In this document: piece by piece, positions 1 through 64,000 of the stretch | How the letters are laid out: the number at the start of each line of letters is the position of its first letter | Numbering within the stretch: position 1 is the stretch's first letter | Source: Ranitomeya imitator | Lineage: Eukaryota | Direction: 5' to 3' | Length of the DNA: 64,000 nt | NCBI RefSeq assembly: GCF_032444005.1 | Contig: NC_091283.1 | Coordinates: 23,870,001-23,934,000 of the forward strand | Program-made: the position numbers and the translations under genes | The notes under the pieces: model-generated | What the model saw: only the letters and a program-made list of their open reading frames with translations | What the model was told of the DNA's origin: nothing | Database searches by the model: none

Positions 1-396
1 ACCCACTGCCCCATAATAATGACCCTCCTGCTACACTGCCCCCAAAATAATGACTCCCTGCTCCACAAAAATGACCCCCGCTACACTGCCCCATAATAAT
101 GACCCCCGCTACACTGCCCCCAAAATAATGACCCCCTGCTCCACTGCCCCCATAATAATGACCCCCTGCTCCACTGCCCCCAAAATAATGACCCTCCTGC
201 TACACTGCCCCCAAAATAATGACCCCCTGCTCCACTGCCCCCATAATAATGACCCTCCTGCTACACTGCCCCCAAAATAATGACCCTCGCTACACTGCCC
301 CCAAAATAATGACCCCCGCTACACTGCCCCATAAAAATGACCCCCCTACTACACTGCCCCCATAATAATGACCCCCCTACTACACTACCCCCATAA

Positions 397-737
397 TATT
401 ATTATTATGCATTTTTATAGCGCCATTTATTCCATGGCGCTTTACATGTGAATACGGGGCAGATATAGACAAATACATTAAACATGAGCAGATAACAAGG
501 CACACGAGTACATAAGGAGGGAGGACCCTGCCCGCGAGGGCTCACAGTCTGCAGGGGATGGGTGAGGATACACTAGGAGAGGGAAGAGCTGGCTGTGCAG
601 CTGTTCAGTAGGTTGAGGATCACTGCAGGCTTGTCGGAAGAGATGAGTCTTCAGGTTCTTTTTGAAGGTTTCTATGGTAGGCGCAAGTCTGATGTGTTGG
701 GGTAGAGAGTTCCAGAGTATGGGGGAAGCACGGGAGA
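397..737 (-). mobile_element. 5'-truncated L2/CR1-type LINE 3' end with (AAT)n tail
   Basis: Minus-strand translation ASPILWNSLPQHIRLAPTIETFKKNLKTHLF is the typical L2-clade ORF2 C-terminus, followed by a short trinucleotide tail. Confidence 0.8.
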
Positions 738-1938
738 ATAATGACCCTCCTGCTACACTGCCCCATAATAATGACCCTCTGCTACATACACTGCCCCCAT
801 AATAATAACCCCCGCTACACTGCCCCATAATAATGACCCCCCTACTACACTGCCCCATAATAATGACTCCTCTGCTACACTGCCCCCATAATAATGACTC
901 CTCTGCTACACTGCCCCATAATGACCCTCCGCTACACTGCCCCATAATAATGATCCCTCTGCTAGTTTCCATAATAATGACCCCCCACTACACTGCCCCA
1001 TAATAATGACCATGACCCCCACTACACTGCCCCATAATAACCATTGCCCCCCCCACTACACTGCCCCGTAATAATGACCATGATCCCCCCACTACACTGC
1101 CCCCATAATGACCCCCTACACTGCCCCCATAATAATGACCCTCCTGCTACACTGCCCCCATAATAATGACCCCTGCTACACTGCCCCTATAATAATGACC
1201 CCTCTGCTACACTGCCCCATAATAATGACCCCCCTACTACACTGCCCCCATAATAATGACCCCCCTGCTACACTGCCCCCATAATAATGACCCCCCTGCT
1301 ACACTGCCCCCATAATGACTCCCCTGCTACTCTGCTCCCATAAGTGACACACTGCCCCATAATAATGACCCACTGCTACACTGCCCCCATAATAATGACT
1401 CCTCTGCTACACTGCGTCATAATAATGATGCTACTGCCCCCATAACGATCCCTGCTACACTGCCGCCATAATAATGACCCCCCCTACTACACTGCCCCAT
1501 AATAATGACCATGACCCCCCACTACACTCTGCCCCATAATAATGACCATGACCCCCCCACTACACTGCCCCCATAATTTCCCTCCTGCTACACTGCCCTC
1601 ATAATAATGACTCCCCCGCTACCCTGCTCCCATAATAGTGACACACTGCCCCATAATAATGACTCCTCTGCTACACTGCGCCATAATAATGGCGCTCCTG
1701 CTACACTGCCCCCATAATGACCCCGCTACACTGCCCCATAATAATGACCCTCCTGCTACACTGCCCCCATAATGACCCCCGCTACACTGCCCCATAAAAA
1801 TGACCCCACTGCTACACTGCCCCCATAATAATGACCCAACTGCTACACTGCCCCCATAATTATTACCCCCCACTACATTGCCCCATAATGACTCCCTGCT
1901 ACACTGCCCCCATAATATTAACCCCACTGCTCCCACAA

Positions 1939-2296
1939 AGGTATGTGTCCACGTTCAGTATTACATCCGGATTAGCTGCGGATTGGATGCTGCATACAGC
2001 CGCAGCGTCCAGATGTTACAGATAGTGGAGGAGATTTTATAAAATCCCGTCTCCACTATGCGTGCGAACACGCATCCGGCGGCCCTGCATAACCGGACAT
2101 GCGGCACGTCTTTTTAGAACGCAGCATGTCTGTGACGCTCCGTCCAGGGCCCTATGTATGGGGTGCAGTGAATTTGGATGTGTGCAATGAACACATCCGG
2201 AATCACCGGGCATACAGAAGGGGGCGGCGCTTTGGGTGTAGCGGGGTTTCCGCTCCGTCCAAAGCTCAGTCATTACGGAACATGGACACACACCCT
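1939..2296. mobile_element. T2/Kolobok-type MITE inserted in the minisatellite
   Basis: Imperfect TIRs AGGTATGTGTCCACGTT / AACATGGACACACACCCT, non-coding. Confidence 0.6.
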
Positions 2297-4976
2297 AATA
2301 ATGACCTTCCATACTACCCTGCCCCCATAATAATGACCTCTGCTACACTGCCCCATAATAATGACCCCCCACTACACTGCCCCATAATAATGACCCCTCT
2401 GCTCCACTGCCCCCATAACAATGGCCCCCTTCTACACTGCCCCCATAATAATGACCCCCCGCTACGCTGCCCCATGACCCCTCTGCTACACTGCCCCATA
2501 ATAATGACCCTCCTGCTACACTGCCCAATAATGACCTCTCTGCTACGCTGCCCCATAATAATGACCTTCCTGCTACACTGCCCAATAACGACCTCTCTGC
2601 TACGCTGCCCCATAATAATGACCCTCCTGCTACACTGCCCAATAACGACCTCTCTGCTACGCTGCCCCATAATAATGACCCTCCTGCTACACTGCCCAAT
2701 AATGACCTCTCTGCTACGCTGCCCCATAATAATGACCCTCCTGCTACACTGCCCAATAATGACCTCTGCTACGCTGCCCCATAATAATGACTCCCCCGCT
2801 ACACTGCCACCATAATAATGACTGCCCCACAATAATGACCCGCTGCTACACTGCTCCCATAATAATGACCAACCCCGCTACACTGCCCCTATAATGACCC
2901 CCCTGCTACACTGCCCAATAATGACCTCTCTGCTACGCTGCCCCATAATAATGACTCCCCCGCTACACTGCCACCATAATAATGACTGCCCCACAATAAT
3001 GACCCGCTGCTACACTGCTCCTATAATGACCAACCCCGCTACACTGCCCCCATAATGACCCCCCTGCTACACTGCTCCAATAATGACCCCCCGCTACACT
3101 GCTTCCATAATGACCCCCGCTACACTGCCCCCATAGTAATGATCCCTGCTTTACTGCCCCATAATAATGACCCCCCTGCTACACTGCCCCCATAATGGCT
3201 CCCATACTACACTGCCCCCACAGTAATGACTCCCTGCTACACTGCCCCCATAATAATGACCCCCCTGCTACACTGCCCCCACAGTAATGACTCCCTGCTA
3301 CACTGCCCCCATAATAATGACCCCCTGCTACATTGCCCCCACAGTAATGACCCCCGCTACACTGCCCCCACAGTAATGACTCCCTGCTACACTGCCCCCA
3401 TAATAATGACCCCCCTCCTACAGTCCCCATAACCCCCATGCTACGCTGCCCCCATAATAATGACCCTCCTGCTACACTGTCCACTAATGATGACCCCTCT
3501 GCTAGTGCCCCATAATGACTCCCCCGCTACACAGCCCCCATAATAATGACTGCCCCACAATAATGACCCCCTGCTACACTGCTCCCATAATAATGACCCC
3601 ACTGCTCCCATAATGACCCCCGCTACACTGCCCCCATAGTAATGATCCCTGCTTCACTGCCCCCATAATTACTACACTGCCCCATACTAATGACTCCACT
3701 GCCCCCATTACAATGACCCCCTGCTACACTGTCCCATAATAATGACCCCCGCTACCCCATAATGGTGACCCCCCCTGCTACAATGCCCCCATAATAATGG
3801 CCCCCCGCTACGCTGCCCCATAATAATGGCCCCCCTGCTACACTGCCCCCATAATAATGCCCCCCTGCTACACTGCCCCCATAATAATGACCCCCTGCTA
3901 CGCTGCCCCCATAATAATGGCCCTCCTGCTACCCTGCCCAATAATGATGACCCCTCTGCTAGAGTGCCCCATAATGACTCCTCCCGCTACACTGCCCCAT
4001 GACTGCCCCACAATAATGACCCCCTGCTACACTGCTCCCATAGTAATGATCCCTGCTTCACTGCCCCATGACTACACTGCCCCCATAATAATGACCCCCC
4101 TGCTACACTGCCCCCATAATAATGACCCCCGTTACACTGTCCCCATAACCCCCTGCTACACTACCCCATTATAGTGACCCCCTGCTACACTGCCCCCACA
4201 GTAATGACCGCCTGCTACACTGCCCCCACAGTAATGACCCCCTGCTACACTGCCCCCACAGTAATGACCGCCTGCTACACTGCCCCCACAGTAATGACCC
4301 CCTGCTACACTGCCCCCATATTAATGACCCCTCTGCTACATTGCCCCATAATAACGACCCTCCTGCTACACTGCCCCCATATTAATGACCCCCTGCTACA
4401 CTGCCCATAATAATGACCCTCCTGCTACACTGCCCCATAATAATGCCCTCCCTGCTACTTCCCCCATGATAGTGCCTTCATAAAAGTATCACCAGATATG
4501 CTGCCCTCATAATAACTCTTGCTTCTCTGCCCCCTTGTGACTCCCTATGCTCTACCCCATAATAGTGCCCTCACAAGTGACACCTACTACTGCTCATGAT
4601 AGACCCCCGTATGCTTCCTCCTATACCACAGCCAGCTGTGACAGCTTCTCAAGCCTTTTCCTCACCATAGAGAGTACGATGATATGAAGCTTCCCGTCTG
4701 CTGCGGACGTTCATACAAAAAACTAAAGTCGCTCAACTATATTATTTTCCAGTCTTGAACCCAACCAGTCATTGCTGATCCCCCTCCACCTTAATAGTCA
4801 CAGACAAATTGCTGTAAGTGCTACACACAGAGGATGCAGTGTGTCGGGGTGTAGACAGAGGGCGCCGCTCTGCATGCCATGCATTGACCTCTGATTTTGT
4901 TATTGTATATTCTGCCCCCTGCTGGGCGCACCGTGCACTGCAGCTCGTGTGTCACAATCCTCTGGTTTCTTTGCAG

Positions 4977-5287
4977 TTTACCATTGGGTGGAGATGCGAG
5001 CGAAGATGAGGATCATGGGTTTCCGCGGAGCCGCCATTAAACCAATGAACGAGGAAGCGGCGGCAGACTTGGGGGCGGAGCTTCTAGGGGAAGCCACCAT
5101 CTTTTTAATCGGAGGCGCTTGCATGGTGGCAGAATACTCGCGGCAGGCCACCAACTCCCGCCGGAAAGAGGAAGAGATGGAGGCCAGACTGAGCTCCATG
5201 GAGACAGAGATTGCTCGGCTGGGTCTCCTCACAGACGAGCTGGATGCGCGCGCTCGAGCCGCAGAGAGGCAGCAGGTGGCAAAGTGA
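4977..5287 (+). CDS. opa3: OPA3 (optic atrophy 3) terminal coding exon; exon 1 lies upstream of the window
   Basis: Acceptor ttctttgcag|TT (phase 1). Translation [53 protein letters not shown] matches the recalled OPA3 exon-2 sequence. TGA at 5285-5287. Confidence 0.95.
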
Positions 5288-5434
5288 GGCCGCTGCGCTG
5301 TGGTGAAGCTGGTGCCAGACCGGTGCCGGCCGCGTCTCCAGCCGTGGAATGAACAGCGGGACATGTGCCGTCTCTGGAGCAGCACGATCCGCAGAGGCCG
5401 GCCGCCCCGAGCGCTGGAGGGTGTATATAACCAG

Positions 5435-5440
5435 AATAAA
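5435..5440 (+). terminator. AATAAA polyadenylation signal, probably OPA3
   Basis: First AATAAA about 150 nt after the OPA3 stop codon. Confidence 0.55.
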
Positions 5441-5485
5441 GGACATTTCTGTGCTGTCTGGACACGGACAAAAGAGGCAAAGGAT

Positions 5486-5491
5486 TTTATT
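5486..5491 (-). terminator. AATAAA polyadenylation signal, probably VASP
   Basis: TTTATT on the + strand, downstream (in the minus sense) of an AU-rich, UTR-like tract (ttttgtataaattttctag) that follows the VASP stop. Confidence 0.5.
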
Positions 5492-5859
5492 TCTAGAAAA
5501 CTGCTTACAAAAACAAAGTCCCTCATATATATATATTTAGATAGATATCAGCGCAAAATAGGTCAAAGCCCGACCTCCCCCGAGCGCCGCTCTCCAGTGT
5601 CTGACACCAATATCCTAAACCATCTGATGAGAGGAATCCGTCACCCGCCACCATTATACAGACGCAAATTCTGCTAGAAAATTTATACAAAAATTGAAAT
5701 GATTCAAAAAAATAATAATAAAAAAGAACCCGTGAATTATCCCATAAAATTCCTATTGGTTGAAGCTCGGAGCCTCTGCAAACCCGTTTAGAGACACTCG
5801 GGAGAGTGTGGGAATAGGAGGTACTGGAGGGTGCAAGGAATGTTAGAATAGGGTGCAGA

Positions 5860-6550
5860 GCAGGCGGGGGGCCGCAGCTAAGACACAGGGCGCAGGAAAA
5901 CGGAGGGGGCCGCAGCGAAGACATAGGGCGCAGGACACAGAGCAGCTCAGGAAAACAGAGGGGGCCGCAGGGAGGGAAAAGGGAGCAGGGAATTGGCCGC
6001 AGCTCGGGAAAAGGGAGCAGGGAGGGGGCCGCAGCTCGGGAAAAGGGAGCAGGGAATTGGCCGCAGCTAAGACATAGGGCGCAGGACACAGAGCAGCTCA
6101 GGAAAACGGAGGGGGCCGCAGCTCGGGAAAAGGGGGCAGGGAAGGGGCCGCAGCTAAGACATAGGGCGCAGGACACAGAGCAGCTCAGGAAAACGGAGGG
6201 GGCCGCAGCTCGGGAAAAGGGGGCAGGGAAGGGGCCGCAGCTAAGACATAGGGCGCAGGACACAGAGCAGCTCAGGAAAACGGAGGGGGCCGCAGCTCGG
6301 GAAAAGGGAGCAGGGAGGGGGCCGCAGCTCGGGAAAATGGAGCAGGGAGGGGGGCCACAGCTAAGACATAGGGCGCAGGACACAGAGCCGCTCAGGAAAA
6401 CGGGGGAGCAGGGAAGGGGCCGCAGCTAAGACATAGGGCGCAGGACACAGAGCAGCTCAGGAAAAGGCTAAAGGGAAGGGGCTGCAGCTAAGGCATAGGG
6501 TGCATAATGGGGGCTGCAGCTAAGGCAGAGGGTGCAAAGTAGGATGGGGG
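5860..6550. repeat. GA-rich composite tandem repeat (gggccgcagctaagacatagggcgcaggacacagag...) inside the predicted VASP 3' UTR
   Basis: Visible repeated blocks between the VASP stop and its poly(A) signal. Confidence 0.85.
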
Positions 6551-6792
6551 GGGTCACAGCTCAAGGAAGAGGACAGCAGAGACAGCACAACATAGAAGGG
6601 GGCTGCAGAGCAGGAGCCGTAGCTCAGGAGGGCACAGAAGTGAGGGATATCCAGGAGCCGGCGGGCCCAGCAGCAGTACAGGGCTGTGTGGGGTACAGGT
6701 CGCCCGTTGCCCCCAGCAGGGGAATGATTGCAGAGTCTGCCATGCAGCACAGTGGGTAGAGCCTGAGACTTCACAGTGGGCGATCGCTGAAA

Positions 6793-6830
6793 TCACGAAG
6801 TGCTGCTCCTGCGCATTTCTTGCATGAAGG
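6793..6830 (-). CDS. vasp: VASP exon 12 (last): (A)FMQEMRRSSTS*
   Basis: Acceptor ttttttccag|CC, phase 1. End of the EVH2 coiled coil, equivalent to human AFVQELRK. TGA at 6795-6793. Confidence 0.9.
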
Positions 6831-7369
6831 CTGGAAAAAATTACAATAAGAAATAAAAAGCGTTAATAACCTGGAGGGATTCCTGTGCTATCTGCCGTAC
6901 AGCTCCTGTAGGATGGCCCGCACTGTACATCTGATGCAGCGCTGCTTTATTTAAGGGACTGACCAGTAATGTCTGACTTATGGGACCCTCGCCGGTCACT
7001 ATGATGGTCTTTGGCTCCCACTTCAGCTTCCTGCTAGGCCCCGGTGCGGGGGGGCTGGGTTGGAGCATGCTCGGTGGGGTTCAGCTCAGTGTCGGGGGCT
7101 CACGGAGACAGTGGGGTGATGCACGAGGTGAGAGAAACCCAAAGCATCTGCACAACTTGATGCAAATTTTCCCTTTTGGACTTATCCTATTGTCGGGGAA
7201 ATACGAGGCCCCAGACTGTGCGCGGCTCTGCATGCACAAGCCATTATGTAGATTTCCATTTTAGTTCCAGCCAGAACTGCAATCCCCATTCTGCCGCTTT
7301 CTGGTTGACTGATAGTGTTTTTCAGTCCCTACATAAACACAAAGAATTATAGGCTCTCGGGAGGTCCGC

Positions 7370-8650
7370 GGCAGAATTGTGAGCGAGCAGAGAGGTTGGC
7401 GGCAAAACTGAGCAAGGCAGGGAGGTGCGCGGCAGAACTGTGAGGGAGGTCGGCAGCAAATTGTGAGCGAGGCAGGGAGTTCGGCAGCAAATTGTGAGCG
7501 AGGTAGGGAGGTCAGCGGCAGAACTGTGAGTGAAATAGGGAGGTCGCCAGCAAATTGTGAGCGAGGCAGGGAAGTCTGCGGCAGAACTGTGAGCGAGGTA
7601 GGGAGGTCCGCGGCATGATTGTGAGCGAGGTAGGGAGCTCCGCGGCAGGATTGTGAGCGAAGTGGGGAGGTCGGCGACAACTGTGAGCGAGGTGGGGAGG
7701 TCGGTGGCAGAACTGAACGAGTTGGGGAGGTCTGTGGCAGGATTGTGAGCGAGGTGGGGAGGTCGGCGACAGAACTGTGAGAGAGGTGGGGAGGTCGGCG
7801 GCAGAACTGAACAAGTTGGGGAGGTCTGTGGCAGGATTGTGAGCGAGGTGGGGAGGTCGGCGACAGAACTGTGAGCGAGGTGGGGAGGTCGGCGGCAGAA
7901 CTGAACGAGTTGGGGAGGTCCGCGGCAGGCTTGTGAGCGAGGTAGGGAGGTCGGCGGCAGAAATGTAAACAAGATGGGGAGGTCTGTGGCAGAACTGTGA
8001 GCGAGGTGGGGAGGTCCCGCCGCAGGATTGTGAGCGAGGTAGGGAGGTCGGAGGCAGAACTGTGAGCGAGGTGGAGAGGTCGGCGGCAGAACTGTGAGCG
8101 AGGTGGGGTGGTCCGCGGCAGGATTGTGAGCGAAGTAGGGAGGTCCGCGGCAGAAATGTGAGCGAGGTAGGGAGATCCGCGGCAGGATTATGAGCGAGGT
8201 GGGGAGGTCGCAGGCAGAACTGTGAGTGAGGTGGGGAGGTCCGCGGCAGGATTGTGAGCGAGGTAGGGAGGTCCGCGGCAGAAATGTGAGCGAGGTAAGG
8301 AGGTCCGCGGCAGAAATGTGAGCGAGGTAGGGAGGTCCGCGGCAGAACTGTGAGCGAGGTAGGGAGATCTGCGGCAGGATTGTGAGCGAGGTGGGGGGGT
8401 CCGTGGCAGGATTGTGAGCGAGGTAGGGAGGTCCGTGGCAGGATTGTGAGCGAGGTAGGGAGGTCCGTGGCAGGATTGTGAGCGAGGTAGGGAGATCTGC
8501 GGCAGGATTGTGAGCGAGGTGGGGGGGTCCGTGGCAGGATTGTGAGCGAGGTAGGGAGGTCCGTGGCAGGATTGTGAGCGAGGTAGGGAGGTCCGTAGCA
8601 GGATTGTGAGCGAGGTAGGGAGGTCCGTGGCAGGATTGTGAGCGAGGTAG
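7370..8650. repeat. ~32-36 bp minisatellite (ggcagaactgtgagcgaggtagggaggtccgc), VASP last intron
   Basis: Visible tandem units. Confidence 0.92.
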
Positions 8651-8899
8651 GTGATCACGTAAATATCTGCAGTGATACTTCTGTCTGTGGTTTTACACTT
8701 CTGAGATGAGTTTCTGCTTTTGGACAAAAATAAAACCCCGGAGGAACATAAAACCTGACAGCGGAAATAATTACTGAGTGCCGAGACACAATGTGCATTA
8801 TGACCACATGAGGGCGCCATGCTGCCTGCCATACAGTGATCTGATATTTAAAGGGCCAGACATGCGTACAGTGGAGGGCGGTGTGACATCACATCTCAC

Positions 8900-8957
8900 C
8901 TTCTATGATCTCCTCCTTGACTTTCTGCAGCTCCTTTCTCATTTCTTCTAATAATTC
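8900..8957 (-). CDS. vasp: VASP exon 11: ELLEEMRKELQKVKEEIIE (tetramerisation coiled coil)
   Basis: cccacag|GAA ... GAAG|gtgaga, phase 0 to 1. Near-identical to the Ena/VASP coiled coil. Confidence 0.95.
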
Positions 8958-9202
8958 CTGTGGGAACAGACAGACGCTGCTGTGAAATAATCATGACAAT
9001 CCTTACCTGTGACTCCTCAGCAGGAGGTGGCAATGGGTTGACTGCAATGTCACATGCCCCCCACACAAGTCAGCCAGAATCAATGGTGGGAAGGGGGTAT
9101 AGACCCCCACAGCTTGGTCACATCGGGTGTAATCACCCCCCTCTAAACATAACCACAACCCCACCCGGCTGCGCCGGTCAGAAGCCGCGTCCATCATGTT
9201 AC

Positions 9203-9281
9203 CTGCTTAATCCTCTCCATGGAGTCTGATTCTTCGGCGCTCGGGGCCACGTCTGCGGGGCTGCTGACTGTGGACTTCATC
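9203..9281 (-). CDS. vasp: VASP exon 10: MKSTVSSPADVAPSAEESDSMERIKQ
   Basis: ctttgtag|G ... CAG|gtaac, phase 2 to 0. Confidence 0.9.
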
Positions 9282-9354
9282 CTACAAAGAACACAAAGTC
9301 AGAGAATGGAAAGAAAAGGCAAAACCCACCGACCCCTGACACCCTAACACTGAC

Positions 9355-9400
9355 CTCGGCAGCGTGGTGCTTCCCTTGTCCCACGGGCGACGGGCCGGCT
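9355..9400 (-). CDS. vasp: VASP exon 9: EPARRPWDKGSTTLPR
   Basis: gtcttgcag|AG ... GAG|gtcagt, phase 1 to 2. Conserved RRPWE/DK..TLPR motif. Confidence 0.93.
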
Positions 9401-10219
9401 CTGCAAGACACAATATGACAGATGTGAGGGGTCAACAGAACCACAAAAATCCCAACCCCTCCCCGACACTGACAAAGCACCAGCTCTATTACTGACAACC
9501 TGTATACTATGTATGAGAGGTTGTCAGACCCGCCCCTGGTGATGATATAACGGCTCGGGACCCAATTCCTCAAGCAATTGTCAGTGGTCTCGTAAGACTG
9601 ACACTTTTGAAGTTCTTGCACCATAGACCCAGGGGGTCTGCAGAGTGGGGTCCGCAGACTTATTGATAAGTGACTTTGCTGCATCTCACGCCAGCAGCAG
9701 CGGTGGACAATGACGACTCGGGGGTCCGAGAATTCATGGTGTGATCCCAGGGGTGGAAAAACCACTGGAAATCTCATTTCTCAAGATTTCGTTCACCGAC
9801 TGCTAAGAAAATCACAGCAGGAAAAAATCTGCCGTGTGTGAATTTATGCTGCAGACGCCACGACGGATTTAACCCTTTGTATTGCAGCATGCGTGCTAAT
9901 CCGGACCTGTTCAACAATGAAAGGAGGGTGCTTAATAAATGGAGGGAATCATAAAGAGAGGGGAAGTGGGTAACAAAGATTCTTCTCTTTTTTTTTTTTG
10001 CATCAATTCCGAATTCTGACAAAAAAACTGAATTGAAAACTGCATGAGCGATTTCCACCCCAAAGACGGGGGCCCGGGCACACGGTGCTAGCAAAAATCA
10101 CCAATATCCCCACCTACCCACAGTATCATGAATCACCTACTGTCACCTGCAGCCCCTTCCATCACATCTGCTCCCTTCTCCTCTGCATCTTCCACCTTAT
10201 CGCAGGTGTTTGCAACCCC

Positions 10220-12090
10220 CATACCTCATTCCCCTCTTACAGCTCACTCAAAGCCCCTTCTGCATTCTCTCTCCACCCGCAGCCCCTTCTGCATTCTCTC
10301 TCCTCACAGCCCCTTCTGCATTCTCTCTCCTCACAGCCCCTTCTGCATTCTCTCTCCTCACAGCCCCTTCTGCATTCTCTCTCCTCACAGCCCCTTCTGC
10401 ATTCTCTCTCCTCACAGCCCCTTCTCCTGCATTCTCTCTCCACCGGCAGCCCCTTCTGCATTCTCCTCACAGCCCCTTCTACATTCTCTCTCCTCGCAGC
10501 CCCTTCTGCATTCTCTCTCCTCGCAGCCCCTTCTGCATTCTCTCTCCTCGCAGCCCCTTCTGCATTCTCTCTCCTCACAGACCCTTCTGCATTCTCTCTC
10601 CTCACAGCCCCTTCTGCATTCTCTCTCCTCACAGCCCCTTCTGCATTCTCTCTCCTCACAGCCCCTTCTGCATTCTCTCTCCTCACAGCCCCTTCTGCAT
10701 TCTCTCTCCTCATAGCCCCTTCTGCATTCTCTCTCCTCATAGCCCCTTCTGCATTCTCTCTCCTCACAGCCCCTTCTGCATTCTCTCTCCTCATAGCCCC
10801 TTCTGCATTCTCTCTCCTCATAGCCCCTTCTGCATTCTCTCTCCTCATAGCCCCTTCTCCTGCATTCTCTCTCCTCATAGCCCCTTCTGGATTCTCCTCA
10901 CAGCCCCTTCTACATTCTCTCTCCTCACAGCCCTTTCTGCATTCTCTCTCCTCACAGCCCCTTCTCCTACATTCTCTCTTCACCCACAGCCCCTTCTGCA
11001 TTCTCTCTCCTCTCAGCCCCCTCTCCTACATTCTCTTATCACCCACAGCCCCTTCTGCATTCTCTCTCCTCACAGCCCCCTCTCCTACATTCTCCTCACA
11101 GCCCCTTCTGCATTCTCTCTCCTCACAGCCCCCTCTCCTACATTCTCCTCACAGCCCCTTCTCCTACATTCTCCTCACAGCCCCTTCTGCATTCTCTCTC
11201 CTCACAGCCCCTTCTCCTACATTCTCCTCACAGCCCCTTCTGCATTCTCTCTCCTCACAGCCCCTTCTCCTACATTCTCCTCACAGCCCCTTCTGCATTC
11301 TCTCTCCTCACAGCCCCCTCTCCTACATTCTCCTCACAGCCCCTTCTCCTACATTCTCCTCACAGCCCCTTCTGCATTCTCTCTCCTCACAGCCCCTTCT
11401 CCTACATTCTCCTCACAGCCCCTTCTGCATTCTCTCTCCTCACAGCCCCCTCTCCTACATTCTCCTCACAGCCCCTTCTCCTACATTCTCCTCACAGCCC
11501 CTTCTGCATTCTCTCTCCTCACAGCCCCTTCTCCTACATTCTCCTCACAGCCCCTTCTGCATTCTCTCTCCTCAAAGCCCCCTCTCCTGCATTCTCTCTC
11601 CTCACAGCCCCTTCTCCTGCATTTTCTTATCACCTGCAGCCCCTTCTGCATTCTCTCTCCTCACAGCCCCCTCTCCTACATTCTCCTCACAGCCCCTTCT
11701 GCATTCTCTCTCCTCACAGCCCCCTCTCCTACATTCTCCTCACAGCCCCTTCTCCTACATTCTCCTCACAGCCCCTTCTCCTACATTCTCCTCACAGCCC
11801 CTTCTGCATTCTCTCTCCTCAAAGCCCCCTCTCCTACATTCTCTCTCCTCACAGCCCTCTCTACTACATTCTCTCTCCTCATAGCCCCCTCTCCTACATT
11901 CTCTCTCATCACCAGTAGCCCCCTCTCCTGCATTCTCTCCTCACAGCCCCTTCTCCTGCATTCTCTTATCACCTGCAGCCCCCTCTCCTGCATTCTCTTA
12001 CCACCCGCAGCCCCCTCTCCTGCATTCAGTTCTCACCTGAAGCCCCCTCTCCTGCATTCTCATCTCCTGCATTCTCTCCTCACCTGCAGC
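10220..12090. repeat. 27-bp CT-rich minisatellite (cagccccttctgcattctctctcctca) with 21-bp variants
   Basis: Visible tandem units. Confidence 0.93.
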
Positions 12091-13048
12091 CCCCTCTCCT
12101 GCTCCTGACATCCAGTGTGCTGTGTTGCCGTACATTTCTGGTCTGCTTTTCCCCACTAATTGCAGCCCAGGTCCTGGTGACAATCAGATCCTGAACACTG
12201 AGCCCCAATGATTGCACCCACATTTAAGACTGGTAATGCATTAATATAGCTGCAAACAAAATTCCCCCTCCCCTAGTGTAAATTTGGTTTATTTGCAATA
12301 AATCGCTGAATACAACTGATATAACAAGTGGTTTCTCCAAATTGAGCAAAAAATCTCACTTTTACTGGCTGCTGCAGTCTCAGGTTCTTCAGCCCCTGCA
12401 CAGAATCGCTCAGAAGAGCACGATTGTCTCCAGCACCGGATGTAATAATCCAGGACCTCATCAACGATATCAGGCTGAGAATAAACACATCCAGTACCCG
12501 GCCTGGCTGTCAGAAATGTTACTTGGGAGTCACCACACTCATCAGATATTCCTGCCCCAGGTCGGATGGACGGTCACTTGAGTAAGTAGTATATAAGAAT
12601 CGGAGTCCTGCCCTCGCACCCACCTGAAATAATCCTCTACAGATTATTAAAAAACAGCAATACAAAGCAGGGACTTCCAGGGCTCCTCCAACGCATTTCA
12701 ACTTTTTGGTCCTAATCATGGCTGCTTTCTCTGTAGCATCTTAATTGCTCAAATTGTTTAAAACAAAGCTGTGGAAACCAATCACCTAAATTGCAGTACC
12801 CTGTGAGATTTACATCAGAGGTGCATGATGCAAAGATCCCCTCCAATTTGCTCAACACCATACAAATAAAATAGCGGTATGTTTGGAGGGGGAATGATGA
12901 AGCAGACCCAGAAAATAAACATAAACAACCTGCTTAAAATAAAGCACAGTGGAGGTTCAGTGATGCCTACAACGATGCATGACGGGGGCTTAGTGATGCC
13001 TACAAAGAAATACAGCGGGGGCTCAGTAATGCCTACATTAAAGGATGG

Positions 13049-13611
13049 TGTCACAGGTGTGTCAGATGCTACAGTCGCTCTGCATCTGGCTGCAGATTGT
13101 CTCTGCTTTTGGCATTGCAGACGCCCTCTTAATCCTTCTGACCTTTGGACCAAGTAGCAACCTCCCTCCTACTCTTATTGACACACCTGGATCTGGGTGT
13201 TTATAAACTCCCAGTCTGCTTCAGGGATATTCACATTTTCCATTGTAAAGGCTTGGAGCGATAGCAGTCGGCTAACTTCCTCTCTGGTACTGTTGGAGGA
13301 CGTTTGGTGTTACCTCTCTGAGTTTGCCTAAGATAAGTTGCTTCCCCCTTGTTTGCCTCCCTTCTTCTCTAGTGTACAGTGGGAACTGACCAGTGCTCAT
13401 CCCCCCCCCCCTTTTCCCTATTCAGGGCCTAGTTCTAGGGATATACAGGGCTTAGGTTCCTACTCGACGATTGGTGTGGAACCAATAGAGGGACGGTAGG
13501 GGAGGCAGGGTGCTATTGGATCTGACTAGGGGTCTCCACTCCCCCTTTCCGAAGCGTTTGGGCTTCCTTCCCCTCGTGTTGCACTTAAGTCTTCCCACAA
13601 TGTGTGTGACT
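13049..13611. mobile_element. Solo LTR (~563 bp) of an LTR retrotransposon
   Basis: Termini TGTCAC...GTGACT, flanked by a 5-bp duplication GATGG (13044-13048 and 13612-13616). Internal TTTATAAA. Inserted in a degenerate gatgcctac repeat. Confidence 0.72.
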
Positions 13612-13845
13612 GATGGTGGGGGCTTAGTGATACCTACAATGAAGCATGTTGGGGGGCTTAGTGATGCCTACAGGGAAGCACGGCGGGGGCTGGTTGTGAT
13701 GTCTACAGTGTAGGATGGTGGGAGTTTGGTGTTGCCTACAGTGAAGCATTACGGGGGCATGGAGATGCCTACAGTGAATCACGGGCGGGGCTTGGTGTCG
13801 ACTGCAGAGAAGTATAACAGGGGCACAGTAATTAAAATGAATTTA

Positions 13846-15984
13846 TCTATATAATTGTCTAAGGGGTACTTCCGTCTGTTTGTCTGTCTGTAACGGAAAT
13901 CCAGCGTCGCTGATTGGTCGCGACCAATCAGCGTCAGGTTTAGTCCGGCTGCGAATTGGCCCCTCCCTACTCTCCTCCAGTCAGTGCCCCCTCCCTACTC
14001 CCCTCCATTCAGCGCCAGTGTGTCGCCCCGGGCCAACTTTTTACTATTGATGCTGCCTATGCAGCATCAATAGTAAAAAGATATGATGTTAAAAATAATA
14101 AAATTAAAAAATTGTGCTATTCTCACCTTCCACCGTCCACCGATGCACGCGATGCTGCCGCCAGCTTCCGTTCCCAGTGATGCATTGCAAAATTACTCAG
14201 ATGACTTAGCGGTCATCTGGGTAATTTCGCAATGCATCACTGGGAACGGAAGCTGGCGGCAGCATCGGGACAGATTGGTGGACGCCGGACGGTGAGTATA
14301 TAACTATTTTTTTTTCTTTCTTTAACAAGGATATGGTGCCCACACTGCTATATACTGCGTGGGAAGTGTTACATAATGCGTGGGCAGTGTTACATACTGC
14401 GTGGGCAGTGTTGCATACTGCGTGGGCAGTGTTGCATACTGCGTGAGCAGTGTTGCATACTGCGTGGGCAGTGTTATATACTGCCTGGCTGCTATATACT
14501 ACGTGGCCTGTGTTATATACTATGTGGCTGTGCTATATACTACGTGGCTGTCTGTGCTATATAATAATAATATAATAATAATATAATATACTACGTGGCT
14601 GTCTGTGCTATATACTACGTGGCTGTCTGTGCTATTTACTACGTGGCTGTCTGTGCTATTTACTACGTGGCTGTCTGTGCTATTTACTACGTGGCTGTCT
14701 GTGCTATTTACTACGTGGCTGTCTGTGCTATTTACTACGTGGCTGTCTGTGTTATATACTACGTGGCTGTGCTATATACTACGTGGCTGTCTGTGCTATA
14801 TAATAATAATATAATAATAATATAATATACTACGTGGCTGTCTGTGCTATATACTACGTGGCTGTCTGTGCTATTTTCTACGTGGCTGTCTGTGCTATTT
14901 ACTACGTGGCTGTCTGCGCTATATACTACGTGGCTGCGCTATATACTACGTGGCTGCGCTATATACTACGTGGCTGCGCTATATACTACGTGGCTGTCTG
15001 TGCTATATACTACGTGGCTGTGCTATATACTACGTGGCTGTGCTATATACTACGTGGCTGTCTGTGCTATATACTACGTGGCTGCGATATATACTACGTG
15101 GCTGCGATATATACTACGTGGCTGTGCTATATACTACGTGGCTGGCTGTGCTATATACTACGTGGCTGTGCTATATACTACGTGGCTGTGCTATATACTA
15201 CGTGGCTGTGCTATATACTACGTGGCTGTCTGTGCTATATACTATGTGGCTGTCTGTGCTATATACTACGTGGCTGTCTGTGCTATATACTACGTGGCTG
15301 TCTGTGCTATATACTACGTGGCTGTCTGTGCTATATACTACGTGGCTGTGCTATATACTACGTGGCTGTCTGTGCTATATAATAATAATATAATATACTA
15401 CGTGGCTGTCTGTGCTATATACTACGTGGCTGTGCTATATAATACGTGGCTGTCTGTGCTATATACACAACGTGGCTGTCTGTGCTATATACTACGTGGC
15501 TGTCTGTGCTATATACTACGTGGCTGTGCTATATAATACGTGGCTGTCTGTGCTATATACACAACGTGGCTGTCTGTGCTATATACTACGTGGCTGTCTG
15601 TGCTATATACTACGTGGCTGTCTGTGCTATATACTACGTGGCTGTGCTATATACTACGTGGCTGTCTGTGCTATATAATAATAATATAATATACTACGTG
15701 GCTGTCTGTGCTATATACTACGTGGCTGTGCTATATAATACGTGGCTGTCTGTGCTATATACACAACGTGGCTGTCTGTGCTATATACTACGTGGCTGTC
15801 TGTGCTATATACTACGTGGCTGTGCTATATACTACATGGCTGTCTGTGCTATATACTACGTGGCTGCGCTATATACTACGTGGCTGCGCTATATACTACG
15901 TGGCTGTACTAAGCGCGACGTACATACATACAGTACATACATATTCTCGAATACCCGATGCGTTAGAATCGGGCCACCATCTAG
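13846..15984 (+). mobile_element. Non-autonomous Helitron with internal minisatellite expansion
   Basis: Host A|TC 5' end; (gtct)n near the 5' end; 3' hairpin cccga-tgcgttagaa-tcggg (15954-15973); CTAG|T 3' end; no TSD. Confidence 0.85.
14345..15905. repeat. 20-24 bp minisatellite (ctatatactacgtggctgtctgtg) with (aat)n inserts, inside the Helitron
   Basis: Visible tandem units. Confidence 0.93.
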
Positions 15985-16606
15985 TGTAAAATAATAACAG
16001 GGAGAGACCGACTGCAATTGAAGAGAAGATAAAGTCCTTTCCTTATTCTCCTCTTTTCTGTAACAGAACGCAGTGAGGGTCCTGCACACCCGGCATGCTA
16101 TGAACTTGCTGCAGGAGCGTAAAAACTAAGGCGTTAACATGTACATTCCTGTCAGGCAGAATGTACAATGCAATTGCCCTCAGGCACCATTTTTTGCTAC
16201 TCGGCCGCGGCCCTATTTTCTTTTGCACCTTTACTGAAAAAATTCTCTACATAGTTGAACATAATAAATGTACGGAGGCTGCATCTAAAGGAAATGTAGG
16301 GGGCAACATGTAAAACTAAACAGGGTGTGAGTCCTCCGTTCTACAGCCACATCATATGATTGTAGCACTGCCCTGATGAGGAATAACCATAAAACGTATG
16401 AAAGAAGGAGACAATAAGGAAGCACCCCGGGAAAACCTGACGCTGCAGGTACTGCAGGGGTGGGGCCGGTCTCCATCTTAGGGGATTATGCTCTGGCCCC
16501 GAAGATTCTGAATTAAGCAAGGACCGTTATCACGATGTTATAAGATCTTGTATCGGCCCATGAATGATGAAGCAGATATTACAGACTGAATGCTGATGTG
16601 ACTCAC

Positions 16607-16692
16607 CTGCCTGGCTCCGTCCACTGGTGATATCATTATCGTCTTGGGTGGCTGTGGGGGCCGGGCGCTCCGCCTGCTGGGTCATCATCTTC
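16607..16692 (-). CDS. vasp: VASP exon 8: KMMTQQAERPAPTATQDDNDITSGRSQA
   Basis: ctctctatag|G ... CAG|gtgagt, phase 2 to 1. Confidence 0.85.
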
Positions 16693-16857
16693 CTATAGAG
16701 AGAAGCCAAGAAATGAATCACCTATGTGGTCTAATACACTGTATATGGAAATAAGACGCGATCACAAATCATCACGTATCTCCGAAGAGCCCCAAGTCTA
16801 GTGAGGTCACTGCTAAGACACCCCCAAAAGGCGGGGAAGAAGGGACAAAATCGCTAC

Positions 16858-16997
16858 CTGCGGGCCAGCATTTTATTCATTTCCTGCATGAGTCCTCCTC
16901 CACCTCCACCCCCGGTCGATGCTCCTCCACTGGTGCGGCTAACGTCTGGCTTGGGCGGGCCGCCACTGCTAGGAGAGGAGCCGCCAGACTCCTCCTG
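16858..16997 (-). CDS. vasp: VASP exon 7: QEESGG...GGGGLMQEMNKMLAR (F-actin-binding motif)
   Basis: ttggttcag|CAG ... CAG|gtagcg, phase 0 to 2. The GGLMxEMNxMLARR motif is the EVH2 F-actin-binding site. Confidence 0.93.
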
Positions 16998-17228
16998 CTG
17001 AACCAAGTAGAAAAAAAAAAAAAGGTCAATAAATCACCAATATCCCCTCATCCTCACCCACTCAAAGCATCCGGATCTGTCTACAACCACATCTGCACCC
17101 GCCCCTTCCCTGCCACCTCCAACCTCCCACAGCCACACCTGCATCCGTCACTGGCTACTGTCCACATCACCTTAAATCTCCCCTGTAACCTCGTACTCCC
17201 CCCCACATTCCCCTTCTTTTTTTCTTAC

Positions 17229-17494
17229 CTTTGACACTTTTTTCAGCTTGGCCGCAGCTAAGGCAGCTGCCAGGCCTCCACCGCTCGATTCAGCCCCTCC
17301 AATCACTCCTCCTGAAGGCAAGGGTGGTGGAGGAGGAGGGCCACTCCCAGGAGGAGCTGGTGGACCCCCAGGAGGAGCTGGTGGACCCCCAGGAGGAGCT
17401 GGTGGACCCCCAGGAGGAGGCGGTGGACCCCCAAAAGAAGGTGGTGGTCCTGGTGGTGGGGGTGGTCCAGCTGATACTGGGGTGACTGAAGCAA
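17229..17494 (-). CDS. vasp: VASP exon 6: polyproline region plus G-actin-binding motif (GLAAALAAAKLKKVSK)
   Basis: ctcttttag|TT ... AAG|gtaag, phase 1 to 0. GPPPPP profilin-binding repeats and the KLKKVS motif. Confidence 0.95.
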
Positions 17495-17698
17495 CTAAAA
17501 GAGAAGTGATGGTTATTGCCGGCCATTGTACCCCACCCTAAACAGAAGCCTCCTAATGTGTATAAATGAAGAGGAAAACCATCATCAGCCGCCCGGAATA
17601 CTGAGATAACATTAAAGGGCCTTGGGGGGTCTCTGATTTACTCCGATGACTTAACATTAGGCCTGTGAGCTGTTTTTGACCCTCTTATGCCCCCGTAC

Positions 17699-17736
17699 CT
17701 GGACTCTGGACTTTCTGCTCCAGTTCTGGCTGCGGC
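17699..17736 (-). CDS. vasp: VASP exon 5: PQPELEQKVQSP
   Basis: tttgtccacag|G ... CAG|gtacg, phase 2 to 1. Keeps the frame between exons 4 and 6. Confidence 0.78.
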
Positions 17737-17854
17737 CTGTGGACAAAGGACATGACTGGTAAGAACAGGCACCAATCTCTTAGGCCCACAAGGCCGCCCT
17801 CCATGTCACGGTGCCTAGCCTCATCATGGCCGCCATGTTGCTGCTGACACTCAC

Positions 17855-17912
17855 CTCCTTGGCGGCTCCGGCTCTTCTGCTTTGGGTCCATTCTGACTGG
17901 GCCATGGCGCAC
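17855..17912 (-). CDS. vasp: VASP exon 4: GAPWPSQNGPKAEEPEPPR
   Basis: cttttctgcag|GT ... GAG|gtgagt, phase 1 to 2. Resembles human W..PNGP..EE.E..KR. Confidence 0.85.
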
Positions 17913-17961
17913 CTGCAGAAAAGACACCGGTGACAGGCTCGGCCCAAGGTCGGCGCGCTCA

Positions 17962-18312
<351 letters not shown>

Positions 18313-19145
18313 TTATTGCCGATAGCAACCAATCACAGCGCAGCTTACATTTTCCAAAAGCAGACAAAGATGTGAAAGCTGAGCTGTAATAGGAGAAAAT
18401 GTCTTTGCAGCCATTCTAATCTGGACAGATTTACAAAATGGTCTAAAGATATAAGAAAGAGGGTGAGGGCCACGCAAACCCTCAGCCCACCAATAACCAT
18501 GGAGACGAATATCAACTAATTACATGACAAGGATACGGGTCTTATTTCTCAAGACTGTCCTTGTTGCCTGTGGCAACCAAACACAGCTCAGCTTTCATTT
18601 CTTAAACATCTCGGGAAGAATGAAAACTGCACTGTGATTGGTTGCTAAGGGCAGTGCAGGCAGTTTTCTTTTAGTTTTGATATCTCTGCAGCTCCTGTGT
18701 GGGGCCCACCAGTGGTGACCCCGTAAGGGGAGGAGCCAGATTTTGCTGTGGGTGGAGCCATTAGAAGTTATTTCTATATCTGAATATTTTACAATAGGGC
18801 CCGCCAGCTTCACACTACGTCACCGGCGACAGCACGACGATATGGAGAAATCACAAGAACCAGCATGCAAGACGACCACAGCGGGCAACAAGTCCCCCCG
18901 ACGTTATATACAGAGCTGAGAGACGGCGGTGTTGATCTGCTGCACAATTATTACACGAGGGGAGGAAGGAGCAGCCGCCGCTACACGTTACAACATGTCC
19001 TTCCTGTGTCCACACTGCAACCCCCTGAGCAGGCGACATGACGGACAGGAGGGATGAGAAACCACCTGACACCATCACATCGAACAGCTAAAGACATACA
19101 GTATATCACAGGGCAGCGTAACCGCCATTATTACCCCAAACTTAA

Positions 19146-19596
19146 AGGGGGTATCCGGGACTTCATCAAAAAACAAAAAAATGTACCTAAGCACTAAAAG
19201 GCAGATAACTACAACTTACCTGCCTGTTGTTCCCGGCGCTGTTCTTCCCCAGTACAGAGCGGTCACAGACGCTCCTGCCGGGGATTCAGCTGTCTCTGCC
19301 GGCGTCACATCTGCAGAGCGGAGGCTTCTCTTCCACGCCGCTATGTCGAAGGGACGGGACTTACGCCGTCATTCTGATTGACAGCTGGATTCCCACAGCC
19401 TGAGGTAGAAGGCTGTCAATCAGAATGAAGCCGGGGGTCCCGCTCCGTCACACCAGCAGAGACAGCTGAAACCTGGCAGGAATGGTATGTCATGGGGAAG
19501 AACAGCGCCATGCACAACAGGCAGAAAAGTAAGAATTACCTCTGCCTCTTAGTGCTTAGGTATATGTTTTTTTTTATAAAGTCCCAGATAAACACT
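19146..19596. mobile_element. TTAA-type MITE with long (>100 bp) imperfect TIRs
   Basis: ttaa|AGGGGGTATCCGGGAC ... GTCCCAGATAAACACT|ttga; inverted arms tacctaagcactaa / ttagtgcttaggta. Confidence 0.75.
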
Positions 19597-19619
19597 TTGA
19601 AAGGAATCTAAGTGAAAAT

Positions 19620-22450
19620 AAGAGCGGTCACACCATAGAGCTCTGTACTGTAAGAGCGGTCACACTATAGAGCTCTGTACTGTAAGAGCGGTCACACTAT
19701 AGAGCTCTGTACTGTAAGAGCGGTCACACTATAGAGCTCGGTACTGTAAGAGCGGTCACACTATAGAGCTCTGCACTGTAAGAGCGGTCCCACTATAGAG
19801 CTCTGTACTGTAAGAGCGGTCACACTATAGAGCTCTGCACTGTAAGAGCGGTCACACTATAGAGCTCTGTACTGTAAGAGCAGTCACACTATAGAGCTCT
19901 GCACTGTAAGAGCGGTCCCACTATAGAGCTCTGTACTGTAAGAGCGGTCACACTATAGAGCTCTGCACTGTAAGAGCGGTCACACTATAGAGCTCTGTAC
20001 TGTAAGAGCGGTCACACTATAGAGCTCTGCACTGTAAGAGCGGTCACACTATAGAGCTCTGTACTGTAAGAGCGGTCACACTATAGAGCTCTGCACTGTA
20101 AGAGCGGTCACACTATAGAGCTCTGTACTGTAAGAGCAGTCACACTATAGAGCTCTGCACTGTAAGAGCGGTCCCACTATAGAGCTCTGTACTGTAAGAG
20201 CGGTCACACTATAGAGCTCTGCACTGTAAGAGCGGTCACACTATAGAGCTCTGTACTGTAAGAGCGGTCACACTATAGAGCTCTGCACTGTAAGAGCGGT
20301 CACACTATAGAGCTCTGTACTGTAAGAGCGGTCACACTATAGAGCTCTGTACTGTAAGAGCGGTCACATTATAGAGCTCTGTACTGTAAGAGCTGTCACA
20401 CTATAGAGCTCTGTACTGTAAGAGCTGTCACATTATAGAGCTCTGTACTGTAAGAGCAGTCACACTATAGAGCTCTGTACTGTAAGAGCAGTCACACTAT
20501 AGAGCTCTGTACTGTAAGAGCAGTCACACTATAGAGCTCTGTACTGTAAGAGCGGTCACACTATAGAGCTCTGTACTGTAAGAGCGGTCACACTATAGAG
20601 CTCTGTACTGTAAGAGCAGTCACACTATAGAGCTCTGTACTGTAAGAGCAGTCACACTATAGAGCTCTGTACTGTAAGAGCGGTCACATTATAGAGCTCT
20701 GTACTGTAAGAGCAGTCACACTATAGAGCTCTGTACTGTAAGAGCGGTCACACTATAGAGCTCTGTACTGTAAGAGCGGTCACATTATAGAGCTCTGTAC
20801 TGTAAGAGCGGTCACACCATAGAGCTCTGTACTGTAAGAGCGGTCACACTATAGAGCTCTGTACTGTAAGAGCAGTCACACTATAGAGCTCTGTAGTGTA
20901 AGAGCAGTCACACTATAGAGCTCTGTACTGTAAGAGCGGTCACATTATAGAGCTCTGTACTGTAAGAGCAGTCACACTATAGAGCTCTGTACTGTAAGAG
21001 CGGTCACACTATAGAGCTCTGTACTGTAAGAGCGGTCACATTATAGAGCTCTGTACTGTAAGAGCAGTCACACTATAGAGCTCTGTACTGTAAGAGCGGT
21101 CACATTATAGAGCTCTGTACTGTAAGAGCGGTCACACCATAGAGCTCTGTACTGTAAGAGCGGTCACACTATAGAGCTCTGTACTGTAAGAGCAGTCACA
21201 CTATAGAGCTCTGTAGTGTAAGAGCAGTCACACTATAGAGCTCTGTACTGTAAGAGCGGTCACATTATAGAGCTCTGTACTGTAAGAGCAGTCACACTAT
21301 AGAGCTCTGTACTGTAAGAGCGGTCACACTATAGAGCTCTGTACTGTAAGAGCGGTCACATTATAGAGCTCTGTACTGTAAGAGCAGTCACACTATAGAG
21401 CTCTGTACTGTAAGAGCGGTCACATTATAGAGCTCTGTACTGTAAGAGCGGTCCCACTATAGAGCTCTGTACTGTAAGAACGGTCACACTATAGAGCTCT
21501 GTACTGTAAGAGCAGTCACACTATAGAGCTCTGTACTGTAAGAGCGGTGACATTATAGAGCCCTGTACTGTAAGAGCGGTCACACTATAGAGCTCTGTAC
21601 TGTAAGAGCGGTCACACTATAGAGCTCGGTACTGTAAGAGCGGTCACACTATAGAGCTCTGTACTGTAAGAGCGGTCACACTATAGAGCTCTGTACTGTA
21701 AGAGCGGTCACACTATAGAGCTCTGTACTGTAAGAGAGGTCACACTATAGAGCTCTGTACTGTAAGAGCGGTCACACTATAGAGCTCTGTACTGTTAGAG
21801 CGGTCACACTATAGAGCTCTGTACTGTAAGAGCGGTCACACTATAGAGCTCTGTACTGTAAGAGCGGTCACACTATAGAGCTCTGTACTGTAAGAGCGGT
21901 CACACTATAGAGCTCTGTACTGTAAGAGCGGTCACATTATAGAGCTCTGTACTGTAAGAGCAGTCACACTATAGAGCTCTGTACTGTAAGAGCGGTCACA
22001 TTATAGAGCTCTGTACTGTAAGAGCGGTCACACTATAGAGCTCTGTACTGTAAGAGCGGTCACACTATAGAGCTCTGTACTGTAAGAGCGGTCACACTAT
22101 AGAGCTCTATACTGTAAGAGCGGTGACACTATAGAGCTCTATACTGTAAGAGCGGTGACACTATAGAGCTCTGTACTGTAAGAGCGGTGACACTATAGAG
22201 CTCTATACTGTAAGAGCTGTCACACTATAGAGCTCTGTACTGTAAGAGCGGTCACACTATAGAGCTCTGTACTGTAAGAGCGGTCACACTATAGAGCTCT
22301 GTACCGTAAGAGCGGTCACACTATAGAGCTCTGTACTGTAAGAGCGGTCACACTATAGAGCTCTGTACCGTAAGAGCGGTCACACTGTCGAGCAGGGCGG
22401 TCACACTGTCGAGCAGGGCGGTCACACTGTCGAGCAGGGCGGTCACACTG
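19620..22450. repeat. 32-bp minisatellite (actgtaagagcggtcacactatagagctctgt)
   Basis: Highly homogeneous tandem array. Confidence 0.97.
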
Positions 22451-23489
22451 TGGAGCAGTCTTATTGAGTATATCAAATTCCCTAACTTCTTTTCTGACAG
22501 ATAAAAGTCAAGTTTTCTGCACTGGATCACTAGGACCGGCTACTGATCCAGGGGTTTATTTTGGTTTCCAAATTTGGAGTCAGGCTGAGCTGTGGATTTG
22601 ATAGAAATGATCAACATCTCACAGTATAAATCTGTGGAATTTGTGTGTCCTGGCTTAAATCATGTCTCGTGCTGAAATCACACCCGAAGCTGCACTCATC
22701 GTTATCTACTGCATTACTTATTATACTCCAGTTACATCCAGAGCTGCAGTCACCGTTATCTACCACATTACTTATTTACTCCAGTTACACCCAGAGCTGC
22801 AGTCACTTATCTACTACCATACTTATTTACTCTAGTTACATCCAGAGCTGCATTCACTGTTATCTACTACATTAGTTACTATACTCCAGTTACACCCAGA
22901 GCTGCAGTGTGGTTCCCTTTGACAAGGCTGCAGTGTCAGTTTCATACAACAATTTGCTTCCAAGCACAATCAACTGATCTGTGACTGCAGCTTTGGATGT
23001 GACTAAGAGGTGGTGGAACTCATGGGGGAGCTTTGGTTCATTCTTCTTATCCAACACAGTCACCTTGGGCTCCCATAATTCCATGTTCATTATCGGTATA
23101 GCTCTGCTCATCCTGAGCCTCCTGGTTCATGAACAAAATGACAAAACTAAAATAATGACTGACACAAAGCTGGATCTGCAGGGGAGAAGTTAAACGCTGC
23201 AGATTTCCATCCGATCTGGGATGACGGCATTTTGGGGCCCTGTAATGGCGTCCATGAAACATCTGAGCTAATACACACAAGGACGACTCGGGGACGGACA
23301 CCTCCAGGTGAGTGGGGAACGCTCCATAATTAAATATCTACAAGAGGCTGTGATGGCTCCTGTATTCACATCCCCTCCGGCGCTGGACACATTCCTGGAA
23401 TAACTCATCCTCCCAGTCCTCGTCAGAACCGCAGCCGTGGGGCGGTCAACATTCAGCGCTCCACAGCCAGCGCCTCTACAGCCAGCGCT

Positions 23490-23886
23490 CCACTGCCAGG
23501 AGTTGGCGGATGCTTTAGTCCAGGTCTGGGAGGAGATCCCTCAGAAAAACCATCCGCTGTCTCATCAGGAGCATGCCCAGGTGTTGTAGGGAGGTCATAG
23601 AGGCACGAGGAGGCCACACACACTACTGAGCATCTTTTCTTTGTCATGAGGCATTTCCACTGAAGTTGGATCAGCCTGTAATTTGATTTTCCACTTTGAT
23701 TTTGAGCATCATTCCAACTCAAGACCTCCGAGGGATATTAGTTGTGATTTACACTGATAATTTTTAGGTTTTATTGTTCTGAACACATTCCACTATGCAA
23801 TGAATAAAGATTTACAACTGGAATATTTCATTCAGTGATATCTAGGATGTGGTATTTTAGTGTTCCCTTTATTTTTTTGAGCAGTG
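23490..23886 (+). mobile_element. Tc1/mariner 3' fragment (decayed transposase C-terminus and right TIR)
   Basis: ELADALVQVWEEIPQ...SMPR..GGHT.Y-like remnant. Ends GTGTTCCCTTTATTTTTTTGAGCAGTG|TA. Confidence 0.85.
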
Positions 23887-24013
23887 TATATTTGATACAT
23901 GATACACACCTGGTGCATAGACACATATACTACTTACATATATGGTACATATGCACATTACACATAAATGTGACACACACACACACTACAATATATGATG
24001 CCCCCATGTTTAC

Positions 24014-24182
24014 CTGCTGATCAGGCTGCTTCCTCCCAACCACGCGGTACGACTGGCCCCCTGCGCTGTAGTAGAGCTGGACTCGGCTGTGTCCGGCGGG
24101 CCCAGTCCCAGCATTGATCCATTTCTTACTGGAATCATCATAGACCATGACGGTGGCTCTGGCCGTGATCACCGGTGTCTCA
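24014..24182 (-). CDS. vasp: VASP exon 2: EVH1 domain N-terminal half
   Basis: SETPVITARATVMVYDDSSKKWINAG...YRVVGRKQPDQQ; ctctgcag|T ... CAG|gtaaac, phase 2 to 0. Confidence 0.97.
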
Positions 24183-24399
24183 CTGCAGAGAAGAGGAAGA
24201 CGATGAGCAAAGAAATTCATGACTACCACCCCCACTACAACTCCCAGCATCTCCTGATATGCCGGAGGGACACAACACACTCCATCAGCGTTGTGGTGTC
24301 CCACCCTGTGGACGCAAAGTCACATCAGAGCCGTTATCAGGTGTAATTGGGGGGGGCTCTATATACATGTATGTATGTACACCCCTGGCCGGACACCAG

Positions 24400-25255
24400 A
24401 AAGTCCACTCCTGACCCCCAGAACGTCCACTCCTGACCCCCAGAACGTCCACTCCTGACCTCCAGAACGTCCACTCCTGACCCCCAGAACGTCCACTCCT
24501 GACCCCCAGAACGTCCGCTCCTGACCCCCCAGAACGTCCGCTCCTGACCCCCAGAACGTCCGCTCCTGACCCCCAGAACGTCCGCTCCTGACCCCCAGAA
24601 CGTCCGCTCCTGACCCCCCAGAACGTCCGCTCCTGACCCCCAGAACGTCCGCTCCTGACCCCCAGAACGTCCACTCCTGACCCCCAGAACGTCCACTCCT
24701 GACCCCCAGAACGTCCACTCCTGACCCCCAGAACGTCCACTCCTGACCCCCAGAACGTCCACTCCTGACCCCCAGAAAGTCCACTCCTGACCCCCCAGAA
24801 AGTCCCTCCTGACCTCCAGAAAGTCCCTCCTGACCTCCAGAACGTCCACTCCTGACCCCCAGAACGTCCACTCCTGACCCCCAGAAAGTCCACTCCTGAC
24901 CCCCAGAAAGTCCACTCCTGACCCCCAGAAAGTCCACTCCTGACCCCCAGAAAGTCCACTCCTGACCCTCCAGAACGTCCACTCCTGAACCCCAGAAAGT
25001 CCACTCCTGACCCCCAGAAAGTCCACTCCTGACCCCCAGAAAGTCCCTCCTGACCCCCAGAACGTCCACTCCTGACCCCCAGAAAGTCCACTCCTGACCC
25101 CCAGAACGTCCACTCCTGACCCCCAGAAAGTCCACTCCTGACCCCCAGAAAGTCCACTCCTGACCCTCCAGAACGTCCACTCCTGAACCCCAGAAAGTCC
25201 ACTCCTGACCCCCAGAAAGTCCACTCCTGAACCCCAGAAAGTCCACTCCTGACCC
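24400..25255. repeat. 22-bp minisatellite (cccagaacgtccactcctgacc)
   Basis: Visible tandem units. Confidence 0.95.
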
Positions 25256-25764
25256 CGGCCTCACATCGTCAGTGGTCAGAGCCGTTTATGCAGCATACAG
25301 TCCAAACAGTGTGTACCGGGCACAGGCAGCACAGGAGCGATGACCTCACACCCTACTATTGTAGAGTGTTACATACAGACCCGCCATCTTCCCCAGAAAA
25401 CTTTATAACCGGTCTGGCTCAAGTGATAATGGACCGGAGGCTATAAATAACGTGTGATTATAATGTGACGGCAGACAGCCCTGCACCCAGTGCTACAGCA
25501 GACGGCGCGGTACATAAAGCCGCACAGAACGTGTCACATTTCATATAAACTGTCAGACACATAAAACAAAAATAAAAATGTGGCTTTCCCTCGGCCATCC
25601 GCCTCCTGCCCCCCCGCTGCAAGTTGTGGTTTTGTCTATATAAGGCTATGAGAAGCTGTCGGGAGCTACCACAATGACTGAGAAGAGGGAGGGAAAAAGG
25701 AAGTAAAAGGAATGAGCACACTGCTCAACACCGAAAATAATTACACAATACAGCCCAGTCTGAC

Positions 25765-28145
25765 GGTCACCCAGGTGTTATAGGGAGGAGCGTGATGTCA
25801 CCGTCCTCCAGGTGTTATAGGGAGGAGCGTGATGTCACCGTCCTCCAGGTGTTATAGGGAGGAGCGTGATTTTACCGTCCTCCAGGTGTTACAGGGAGGA
25901 GCGTGATGTCACCGTCCTCCAGGTGTTATAGGGAGGAGCGTGATTTTACCGTCCTCCAGGTGTTATACAGAGGAGCGTGATGTCACCGTCCTCCAGGTGT
26001 TATAGGGAGGAGCGTGATTTTACCGTCCTCCAGGTGTTATACAGAGGAGTGTGATGTCACCGTCCTCCAGGTGTTACAGGGAGGAGCGTGATGTCACCGT
26101 CCTCCAGGTGTTATAGGGAGGAGCGTGATGTCACCGTCCTCCAGGTGTTACAGGGAGGAGCGTGATGTCACCGTCCTCCAGGTGTTATACAGGAGTGTGA
26201 TGTAACCGTCCTCCAGGTGTTATACAGGAGTGTGATGTAACCGTCCTCCAGGTGTTATAGGGAGGAGCGTGATTTTACCGTCCTCCAGGTGTTATACAGA
26301 GGAATGTGATATCACCGTCCTCCAGGTATTATACAGAGGAGCGTGATGTCACCGTCCTCCAGGTGTTATAGGGAGGAGCGTGATGTCACCGTCCTCCAGG
26401 TGTTATACAGGAGTGTGATGTCACCGTTCTCCAGGTGTTATACAGGAGTGTGATGTCACCGTCCTCCAGGTGTTATACAGGAGTGTGATGTCACTCTCCT
26501 CCAGGTGTTACAGGGAGGAGCGTGATGTCACCGTCCTCCAGGTGTTATACGGAGGAGCGTGATGTCACCGTCCTCCAGGTGTTATACGGAGGAGCGTGAT
26601 GTCACCGTCCTCCAGGTGTTATAGGGAGGAGCGTGATGTCACCGTCCTCCAGGTGTTATACAGGAGTGTGATGTCACTGTCCTCCAGGTGTTACAGGGAG
26701 GAGCGTGATGTCACCGTCCTCCAGGTGTTATACAGGAGTGTGATGTCACTGTCCTCCAGGTGTTACAGGGAGGAGCGTGATGTCACCGTCCTCCAGGTGT
26801 TATACAGGAGTGTGATGTCACTGTCCTCCAGGTGTTACAGGGATGAGCGTGATGTCACCGTCCTCCAGGTGTTACAGGGAGGAGCGTGATGTCACCGTCC
26901 TCCAGGTGTTATACAGGAGTGTGATGTCACCGTCCTCCAGGTGTTATACAGGAGTGTGATGTAACCGTCCTCCAGGTGTTATAGGGAGGAGCGTGATGTC
27001 ACCGTCCTCCAGGTGTTATACAGGAGTGTGATGTCACTGTCCTCCAGGTGTTACAGGGAGGAGCGTGATGTCACCGTCCTCCAGGTGTTATACAGGAGTG
27101 TGATGTCACTGTCCTCCAGGTGTTACAGGGATGAGCGTGATGTCACCGTCCTCCAGGTGTTACAGGGAGGAGCGTGATGTCACCGTCCTCCAGGTGTTAT
27201 ACAGGAGTGTGATGTCACCGTCCTCCAGGTGTTATAGGGAGGAGCGTGATTTTACCGTCCTCCAGGTGTTATACAGAGGAATGTGATATCACCGTCCTCC
27301 AGGTGTTATAGGGAGGAGCGTGATGTCACCGTCCTCCAGGTGTTATACAGGAGTGTGATGTCACCGTCCTCCAGGTGTTATACAGGAGTGTGATGTCACC
27401 GTCCTCCAGGTGTTATACAGGAGTGTGATGTCACCGTCCTCCAAGTGTTATACAGGAGTGTGATGTCACTGTCCTCCAGGTGTTACAGGGAGGAGCGTGA
27501 TGTCACCGTCCTCCAGGTGTTATACGGAGGAGCGTGATGTCACCGTCCTCCAGGTGTTATACGGAGGAGCGTGATGTCACCGTCCTCCAGGTGTTATACG
27601 GAGGAGCGTGATGTCACCGTCCTCCAGGTGTTATACAGGAGTGTGATGTCACTGTCCTCCAGGTGTTACAGGGAGGAGCGTGATGTCACCGTCCTCCAGG
27701 TGTTACAGGGAGGAGCGTGATGTCACCGTCCTCCAGGTGTTATACAGGAGTGTGATGTCACCGTCCTCCAGGTGTTATACAGGAGTGTGATGTAACCGTC
27801 CTCCAGGTGTTATAGGGAGGAGCGTGATTTTACCGTCCTCCAGGTGTTATACAGAGGAATGTGATATCACCGTCCTCCAGGTGTTATAGAGAGGAGAGTG
27901 ATGTCACCGTCCTCCAGGTGTTATAGGGAGGAGCGTGATGTCACCATCCTCCAGGTGTTATAGGGAGGAGCGTGATGTCACCGTCCTCCAGGTGTTATAC
28001 AGAGGAGCGTGATGTCACCATCCTCCAGGTGTTATACAGAGGAGCGTGATGTCACCATCCTCCAGGTGTTATAGAGGGTGATGTCACCGTCCTCCAGGTG
28101 TTATAGGGAGGAGCGTGATGTCACCGTCCTCCAGGTGTTATAGAG
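25765..28145. repeat. 37/35-bp minisatellite (gatgtcaccgtcctccaggtgttatagggaggagcgt)
   Basis: Visible tandem units. Confidence 0.95.
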
Positions 28146-28577
28146 GGATGTAGGTGGTACAGACAGTGGTGTGATGTCATAGGCATCCAAGTGTTATAAA
28201 TAATACCCCCATATTTAAAATAGATAAGATATATATATCACCCCCAGGTACAATATATACCCATATAGAATACCCCTGGATACAGAGAATGCCAATATAC
28301 AATAGCCCCAGGTACAGTACACACCTGTGTATAATACCCCCAGTACAATATACGTCCATATATATGATAGACCCCCGTACAGTATACACATATATGTATG
28401 CTATACCCAGGGTATTATATATGGGAGCATACTGTACCCAGGGATAGATATATATACACACTGTACCAAGGGGACGGATGATAGAGAATACATATATATA
28501 TCCCCCTGGGTACAGTATACATATATTAACCTGGGTATAGTATACACCCATATATGATACACCCCCGGATACAGTGT

Positions 28578-28579
<2 letters not shown>

Positions 28580-28643
<64 letters not shown>
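28580..28643. repeat. (AT)n(AC)n microsatellite
   Basis: Direct reading. Confidence 0.95.
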
Positions 28644-28779
28644 CCGGGTACTGTATACACCCATATATAATACCACCGGTACAGTATACGCTTTATACAT
28701 TACCCCCCGGGCCTGTATACACCCGCACATGACAGTATATACACCGACACATGGCGCAGACAGGCCGGACCCCTCTCAC

Positions 28780-28784
28780 CTCAT
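28780..28784 (-). CDS. vasp: VASP exon 1 coding part (ATGAG|gtgag)
   Basis: gcagcATGAG|gtgaga. A 5-nt coding first exon is typical of Ena/VASP genes; it joins exon 2 as Met-Ser-Glu-Thr and sits in a GC-rich region. Confidence 0.85.
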
Positions 28785-29200
28785 GCTGCTGGCGCCTCCT
28801 CCTGGCAGGAATGTGCCCTCTCACCTGTGCGGCCCCCACCCTAACTCTCCTCGGCCCCTCAGCTATCTGGGCATAGCAGGCAGTGGCCCCTGCAGCAGCC
28901 GCCTCCTCCTCCTCCCGGGGCCCCGGGCTCTGTGTCCTCAGCCGCTCCCTAGCAGATCTATAGAGGCATCGGTCACTCCAGCTCCCTCTGCTCCCGTCTC
29001 TTTCTTTCTTTCCTCTCTGTTACCAGCTATCACTTCCTCTCTTTCGGGATCTGCCTTCTCTTAAAGCGGCCACAAGCCACAGCCCCACCACTTAAAGCAG
29101 CAACGCCACCTGCACCTTCCCCCACAGCCGGAGCTGCAGCCCCCGGGGGTTCGTGCAGTATGGCGGGAGGGCGCTCACACCTGGCAGGTGACTGCACGAC
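28785..29200 (-). promoter_or_regulatory. GC/CpG-rich 5' UTR and promoter region of VASP
   Basis: Locally CpG-rich unique sequence directly upstream of the VASP ATG. Boundaries approximate. Confidence 0.5.
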
Positions 29201-29625
29201 ACACCACCATCTACTCTACAGAAAGTCCAAATCCACACGGAAAATATTTATAACTACTTTTCAGGCCGACACCGACCAATCACAGCGCAGATTTCATTAA
29301 TCTTCCCAAAGATTCTGCACAGCAGCCGGATCCCAAAATACGAGGGACACACAGGTTTGTGCAGGTCTAAAGGGGCTAAAATCCAAATAAAGCCCTGGGG
29401 AGACACAGGCCTGAGACTCTACAGTGACCCCTGGCGGTTGGTTGGGTGAACTGCACTTACAGATGACAGCTGACACTCTAGAGTGGAACAGACCCTGCAG
29501 AGGGCAGGAGAGGCGCCATCTTCTGAAACCAATTGGTCACACTCAGAAATACAGACCCACAACCTGCTCATCACATATCACAAAAATTCTTTAATAAAGT
29601 TAAAAGGGAAAAAAAAAAAAAAGTG

Positions 29626-29943
29626 TCATTCTGGTATGAGGCGGATGAGCTGAGCTTCCCCTGGCGCCAGCTGCACGCGGTCCTGGAGCAGCTGACCTCG
29701 GTTATGCTCCGGTTTGGTAGTCAACAATAATCGAACAGAGTTTGAGAAATAAGGAAAATGCAGAGACACATTGTGCGATCGATCAGAAGGACCAATAAGG
29801 ACTAAAAGCGTGGAACAGGCCCAGGAGGATAAAGCGCTGTACGAGGAGCCATTAGATAAACGCTGCAACCAACCGGAGTGGAGCGCGGGGTTCTGGGATC
29901 GCAGGTGGAGAAGAGAACGGAGCCAGGAGGGCGGCGGGAGGGA
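29626..29943 (-). CDS. SLC3A2/4F2hc-like gene, exon 8 (last; C-terminal beta-sandwich domain)
   Basis: ttgtctccacag|TCC, phase 0. SLLHLRSQNPALHSG...LLVL...VRLLLTTKPE...RVQLAPGEAQLIRL* aligns by eye with human 4F2hc LSDQRSKERSLLHG...FLVVL...LLLSTQPG...RLKLEPHEGLLLRF. ATTAAA at 29595-29590. Confidence 0.85.
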   Translation of the reverse strand, partial: SLPPPSWLRSLLHLRSQNPALHSGWLQRLSNGSSYSALSSWACSTLLVLIGPSDRSHNVSLHFPYFSNSVRLLLTTKPEHNRGQLLQDRVQLAPGEAQLIRLIPE

Positions 29944-30029
29944 CTGTGGAGACAACGCAGAAAAAGACGTCAACCGGGGACACGCAGATTATCAGAAAGA
30001 CATTACTATGTAAAAACACCTAATACGTA

Positions 30030-30725
30030 TATATTATAATACTGCCCCCTATGTACAAGAATATAACTACTATAATACTGCCCCTATGTACAAGAATATA
30101 ACTACTATAATACTGCCCCTATGTACAAGAATATAACTACTATAATACTGCCCCTATGTACAAGAATATAACTACTATAATACTGCCCCTATGTACAAGA
30201 ATATAACTACTATAATACTGCCCCTATGTACAAGAATATAACTACTATAATACTGCTCCTATGTACAAGAATATAACTACTATAATACTGCTCCTATGTA
30301 CAAGAATATAACTACTATAATACTGCTCCTATGTACAAGAATATAACTACTATAATACTGCTCCTATGTACAAGAATATAACTACTATAATACTGCCCCC
30401 TATGTACAAGAATATAACTACTATAATACTGCTCCTATGTACAAGAATATAACTACTATAATACTGCTCCTATGTACAAGAATATAACTACTATAATACT
30501 GCCCCTATGTACAAGAATATAACTACTATAATATTGCTCCTATGTACAAGAATATAACTACTATAATACTGCTCCTATGTACAAGAATATAACTACTATA
30601 ATACTGCCCCTATGTACAAGAATATAACTACTATAATACTGCTCCCTATGTACAAGAATATAACTACTATAATACTGCTCCTATGTACAAGAATATAACT
30701 ACTATAATACTGCCCCCTATGTACA
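30030..30725. repeat. 35-bp satellite (tataatactgcccctatgtacaagaatataactac)
   Basis: Visible tandem units, period 35. Confidence 0.95.
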
Positions 30726-31005
30726 GTAAAAGAACCTACTCAAAAGTGAATATATAGAATCCAATATTAGATATATTTAATAATATTATTTTAAAGTAAT
30801 TATTAAACAAGGAGAAGCTGACAGCAAACATCACAGTAAATATAGTACAAAAAGTGGATACATCATAAGGGGCACAGATCCCATAGTATATACAAATATA
30901 ACTAGCTAAATGAATAACCTCCCAAAAATATCCATATATATAAGTACCAGTATAGATGTGATCAGTGACTCCAGCTCCAACGTACGTTTCGCCACTGCGG
31001 CTTTT

Positions 31006-31052
31006 ACAGAGTCCTTGAAAAAGCCGCAGTGGTGAAACGTACGTTGGAGCTG
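31006..31052 (+). ncRNA. Minimal type I hammerhead ribozyme variant, copy 1
   Basis: tcc-UUGAAAA-A-GCC(gcagu)GGU-GAAAC-guac-GUU-gga: core with U3:A8 covariation, stem II, palindromic stem III. Confidence 0.5.
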
Positions 31053-31176
31053 GAGTCACGGATCACATCTATACTGGTACTTATATATATGGATATTTTT
31101 GGGAGGTTATTCAAGTACCAGTATAGATGTGATCCGTGACTCCAGCTCCAACGTACGTTTCGCCACTGCGGCTTTT

Positions 31177-31223
31177 ACAGAGTCCTTGAAAAAGCCACAG
31201 TGGCGAAACGTACGTTGGAGCTG
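31177..31223 (+). ncRNA. Minimal type I hammerhead ribozyme variant, copy 2
   Basis: tcc-UUGAAAA-A-GCC(acagu)GGC-GAAAC-guac-GUU-gga; stem II fully Watson-Crick paired. Confidence 0.55.
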
Positions 31224-32938
31224 GAGTCCCTGGGAGTCACGGATCACTTCTATACTGGTCATTTAGCTAGTTATATTCGTATACACTATGGGATTTGTGC
31301 CCCTTATGATGTATCCACTTTATGTACTATGATCAAATCAGAAAAAGTACCTGCCTAGTCAAGTGGCAATGCTCCAAATAGGTATAATCATCATCCAAAA
31401 GAGCAAATATGAAGCAACATAGCCATAAAATAAGTCAAATTTTATTAGAACACATATCAATACATAAGACAAAAAAGTTTATAAAAACTGGGGCAGAAAA
31501 TATGCAAAAAGAAAAACCACCGTAAGGAAAAATATAATGCAAATACTAAATGTATCGAGGTAATCAATGAAAAAAATATATATATAATGACTTCAATATG
31601 TTAAACTGTACGCACCAGACAAATGTCAGACATGGCAATAGCCTATGCCGTGCAAAAGTGAAAACAGAAGAAAGACCGGCATGCTACATAGTCCCATCAG
31701 ACAGTGTTCACATGTAATACAAAAAATGCAGTAAATCCCTACGGCAAACCAAAATTGGTTAAATAGTACACTGCAGACAGAATATCTAAATATATAATAA
31801 GAAAAAAGTTCTTAAGTAAAATGGAGCCATCCTCAAAAAATATCAAAAAATGTTTATTAACTGTAAGAACTTAGTATGCGCAGCAAATGAACATAGCGAT
31901 AAACCTATGCCTATAATGCAACCAGATGGCTAAACCAGTGTATGCAACTAAGCAGAGAATTTGGAGGGATGATGGGATAAAGCAGCAACCCCTGCTACCA
32001 CCGCTAGGTAATTACTATGGCTGCTTATTTCCCATCGGTTGCACTGCTGCACGTTTAGCCTATGTGACTCTAAACTTAGACGGGTCTTTATCCCATCATC
32101 CCTCCAAATTCTCTGCTTAGTTGCATACACTGGTTTAGCCATCTGGTTGCATTATAGGCATAGGTTTATCGCTATGTTCATTTGCTGCGCATACTAAGTT
32201 CTTACAGTTAATAAACATTTTTTGATATTTTTTGAGGATGGCTCCATTTTACTTAAGAACTTTTTTCTTATTATATATTTAGATATTCTGTCTGCAGTGT
32301 ACTATTTAACCAATTTTGGTTTGCCGTAGGGATTTACTGCATTTTTTGTATTACATGTGAACACTGTCTGATGGGACTATGTAGCATGCCGGTCTTTCTT
32401 CTGTTTTCACTTTTGCACGGCATAGGCTATTGCCATGTCTGACATTTGTCTGGTGCGTACAGTTTAACATATTGAAGTCATTATATATATATTTTTTTCA
32501 TTGATTACCTCGATACATTTAGTATTTGCATTATATTTTTCCTTACGGTGGTTTTTCTTTTTGCATATTTTCTGCCCCAGTTTTTATAAACTTTTTTGTC
32601 TTATGTATTGATATGTGTTCTAATAAAATTTGACTTATTTTATGGCTATGTTGCTTCATATTTGCTCTTTTGGATGATGATTATGTACTATGATGTTTGC
32701 GGTCAGCTTCTCCTTGTTTAATAATTCTATTTAATAACATTCTGATACTTGGATTCTATATATATTCACTTTTGAGCAGGCTCTTAGATTTTTTTATAGT
32801 GAATATTACTTATTTAGGCGAGTTCCTCACTGAGTGGTTTGTTTGCCCCATGTACAGTGTTGTTCCCACTATGATATCTTTTTCAGCCATGTGATAATGT
32901 CTCGGTACTTCTGATGTGGTGACCCCGGGGTGACACAC

Positions 32939-33025
32939 CTGGCTCAGGGACAGGATGACGGTTCCGGGGAGGGTTACAGCCAGGAATTGTCTCAACTCCA
33001 GAGACTCAATGTCATCGGGCGTCAC
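32939..33025 (-). CDS. SLC3A2-like exon 7: VTPDDIESLELRQFLAVTLPGTVILSLSQ
   Basis: ttttctgcag|GTG ... CAG|gtgtgt, phase 0 to 0. TLPGT motif is conserved in GH13 enzymes and SLC3 proteins (human LFTLPGTPVFS). Confidence 0.85.
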
Positions 33026-33085
33026 CTGCAGAAAATAAGCGGTTACTTTATGACGTGCCCTTCCCCTCCCCCGGTCCCCACTCAC

Positions 33086-33227
33086 CTCCCAGGCCATATC
33101 CTTCATGGCTGACCCCATAGCGAACGGTTGCAGGTTCCAGTCAGGTAGAGGACAGGTGCGCAGAAGTTGGGACTTATTTTTGGGTGCGTCCTCATCGTCA
33201 CACAGCCAATTAGGAAGCAGGATCAGC
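33086..33227 (-). CDS. SLC3A2-like exon 6: (R)LILLPNWLCDD...MKDMAWE
   Basis: ataattag|G ... GAG|gtgagt, phase 2 to 0. Same position and phase as the recalled human R|LLIAG...CSWS| exon. Confidence 0.72.
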
Positions 33228-33296
33228 CTAATTATAGAGTTTTGTTAGAGCGTTTTCTTTTGTGTGGACACGTCACTGCGATTACTCGGTTGTCAC

Positions 33297-33346
33297 CTTT
33301 CCTCCTCGCTGGCGATTTCTACTTCTTTCAGGAGGATCTGAGAGAT
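33297..33346 (-). CDS. SLC3A2-like exon 5: ISQILLKEVEIASEEE(R)
   Basis: ttttggcag|ATC ... AAG|gtgac, phase 0 to 2. SEEER|LIL parallels human SEDR|LLI. Confidence 0.75.
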
Positions 33347-33529
33347 CTGCCAAAATCAAGACATATCGTAGTCACCGACTATAGTGCAAGTGTCCACATG
33401 TGACATCAGATCAGAAGGAGTCACAGCCCCACCCCCTGGTGATGACATCAGAAATGAGACCACACCCCTTATACTACACCCCGCCCCCATCTATCACTGC
33501 TGACAACCTGCCTGTATATTATGTGTGAG

Positions 33530-33920
33530 GTTGTCACATAGCCCCGCCCCCTGGTGATGACATCACTGATCTAATGACGTCATCAGGCATGAGACCACAC
33601 CCCTTATACTCCAGCACTGGCCTATCATCTACCAGGCTGTATACTGTGTGAGGTTGTCAGCCCCACCCCCTGGTGATGACATCACTGATCTAATGACGTC
33701 ATCAGGCATGAGACCACACCCCTTATACTCCAGCACTGGCCTATCATCTACCAGGCTGTATACTGTGTGAGGTTGTCAGCCCCACCCCCTGGTGATGACA
33801 TCACTGATCTAATGACGTCATCAGGCATGAGACCACACCCCTTATACTCCAGCACTGGCCTATCATCTACCAGGCTGTATACTGTGTGAGGTTGTCAGCC
33901 CCGTCCCCTGGTGATGACAT
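33530..33920. repeat. 119-bp tandem repeat (~3.3 copies) containing TGACGTCA
   Basis: Period 119. CRE palindromes at 33575, 33694 and 33813. Confidence 0.9.
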
Positions 33921-34275
33921 CACAGTTGTCAGCCCCGCCCCTGAGGTACTAGTGCTCACAGTCCCTCATTTCCCCTCTCACCATCATTACAGTGGTTTTC
34001 TTGTCACCTAAAAGCTGGAACCCAGATGCTCCATCTTCCATCCAGCTCCGGGCAGAGTCCTGCACAAGAGGGGTTCAAGTTACTAAGAATGAGGGTCCCC
34101 AGCGCTGGGGTGTGGAGGCGGCCGGTGACAGGTGTGGCTGATGACAGACATTTTATAGTAGCTGCTGGGGGTAGTAGTAATATCTACAGTTCTCACTCTA
34201 CAGTAGAAAAGCCCGCAGTCCGGGCACAGAACCTTCATCCCTGTGCCACACATTCACAGTTTCTCCGATACTCAC

Positions 34276-34329
34276 CTCATGCTCTCCCATCTGTAGGAAA
34301 GACTGATCATTACTGACACACGAGGGATC
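34276..34329 (-). CDS. SLC3A2-like exon 4: DPSCVSNDQSFLQMGEHE (a NAGNAG acceptor could add Q)
   Basis: ttccttcagcag|GAT ... GAG|gtgagt, phase 0 to 0. The donor is strong; the acceptor choice is inferred. Confidence 0.55.
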
Positions 34330-35336
34330 CTGCTGAAGGAACGAGCGGGGTTCTTTACCGCAACAGCAGAAAGGCCACGATGGTTCATTCATGTGAATGC
34401 GTAAAATAGAAGAGCGCCCCCTACCGGAGGATTGAAGGGCCATACATCCACAGTTTATCCATGATGACCCATCCTCTCCTCTCCTGCAGGGTCCTCTCCT
34501 CTCCAAACAGCTTGTCTGCTCTTACAGTAAAGACAACTGTCCATTTCTGGAAACAGAACCTTCATCCTTCCAACAGGAGGAGGCGCTCGCATCGTCTGAG
34601 AAGACAGAGTATCACAATAAATACAGGACGGGTCATTTCTATAGTGGCTCAGATTTATCTTCTCCTCAGACGCCTCTTCTTAACGCTAAACCCAAGTAAT
34701 TCCCCCGATTATCTCTAACCGTCTCCGGCCACCCGTCAGTTTGGATATTCTTTGCGCCATCTCCAGATGAAGAGACGCTCAGTTATAAAGTGCTGACAAT
34801 ACGGTGCCACGTGTGCGTTTTATAGGGGTGTCCGGGTTTCCTGTCTGAATGGAGCAGAGAACAGCTGCAGATATCTGGACCTGAGCCCCTAATAAGAGTG
34901 GCCGCCTTTAGAAGCAGCTGCCTGACGCTGAGCTCCCTGGACAGCGGAGCCGCACACTGCAGAGCTTTTGGCCAAGTTTCCACAATGAGTTTTTGACGCT
35001 GCAGATTTTCTGCACCAATTACAGAAATTAGGTTCATGAGGTTTTTAAATTACATTTTTTTTCAGCTGCACTTATTTGATCCCTGTGGTCAGGTGGTAAA
35101 TCAACTGCTTTGTGCTGAAACGTCCCCGCTAATTAGTAGTGATAAAACATTATTGATAAAGTCATGTGCAGATAAGTGGTGTTTTTTTTTTGTTTTTTTA
35201 AGCCATCTCCTAAAAGTTGATTTAGAAAATCCACAAAAGGAAGACAAGAAAAAGAAACAAGTGTGAACAGAGTCTTACATTCTCTCCCCACAATCTCATG
35301 TATAAACCTCTCCCATAGACTGTAGGACATCATCAC

Positions 35337-35404
35337 CTTCAGCCTCTGGACTTGATGGCCGTCATACTCCTCCAGTATCTGGACCTCCAGGATGATGCGG
35401 AGAC
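35337..35404 (-). CDS. SLC3A2-like exon 3: (G)LRIILEVQILEEYDGHQVQRLK
   Basis: catgttcccag|GT, phase 1. GLRIILEV parallels human SIRVILDL. Donor AAG|gtgatg chosen because it restores phase 0, as in the recalled human TKVK| boundary. Confidence 0.68.
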
Positions 35405-35464
35405 CTGGGAACATGAAGACCACAGAGGTGATCAAGACTCTGGGCCTCGTCACTCAGCGCAGCC

Positions 35465-36905
35465 GTATAGACCTCCACGCCAGACACAGAATGCCACACC
35501 AGACAGACCTCCACGCCAGACACAGAATGCCACACCAGACAGACCTCCACGCCAGATATAGAATGCCACGCCGTACACAGACCATGCCGCACAGAATGCC
35601 ACACCAGACAGACCTCCACGCCATACACAGACCACCACGCCAGACACAGAATGCCACGCCATACACAGACCACCACGCCAGACACAGAACACCACGCCGC
35701 ACAGAATGCCACACCAGACAGACCACCACGCCATACACAGAATGCCACACCAGACAGACCACCACGCCATACACAGAATGTCACACCAGACAGACCACCA
35801 CGCCATACACAGAATGCCACACCAGACAGACCACCACGCCATACACAGAATGCCACACCAGACAGACCACCACGCCATACACAGAATGTCACACCAGACA
35901 GACCTCCACGCCATACACAGAATGCCACACCAGACAGACCACCACGCCATACACAGAATGCCACACCAGACAGACCACCACGCCATACACAGAATGCCAC
36001 ACCAGACAGACCACCACGCCATACACAGAATGTCACACCAGACAGACCACCACGCCATACACAGAATGCCACACCAGACAGACCACCACGCCATACACAG
36101 AATGCCACACCAGACAGACCACCACGCCATACACAGAATGCCACACCAGACAGACCTCCACGCCATACACAGAATGCCACACCAGACAGACCACCACGCC
36201 ATACACAGAATGCCACACCAGACAGACCACCACGCCATACACAGAATGTCACACCAGACAGACCTCCACGCCATACACAGAATGCCACACCAGACAGACC
36301 ACCACGCCATACACAGAATGCCACACCAGACAGACCACCACGCCATACACAGAATGCCACACCAGACAGACCACCACGCCATACACAGAATGTCACACCA
36401 GACAGACCACCACGCCATACACAGAATGCCACACCAGACAGACCACCACGCCATACACAGAATGTCACACCAGACAGACCACCACGCCATACACAGAATG
36501 CCACACCAGACAGACCTCCACGCCATACACAGAATGCCACACCAGACAGACCACCACGCCATACACAGAATGCCACACCAGACAGACCACCACGCCATAC
36601 ACAGAATGCCACACCAGACAGACCACCACGCCATACACAGAATGTCACACCAGACAGACCTCCACACCGTACACAGACCACCACGCCATACACAGAATGT
36701 CACACCAGACAGACCTCCACACCGTACACAGACCACCACGCCATACACAGAATGTCACACCAGACAGACCTCCACACCGTACACAGACCACCACGCCATA
36801 CACAGAATGTCACACCAGACAGACCTCCACACCGTACACAGACCACCACGCCATACACAGAATGTCACACCAGACAGACCGCCACGCCATACACAGACCG
36901 CCACA
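35465..36905. repeat. 36-bp minisatellite (cacaccagacagaccaccacgccatacacagaatgc)
   Basis: Visible tandem units; fills intron 2 of the SLC3-like gene. Confidence 0.95.
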
Positions 36906-36914
36906 TGCACTTAC

Positions 36915-37031
36915 CGTATCTTTGCCCCTCGGTCACCTGACCTCTCACACTCCCGTTAGTCACCTCCTCATGGGCGACAATGAGACCCCCACACCCCAGA
37001 GATGACGCCTCTCGTATTCTGTGCGACACAT
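36915..37031 (-). CDS. SLC3A2-like exon 2: (D)VSHRIREASSLGCGGLIVAHEEVTNGSVRGQVTEGQRY
   Basis: gtcttacag|AT ... ACG|gtaagt, phase 1 to 1. RIREASSLGCGGLIV parallels human RLDYLSSLKVKGLVL. Confidence 0.82.
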
Positions 37032-37207
37032 CTGTAAGACATGGGGGGCAAGAGATGGGTAGAGGGGACAGGTCAGCCTGCAGCCACATAAGGCACGTTC
37101 TCCACATGCTGGGAGTTGTAGTTTCACGTCATCCAGAGAGCATCACCAACCCAAGATCCCTGCCCCCTCCGTCACACACGGCAGTGGGGGTCCCACATAT
37201 AACTCAC

Positions 37208-37418
37208 CGGTCTGTGGCGCCAGTCCTGCGATGCGGCAGATCACTCGGCGTTGGTGCCACGTGCTGGGTGGTGGTGGCACGTACGCCCGGGCGAGAATGG
37301 CGATGGCAGAACTAAGCAGCGCAGCCAGTAATATCCAGAAGAGCAGCAGCAGCCCCCGCCGTACGCACACCCAGCCGCGGGCGTCCTGCTCGGGCCTCAG
37401 GAGCGGCTGGGACTCCAT
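37208..37418 (-). CDS. SLC3A2-like exon 1: short cytoplasmic tail, single transmembrane helix and neck
   Basis: Strong Kozak ggagacATGG. GWVCVRRGLLLLFWILLAALLSSAIAILARA...WHQRRVICRI parallels 4F2hc GWVRTRWALLLLFWLGWLGMLAGAVVIIVRA...WWHTGALYRI. Donor CCG|gtgagt, phase 1. Confidence 0.88.
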
Positions 37419-37853
37419 GTCTCCCCGGCTGCGTCTCCTCCTACAGATCTTATACTTTGGTATTTGCTGACCAGAAAATCACCACAAAGTGTGAAGAGGA
37501 GTGTCACATTCTACATCCACCATCGTCGCCCCACCCGAGGCCACAACGGGGTCCGGGCAACAGACCAACCTCCGTACAATCACAGTACCACCAAAAATGG
37601 CACAAAAAACCCTGCAAAATTGTGCACCCAATCTACAAAAGCAGGTACCTGATAAGTCAGTGGCCAGCCGTGCATAACTAGAAACCCACAATAATGGCGG
37701 CCGCCTCGTTGGGGAATGGCTAGTTGAGCGGTTTCCAGACACCGCAGGCGCTGATCTCTGCTAACAGCTGCCACCTCCAAACACACTGAGGCCATGATCC
37801 AGGGCGCAGCGAGGGTTAAATGTGAGCCCAGGTGAAGCTGCAGTGGTGATCAC

Positions 37854-37993
37854 CTGGACCGGGCGGGGGAGGCCTCCATGATGATTCCTGTGGTTTCCAT
37901 GGAGACGTGGTGATCATGGGGGTCACGATTATAGTCACCACAGTCTGACGGATCCTGATCAAAATCACCCTCATCATCCTCGTCCCGCTGCAT
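37854..37993 (-). CDS. Tentative upstream acidic exon of the SLC3A2-like gene (MQRDEDDEGDFDQD...)
   Basis: Open acidic frame ending CCAG|gtgatc (phase 2). Splicing to the AG before 37440 is in frame with ATG 37418, but that acceptor has a weak pyrimidine tract. Confidence 0.3.
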
Positions 37994-38402
37994 CTGGTCT
38001 TCATGATTTGTTACTTATTGTCTTGTGATTTCAATTTTTTTTTCTTCTTTAGTAAAATATTTGGAAAGCTGCTTTGTGATCACTGTAACAAAATCGCCAC
38101 ATGTGAATAAAAACCGCACATGGAGAACTATAAATATGGCCGCCTTTATGGATTGTATGTGTGGGTGGGGTGTGGCCGCTTTTTGTTACAGCATGGCTTC
38201 ATATCCATAAGCTGCATTCACACCAGTAGCACGGCGGCCATGACGGTGGGAAAACAACAGAAATAATGGCAGCTACATTGGATGCCACATTACTGAGGTA
38301 CAATAGGAGGAGAGTGCAGTATACAGCACAGAGCAGCATATGGCGCCATACCCAGGCCCCCAACACTGCACAGTACAGATCCATAATGGTGAGGGGTCAA
38401 TT

Positions 38403-41400
38403 TGTATGACTGTAGTATGGCGGCGCGGAGACGAAGGATTGTAATATAGCGGTGCGGAGACGTATGATTGTAGTATAGAGGTGTGGAGACGTATGATTGT
38501 AGTATAGCGGTGCGGAGACGTAGGATTGTAGTATAGAGGTGCGGAGACGTATGATTGTAGTATAGAGGTGCGGAGACGTAGGATTGTAATATAGCGGTGC
38601 GGAGACGTAGGATTGTAGTATAGAGGTGTGGAGACGTATGATTGTAGTACAGCGGTGTGGAGACGTATGATTGTAGTATAGCGGTGTGGAGACGTATGAT
38701 TGTAGTATAGCGGTGTGGAGACGTATGATTGTAGTATAGCGGTGTGGAGACGTATGATTGTAATATAGCGGTGTGGAGACGTATGATTGTAGTATGGTGG
38801 TGTGGAGACGTAGGATTGTAGTATAGCGGTGTGGTGACGTATGATTGTAATATAGCGGTGTGGAGACGTAGGATTGTAGTATAGCGGTGTGGAGACGTAC
38901 GATTGTAGTATAGAGGTGTGGAGACGTATGATTATAATATAGCGGTGTGGAGACGTATGATTGTAGTATGGCGGTGTGGAGACGTATGATTGTAGTATAG
39001 CGGTGTGGTGACGTATGATTGTAATATAGCGGTGTGGAGACGTAGGATTGTAGTATAGCGGTGTGGAGACGTACGATTGTAGTATAGAGGTGTGGAGACG
39101 TATGATTATAATATAGCGGTGTGGAGACGTATGATTGTAGTATGGCGGTGTGGAGACGTATGATTGTAGTATAGAGGTGTGGAGACGTATGATTGTAATA
39201 TAGCGGTGTGGTGACGTATGATTGTAGTATGGCGGTGTGGAGACGTATGATTGTAGTATAGCGGTGTGGAGACATATGATTGTAGTATAGCGGTGTGGTG
39301 ACGTATGATTGTAGTATGGTGGTGTGGTGACGTATGATTGTAGTATGGCAGTGACGTATGATTGTAGTATGGCGGTGTGGTGACGTATGATTGTAGTATG
39401 GCGGTGTGGTGACGTATGATTGTAGTATGGCGGTGACGTATGATTGTAGTATGGCGGTGTGGTGACGTATGATTGTAGTATGGCGGTGTGGAGATGTATG
39501 ATTGTAGTATAGCAGTGTGGAGACGTAGGATTGTAGTATAGAGGTGTGGAGACGTAGGATTGTAGTATAGAAGTGTGGAGACGGATGATTGTAGGAAAGC
39601 GGTGTGGAGACGGATGATTGTAGTATAGAGGTGTGGAGACGGATGATTGTAGGAAAGCGGTGTGGAGACATATGATTTTAGCATAGCGGGGTGGAGACGT
39701 ATGATTATATTATAGCGGTGTGAAGACGTAGGATTGTAGTATAGTGGTGCGAAGACGTAGGATTGTAGTATATCGGTGTGGTGAAGTATGATTGTAGTAT
39801 AGAGGTGTGGAGACGTATGATTGTAGTATAGCGGTGTGGAGACGTATGATTGTAGTATAGCGGGGCGAAGACGTAGGATTGTAGTATATCGGTGTGGTGA
39901 AGTATGATTGTAGTATAGAGGTGTGGAGACGTATGATTGTAGTATAGAGGTGTGGAGACGTAGGATTGTAGTATAGCGGTGTGGTGACGTATGATTGTAG
40001 TATGGCGGTGTGGAGACGTATGACTGTAGTATGGTGGTGTGGAGACGTATGATTTTAGCATAGCAGGGTGGAGACGTATGATTGTAGTATAGCAGTGTGG
40101 AGACGTATGACTGTAGTATAGCAGTGTGGAGATGTATGATTGTAGTATAGAGGTATGGAGACGTATGATTGCAGTATAGCGTTGTGGAGACGTATGAGTG
40201 AAGTATAGCAGTGTGGAGATGTATGATCGCATTATAGCGGTGACGTATGATTGTAGTATAGAGGTATGGAGACGTATGATTGCAGTATAGCGTTGTGGAG
40301 ACGTATGAGTGAAGTATAGCGTTGTGGAGACGTATGACTGTAGTATAGCAGTGTGGAGATGTATGATCGCATTATAGCGGTGACGTTTGATTGTAGTATA
40401 GCGTTGTGGAGACGTATGATTGCAGTATAGCGGTGCAGTGATGTATGATTGTAGTATAGCGGTGCAGTGATGTATGATTGTAGAATAGCGGTGCAGTGAT
40501 GTATGATTGTAGTATAGTGGTGTGCAGATATCTGGTGACAGGATTGTGGGGTGAAGACGTATGACTGTAGTATAGTGGTGTGGAGTTGTATGATTGTAGT
40601 ATAGTGGTGTGGAGACGTATGATTGTAGCATGGCGTTGTGGAGACGTATGATTGTAGTATGGCGGTGTGGAGACGTATGATTGTAGTATGGCGGTGTGGA
40701 GACGTTTGATTGTAGTATGGCTGTTTGTAGACGTATGGTGGTGTGGAGTCCTATGATTGTAGTATGGCGGTGTGGAGTCCTATGATTGTACTATAGCTGT
40801 GACGTATGATTGTAGTATAGCGATGTGGAGACGTATGATTGTAGTACAGTGGTGACGTATGATTGTAGTATGGCAGTGTGGAGTCGTATGATTGTAGTAT
40901 GGCAGTGTGGAGTCGTATGATTATAGTATAGCGGTGGGGAATCCTATGATTGTACTATAGCGGTGATGTATGATTGTAGTATAGCGATGTGGAGACGTAT
41001 GATTGCAGTATAGGGTTGTGTAGACATATGATTGTAGTATTGCAGTGTGGAGATGTATGATTGCAGTATAGCGGTGACCTATGACTGTAGTATAGCGTTG
41101 TGGAGACGTATGATTGTAGATTAGCAGTATGATTTTAGTATAGCAGTGTGGAGACTTATGATTATAGTATAGCGGTGTGGAGTCGTATGATTGCAGTATA
41201 GCGTTGTGGAGACGTAGGATTGTAGTACAGCGGTGTGGTGACGTATGATTGTAGTATAGCGGTGACGTATGATTGTAGTATAGCGGTGTGGAGTTGTATG
41301 ATTATAATATAGCGGTGTGGAGTCCTATGATTGTAGTATACCGGTGACGTATGATTGTAGAATAGCGGTGTGGAGTCGTATGATTGTAGTATAGCGGTGA

Positions 41401-44400
41401 CATATGATTGTAGTATAGCGGTGTGGAGACGTATGACTGTAGTATAGCAGTGACGTATGATTGTAGCATAGTGGTGTAGAGACGTATGATTGTATAGCGG
41501 TGTGGAGACGTATGATTGTAGTATAGCGATGTGGAGACGTATGATTGTAGTATAGCGGTGTGGAGACGTATGAATGTAATATAGCGGTGTGGAGTCGTAT
41601 GATTGTAGTATAGCGGTGTGGAGTCCTATGATTGTAGTATAGCGGTGATGTATGATTGTAGTATAGCGGTGTGGAGTCCTATGATTGTAGTATAGCGGTG
41701 ACGTATGATTGTAGTATAGCGGTGTGGAGATGTATGATTGTAGTATAGCGGTGACATATGATTGTAGTATAGTGGTGTGGAAACGTATGATTGTAGTATA
41801 GCGGTGTGGAGACGTATGACTGTAGTATAGCAGTGACGTATGATTGTAGCATAGTGGTGTGGAGACGTATGATTGTAGTATAGCGGTGTGGAGACGTATG
41901 ATTGTAGTATAGCGATGTGGAGACGTATGATTGTAGTATAGCAGTGACGTATGATTGTAGTATAGCGGTGTGGAAACGTATGATTGTAGTATAGCGATTT
42001 GGAGTCGTATGATTCTAGTATAGCGGTGACATATGATTGTAGTATAGCGGTGTGGAGACGTATGAATGTAATATAGCGGTGTGCAGTCGTATGATTATAG
42101 TATAGCGGTGTGGAGTCCTATGATTGTAGTATAACGGTGACGAATGATTGTAGTATAGCGGTGTGGAGTCCTATGATTGTAGTATAACGGTGACGAATGA
42201 TTGTAGTATAGCGGTGTGGAGTCCTATGATTGTAGTATAGCGGTGACGTATGATTGTAGTATAGCGGTGTGGAGATGTATGATTGTAGTATAGCGGTGAC
42301 ATATGATTGTAGTATAGCGGTGACGTATGATTATACTATAGGGGTGTGGAGTCGTATGATTATAGAATAGCGGTGTGGAGTCGTATGATTGTAGTATAGC
42401 GGTGACGTATGATTGTAGAATAGCGGTGTGGAGTCCTATGATTGTAGTATAGCGGTGACGTATGATTGTAGTATAGCGGTGTGGAGATGTATGATTGTAG
42501 TATAGCGGTGACATATGATTGTAGTATAGTGGTGTGGAAACGTATGATTGTAGTATAGCGGTGTGGAGACGTATGACTGTAGTATAGCAGTGACGTATGA
42601 TTGTAGCATAGTGGTGTGGAGACGTATGATTGTAGTATAGCGGTGTGGAGACGTATGATTGTAGTATAGCGATGTGGAGACGTATGATTGTAGTATAGCA
42701 GTGACGTATGATTGTAGCATAGTGGTGTGGAAACGTATGATTGTAGTATAGCAGTGTGGAAACGTATGATTGTAGTATAGCGATTTGGAGTCGTATGATT
42801 GTAGTATAGCGGTGACATATGATTGTAGTATAGCGGTGTGGAGACGTATGAATGTAATATAGCGGTGTGGAGTCGTATGATTATAGTATAGCGGTGTGGA
42901 GTCCTATGATTGTAGTATAACGGTGACGTATGATTGTAGTATAGCGGTGTGGAGTCCTATGATCGTAGTATAGCGGTGACGTATGATTGTAGTACAGCGG
43001 TGTGGAGATGTATGATTGTAGTATAGCGGTGACATATGATTGTAGTATAGCGGTGACGTATGATTATACTATAGGGGTGTGGAGTCGTATGATTACAGAA
43101 TAGCGGTGTGGAGTCGTATGATTGTAGTATAGCGGTGACGTATGATTATAGTATAGAGGTGTGGAGTTCTATGATTGTAGTATAGCGGTGACGTATGATT
43201 ATAGTATAGAGGTGTGGAGTTCTATGATTGTAGTATAGCGGTGACATATGATTGTAGTATAGCGGTGTGGAGTCATATGATTGTAGTGGTGACGTATGAC
43301 TGTAGTATAGCGGTGTGGAGTCGTATGATTATAGAATAGCGGTGTGGAGTCGTATGATTGTATTATAGCGGTGACATATGATTGTAGTATAGCGGTGACG
43401 TATGATTATAGTATAGAGGTGTGGAGTAGGGTTGAGCAAAACGGATCGGACAAATTCAAAAATCGCCGACTTTCGGTAAAGTTGGGCTTCATGAAACCCG
43501 ACCCGATCCTAGTGTGGGATCGGCCATGCGGTCGGCGATCTTCACGCCAAAGTCACGTTTTGTATGACGCGTTCAGCGCCATTTTTCAGCCAATGAAGGA
43601 GCGTGAGCAGCATGATGACATAGGTCTCAAGGGCGTGAACGCCTATCGCCAGTGCTGTAGCGATTTGCAATGTGCAACATCAGCTTTTCTGTGGAGAGAG
43701 AGAGAGAGAGAGAGAGATTTCCCATTGACTTGCATTGGGTTTCGTGTTTCGGTCGAACCCCGACTTTTCGCGATAATCAGCCGATTTCACTTGACTCGAC
43801 TTTTGAGAAAGTCGGGTTTCGCGAAACCCAACTCGATCTTAAAAAAGTTAAAGTCGCTCAACCCTAGTGTGGAGCCCTATGATTGTAGTATAGTGGGGAC
43901 GTATGACTGTAGTATAGCGGTGTGGAGTTGTATGATTATAGAATAGTGGTGTGGAGTCGTATGATTGTATTATAGCGGTGACATATGATTGTAGTATAGA
44001 GGTGTGGAGTCCTATGATTGTAGTATAGCGGTGACGTATGATTATAGTATAGAGGTGTGGAGTCCTATGATTGTAGAACAGCGGTGACGTATGATTGTAG
44101 AATAGCGGTGTGGAGTCCTATGATTGTAGTATAGTGGTGACGTATGATTGTAGTATAGCGGTGTGGAGATGTATGATTGTAGTATAGCCGTGACATATGA
44201 TTGTAGTATAGCGGTGACGTATGATTATAGTATAGGGGTGTGGAGTCGTATGATTGATGTATAGCGGTGTGGAATCCTATGATTGTAGTATAGCGGTAAC
44301 ATATGATTATAGTATAGAGGTGTGGAGTCCTATGATTGTAGTATAGTGGTGACATATGACTGTAGTATAGCGGCGACATATGACTGTAGTATAGCGGCGT

Positions 44401-46990
44401 GGAGTCGTATGATTATAGAATAGCAGTATGGAGTCGTATGATTGTAGTATAGCGGTGTGGAGTCGTATGATTATAGAATAGCGGTGTGGAGTTGTATGAT
44501 TGTAGTATAGCGGTGACATATGATTGTAGTATAGCAGTGACGTATGATTATAGTATAGTGGTGTGGAGTCCTATGATTGTAGTATAGAGGTGACATATGA
44601 TTCTAGTATAGCGGTGACGTATGATTATAGTATAGTGGTGTGGAGTCCTATGATTGTAGTATAGCGGTGACATATGATTCTAGTATAGCGGTGATGTATG
44701 ATTATAGTATAGTGGTGTGGAGATGTATGATTGTAGTATAGCGGTGACATATGATTGTAGTATAGCGTTGACATGATTCTAGTATAGCGGTGACGTATGA
44801 TTATAGTATAGTGGTGTGGAGATGTATGATTGTAGTATAGCGGTGACATATGATTGTAGTATAGCGGTGACATATGATTCTAGTATAGCGGTGACGTATG
44901 ATTATAGTATAGTGGTGTGGAGATGTATGATTGTAGTATAGCGGTGACATATGATTGTAGTATAGCGGTGACATGATTCTAGTATAGCGGTGACGTATGA
45001 TTATAGTATAGTGGTGTGGAGATGTATGATTGTAGTATAGCGGTGACATATGATTGTAGTATAGCGGTGACGCTATGATTCTAGTATAGCGGTGACGTAT
45101 GATTATAGTATAGTGGTGTGGAGATGTATGATTGTAGTATAGCGGTGACATATGATTGTAGTATAGCGGTGACATATGATTCTAGTATAGCGGTGACGTA
45201 TGATTATAGTATAGTGGTGTGGAGATGTATGATTGTAGTATAGCGGTGACATATGATTGTAGTATAGCGGTGACATATGATTCTAGTATAGCGGTGACGT
45301 ATGATTATAGTATAGTGGTGTGGAGATGTATGATGGTAGTATAGCGGTGACGTATGATTATAGTATAGCGGTATGGAGTCGCATGATTGAAGTATAGCGG
45401 TGACATATGATTGTAGTATAGAGGTGTGGAGTCGCATGATTGAAGTATAGCGGTGACGTATGATTGTAGTATAGAGGTATGGAATCGCATGATTGAAGTA
45501 TAGCGGTGACATATGATTGTAGTATAGAGGTGTGGAGATGTATGATGGTAGTATAGCGGTGACATATGATTGAAGTATAGCGGTGACATATGATTGTAGT
45601 ATAGAGGTGTGGAGATGTATGATGGTAGTATAGCGGTGACATATGATTGAAGTATAGCGGTGACGTATGATTATAGTATAGTGGTGTGGAGATGTATGAT
45701 GGTAGTATAGCGGTGACATGATTGTAGTATAGCGGTGACATATGATTGTAGTATAGCGGTGACGTATGATTATAGTATAGTGGTGTGGAGTCCTATGATT
45801 GTAGTATAGAGGTGACATATGATTCTAGTATAGCGGTGACGTATGATTATAGTATAGTGGTGTGGAGTCCTATGATTGTAGTATAGCGGTGACATATGAT
45901 TCTAGTATAGCGGTGATGTATGATTATAGTATAGTGGTGTGGAGATGTATGATTGTAGTATAGCGGTGACATATGATTGTAGTATAGCGTTGACATGATT
46001 CTAGTATAGCGGTGACGTATGATTATAGTATAGTGGTGTGGAGATGTATGATTGTAGTATAGCGGTGACATATGATTGTAGTATAGCGGTGACATATGAT
46101 TCTAGTATAGCGGTGACGTATGATTATAGTATAGTGGTGTGGAGATGTATGATTGTAGTATAGCGGTGACATATGATTGTAGTATAGCGGTGACATGATT
46201 CTAGTATAGCGGTGACGTATGATTATAGTATAGTGGTGTGGAGATGTATGATTGTAGTATAGCGGTGACATATGATTGTAGTATAGCGGTGACGCTATGA
46301 TTCTAGTATAGCGGTGACGTATGATTATAGTATAGTGGTGTGGAGATGTATGATTGTAGTATAGCGGTGACATATGATTGTAGTATAGCGGTGACATATG
46401 ATTCTAGTATAGCGGTGACGTATGATTATAGTATAGTGGTGTGGAGATGTATGATTGTAGCATAGCGGTGACATATGATTGTAGTATAGCGGTGACATAT
46501 GATTCTAGTATAGCGGTGACGTATGATTATAGTATAGTGGTGTGGAGATGTATGATGGTAGTATAGCGGTGACGTATGATTATAGTATAGCGGTATGGAG
46601 TCGCATGATTGAAGTATAGCGGTGACATATGATTGTAGTATAGAGGTGTGGAGTCGCATGATTGAAGTATAGCGGTGACGTATGATTGTAGTATAGAGGT
46701 GTGGAGATGTATGATGGTAGTATAGCGGTGACATATGATTGAAGTATAGCGGTGACATATGATTGTAGTATAGAGGTGTGGAGATGTATGATGGTAGTAT
46801 AGCGGTGACATGATTGTAGTATAGCGGTGACATATGATTGAAGTATAGCGGTGACATATGATTGTAGTATAGAGGTGTGGAGTCGCATGATTGAAGTATA
46901 GCGGTGACATATGATTGTAGTATAGCGGTGACATATGATTGTAGTATAGAGGTGTGGAGTCGCATGATTGTAGTATAGCGGTGTGCAGAC
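38403..46990. repeat. ~8.6-kb 29/24-bp minisatellite (gtatgattgtagtatagcggtgtggagac)
   Basis: Visible tandem units filling the interval between the divergently transcribed SLC3-like gene and RTN2. Confidence 0.96.
43427..43866. mobile_element. hAT-type MITE (440 bp) inserted in the minisatellite
   Basis: TIRs TAGGGTTGAGC / GCTCAACCCTA; 8-bp TSD GTGTGGAG at 43419-43426 and 43867-43874. Confidence 0.88.
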
Positions 46991-47230
46991 GTCTGATGAC
47001 AGGACTGTGGGGTGGAGCGGTCCCTTGTCTCTCTTGCTGTTGGTCCATGAATGGCTGTGTGCAGTCATTTCCTGCCCCCTCTCAGGCCTTTGTCTGCTGC
47101 GCTCGCTCCTCCCTGTGTTTGTGAGTTGTGTGTGTCAGGTTGCTCCACAATGAGATGCTAGGCAGGGAGACAACACGCTGTGGGGTGCGCTCGTGTGGGT
47201 CTGTATGGGTGTCACCGGCAGACAGCGGAT

Positions 47231-47261
47231 ATGGGACACGTCCTGTCGTTCACACACTGCA
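47231..47261 (+). CDS. rtn2: RTN2 exon 1: MGHVLSFTHC
   Basis: ATGGGACACGTCCTG...TGCA|gtaagt, phase 1. Matches the RTN2 N-terminus MGxVL..F.HC|K. Confidence 0.9.
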
Positions 47262-47464
47262 GTAAGTGTCGCCTGCTGTATCATTGTGTGTCGCTGCGAG
47301 TGCAGGTGCGGCGTCTCCTCCATCATTGTCTATTATGTAGGGGCTGCATATGGGTGTATCCTATAGAGAGCGAGCGTGGCGTCCTCGTGTGACGGTCACG
47401 CAGATTATCACATGTCATGTGCGACCGTCACACTACTACAGTAGAATCTGATGCTCTGACTGTA

Positions 47465-50400
47465 CTAGCGGTGAGTGTACATATATATCTGTGTATTAGT
47501 GGTGCCGTGTGTATATATCTGTGTATTAGTGGTGCCGTGTGTATATATCTGTGTATTAGCTCTGCTGTGTGTATATATCTGTGTATTAGCGGTGCTGTGT
47601 GTATATATCTGTGTATTAGCTCTGCTGTGTGTATATATCTGTGTATTAGTGGTGCCGTGTGTATATATCTGTGTATTAGTGGTGCCGTGTGTATATATCT
47701 GTGTATTAGCGGTGCCGTGTGTATATATCTGTGTATTAGTGGTGCCGTGTGTATATATCTGTGTATTAGTGGTGCCGTGTGTATATATCTGTGTATTAGC
47801 GGTGCTGTGTGTATATATCTGTGTATTAGTGGTGCCGTGTGTATATATCTGTGTATTAGTGGTGCCGTGTGTATATATCTGTGTATTAGTGGTGCCGTGT
47901 GTATATATCTGTGTATTAGTGGTGCCGTGTGTATATATCTGTGTATTAGTGGTGCCGTGTGTATATATCTGTGTATTAGCGGTGCTGTGTATATATATCT
48001 GTGTATTAGTGGTGCTGTGTGTATATATCTGTGTATTAGCTCTGCTGTGTGTATATATCTGTGTATTAGTGGTGCCGTGTGTATATATCTGTGTATTAGC
48101 TCTGCTGTGTGTATATATCTGTGTATTAGTGGTGCTGTGTGTATATATCTGTGTATTAGCTCTGCTGTGTGTATATATCTGTGTATTAGTGGTGCCGTGT
48201 GTATATATCTGTGTATTAGCGGTGCTGTGTGTATATATCTGTGTATTAGTGGTGCCGTGTGTATATATCTGTGTATTAGCTCTGCTGTGTGTATATATCT
48301 GTGTATTAGCGGTGCTGTGTGTATATATCTGTGTATTAGCGGTGCTGTGTGTATATATCTGTGTATTAGCTCTGCTGTGTGTATATATCTGTGTATTAGC
48401 TCTGCTGTGTGTATATATCTGTGTACTAGCGGTGCTGTGTGTATATATCTGTGTATTAGCTCTGCTGTGTGTATATATCTGTGTATTAGCTCTGCTGTGT
48501 GTATATATCTGTGTATTAGCTCTGCTGTGTGTATATATCTGTGTATTAGCTCTGCTGTGTGTATATATCTGTGTATTAGCTCTGCTGTGTGTATATATCT
48601 GTGTATTAGCTCTGCTGTGTGTATATATCTGTGTATTAGCTCTGCTGTGTGTATATATCTGTGTATTAGCTCTGCTGTGTGTATATATCTGTGTATTAGC
48701 GGTGCTGTGTGTATATATCTGTGTATTAGCGGTGCTGTGTGTATATATCTGTGTATTAGCTCTGCTGTGTGTATATATCTGTGTATTAGTGGTGCTGTGT
48801 GTATATATCTGTGTATTAGCTCTGCTGTGTGTATATATCTGTGTATTTGTGGTGCCGTGTGTATATATCTGTGTATTAGCGGTGCTGTGTGTATATATCT
48901 GTGTATTAGTGGTGCCGTGTGTATATATCTGTGTATTAGCTCTGCTGTGTGTATATATCTGTGTATTAGCTCTGCTGTGTGTATATATCTGTGTATTAGC
49001 TCTGCTGTGTGTATATATCTGTGTATTAGTGGTGCCGTGTGTATATATCTGTGTATTAGCTCTGCTGTGTGTATATATCTGTGTATTAGCTCTGCTGTGT
49101 GTATATATCTGTGTATTAGTGGTGCCGTGTGTATATATCTGTGTATTAGCTCTGCTGTGTGTATATATCTGTGTATTAGCTCTGCTGTGTGTATATATCT
49201 GTGTATTAGCTCTGCTGTGTGTATATATCTGTGTATTAGCTCTGCTGTGTGTATATATCTGTGTATTAGCTCTGCTGTGTGTATATATCTGTGTATTAGC
49301 GGTGCCGTGTGTATATATCTGTGTATTAGCTCTGCTGTGTGTATATATCTGTGTATTAGTGGTGCCGTGTGTATATATCTGTGTATTAGCTCTGCTGTGT
49401 GTATATATCTGTGTATTAGTGGTGCCGTGTGTATATATCTGTGTATTAGCTCTGCTGTGTGTATATATCTGTGTATTAGCTCTGCTGTGTGTATATATCT
49501 GTGTATTAGCTCTGCTGTGTGTATATATCTGTGTATTAGCGGTGCTGTGTGTATATATCTGTGTATTAGCTCTGCTGTGTGTATATATCTGTGTATTAGC
49601 TCTGCTGTGTGTATATATCTGTATTAGCGGTGCTGTGTGTATATATCTGTGTATTAGCGGTGCTGTGTGTATATATCTGTGTATTAGCTCTGCTGTGTGT
49701 ATATATCTGTGTATTAGCTCTGCTGTGTGTATATATCTGTGTATTAGCTCTGCTGTGTGTATATATCTGTGTATTAGCTCTGCTGTGTGTATATATCTGT
49801 GTATTAGTGGTGCCGTGTGTATATATCTGTGTATTAGCTCTGCTGTGTGTATATATCTGTGTATTAGCTCTGCTGTGTGTATATATCTGTGTATTAGCTC
49901 TGCTGTGTGTATATATCTGTGTATTAGCGGTGCTGTGTGTATATATCTGTGTATTAGCGGTGCCGTGTGTATATATCTGTGTATTAGCTCTGCTGTGTGT
50001 ATATATCTGTGTATTAGCTCTGCTGTGTGTATATATCTGTGTATTAGCTCTGCTGTGTGTATATATCTGTGTATTAGCTCTGCTGTGTGTATATATCTGT
50101 GTATTAGCTCTGCTGTGTGTATATATCTGTGTATTAGCTCTGCTGTGTGTATATATCTGTGTATTAGCTCTGCTGTGTGTATATATCTGTGTATTAGCTC
50201 TGCTGTGTGTATATATCTGTGTATTAGCTCTGCTGTGTGTATATATCTGTGTATTAGCTCTGCTGTGTGTATATATCTGTGTATTAGCTCTGCTGTGTGT
50301 ATATATCTGTGTATTAGCTCTGCTGTGTGTATATATCTGTGTATTAGCTCTGCTGTGTGTATATATCTGTGTATTAGCTCTGCTGTGTGTATATATCTGT

Positions 50401-53400
50401 GTATTAGCGGTGCTGTGTGTATATATCTGTGTATTAGCGGTGCTGTGTGTATATATCTGTGTATTAGCGGTGCTGTGTGTATATATCTGTGTATTAGCGG
50501 TGCTGTGTGTATATATCTGTGTATTAGTGGTGCTGTGTGTATATATCTGTGTATTAGCTCTGCTGTGTGTATATATCTGTGTATTAGCGGTGCTGTGTGT
50601 ATATATCTGTGTATTAGCGGTGCTGTGTGTATATATCTGTGTATTAGCTCTGCTGTGTGTATATATCTGTGTATTAGCTCTGCTGTGTGTATATATCTGT
50701 GTATTAGCTCTGCTGTGTGTATATATCTGTGTATTAGCGGTGCTGTGTGTATATATCTGTGTATTAGCGGTGCTGTGTGTATATATCTGTGTATTAGTGG
50801 TGCTGTGTGTATATATCTGTGTATTAGCTCTGCTGTGTGTATATATCTGTGTATTAGCGGTGCTGTGTGTATATATCTGTGTATTAGCGGTGCTGTGTGT
50901 ATATATCTGTGTATTAGCTCTGCTGTGTGTATATATCTGTGTATTAGCTCTGCTGTGTGTATATATCTGTGTATTAGCTCTGCTGTGTGTATATATCTGT
51001 GTATTAGCGGTGCTGTGTGTATATATCTGTGTATTAGCTCTGCTGTGTGTATATATCTGTGTATTAGCTCTGCTGTGTGTATATATCTGTGTATTAGCTC
51101 TGCTGTGTGTATATATCTGTGTATTAGCTCTGCTGTGTGTATATATCTGTGTATTAGCTCTGCTGTGTGTATATATCTGTGTATTAGCGGTGCTGTGTGT
51201 ATATATCTGTGTATTAGCTCTGCTGTGTGTATATATCTGTGTATTAGCTCTGCTGTGTGTATATATCTGTGTATTAGCTCTGCTGTGTGTATATATATGT
51301 GTATTAGCTCTGCTGTGTGTATATATCTGTGTATTAGCTCTGCTGTGTGTATATATCTGTGTATTAGCTCTGCTGTGTGTATATATCTGTGTATTAGCGG
51401 TGCTGTGTGTATATATCTGTGTATTAGCTCTGCTGTGTGTATATATCTGTGTATTAGCGGTGCTGTGTGTATATATCTGTGTATTAGCGGTGCTGTGTGT
51501 ATATATCTGTGTATTAGCGGTGCTGTGTGTATATATCTGTGTATTAGCTCTGCTGTGTGTATATATCTGTGTATTAGCGGTGCTGTGTGTATATATCTGT
51601 GTATTAGCTCTGCTGTGTGTATATATCTGTGTATTAGCTCTGCTGTGTGTATATATCTGTGTATTAGCTCTGCTGTGTGTATATATCTGTGTATTAGCTC
51701 TGCTGTGTGTATATATCTGTGTATTAGCTCTGCTGTGTGTATATATCTGTGTATTAGCTCTGCTGTGTGTATATATCTGTGTATTAGCTCTGCTGTGTGT
51801 ATATATCTGTGTATTAGCTCTGCTGTGTGTATATATCTGTGTATTAGCTCTGCTGTGTGTATATATCTGTGTATTAGCTCTGCTGTGTGTATATATCTGT
51901 GTATTAGCTCTGCTGTGTGTATATATCTGTGTATTAGCTCTGCTGTGTGTATATATCTGTGTATTAGCGGTGCTGTGTGTATATATCTGTGTATTAGCTC
52001 TGCTGTGTGTATATATCTGTGTATTAGCTCTGCTGTGTGTATATATCTGTGTATTAGCTCTGCTGTGTGTATATATCTGTGTATTAGCTCTGCTGTGTGT
52101 ATATATCTGTGTATTAGCGGTGCTGTGTGTATATATCTGTGTATTAGCGGTGCTGTGTGTATATATCTGTGTATTAGCTCTGCTGTGTGTATATATCTGT
52201 GTATTAGCGGTGCTGTGTGTATATATCTGTGTATTAGCTCTGCTGTGTGTATATATCTGTGTATTAGCTCTGCTGTGTGTATATATCTGTATTAGCGGTG
52301 CTGTGTGTATATATCTGTGTATTAGCGGTGCTGTGTGTATATATCTGTGTATTAGCTCTGCTGTGTGTATATATCTGTGTATTAGCTCTGCTGTGTGTAT
52401 ATATCTGTGTATTAGCTCTGCTGTGTGTATATATCTGTGTATTAGTGGTGCCGTGTGTATATATCTGTGTATTAGCTCTGCTGTGTGTATATATCTGTGT
52501 ATTAGCTCTGCTGTGTGTATATATCTGTGTATTAGCTCTGCTGTGTGTATATATCTGTGTATTAGCTCTGCTGTGTGTATATATCTGTGTATTAGTGGTG
52601 CCGTGTGTATATATCTGTGTATTAGCTCTGCTGTGTGTATATATCTGTGTATTAGCTCTGCTGTGTGTATATATCTGTGTATTAGCTCTGCTGTGTGTAT
52701 ATATCTGTGTATTAGCGGTGCCGTGTGTATATATCTGTGTATTAGCGGTGCCGTGTGTATATATCTGTGTATTAGCTCTGCTGTGTGTATATATCTGTGT
52801 ATTAGCTCTGCTGTGTGTATATATCTGTGTATTAGCTCTGCTGTGTGTATATATCTGTGTATTAGCTCTGCTGTGTGTATATATCTGTGTATTAGCTCTG
52901 CTGTGTGTATATATCTGTGTATTAGCTCTGCTGTGTGTATATATCTGTGTATTAGCTCTGCTGTGTGTATATATCTGTGTATTAGCTCTGCTGTGTGTAT
53001 ATATCTGTGTATTAGCTCTGCTGTGTGTATATATCTGTGTATTAGCTCTGCTGTGTGTATATATCTGTGTATTAGCTCTGCTGTGTGTATATATCTGTGT
53101 ATTAGCTCTGCTGTGTGTATATATCTGTGTATTAGCGGTGCTGTGTGTATATATCTGTGTATTAGCGGTGCTGTGTGTATATATCTGTGTATTAGCGGTG
53201 CTGTGTGTATATATCTGTGTATTAGCGGTGCTGTGTGTATATATCTGTGTATTAGCGGTGCTGTGTGTATATATCTGTGTATTAGCGGTGCTGTGTGTAT
53301 ATATCTGTGTATTAGCGGTGCTGTGTGTATATATCTGTGTATTAGCGGTGCTGTGTGTATATATCTGTGTATTAGCTCTGCTGTGTGTATATATCTGTGT

Positions 53401-53865
53401 ATTAGCTCTGCTGTGTGTATATATCTGTGTATTAGCTCTGCTGTGTGTATATATCTGTGTATTAGCTCTGCTGTGTGTATATATCTGTGTATTAGCGGTG
53501 CTGTGTGTATATATCTGTGTATTAGCGGTGCTGTGTGTATATATCTGTGTATTAGCTCTGCTGTGTGTATATATCTGTGTATTAGCTCTGCTGTGTGTAT
53601 ATATCTGTGTATTAGCTCTGCTGTGTGTATATATATGTGTATTAGCTCTGCTGTGTGTATATATCTGTGTATTAGCTCTGCTGTGTGTATATATCTGTGT
53701 ATTAGCGGTGCTGTGTGTATATATCTGTGTATTAGCTCTGCTGTGTGTATATATCTGTGTATTAGCTCTGCTGTGTGTATATATCTGTGTATTAGCTCTG
53801 CTGTGTGTATATATCTGTGTATTAGCTCTGCTGTGTGTATATATCTGTGTATTAGCGGTGCTGCC
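47465..53865. repeat. ~6.4-kb homogeneous 30-bp minisatellite (gtgtattagctctgctgtgtgtatatatct), RTN2 intron 1
   Basis: About 210 units with ctct/cggt/tggt variants. Confidence 0.97.
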
Positions 53866-53923
53866 TGTGTGTTTGTAAAAATTAGCGTCTATGGTAATGA
53901 AGCAGTAAATTAGCTCAAGTACC

Positions 53924-54260
53924 TGTGTGGGGGCGGTGCCTGTGTGGGGGCGGTGCCTGTGTGGGGGCGGTGCCGTGCAGGTGCCTGTGTGGGGGCGGTG
54001 CCTGTGTGGGGGCGGTGCCTGTGTGGGGGCGGTGCCGTGCAGGTGCCTGTATGGGGGCGGTGCCTGTGTGGGGGCGGTGCCGTGCAGGTGCCTGTGTGGG
54101 GGCGGTGCCTGTGTGGGGGCGGTGCCGTGCAGGTGCCTGTGTGGGGGCGGTGCCTGTGTGGGGGCGGTGCCGTGCAGGTGCCTGTGTGGGGGCGGTGCCT
54201 GTGTGGGGGCGGTGCCGTGCAGGTGCCTGTATGGGGGCGGTGCCTGTGTGGGGGCGGAGC
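53924..54260 (+). repeat. G-rich 17-bp repeat (gtgggggcggtgcctgt)
   Basis: Visible tandem GGGGG-containing units. Confidence 0.92.
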
Positions 54261-54351
54261 CTGCATGGAGGCGGTTGGACTCGTGCATTCAAATAAAACT
54301 TACCCCCAAATTATCCAAATTGTGCCTGTAATGTCTGTGTTTCTCCTGCAG

Positions 54352-54402
54352 AGGACGCTCCATCCACTGCCTCCAGCACCCCGGACTCCTGCCCTCCAGA
54401 TG
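54352..54402 (+). CDS. rtn2: RTN2 exon 2: KDAPSTASSTPDSCPPD
   Basis: ctcctgcag|AG ... ATG|gtaaag, phase 1 to 1. Human equivalent KEAPSTASSTPDS. Confidence 0.92.
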
Positions 54403-54645
54403 GTAAAGACTCCATGTGTATGTGTGTCCTCTAAACTAGTCACATGACATGCACTATTGATTTGTAGCCCCGCCCCTTCTTAGTGGCCCCTCAGCTCACG
54501 TTTTCAAAAACTTTCAGGTAAAATGAAAGCTGCACTGTGATTGGTTGCTCTGGGCACCAATGGCCGCTGTACTGACAGATGAGGGCCTGTCATGAAGCCA
54601 CATGGTCAGTGCCGCTCTGATTCTACCATCTTGTCTTTGTTGTAG

Positions 54646-54951
54646 GTGACCTCGATGATGCCACGGTGACCCTGGCTGATCTGTGGCCCTTACCTTCACC
54701 TCAGGAGCCAACCTTCTCCTACATTACCATTGGCAGCTCAGCCCCATTAACTCGTCCCACAGTTAGGGCCCGAAGAGGACGGGGTCTGAGCCGAGGACAG
54801 TTACCAAGGAAACAGGAACCAGAAGAGGAGACTGTGACCTATGTTCTTTTGGAGAAGGCGTGTCAGATCACACAAGCCCTGCCCCCGAGGAACTATGAGG
54901 AACAGACGCTAGTGGAGAAGCCCCAGCCAAGAGTATCAGGGATCACAATGG
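54646..54951 (+). CDS. rtn2: RTN2 exon 3 (contains PQEPTFSYITI)
   Basis: tttgttgtag|GT ... ATGG|gtgaga, phase 1 to 1, open frame. TFSYI motif of RTN2. Confidence 0.82.
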
Positions 54952-54967
54952 GTGAGACATATATAAT

Positions 54968-57900
54968 GCAGGAGGTAATGTAATGTATGTACACAGTGAC
55001 TGCACCAGCAGAATAGTGAGTGCAGCTCTGGAGTATAATACAGGATGTAACTCAGGATCAGTAATGTAATGTATGTACACAGTGACTGCACCAGCAGAAT
55101 AGTGAGTGCAGCTCTGGAGTATAATACAGGATGTAACTCAGGATTAGTAATGTAATGTATGTACACAGTGACTGCACCAGCAGAATAGTGAGTGCAGCTC
55201 TGGAGTATAATACAGGATGTAACTCAGGATTAGTAATGTAATGTATGTACACAGTGACTGCACCAGCAGAATAGTGAGTGCAGCTCTGAGGTATAATACA
55301 GGATGTAACTCAGGATCAGTAATGTAATGTATGTACACAGTGACTGCACCAGCAGAATAGTGAGTGCAGCTCTGGGGTATAATACAGGATGTAACTCAGG
55401 ATCAGTAATGTAATGTATGTACACAGTGACTGCACCAGCAGAATAGTGAGTGCAGCTCTGGAGTATAATACAGGATGTAACTCAGGATCAGTAATGTAAT
55501 GTATGTACACAGTGACTGCACCAGCAGAATAGTGAGTGCAGCTCTGGAGTATAATACAGGATGTAACTCAGGATCAGTAATGTAATGTATGTACACAGTG
55601 ACTGCACCAGCAGAATAGTGAGTGCAGCTCTGGAGTATAATGCAGAATGTAACCCAGGATCAGTAATGTAATGTGTGTGCACAGTGACTGCACCAGCAGA
55701 ATAGTGAGTGCAGCTCTGGAGTATAATGCAGAATGTAACTCAGGATCAGTAATGTAATGTATGTGCACAGTGACTGCACCAGCAGAATAGTGAGTGCAGC
55801 TCTAGGGCATAATACAGGATGTAACTCAGGATCAGTAATGTAATGTATGTACACAGTGACTGCACCAGCAGAATAGTGAGTGCAGCTCTGGAGTATAATG
55901 CCGAATGTAACTCAGGATCAGTAATGTAATGTATGTACACAGTGGCTGCACCAGCAGAATAGTGAGTGCAGCTCTGGGGTATAATACAGGATGTAACTCA
56001 GGATCAGTAATGTAATGTGTGTACACAGTGACTGCACCAGCAGAATAGTGAGTGCAGCTCTAGGGCATAATACAGGATGTAACTCAGGATCAGTAATGTA
56101 ATGTATGTACACAGTGACTGCATGAGCGAAATAGTGAGTGCAGCTCTGGAGTATAATACAGGAGGTAACTCCGGATCAGTAATGTAATGTATGTACACAG
56201 TGACTGCACCAGCAGAATAGTGAGTGCAGCTCTGGGGTATAATACAGGATGTAACTCAGGATCAGTAATGTAATGTGTGTACACAGTGACTGCACCAGCA
56301 GAATAGTGAGTGCAGCTCTAGGGCATAATACAGGATGTAACTCAGGATCAGTAATGTAATGTATGTACACAGTGACTGCATGAGCGAAATAGTGAGTGCA
56401 GCTCTGGGGTATAATACAGGATGTAACTCAGGATCAGTAATGTAATGTATGTACACAGTGACTGCACCAGCAGAATAGTGAGTGCAGCTCTGGAGTATAA
56501 TACAGGATGTAACTCAGGATCAGTAATGTAATGTATGTACACAGTGACTGCACCAGCAGAATAGTGAGTGCAGCTCTAGGGCATAATACAGGATGTAACT
56601 CAGGATCAGTAATGTAATGTATGTACACAGTGACTGCATGAGCGAAATAGTGAGTGCAGCTCTGGAGTATAATACAGGAGGTAACTCCGGATCAGTAATG
56701 TAATGTATGTACACAGTGACTGCACCAGCAGAATAGTGAGTGCAGCTCTGGGGTATAATACAGGATGTAACTCAGGATCAGTAATGTAATGTGTGTACAC
56801 AGTGACTGCACCAGCAGAATAGTGAGTGCAGCTCTAGGGCATAATACAGGATGTAACGCAGGATCAGTAATGTAATGTATGTACACAGTGACTGCATGAG
56901 CGAAATAGTGAGTGCAGCTCTGGAGTATAATACAGGATGTAACTCCGGATCAGTAATGTATGTACACAGTGACTGCACCAGCAGAACAGTGAGTGCAGCT
57001 CTGGGGTATAATACAGGATGTAACTCCGGACCAGTAATGTAATGTATGTACACAGTGACTGCACCAGCAGAATAGTGAGTGCAGCTCTGGGGTATAATAC
57101 AGGATGTAACTCAGGATCAGTAATGTAATGTATGTACACAGTGACTGCACCAGCAGAATAGTGAGTGCAGCTCTGGAGTATAATACAGGATGTAACTCCG
57201 GATCAGTAATGTAATGTATGTACACAGTGACTGCACCAGCAGAACAGTGAGTGCAGCTCTGGGGTATAATACAGGATGTAACTCCGGACCAGTAATGTAA
57301 TGTATGTACACAGTGACTGCACCAGCAGAATAGTGAGTGCAGCTCTGGAGTATAATACAGGATATAACTCAGGATCAGTAATGTATGTACACAGTGACTG
57401 CACCAGCAGATAAGTGAGTGCAGCTCTGGGGTATAATACAAGAGATAACTCAGGATCAGTAATGTAATGTATGTACACAGTGACTGCACCAGCAGAATAG
57501 TGAGCGCAGCTCTGGAGGATAATACAGGAGGTAACTCAGGATCAGTAATGTAATGTATGTACACAGTGACTGCACCAGCAGAATAGTGAGTGCAGCTCTG
57601 GGGTATAATACAGGATGTAACTCAGGATCAGTAATGTAATGTATGTACACAGTGACTGCACCAGCAGAATAGTGAGTGCAGCTCTGGGGTATAATACAGG
57701 ATGTAACTCAGGATCAGTAATGTAATGTATGTACACAGTGACTGCACCAGCAGAATAGGGAGTGCAGCTCTGGAGTATAATACAAGATGTAACTCAGGAT
57801 CAGTAATGTAATGTATGTACACAGTGACTGCACCAGCAGAATAGGGAGTGCAGCTCTGGAGTATAATACAAGATGTAACTCAGGATCAGTAATGTAATGT

Positions 57901-58020
57901 ATGTACACAGTGACTGGACCAGCAGAATAGAGGGTGCAGCTCTGGGGTATAATACAGGATGTAACTCAGGATCAGTAATGTAATGAATGTACACAGCGAC
58001 TGCAGAACAGTGAGTGCAGC
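54968..58020. repeat. 86-bp satellite (gtaatgtaatgtatgtacacagtgactgcaccagcagaatagtgagtgcagctctggagtataatacaggatgtaactcaggatca)
   Basis: Period 86, also shown by the 86-bp offsets of the repeated 64-aa ORFs. Decayed inverted relatives at about 22680-22910. Confidence 0.97.
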
Positions 58021-58618
58021 TGTGGAGTATGGTGCAGATTTTATATATGTTGGTTCCTCGTTATCAGTTATTATACACAGTGTTCATATGTCTGGTATAT
58101 GGGGACAGATACAATGGCTTTCTCCTGGCTCGCCCTCCATTGTTGCAGCTTATCGCCCCCTGCGGTCTGTGATCTCTATAAGCTGCCAGCTTTGTATTAA
58201 GGCTTCTGTGAATGAGGGGAATCTCTGGCTGCAGTTCTCACCTCTCCCAGCTGGGCCAGGAGGTGGGATAATGGAGGTGATTTATGGGGTCCTCCTTTTG
58301 TCCTTAGCTTCTTCACCAGTGCAGGAGCTGGGGGGGGGGGGGCACTTACTACTTTTCTGCCTTTACTTTGATAAAACTTTCTATAATATGTAAGTGCCGA
58401 ACCCCCCTCCCCCCCGGGGGCACGAGTCGCCCACTACAGCCGGTGTGGTGCTGGCATATGAGGGGCATGGAGTGGGCAGCAGCTGGCCCTGGGTGTGGAC
58501 AGCTGTTCTCCGTGGCTTTTTCTGGCCACAGTGGGGGGTTCTCAGGACAGAGGTTGTTGCTGTCTCAGGGGGGTTGTCCCTGTCCGTCTATATTTAGTGT
58601 CTTCTTCTTCCCTCACAG

Positions 58619-58696
58619 ACGCCGGTCGTAGAGACTCTCACCACCTGTCACCCCAGACCCGGAGCAGCTACCAGGAGGACACCATGAGGAAAGCGG
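58619..58696 (+). CDS. rtn2: RTN2 exon 4 (putative): DAGRRDSHHLSPQTRSSYQEDTMRKA
   Basis: cttccctcacag|AC ... GCGG|gtgagt, phase 1 to 1. Strong splice sites, little recognisable homology. Confidence 0.6.
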
Positions 58697-59289
58697 GTGA
58701 GTGAGGGGTGGAGGCCGAGAATGGGGAAAAATGGGTACAAAAGGGACACATATGTCAGTCTCAGCGTGAGACCCCCCTACAGGACCAGGCTCCTCCACAG
58801 CCATGCCTGTCAGTTACAGTATCTGGGTCCCTCCTGTAAAATGGTCGGGGTCCCACAGCTCCCATCCACCACCCAGCAGCCCAATATGTGGGAAACGCAG
58901 GAAGGATCTTTTGAGGTTCACTTAATTCTGGAATCTGTAAGAGGTGGTAATTTGGTCTCCTTTATAGCTGATGGCCCTCCCTGGGGCCGAGGAACGGGGC
59001 TTGTGGAGTAGATGGGCCACATGTATTCATCTTATTACTTGCCAACTTGGTGGACGTGAAGCCAGGCCTGTGCCCCTGACTGCCCTGCTGCTCTGTAAGA
59101 CAGGAGTGTGGGGCCCCATCACTGATAGCCCAGTAGTGAAACTACTAATTATTACCCACATCCCTGGGATTATGTATCCGGTATAATATCAGTGTGATGT
59201 CATCACCCAGCGTCGCATGATAGAGGGCGAAGAGATCCACGCTCAGCGCAGTCTTCCTCCCGAGGAACAGTGGTGGATAATGACCATAT

Positions 59290-60480
59290 GCCCGTGCTGA
59301 CGCTTACCTCGCTCTCTGCGCCCGTGCTGACGCTTACCTCGCTCTCTGCGCCCGTGCTGATGCTTACCTCGCTCTCTGCGCCCGTGCTGACGCTTACCTC
59401 GCTCTCTGCACCCGTGCTGACGCTTACCTCGCTGTTTGCTGATGTCGACCTCGCTCTCTGTTCCTGTGCTAACGCTTACCTTACTCTCTGCTGACACTTT
59501 TCTCTCACATTCTGTGCCCCTGCTGACACTTACCTCGCTCTCTGCGCTCGTGCTGATGCTTTCCTCGCTGTCTGCACGCGTGCTGACGCTTACCTCTCTC
59601 TCTGCGCCCGTGCTGACGCTTACCTCGCTCTCTGCGCCCATTCTGACGCTTACCTCTCTCTCTGCGCCCGTGCTGACGCTCGCTCTCTGCGCCTGTGCTG
59701 ACGCTTACCTCGCTCTCTGTGCCCGTGCTGACGCTTACCTCGCTCTCTGTGCCCGTGCTGACGCTTACCTCGCTCTCTGTGCCCGTGCTGACGCTTACCT
59801 CGCTCTCTGTGCCCGTGCTGACGCTTACCTCGCTCTCTGTGCCCGTGCTGACGCTTACCTCGCTCTCTGCGCCCGTGCTGACGCTTACCTCGCTCTCTGC
59901 GCCCGTGCTGACGCTTACCTCGCTCTCTGTGCCCGTGCTGACGCTTACCTCGCTCTCTGCGCCCGTGCTGACGCTTACCTCGCTCTCTGCGCCCGTGCTG
60001 ACGCTTACCTCGCTCTCTGTGCCCGTGCTGACGCTTACCTCGCTCTCTGTGCCCGTGCTGACGCTTACCTCGCTCTCTGTGCCCGTGCTGACGCTTACCT
60101 CGCTCTCTGCGCCCGTGCTGACGCTTACCTCGCTCTCTGCGCCCGTGCTGACGCTTACCTCGCTCTCTGTGCCCGTGCTGACGCTTACCTCGCTCTCTGC
60201 GCCCGTGCTGACGCTTACCTCGCTCTCTGCGCCCGTGCTGACGCTTACCTCGCTCTCTGCGCCCGTGCTGACGCTTACCTCGCTCTCTGCGCCCGTGCTG
60301 ACGCTTACCTCGCTCTCTGCGCCCGTGCTGACGCTTACCTCGCTCTCTGTGCCCGTGCTGACGCTTACCTCGCTCTCTGCGCCCGTGCTGACGCTTACCT
60401 CGCTCTCTGTGCCTGTGCTAATCTCTACCTCACTTTCTGCACCTGTGCTGACCTCTACCTTGCTCTCTGCGACTGTGCTG
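59290..60480. repeat. 30-bp minisatellite (gtgctgacgcttacctcgctctctgcgccc) abutting an RTN2 3' splice site
   Basis: Visible tandem units with degenerate edges. Confidence 0.95.
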
Positions 60481-60507
60481 ACTCTTTCTTGCCTCTCTCT
60501 TTTTCAG

Positions 60508-60706
60508 TGGCAGACCTCTTATACTGGCGAGACATCACTCTCTCTGCCGGCTGTCTCACCGGTCTCACCGTGTGCCTGCTGTGCCTCATCCAGTTCAGTG
60601 TGATCAGCATCATCTCCTACTCCTGTCTCCTCGTCCTCAGCGCAACATTCATAATACGGCTCTACTGCAAACTCCTGAAGAAGGGGGACGGAATGAATCC
60701 CTTCCA
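60508..60706 (+). CDS. rtn2: RTN2 reticulon homology domain exon 1: VADLLYWRD...GDGMNPFQ
   Basis: ttttcag|TG ... CCA|gtgagt, phase 1 to 2. DLLYWRD and NPFQ reticulon motifs. Confidence 0.95.
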
Positions 60707-60981
60707 GTGAGTGCGGGGATATAACCAGCGGTCCGCTGTGGGGGCAGCTCAGCGTGAGCCGTGCGGTGTCAGTGTGTTGCTGTATGTAGCAGTGTCGGGG
60801 TTCTCAGCTTAGTGGGGTATCTTGTGCTCTTCGTGTATCAGCGTGCGCAGGAGACTTCAGAAATCTCATTCACTTCACTGGTTCTGTAAAACGCTGCGTT
60901 TTCTCCTGGACAATAAAACACAGAAAAACTGCAGCATGGGAACAGGCCCTTATAGTCTGATATCCGCTTTCCTCTCCTCAG

Positions 60982-61120
60982 GAAGTACCTGGACATGGAG
61001 CCCATTCTGCCGCCCCAGCAGGTGGAGGTGGTCGCTGCCCGTCTTATCGTTCTCGCCTCCACTGCGCTCTCCACCCTCCGCAGACTCTTCTTAGTGCAGG
61101 ACACAAAGGAGTCCCTGAAG
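60982..61120 (+). CDS. rtn2: RTN2 RHD exon 2: KYLDMEP...LRRLFLVQDTKESLK
   Basis: ctcctcag|G ... AAG|gtaaag. 139 nt, the canonical reticulon exon size. Confidence 0.95.
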
Positions 61121-61324
61121 GTAAAGGCTCCTGTGGCTCTCGCTTTTCTCATGTACTCGCCCAGGCACCTGATATTGATGGCTTCTCATCGCCTGAGCCG
61201 TGTAGTTCAGCTCCATTCACTGGTCACAGCTGATCTGTGCAGGTGCCGGGTGTCCGACCCTAACTGACCAAATATTGGTGACCTATCATATTGATAATCG
61301 TATATGCCTGGACAACCACTTTAA

Positions 61325-61735
61325 GGGGAATCGTCACCAGGTTTATGCCATCTAATCTGAGAGTAGTATGATGTACAGATAGATATCCTGATTCCAGTTA
61401 TGTGTCACTTACTGGGCTGCTTACAGACGTTTTATCAACAGTAGTTTATCACTAGATGACCAGCAAACCAGCTGCCATGTGCTCCTCCATATTCATGAGC
61501 TCTGCATAACCCCGCCCCACTAGTGATTGGCTGCTTTCTGCCTATGCACAGTGCACACCGCAAGCTGCCAATCAGTGGTGTGGGCGTCGTTATACAGGGC
61601 TCGGCATTCAGAGAACTGCTAGATCTGCAGCAGAGAAAACCGCAGAAAACAGCCCAGTAAATGATACATTGCTGGAATCTGGAATCAAGGTCTCTGCCCC
61701 TACATCGTGCAGCAGTCAGTGGTGATGGATTCCTT
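61325..61735. mobile_element. T2-type TTAA MITE
   Basis: ttaa|GGGGAATCGTCACC ... GGTGATGGATTCCTT|ttaa. Confidence 0.75.
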
Positions 61736-61739
61736 TTAA

Positions 61740-61898
61740 GGCCTTGTTCTCACGATGGTGTTCGTGCTCTCCATGTGCACAGCGCACTCACCCATAAGTT
61801 AATGTGGCAACGCACACAGGAGACCGGTCCACGAAATGGACGTTTTGACACCTGAAAATAGGATGGAAAAAATGGACACGGGCGCGTAAATAAGGCCT
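61740..61898. mobile_element. Small TTAA MITE sharing the TTAA of the previous element
   Basis: ttaaGGCCTTGTT ... AATAAGGCCT. Confidence 0.5.
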
Positions 61899-62003
61899 GA
61901 TAGGTTTCCCTGTCATACTTGTGTCGCCCGGGCGATGTATGAATTACACCTCACACCCATGACTGTGGGGGGCTCCCTGACTTTCCCCCATTTCTTCCCG
62001 CAG

Positions 62004-62073
62004 TTCTTGCTCCTCCTCTACCTCCTCACATATGTTGGCGCTGTGGTTAATGGACTGACCCTGCTGCTCCTTG
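62004..62073 (+). CDS. rtn2: RTN2 RHD exon 3: FLLLLYLLTYVGAVVNGLTLLLL
   Basis: cccgcag|TTC ... TTG|gtaag. Canonical 70 nt. Confidence 0.95.
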
Positions 62074-62251
62074 GTAAGACCCCGACCGCTCACCTGCGGT
62101 GTCCCCTCCTGTGCACAGTGAGGTACTGGGGTATGAAGAGAGGGGGCTGCGTACAGGGTGTGCACCTCCTGTTGTATACAGTACAGGTATAATTGGGTGC
62201 AAGGTCCCCACGTGCTGTGTTGTCTTATTCATTCTCTTTTCTCTGTTCCAG

Positions 62252-62298
62252 TGGTGATTGGGGTCTTCACATTTCCAGTCATGTACAAGCACAACCAG
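62252..62298 (+). CDS. rtn2: RTN2 RHD exon 4: VVIGVFTFPVMYKHNQ; the remaining exons lie beyond the window
   Basis: ctgttccag|TG ... CAG|gtgagt. Canonical 47 nt. Confidence 0.93.
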
Positions 62299-62329
62299 GT
62301 GAGTACGGACATCAAATACCTGTAGATAT

Positions 62330-64000
62330 CATGGGACGTATAGACACGGGTACATAGTGATATAGTGGGACGTATAGACACGGGTACACAGAGATATAGT
62401 GGGACATATAGACACAGGTTCATCGCAATATAGTGGGATGTATAGACATGGGTACACAGATATAGCAGGACATATAGACACAGGTACATAGAGATATAGT
62501 GGGGCATATAGACACAGGTACATAGAGATATAGTGGGGCATATAGACACAGGTACATAGAGATATAGTGGGGCATATAGACACAGGTACATAGACATATA
62601 GCGGGACGTATAGACACGGGTACATAGTGATATAGTGGGACGTATAGACACGGGTACATAGTGATATAGTGGGACATATAGACACAGGTTCATAACAATA
62701 TAGTGGGATGTATAGACATGGGTACACAGATATAGCGGGACATATAGACACAGGTACATAGTGATATAGCGGGACATATAGACACGGGTACATAGAGATA
62801 TAGTGGGACATATAGACACGGGTACATAGAGATATAGTGGGACATATAGACACGGGTACATAGAGATATAGTGGGACATATAGACACGGGTACATAGAGA
62901 TATAGTGGGACATATAGACACGGGTACATAGAGATATAGTGGGACATATAGACACGGGTACATAGAGATATAGTGGGACATATAGACACAGGTACATAGA
63001 GATATAGTGGGACATATAGACACGGGTACATAGAGATATAGTGGGACATATAGACACAGGTACATAGCAATATAGTGGGATGGATAGACACGGGTACACA
63101 GATATAGCGGGACATAGACACAGGTACATAGAGATATAGTGGGGCATATAGACACAGGTACGTAGACATATAGTGGGACGTATAGACACAGGTACATAGT
63201 GATATAGTGGGACATATAGACACAGGTACATAGACATATAGCGGGATGTATAGACACGAAAAACCAAAAGATAGTCAGCTAACCTGAATATCGGCTATTC
63301 CACACCTGTTCCTGCACGGAAAAGTTGAGCACTCAGTATATAGTGATATAGCGGGACATATAGAAAGGGGTACATAGAGGTATAGTGGGACGTATAGACA
63401 CAGGTATGTAGAGATATAGTGTGACATATAGACACGGGTACACAGAGATATAGTGGGACGTATAGACACGAAAAACCAAAAGATAGTCAGCTCACCTGAA
63501 TATCGGCTATTCCACACCTGTTCCTGCACGGAAAAGTTGAGCACTCAGTCCACAGAAAAATCGATGAATCCAGCAGGAATGTAGTAAAATCACTAAATTT
63601 ATTTCTTCATTTTTTTTTTTTTTTAAAAGGAAAGGGTTGTATCCTATGGTACACCACTTGTAAATAAGTATAATTTCTTACAGCATTATGCACACATGGC
63701 AGCGTTCTACCGACGCATTTCGACTAACGTCTTAATCACCATGATTTAAAAAAAAATGAAGAAATAAATGTAGTGATTTTACTACATTCCTGCTGGATTC
63801 ATCGATTTTTCTGTGGACTTATAGACCCGGGTACAGAGAGATATAGCGGGACGTATAGATACGGGTACATAGAGATATATGGGACATATAGACATGGGTA
63901 CATAGAGATATAGCGGGACATATAGACACGGGTACATAGAGATATACCGGGACGTATATACACGGGTACATAGAGATATAGTGAGACGTATATACACGGG
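62330..64000. repeat. 34-bp minisatellite (acatatagacacgggtacatagagatatagtggg), interrupted by a palindromic insertion
   Basis: Visible tandem units to the window end. Confidence 0.93.
63548..63818. mobile_element. Palindromic insertion with a decayed hammerhead-like motif (Penelope-like remnant)
   Basis: Inverted arms of about 75 bp (63548-63625 / 63745-63818). The minus strand of the spacer reads gTGATTAAG-AC(gtta)GTC-GAAA-tgc-GTC. An ~80-bp flank is duplicated at about 63257 and 63468. Confidence 0.5.

Follow-up and report, generated by a model that had tools for sequence, protein, structure and literature searches.

A fast-evolving SLC3-like gene beside RTN2 in frogs, a possible third heavy-chain gene dating from the vertebrate genome duplications

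The window analysed here, a stretch of 64,000 nucleotides from Ranitomeya imitator, carries OPA3(+), VASP(-), an SLC3-like gene(-) and RTN2(+), in this order; such an arrangement, claimed in an earlier note on the same DNA, is borne out by Pfam and PDB matches and by DNA identity to annotated frog loci. The last coding exon of OPA3 lies within an ORF at 4895..5284 (+; Pfam OPA3, 2.2e-23). The exons of VASP follow on the minus strand: the C-terminal exon, within the ORF 9285..9431, gives no Pfam match and its translation reads the motif RRPWDKGSTTLPR, which we take to be that of VASP; the proline-rich exon, recognised from its translation, lies within 17175..17537; the second EVH1 exon lies within 17962..18312 (WH1, 1.3e-17), the best PDB match of this ORF being VASP (98.6 bits), followed by ENAH (76 bits) and EVL (74.5 bits); the first EVH1 exon lies within 23933..24319 (WH1, 6.4e-8) and is 82% identical to the E. 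coqui exon found downstream of the SLC3-like gene of that species. The 5' region and first coding exon of VASP (28754..29206, -), with the ATG at 28787-28785 and a GT donor right after 28783, share 77-85% DNA identity with the annotated VASP CDS starts of Dendropsophus and Eleutherodactylus, and the start/donor sequence ATGAG|GTGAGA is common to Ranitomeya and these frogs. On the other side, the promoter and first coding exon of RTN2 (46937..47463, +; ATG at 47231, donor after 47263) match the annotated Reticulon CDS start of Dendropsophus (81% over 508 nt) and the Eleutherodactylus locus (77%), the coding part 47231-47263 being translated as MGHVLSFTHCS; an N-terminal RTN2 exon lies within the ORF 54621..54980 (+), 87% identical to an ORF inside the annotated Dendropsophus Reticulon gene, and two reticulon-homology-domain exons lie at 60956..62189 (+; ORFs 60956-61264 and 61890-62189, Pfam Reticulon 7.6e-4 and 9e-3). 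The interval of interest, 28784-47261, begins at the VASP start codon (28785-28787) and closes with the first coding exon of RTN2, which ends at 47263.

The SLC3-like gene occupies eight exons on the minus strand, from 37418 to 29629, and all seven introns are of the GT-AG type; its exon translations are identical at every residue to XP_069611533.1 (356 aa, an NCBI 'uncharacterized protein'), and six of its splice joints are found in RNA-like contigs from four runs of three studies. Exon 1 (37208..37418) encodes the start codon, a 15-residue tail, the membrane helix and the neck (SLC3A2_N, 1.1e-5); exon 2 (36915..37031) was placed by tblastn, exon 3 (35337..35404) by the joint 34058>35336 and a loose contig end at 35405, exon 4 (33982..34059) and exon 6 (33086..33227) by contig joints, and exon 5 (33297..33346) by the joints 33226>33296 and 33346>33982, each with GT-AG borders. 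The 60-nt intron 33026-33085, which is in frame, is kept unspliced in contigs of two runs; the exon that follows it, exon 7 (32939..33025, GT-AG), is either included (joint 29943>32939) or skipped (joint 29943>33086), the latter being the case of isoform X2. Exon 8 (29629..29943), reached through the joint 29943>32939, encodes residues 252-356 and matches DUF3459 (2.3e-5); the stop codon TGA lies at 29626-29628, and an ATTAAA signal and transcript ends are found near 29586-29609. Since seven introns are present, the gene is not a retrocopy.

From its sequence, the product, 356 residues long, is predicted to be a type-II membrane protein of the SLC3 (4F2hc-like) kind, with a very short cytoplasmic tail, one membrane helix (residues 9-45 in the AF2 model) and an ectodomain made of a trimmed GH13-type (beta/alpha)8 barrel, devoid of domain B, and of a C-terminal beta domain. 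The AF2 model displays the alternating strand/helix pattern with eight strands; its quality is moderate (pLDDT 63.7), the C domain being of low confidence (pLDDT below 50). Pfam scores are modest: SLC3A2_N ranges from 18 to 33 bits across nine frog members, only that of Engystomops lying above the 27-bit cut-off, and DUF3459 (cut-off 22 bits) scores 25.1 bits on exon 8 and 22.1 bits on the full protein. A phmmer search of the PDB with the last exon alone gave no match and a family profile was needed; the frog profile recovers 4F2hc at E=2e-8 (37 bits) and barely matches rBAT (E=0.34, 13 bits). Structural comparisons agree, the 14 best Foldseek matches of the AF2 model being all 4F2hc (E about 1e-11), while VIA-align gives Z values of 16-17 to GH13 enzymes and 4F2hc alike; the look-alikes proposed by a language model are chordate SLC3A2 clusters and, among unnamed clusters, bacterial glycosidase-like ones only.

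The closest known system is SLC3A2 (4F2hc, the CD98 heavy chain), which is the best match both in sequence and in Foldseek and shares with the frog protein the type-II single-pass topology, a WV..R..LLLLFW-type helix with its neck (Pfam SLC3A2_N), a GH13 barrel without domain B and a C-terminal beta domain. The differences are nevertheless considerable: 4F2hc is about 530 aa long, whereas the frog protein, at 356 aa, has a tail of about 15 residues and trimmed barrel loops, gives no PF00128 match and is about 20% identical. In 4F2hc the light chain is bonded by Cys109, between helix and barrel; in contrast, the aligned frog members all lack a cysteine in the stretch from the end of the helix to the conserved Trp, and the conserved Cys61 of the frog family falls within the predicted strand beta-1 (59-62, AF2). 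SLC3A2 differs also in location, lying on the RTN3/EML3 block and not on the RTN2/VASP block. The likeness to SLC3A1 (rBAT) is one of position, since this SLC3 gene belongs to the same paralogon and stands beside a PPM1 place (PPM1B-SLC3A1, kept in human and zebrafish); rBAT differs in that domain B is kept and the glucosidase-like barrel is near-complete (PMC8537225).

The gene is single-copy across Anura, members being found in Ascaphus, Rhinophrynus, myobatrachids, ranoids and hyloids, and its reading frame is intact in at least 14 species. It evolves fast, Ascaphus and Ranitomeya being separated by about 1.2 changes per site; its dN/dS is 0.33-0.38 against two other frogs, and its tree agrees with the frog species tree. 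These data bear on whether the gene could be an artefact of annotation or assembly, or a pseudogene in decay and without function; the low Pfam scores (a single member above the SLC3A2_N cut-off), the moderate AF2 model (pLDDT 63.7) and the retention of intron 6 in some contigs speak in favour of this explanation, whereas the intact frames, the dN/dS of about 0.35, the agreement of gene and species trees and the canonical splicing in four runs make it exceedingly improbable; on the grounds of the spliced contigs, the dN/dS and the tree, it was rejected. The gene is real, expressed, functional, fast-evolving and anuran-wide, and its expression, its resemblance to the SLC3 family, how old it is among frogs and the constancy of its position are matters of observation. 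As to position, RTN2(-), SLC3-like(+) and VASP(+) are adjacent in Dendropsophus, Eleutherodactylus and Mixophyes, and in Hyperolius a Reticulon gene is head-to-head with the SLC3-like gene at a distance of 1.25 kb; the comparison of neighbours covers five neobatrachian genera, Ascaphus and Rhinophrynus being known from sequence membership and not from position. That the gene is private to R. imitator is ruled out by this anuran-wide presence and by the shared slot in five genera.

In human 19q13.32, PPM1N is oriented head-to-head with RTN2. The frog SLC3-like gene has the same relation to RTN2, and resembles PPM1N also in its slot, upstream of VASP. The human order is FOSB, RTN2, PPM1N, VASP, OPA3, GPR4, EML2 (PMC4015772). 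The two genes differ in that they encode unrelated protein families and that no PP2C sequence is left in the frog interval: PF00481 (PP2C) matched none of the 145 ORF pieces of at least 35 aa taken from both strands of the non-satellite parts of 28558-54980, among which SLC3A2_N and DUF3459 were the only clear Pfam matches, and no PP2C exon was detected in the intergenic ORFs at the locus in three other frogs, so that the absence of PP2C exons between VASP and RTN2 reported in the earlier note is confirmed.

The wider surroundings are those of a four-fold 2R paralogon, each block of which carries one gene from each of the families Rtn1-4, Eml1-4, Fos and Mark1-4 (PMC4236578). The adjacency of PPM1B and SLC3A1, stated in the earlier note, is documented in human and zebrafish, where PPM1B-SLC3A1-PREPL-CAMKMT-SIX3-SIX2 is syntenic (PMC8478756, legend of supplementary Fig. 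S3; PMC8607452); the placement of SLC3A2 in a related block is likewise supported, pig SLC3A2 lying within about 1 Mb of MARK2, POLR2G, ROM1 and EML3 (PMC12071171). From the gene order of the window and the published relations among blocks, the SLC3-like locus lies in a block paralogous to those of SLC3A1 and SLC3A2. Because of the published RTN/EML paralogon, of the conserved PPM1B-SLC3A1 adjacency and of the company that SLC3A2 keeps with EML3 and MARK2, the best explanation of the position of the gene is that it is a 2R-era ohnologue, a reading that we consider somewhat better than an even bet. It may be pictured as follows. Before the duplications, a vertebrate block of the kind RTN ... 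PPM1-SLC3 ... SIX/EML would have had the SLC3 gene adjoining the PPM1 gene; the SLC3 copy on the RTN2/VASP/OPA3/EML2 block would have survived in the frog lineage, where PPM1N, lying between this copy and RTN2, would have been deleted, so that the SLC3-like gene came to face RTN2 head-to-head; mammals would have kept PPM1N and lost the SLC3 copy of the RTN2/VASP block. If PPM1B-SLC3A1 is taken as a model, RTN2, PPM1N, SLC3, VASP is the probable ancestral order, and with this order the frog gene would stand beside the emptied place of PPM1N and not inside it. The ohnologue proposal of the earlier note is supported in part, by the gene order, the absence of PP2C, the paralogon, the anuran-wide presence and the slot shared by five genera, and would need refining in its statement that the SLC3-like gene occupies the PPM1N slot itself. 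A duplication-era origin and the order of the losses are what we infer from a position that fits them without proving them.

Some considerations weigh against an ohnologue. In published trees of six families, the 19q-type block groups with the 14q-type one and the 2p-type block with the 11q-type one (PMC4236578), so that a 19q-type SLC3 relic is expected to be an outgroup to rBAT plus 4F2hc; the 4F2hc-like look of the frog protein (a helix and neck of the SLC3A2_N type, and the lack of domain B) does not obviously fit this prediction. Moreover, if the gene were truly confined to frogs, a duplication-era origin would require many independent losses. In a rival history, a DNA-level duplicate of slc3a2 arose in the frog stem with its introns kept, was inserted by chance next to rtn2, and then shrank and diverged quickly, PPM1N being lost or moved independently. 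A late slc3a2 copy would predict a protein nearer to 4F2hc than to rBAT, as is observed, and the block pairing (PMC4236578) would not most simply predict this likeness; the rate of evolution of the family suffices to bring identity to 4F2hc down to about 20% in 250-300 million years. For the same reason, namely that the family evolves fast, strong divergence from 4F2hc is no proof of great age.

All members detected so far are anuran, which speaks for a frog-stem duplicate: an exhaustive scan by phmmer, in which the last exon was compared with 1.84 billion representatives, yielded no relative outside Anura among the matches listed, the weakest of which score about 35-37 bits, and three word-seeded profile searches (full length, enlarged and ectodomain) gave frogs only among 8000 candidates each, these latter being weak negatives, given that two of the three missed a true family member and none reached SLC3A2. 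At the measured rate, however, orthologues in amniotes or fish could score under the 35-37 bits or so of the weakest listed matches (an extrapolation from the rate and the scan, and not a computed value), and the searches consequently do not demonstrate that the family is limited to frogs. A frog-stem duplicate would, in addition, require a rare inter-chromosomal copy that kept its introns and landed on a paralogous block, in a slot mirroring PPM1B-SLC3A1 and in the matching orientation; it is improbable that chance should bring a DNA-level duplicate to this one slot with the same orientation as PPM1N, and we regard this history as a serious competitor that is clearly the less probable one. 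An older duplicate, formed in the sarcopterygian or tetrapod stem after the genome duplications, which amniotes, and perhaps salamanders and caecilians, would later have lost, is unlikely: the presence of the gene in all major frog lineages sets a minimum age only, and 4F2hc-like features would suit any origin after the split of rBAT and 4F2hc, but the positional coincidence is the same as for a frog-stem copy and nothing favours that particular date.

Returning to the ohnologue reading, its fuller form, which in our judgement stands on an even balance, is that an ancestral third SLC3 heavy-chain gene ('SLC3A3') arose on the RTN2/VASP/EML2 block in the first or second genome duplication and was kept in frogs, and perhaps as a zebrafish gene of chromosome 15, the frog form being a miniaturised 4F2hc-like protein without the light-chain disulfide cysteine or the cytoplasmic tail. 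The zebrafish gene, si:dkey-202g17.3, has no mammalian name and is tabulated as a member of the SLC3 family beside slc3a1, slc3a2a, slc3a2b and zgc:158423 (PMC8478756, Table 1); it is a candidate for the orthologue in fish, the single paper mentioning it in the literature searched (PMC8478756) giving no neighbours. A precedent is offered by Dact4, a fourth paralogue on the sister block: reptiles, coelacanth and ray-finned fishes retain it, and mammals have lost it (PMC4236578); it is likewise a duplication-era paralogue missing from mammals, and differs in being known from several distant lineages, whereas the SLC3-like gene is so far known from frogs only.

Reviews recognise just two vertebrate heavy chains, rBAT, whose mutations are linked to cystinuria, and 4F2hc, whose overexpression is linked to cancers (PMC8537225); the SLC3 family may thus exceed its stated two members by an anuran-wide third, so far filed by NCBI as an uncharacterized protein. 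If the 'SLC3A3' reading is true, the frog protein would putatively escort SLC7 transporters non-covalently, or do another job. With its trimmed ectodomain and no bridging cysteine, the frog protein could help to tell the indispensable portions of a heavy chain from the rest. On the ohnologue reading, sister lineages would hold different halves of one ancestral pair, PPM1N in mammals and the SLC3 copy in frogs, and through the frog gene the history of the RTN-PPM1-SLC3 block becomes testable.

The remark of the earlier note that little unique sequence lies between VASP and RTN2 is correct, because 11,124 of the 18,478 bases of the interval 28784-47261 belong to four tandem arrays. Between the starts of the SLC3-like gene and RTN2, TRF delimits an array of 8.6 kb with a 29-nt unit (38404..46997); related repeats are present in the same gap in Dendropsophus.

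Between VASP and RTN2, the window, which is repeat-rich and free of gaps, carries an SLC3-like gene of eight exons running on the minus strand from 37418 to 29629; all seven of its introns have GT-AG boundaries, and the translated exons are identical, residue for residue, to a database protein of R. imitator of 356 amino acids (XP_069611533.1), which stood in for a joined exon model in the searches. The joints E3-E4-E5-E6-E7-E8 are found spliced, their ends reading CT..AC on the plus strand, in contigs from four public runs, which belong to three studies and are only presumed to be RNA; since these joined forms lack the introns, spliced transcripts of the gene exist. In two runs there are contigs that omit exon 7 (32939-33025), as the annotated 327-aa isoform X2 does, and in two runs there are contigs that keep intron 6 (33026-33085), which is 60 nt long, in frame and stop-free; the latter contigs carry one extra C after 33062, from which a frame shift would result. 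Position 29868 reads G in all four runs vs A in the window, a synonymous difference at Leu277 (TTG to CTG), implying either a minor allele in the assembly or a difference between individuals. Intron 7 contains a 35-nt tandem array of 19.6 copies (30035-30725), whose summed contig depth in the four runs is ~1,000-16,000, compared to 10-30 on the exons of the gene; this repeat either is transcribed or occurs in very many copies across the genome.

The order OPA3(+), VASP(-), SLC3-like(-), RTN2(+), claimed in an earlier note, is correct, as judged from Pfam, structure matches and alignments to CDS starts of other frogs. The last exon of OPA3 lies in a plus-strand ORF at 4895-5284 (Pfam OPA3, 2.2e-23), and the two EVH1 exons of VASP lie in minus-strand ORFs at 23933-24319 and 17962-18312 (Pfam WH1), the latter having VASP as its top match among solved structures (98.6 bits), followed by ENAH (75.9) and EVL (74.5). 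The VASP start codon (28787-28785, minus strand) falls within a stretch that is conserved in two other frogs, where it holds the annotated start of the VASP CDS; the first coding exon of RTN2, MGHVLSFTHCS (47231-47263, plus strand), is found inside a conserved 508-nt block with 81% identity to the annotated start of a Reticulon gene in Dendropsophus; the Reticulon-domain exons follow downstream on the same strand at ~61-62 kb. The interval 28784-47261 is bounded on one side by the VASP start codon and on the other by the end of the first coding exon of RTN2. The frog RTN2 start MGHVLS resembles the N-terminus of human RTN2 and fits the N-myristoylation pattern Met-Gly-x-x-x-Ser. Large tandem arrays of 22-nt and 37-nt units fill VASP intron 1 (24396-28143), and others fill the first RTN2 introns (47482-53863 and 54975-58004), with a 30-nt unit over 6.4 kb and an 86-nt unit over 3 kb; the latter is also present inside the RTN2 gene of Dendropsophus.

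As predicted from its sequence and modelled fold, the product of the SLC3-like gene is a miniature 4F2hc-like heavy chain, because profile, structural and language-model evidence concur. Exon 1 has a Pfam match to SLC3A2_N and exon 8 one to DUF3459; a profile of the frog members matches 4F2hc of human and of mouse at E=2e-8 (37 bits), sucrose isomerases at ~5e-3 and rBAT at 0.34. The AlphaFold model (mean pLDDT 63.7, good in the barrel and poor in the C domain) consists of one long helix, eight strand-helix units without domain B, and beta strands; with this model, Foldseek returns 4F2hc chains at the top (E ~1e-11), and VIA-align scores 4F2hc and bacterial GH13 enzymes alike at Z 16-17, sequence identity peaking with 4F2hc at 20-21%. 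The protein-language-model look-alikes are chordate SLC3A2 clusters. The frog protein differs from the SLC3 heavy-chain family in missing one of its defining features, the bridging cysteine: in the family alignment of this region (residues 43-61; window 37238-37290), the link from membrane helix to barrel is free of cysteines in every frog member, and the sole conserved one, Cys61 (VICR), falls in predicted strand beta-1. A cytoplasmic cysteine (WVCVRR) also occurs in several frog species.

The position of the gene is shared by other frogs. In Dendropsophus, the upstream neighbour is a Reticulon gene on the opposite strand, ending 2.6 kb away, and a 387-aa gene, whose CDS start aligns with the window VASP start, begins 5.7 kb downstream; in Hyperolius, a Reticulon gene stands head-to-head with it, 1.25 kb away; in Eleutherodactylus (on a single contig) and in Mixophyes (at a single locus), the RTN2 exon-1 block, the SLC3-like gene and VASP exon 2 occur in the same order as in the window. 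An exhaustive scan (phmmer, last exon as query) recovered seven true relatives, all of them frog proteins annotated as "uncharacterized", and profile searches added Anomaloglossus, Dendropsophus, Pseudophryne, Mixophyes, Leptodactylus and Engystomops. No member from outside the frogs occurs among the matches listed by the exhaustive scan, the weakest of which score ~35-37 bits, or by the word-seeded profile searches, whose negatives say little because they covered at most 8000 candidates each and two of them missed a true frog member (P0005). The maximum-likelihood tree of 14 members agrees with the frog species tree, setting Ascaphus and Rhinophrynus apart from Neobatrachia and clustering myobatrachids, ranoids and hyloids each together; this agreement implies vertical, single-copy inheritance since the last common ancestor of living frogs. 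The dN/dS values of 0.33-0.38 vs Eleutherodactylus and Dendropsophus indicate, at the level of coding sequence, constraint combined with fast change. At the family rate (~1.2 substitutions per site from Ascaphus to Ranitomeya), a rough extrapolation, not a computation, suggests that annotated salamander or caecilian orthologues should still be visible, and that amniote or fish ones might not.

The further claim that no PP2C exons lie between VASP and RTN2 also holds: the non-satellite parts of window 28.6-55.0 kb gave 145 ORF pieces, not one of which matches PP2C, and the same is true of 138 intergenic ORFs from three other frog loci. The observation as a whole (gene, order and lack of PP2C) is thereby confirmed. 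PPM1N itself is an old gene, since ppm1na and/or ppm1nb are present in zebrafish and trout. The gap between the divergent SLC3-like and RTN2 start codons is filled by an 8.6-kb tandem array (38404-46997) whose unit is 29 nt long, and the unique DNA that surrounds it amounts to ~1.2 kb; related repeats occur in the corresponding gap of Dendropsophus (7700-9200 of locus L002), so that across hyloid frogs this bidirectional promoter region has kept a tandem array.

The framework for reading the gene as an ohnologue has support in the literature. The human order is FOSB, RTN2, PPM1N, VASP, OPA3, GPR4, EML2 (PMC4015772); Rtn1-4, Eml1-4, Fos/Fosb/Fosl1/Fosl2, Mark1-4, Ehd1-4 and the Sipa1 family have one member on each of four paralogous blocks (PMC4236578); PPM1B-SLC3A1-PREPL-CAMKMT-SIX3-SIX2 on human chromosome 2 is syntenic with zebrafish chromosome 13 (PMC8478756 supplement; PMC8607452); and pig SLC3A2 has MARK2, POLR2G, TTC9C, HNRNPUL2, BSCL2, ROM1 and EML3 within ~1 Mb (PMC12071171), several of these neighbours being markers of the "Dact4" block (PMC4236578). 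The two known SLC3 genes thus belong to two different blocks among these four, and one of them has a PPM1 gene as its immediate neighbour. The frog gene stands on a third block, in the place and orientation expected for a partner of PPM1N. It is not a retrocopy, because it has introns, and a DNA duplicate is unlikely to have landed by chance in exactly this slot. With position as the main argument, we lean slightly towards an origin of the gene in the genome duplications. By analogy with PPM1B-SLC3A1, the ancestral order would probably have been RTN2, PPM1N, SLC3, VASP, from which frogs would have deleted PPM1N and mammals the SLC3 copy; the frog gene would then stand beside the emptied PPM1N slot, not replacing its occupant.

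The earlier proposal of a 2R ohnologue in the PPM1N slot, lost in mammals, is therefore upheld in part: third-block position, introns and the published paralogon speak for it, whereas the recovery of members from frogs alone and the pairing of the blocks weaken it. In all six families, the 14q-type block pairs with the 19q-type and the 2p-type with the 11q-type (PMC4236578); if rBAT and 4F2hc are the second pair (2p/11q), the frog gene should be an outgroup to both, but its protein is 4F2hc-like instead. It is possible that rBAT-like and 4F2hc-like genes both predate the duplications, or that the frog gene and 4F2hc underwent parallel reduction. A later duplicate of slc3a2 would account both for this resemblance, at odds with the outgroup prediction, and for the finding of members in frogs only; such an origin is nevertheless rather doubtful, given how improbable a chance arrival at precisely this site would be. 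The SLC3-like gene itself is a more solid result than its origin by genome duplication, which is a good hypothesis and is now directly testable. A lead is offered by si:dkey-202g17.3, an unnamed fourth SLC3-type gene tabulated on zebrafish chromosome 15 (PMC8478756).

Follow-up and report, generated by a model that had tools for sequence, protein, structure and literature searches.

A neck cysteine a few residues past the TM helix bonds the heavy chain to its SLC7 light chain by a disulfide. Reviews count two members in the SLC3 family, rBAT (SLC3A1) and 4F2hc (CD98hc, SLC3A2), both defined by the disulfide with an SLC7 light chain (PMC8478756, PMC8537225). The literature searched has no description of a third SLC3 gene; the name 'SLC3A3' appears in it solely as a misprint for other genes. 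In the window, the 64,000-nucleotide stretch of Ranitomeya imitator DNA analysed here, a gene between VASP and RTN2 is real, transcribed and under selective constraint, and of this we are nearly certain. Its product is almost certainly a type II membrane glycoprotein of 356 aa that descends from the GH13-like heavy chains of the 4F2hc/SLC3A2 lineage, and would be a conserved, expressed third type of SLC3 protein. The preliminary description proposed an intact, very divergent SLC3 heavy-chain-like gene, and the profile search, Pfam matches on two exons, fold, splicing, purifying selection and conservation all bear this out. It also spoke of an uncharacterised subunit, which is right for the name only: RefSeq already models the gene, with the label "uncharacterized protein isoform X1" (XP_069611533.1).

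The closest described protein is 4F2hc, which ranks first in the profile search (E 7e-13), in Foldseek (E 7e-15) and in VIA (Z ~21). Like 4F2hc, the frog protein has type II topology, the juxtamembrane/TM motif W-V-x-x-R..L-L-L-L-F-W, a GH13-like (β/α)8 barrel without domain B, a β-sandwich C-domain and N-glycosylation sequons, and the catalytic nucleophile is missing from both. It differs in being only ~20% identical and much shorter (356 aa versus 529–630 aa), with a cytoplasmic tail cut to ~16 residues, trimmed barrel loops, A-Y-(V/E)-P-P-P instead of cysteine in the neck, five invariant ectodomain cysteines of its own, the RTN2-VASP locus and an occurrence so far in frogs only. rBAT belongs to the same superfamily with the same topology and also matches in fold (Z 18.3, E 6e-10). 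Several features of rBAT are nevertheless lacking in the frog protein: domain B, the Ca2+ site, the conserved catalytic triad, the disulfide hairpin at the C-terminus and the neck cysteine. GH13 α-glucosidases and α-amylases share the barrel and C-domain fold (Z 18–20) and the DUF3459 match. In contrast to these enzymes, the frog protein has no Pfam match to PF00128, carries a TM anchor and shows Leu or Ser at the nucleophile position after G-F-x-L in all frogs; it is not an enzyme candidate.

The preliminary description joined eight minus-strand exons at GT-AG boundaries into a stop-free frame of 1047 nt (348 aa), and this joining is reproducible. Exons 1, 2, 3, 5, 6, 7 and 8 are exact to the base, while exon 4, placed at 34329–34276 (54 nt), is wrong. 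That segment is unused; it shows no homology and no RNA joint at 34329 or 34276, and was rejected. Searches by tblastn with five orthologous frog proteins, together with RNA joints, place the true exon at 34059–33982, which has 78 nt, is bounded by AG/GT and has phase 0/0. The corrected CDS has 1071 nt and is identical in every letter to XP_069611533.1, which was used as the query standing for the spliced product. The intron phases remain as first given (1,1,0,0,2,0,0). RNA contigs from four runs of three studies splice exactly at the corrected junctions, and both joints of the corrected exon 4 (35337/34059 and 33982/33346) are present in all four runs. The earlier view that one exon is absent and the barrel shortened holds for the trimmed loops; no exon is absent beyond this loop trimming. 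Because the gene is transcribed, spliced and conserved, chance is no issue for the gene model, which is summarized in Table 1.

Table 1. Features of the gene, in positions of the window, with content and support. Joints are written as pairs of positions.
Feature	Positions	Strand	Content and support
Exon 1, coding part	37208..37418	-	ATG, GT donor; short cytoplasmic tail, juxtamembrane W-V-x-V-R-R motif, TM helix, neck; SLC3A2_N match; conserved in E. coqui
TM helix (in exon 1)	~37287-37370	-	
Proline-rich neck (in exon 1)	~37245-37286	-	without cysteine
Exon 2	36915..37031	-	barrel β1-α1-β2, invariant LGCGGL, sequon N96; junction with exon 3 supported by a loose contig end at 35405 that reads the end of exon 2 (3 runs)
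Exon 3	35337..35404	-	β3 strand LRIILEV; joint 35337/34059 in 4 runs
Exon 4, corrected	33982..34059	-	α3-β4, W..DG.SGF motif without catalytic Asp
Exon 5	33297..33346	-	joints 33346/33982 and 33297/33227 in 4 runs
Exon 6	33086..33227	-	LILLP.WLC, sequon N192, loop with invariant Cys184 and Cys200
Exon 7, in-frame cassette, 87 nt	32939..33025	-	α7-β8, AVTLPGT; joints 33086/33025 and 32939/29943
Exon 8, coding part and stop	29626..29943	-	α8, β-sandwich C-domain, sequons N282 and N309; joint 29943/32939 in 4 runs (RNA contigs)
Short 3' UTR	29568..29625	-	ATTAAA at 29590-29595; RNA contigs end at 29568-29623

The profile match between frog proteins and human 4F2hc/SLC3A2 spans the TM, barrel and C-domain, while rBAT gives no match to the frog profile at E ≤ 1. 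The juxtamembrane and TM stretch is the most similar part, about half identical to human 4F2hc versus ~20% overall, and 4F2hc chains are the top phmmer matches for the TM-bearing segment. Pfam SLC3A2_N matches exon 1 with 26.5 bits (E 5e-6), 0.5 bit below the cut-off of 27, and PF16028 is precomputed in the database on three orthologues. The DUF3459 match on exon 8 scores 25.7 bits and clears its cut-off of 22. In the ESM Atlas, SLC3A2 clusters lie nearest (0.95). In the HMM alignment, human IRVILDL pairs with frog LRIILEV in β3, human SEDRLLI pairs with frog EEER/LIL, and the C-terminal L.L.P.E..L.R motif is common to both proteins. Together with the TM start, these SLC3A2 motifs had been listed in the preliminary description and are recovered by HMMER. 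The TLPGT correspondence claimed alongside them is not reproduced, and residues 215–300 gave chance matches only against the PDB. Exon 8 alone gave no match in the PDB and none in a length-restricted word search; its phmmer matches to frog orthologues range from E 1e-58 to 1e-14. The earlier reading holds for the trimming of the TIM barrel, and the gene is probably distinct from the SLC3A2 orthologue.

The protein consists of a cytoplasmic tail of 16 aa, juxtamembrane and TM parts of the SLC3A2 type, a neck rich in proline, the barrel and the C-domain. An AlphaFold2 model shows a TM helix (10–46), a compact (β/α)8 barrel and a β-sandwich C-domain with moderate confidence (pTM 0.61, mean pLDDT 65; residues 187–219 are below 50). 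The comparison of predicted structures suggested earlier finds 4F2hc structures as the best match to this model. In Foldseek the best 15 matches are all 4F2hc (E 7e-15 to 8e-11), and VIA against 4F2hc gives Z 20–21 and rmsd 3.6–4.9 Å for 286–325 residues with 20–21% identity. In AFDB, Swiss-Prot SLC3A2 entries rank top by structure. Both the SLC3A2-type N-terminal/TM segment and the GH13-like layout of domains A and C are present. The barrel is a minimised, non-catalytic version without domain B. In no frog does the β4 motif DG(A/V)SGF-x-L-(L/S) carry Asp where the nucleophile would be, and judged at this position the protein is not an active GH13 enzyme. The ectodomain is ~110 aa shorter than in 4F2hc, and the barrel has ~210 versus ~325 aa. 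The four N-glycosylation sequons noticed earlier are present at N96, N192, N282 and N309. Five ectodomain cysteines, at positions 61, 84, 184, 200 and 294, are invariant in frog orthologues, and the alignment with human 4F2hc has no matching positions for them. Cys184 and Cys200 lie in an exposed, low-confidence loop of the AlphaFold2 model.

The flanking genes are as first described, with minus-strand WH1/VASP exons at 24.3 and 18.3 kb of the window and plus-strand Reticulon exons of RTN2 at 61–62 kb. An OPA3 exon is located at 4.9–5.3 kb. Two other dendrobatids likewise have RTN2 and VASP next to the gene (three dendrobatids in all), and we take this interval to be different from the conserved SLC3A2 locus. 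PPM1N, which presumably lies between RTN2 and VASP in human, is not annotated in the interval in the two other dendrobatids, and between 37.5 and 54.6 kb of the window there is no large non-repetitive ORF with a Pfam match. Orthologues with intact ORFs are present in at least 13 frog genera that range from Ascaphus to dendrobatids; these ORFs are free of the stops or frameshifts that the preliminary description had named as signs of a pseudogene. No Xenopus orthologue is among the matches of the protein searches (phmmer and word-indexed). Eleutherodactylus shares the exon structure, and in E. coqui the exon lengths are equal except for exon 1. The gene tree is congruent with the frog species tree and has no long terminal branches. 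For the single pair R. imitator and E. coqui, dN is 0.21, dS is 0.64 and ω is 0.32, with ω below 0.4 in each of three regions. The gene is under purifying selection, and an ω of 0.32 is fairly relaxed. Frog orthologues share 28 invariant columns, and the Ascaphus and Ranitomeya proteins are 45% identical. The gene is functional, single-copy and present across frogs.

The gene may have arisen in the frog stem when SLC3A2 was duplicated at the DNA level, with the copy inserting between RTN2 and VASP and diverging rapidly afterwards; it would then be no ancient vertebrate paralogue. We give this origin a little less than an even chance. Only frog proteins were recovered by phmmer (1.84 billion representatives) and by word-indexed searches, with no salamander, caecilian, fish or amniote protein among the matches to the frog query, and the protein is nearer to SLC3A2 than to SLC3A1 both by profile and by AFDB structure. 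However, these searches are blind even to true SLC3A2 from a frog query, and would therefore overlook orthologues elsewhere that have diverged as much. The RTN2-VASP interval is also where an ohnologue would be expected, as we take RTN2-VASP-EML2 to be paralogous to EML3-SLC3A2-RTN3 from human map positions. Short SLC3-like leads outside frogs further argue against a frog-stem duplication, namely A0A3B5MAL9 (359 aa) and A0A444TX35 in AFDB and zebrafish si:dkey-202g17.3 (PMC8478756). The gene could instead be the missing SLC3A2 ohnologue ('SLC3A3') from the vertebrate whole-genome duplications, a possibility that we hold tentatively and with more doubt than belief. Frogs, and perhaps some fishes, would have retained it on the RTN2-VASP (human 19q13-type) paralogon and amniotes would have lost it, and its product would now be a minimal heavy chain that lacks the disulfide and has a transporter partner of its own.

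The neck cysteine is absent in all nine frogs with a known N-terminus, and none of these nine sequences has a cysteine between the TM helix and β1. Human RAPRC aligns there with frog RAY(V/E)P, and the first cysteine, C61, is in the β1 strand predicted by AlphaFold2. We propose that the frog protein may work as 4F2hc does, as an ancillary subunit for trafficking or stabilising, with its TM helix docking against an SLC7/LAT-type transporter that has 12 TM helices. The contact between heavy chain and carrier would be non-covalent, because the disulfide cysteine is gone. Non-covalent attachment to a membrane transporter as an ancillary subunit is the most likely role, held at somewhat under even probability, and a 4F2hc-derived frog gene with an ancillary-subunit role is, with moderate confidence, the best explanation as a whole. 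The juxtamembrane/TM segment is the best kept part, Cys-to-Ser heavy chains are reported to retain light-chain interaction (PMC5983779), and the sequons and five invariant cysteines fit an extracellular glycoprotein. Against this role, the missing neck cysteine is a hallmark of HAT heavy chains, and there is heavy trimming of the ectodomain surfaces through which 4F2hc contacts light chains. The same gene might have abandoned the transporter-chaperone role and become a neofunctionalised surface glycoprotein on the 4F2hc scaffold, whether as a receptor, a decoy, a lectin-like protein or one that serves adhesion or modulates integrins; this reading is rather unlikely. Loss of the neck cysteine in every frog examined, barrel loops cut by ~110 aa relative to the 4F2hc ectodomain and fast evolution (as between Ascaphus and Ranitomeya) agree with a new function, the protein's own cysteines hint at a new disulfide pattern or partner, and 4F2hc itself has transporter-independent roles in integrin signalling and cell fusion (PMC8537225). 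Yet the best-preserved similarity to 4F2hc is precisely the light-chain docking element, and the sequence gives no pointer to a specific other function. A transcribed relic, either an expressed pseudogene or a decaying non-functional copy, is very improbable. The shortened ectodomain, the lost hallmark cysteine, the frequent exon-skipped and intron-retaining transcripts among RNA contigs and an ω that is not very low would suit a relic, but the ORF is intact, the exon structure is identical across lineages split since the crown-frog origin, ω is well below 1 in all three regions, and the invariant columns and cysteines and the agreement of gene tree and species tree speak against decay. The pseudogene reading is rejected on ω and conservation.

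The frog gene is a natural experiment: the TM docking motif is retained although the disulfide, roughly a third of the barrel and the long cytoplasmic tail have been given up. It bears on the purpose of the 'fake glucosidase' ectodomain. Should the protein pair with a carrier, amphibians would have a new heteromeric transporter, and an origin as a 2R ohnologue would fill a gap in SLC3 family history. The frog RefSeq entries named 'uncharacterized protein' could receive a function-bearing name.

Exon 7 is skipped in part of the transcripts. The joint 33086/29943, found in two runs, corresponds to isoform X2 with 327 aa, and isoform X2 of Ascaphus is also without exon 7.

The SLC3-like gene on the minus strand between VASP and RTN2 is expressed and constrained, and its product is a membrane-anchored, non-catalytic 4F2hc-like scaffold. 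The eight exons of the preliminary description join at GT-AG boundaries into a stop-free frame of 1047 nt (348 aa), and exons 1, 2, 3, 5, 6, 7 and 8 are recovered by tblastn of frog orthologues on the window. Exon 4 had been placed at 34329-34276; the orthologues put it at 34059-33982 instead. The corrected coding sequence has 1071 nt (356 aa), and its product is identical to XP_069611533.1, "uncharacterized protein isoform X1 [Ranitomeya imitator]". In a phmmer search of 1.84 billion representative proteins, exon 8 matches seven frog proteins with E values of 1e-58 to 2e-14. Since this RefSeq entry exists, lacking a family name, the gene model is not new. What is new is the assignment of the gene to the 4F2hc lineage and its presence across frogs, as well as the minimal architecture of the protein and the loss of a hallmark cysteine. 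SLC3 is described as a two-member family (PMC8478756), and we found no published work on the frog gene in the literature. The RefSeq models of D. tinctorius (464 aa) and E. coqui (397 aa) carry N-terminal extensions of about 100 aa before the conserved MES(Q/M)PLL start. The two extensions have little in common beyond a short motif immediately before it, and probably reflect ORFs that were carried too far into the 5' UTR.

Features of the SLC3-like locus and its neighbours in the window
Feature	Position	Strand	Evidence
OPA3	4895-5284	+	Pfam, 82.8 bits
VASP WH1 exons	17962-18312 and 23933-24319	-	Pfam, 64 and 33 bits
Exon 4, corrected	34059-33982	-	78 nt, 26 aa, AG/GT, phase 0/0; tblastn with frog proteins
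Reticulon exons (RTN2)	60956-62189	+	Pfam, weak, 16-20 bits

RNA contigs from four public runs (three studies) were placed on 29420-35410, and spliced molecules with the corrected joints occur in all four. Joints 29943/32939, 33227/33297, 33346/33982 and 34059/35337 are found in every run, with CT..AC ends equivalent to GT..AG on the minus strand. Joint 33025/33086 is found in two of the four, and the 60-nt intron there is retained in one run. In three runs a loose contig end at 35405 reads the final bases of exon 2; for the exon 1-2 junction, which no reads cover, the evidence is the RefSeq model together with conservation in E. coqui. The earlier exon 4 position is touched by no RNA joint and carries low-depth unspliced contigs only. 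Contigs end on the 3' side at 29568-29623, with ATTAAA 20-odd bases before, at 29590-29595. At plus-strand position 29868, in a synonymous Leu codon of exon 8, all four runs read G and the assembly has A, probably a polymorphism.

Exon 7 (32939-33025, 87 nt, in frame) contains the β8 strand with AVTLPGT. Some molecules in two of the four runs skip it (joint 29943/33086), and the resulting RNA corresponds to RefSeq isoform X2 of 327 aa. Skipping is also annotated in R. variabilis and in Ascaphus, where isoform X2 lacks the exon (P0020 against P0006, the Ascaphus isoforms). The skipping, which would break the barrel, may represent conserved alternative splicing. The E. coqui isoforms skip exons 5 and 6, not exon 7.

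The kinship with SLC3 heavy chains proposed earlier is borne out by profile and fold. Exon 1 matches Pfam SLC3A2_N with 26.5 bits (cut-off 27) and exon 8 matches DUF3459, the GH13 C-domain, with 25.7 bits (cut-off 22). A profile of ten frog sequences matches human 4F2hc chains in the PDB (E 7e-13) from juxtamembrane W-V-x-x-R through the barrel, then again over the C-domain. The next matches are GH13 sucrose isomerases (E 0.01); at E≤1 the profile finds no rBAT chain. An AlphaFold2 model from 15 frog sequences (mean pLDDT 65, pTM 0.61) has a TM helix at residues 10-46, eight β/α units across residues 59-268 and a β-sandwich at residues 285-353. With this model, Foldseek ranks 1-15 are all 4F2hc chains (E 7e-15 to 8e-11), and GH13 enzymes and rBAT (E 6e-10) follow below. 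VIA-align superposes it on human and mouse 4F2hc with Z of 20-21, rmsd 3.6-4.9 Å over 286-325 residues and 20-21% identity, compared with Z of 18-20 and only 12-17% identity for other GH13 proteins. AFDB Swiss-Prot and ESM Atlas comparisons agree on 4F2hc as the closest match.

Domain B is absent: β3 and α3 are connected by six residues in the model. At the GH13 nucleophile position, which follows G-F-x-L, all frog sequences carry Leu or Ser. The neck R-A-P-R-C of human 4F2hc aligns with R-A-Y-(V/E)-P in frogs. A cysteine between TM and β1 is lacking in all nine frog sequences that include the N-terminus, that of Ascaphus among them. Ectodomain cysteines 61, 84, 184, 200 and 294 are invariant among the frog sequences. 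Cys184 and Cys200 bound the loop bearing sequon N192, a region of low model confidence. The protein is probably glycosylated.

Orthologues were found in Ranitomeya (two species), Dendrobates, Anomaloglossus, Eleutherodactylus, Dendropsophus, Hyla, Leptodactylus, Engystomops, Pseudophryne, Hyperolius, Staurois, Rhinophrynus and Ascaphus, all annotated as 'uncharacterized' or 'hypothetical'. No Xenopus protein was matched in any search, which does not prove absence. The gene tree sets Ascaphus and Rhinophrynus against Neobatrachia and recovers Ranoidea, Hyloidea, hylids and dendrobatids. It follows the frog groups without long terminal branches, as expected of a single-copy gene passed on vertically. 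The E. coqui locus shares this eight-exon structure, with exons of 220, 117, 68, 78, 50, 142, 87 and 318 nt. VASP WH1 and Reticulon exons lie in the window as the neighbours named earlier, and R. variabilis and D. tinctorius have the same annotated neighbours, with Reticulon in head-to-head orientation and VASP co-oriented downstream. The order OPA3, VASP, SLC3-like gene, RTN2 parallels that on human 19q13.32, except for PPM1N, which in human is located between RTN2 and VASP. The 17 kb between the SLC3-like gene and RTN2 (37500-54600) hold no PP2C/PPM1N-like ORF; a 203-aa ORF at 43335-43943 (+) has no Pfam match.

Between R. imitator and E. coqui, dN is 0.206, dS 0.637 and omega 0.32 (Nei-Gojobori; tail/TM 0.31, barrel 0.39, C-domain 0.24). 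The gene is under purifying selection, somewhat relaxed, and it is very unlikely to be a decaying pseudogene. The juxtamembrane and TM stretch is the part closest to human 4F2hc, about half identical as against about 20% overall. In 4F2hc the TM helix makes packing contacts with the light chain (PMC8537225), and 4F2hc/y+LAT cysteine mutants are reported to retain interaction (PMC5983779). From this likeness and the interaction kept in the mutants, the most economical reading, with a chance slightly short of even, is that the protein would be bound non-covalently, as an ancillary subunit of an SLC7-type carrier. The main rival, that a 4F2hc-like scaffold has been re-used for another surface function, seems rather unlikely; in its favor, the neck cysteine is lost, the loops are trimmed and the pattern of cysteines is new.

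As to origin, the gene may be a frog-stem duplicate, as its orthologues were found only in frogs, or it may be an old ohnologue. The searches used miss even SLC3A2 from the SLC3-like query, which weakens the frog-only finding and favors the ohnologue. An ohnologue also fits the presumed paralogy of human RTN2-VASP-OPA3-EML2 (19q13) with EML3-SLC3A2-RTN3 (11q12-13); we likewise take PPM1B to adjoin SLC3A1 on 2p21, as PPM1N sits between RTN2 and VASP. Further points on its side are candidate short SLC3-like proteins outside frogs, such as AFDB A0A3B5MAL9 (359 aa). Another candidate lead is A0A444TX35, named 'Protein phosphatase 1B', whose C-terminal half is SLC3-like. For zebrafish, PMC8478756 lists si:dkey-202g17.3 (chromosome 15) as a fourth SLC3A2-like gene and gives no data on it.

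Tandem repeats dominate 37500-54600 (38.3-40.7 kb, 46.4-47.1 kb) and are also present in several introns. Intron 7 contains a 35-nt repeat (30035-30725, 19.6 copies, 97% identity). In each of the four runs, the RNA contigs that match this repeat have summed depths of 10^3 to 10^4, which assigns the unit to a transcribed repeat family, highly abundant or multi-copy, located elsewhere in the genome. Long spurious ORFs, on either strand and in several frames, arise from the 36-nt repeat of intron 2 (35469-36905, about 40 copies, 89% matches), and intron 4 holds a 119-nt repeat of 3.3 copies (33522-33923). Within an RTN2 intron (54900-58100), a large tandem repeat produces a long minus-strand ORF array at about 86 nt spacing.
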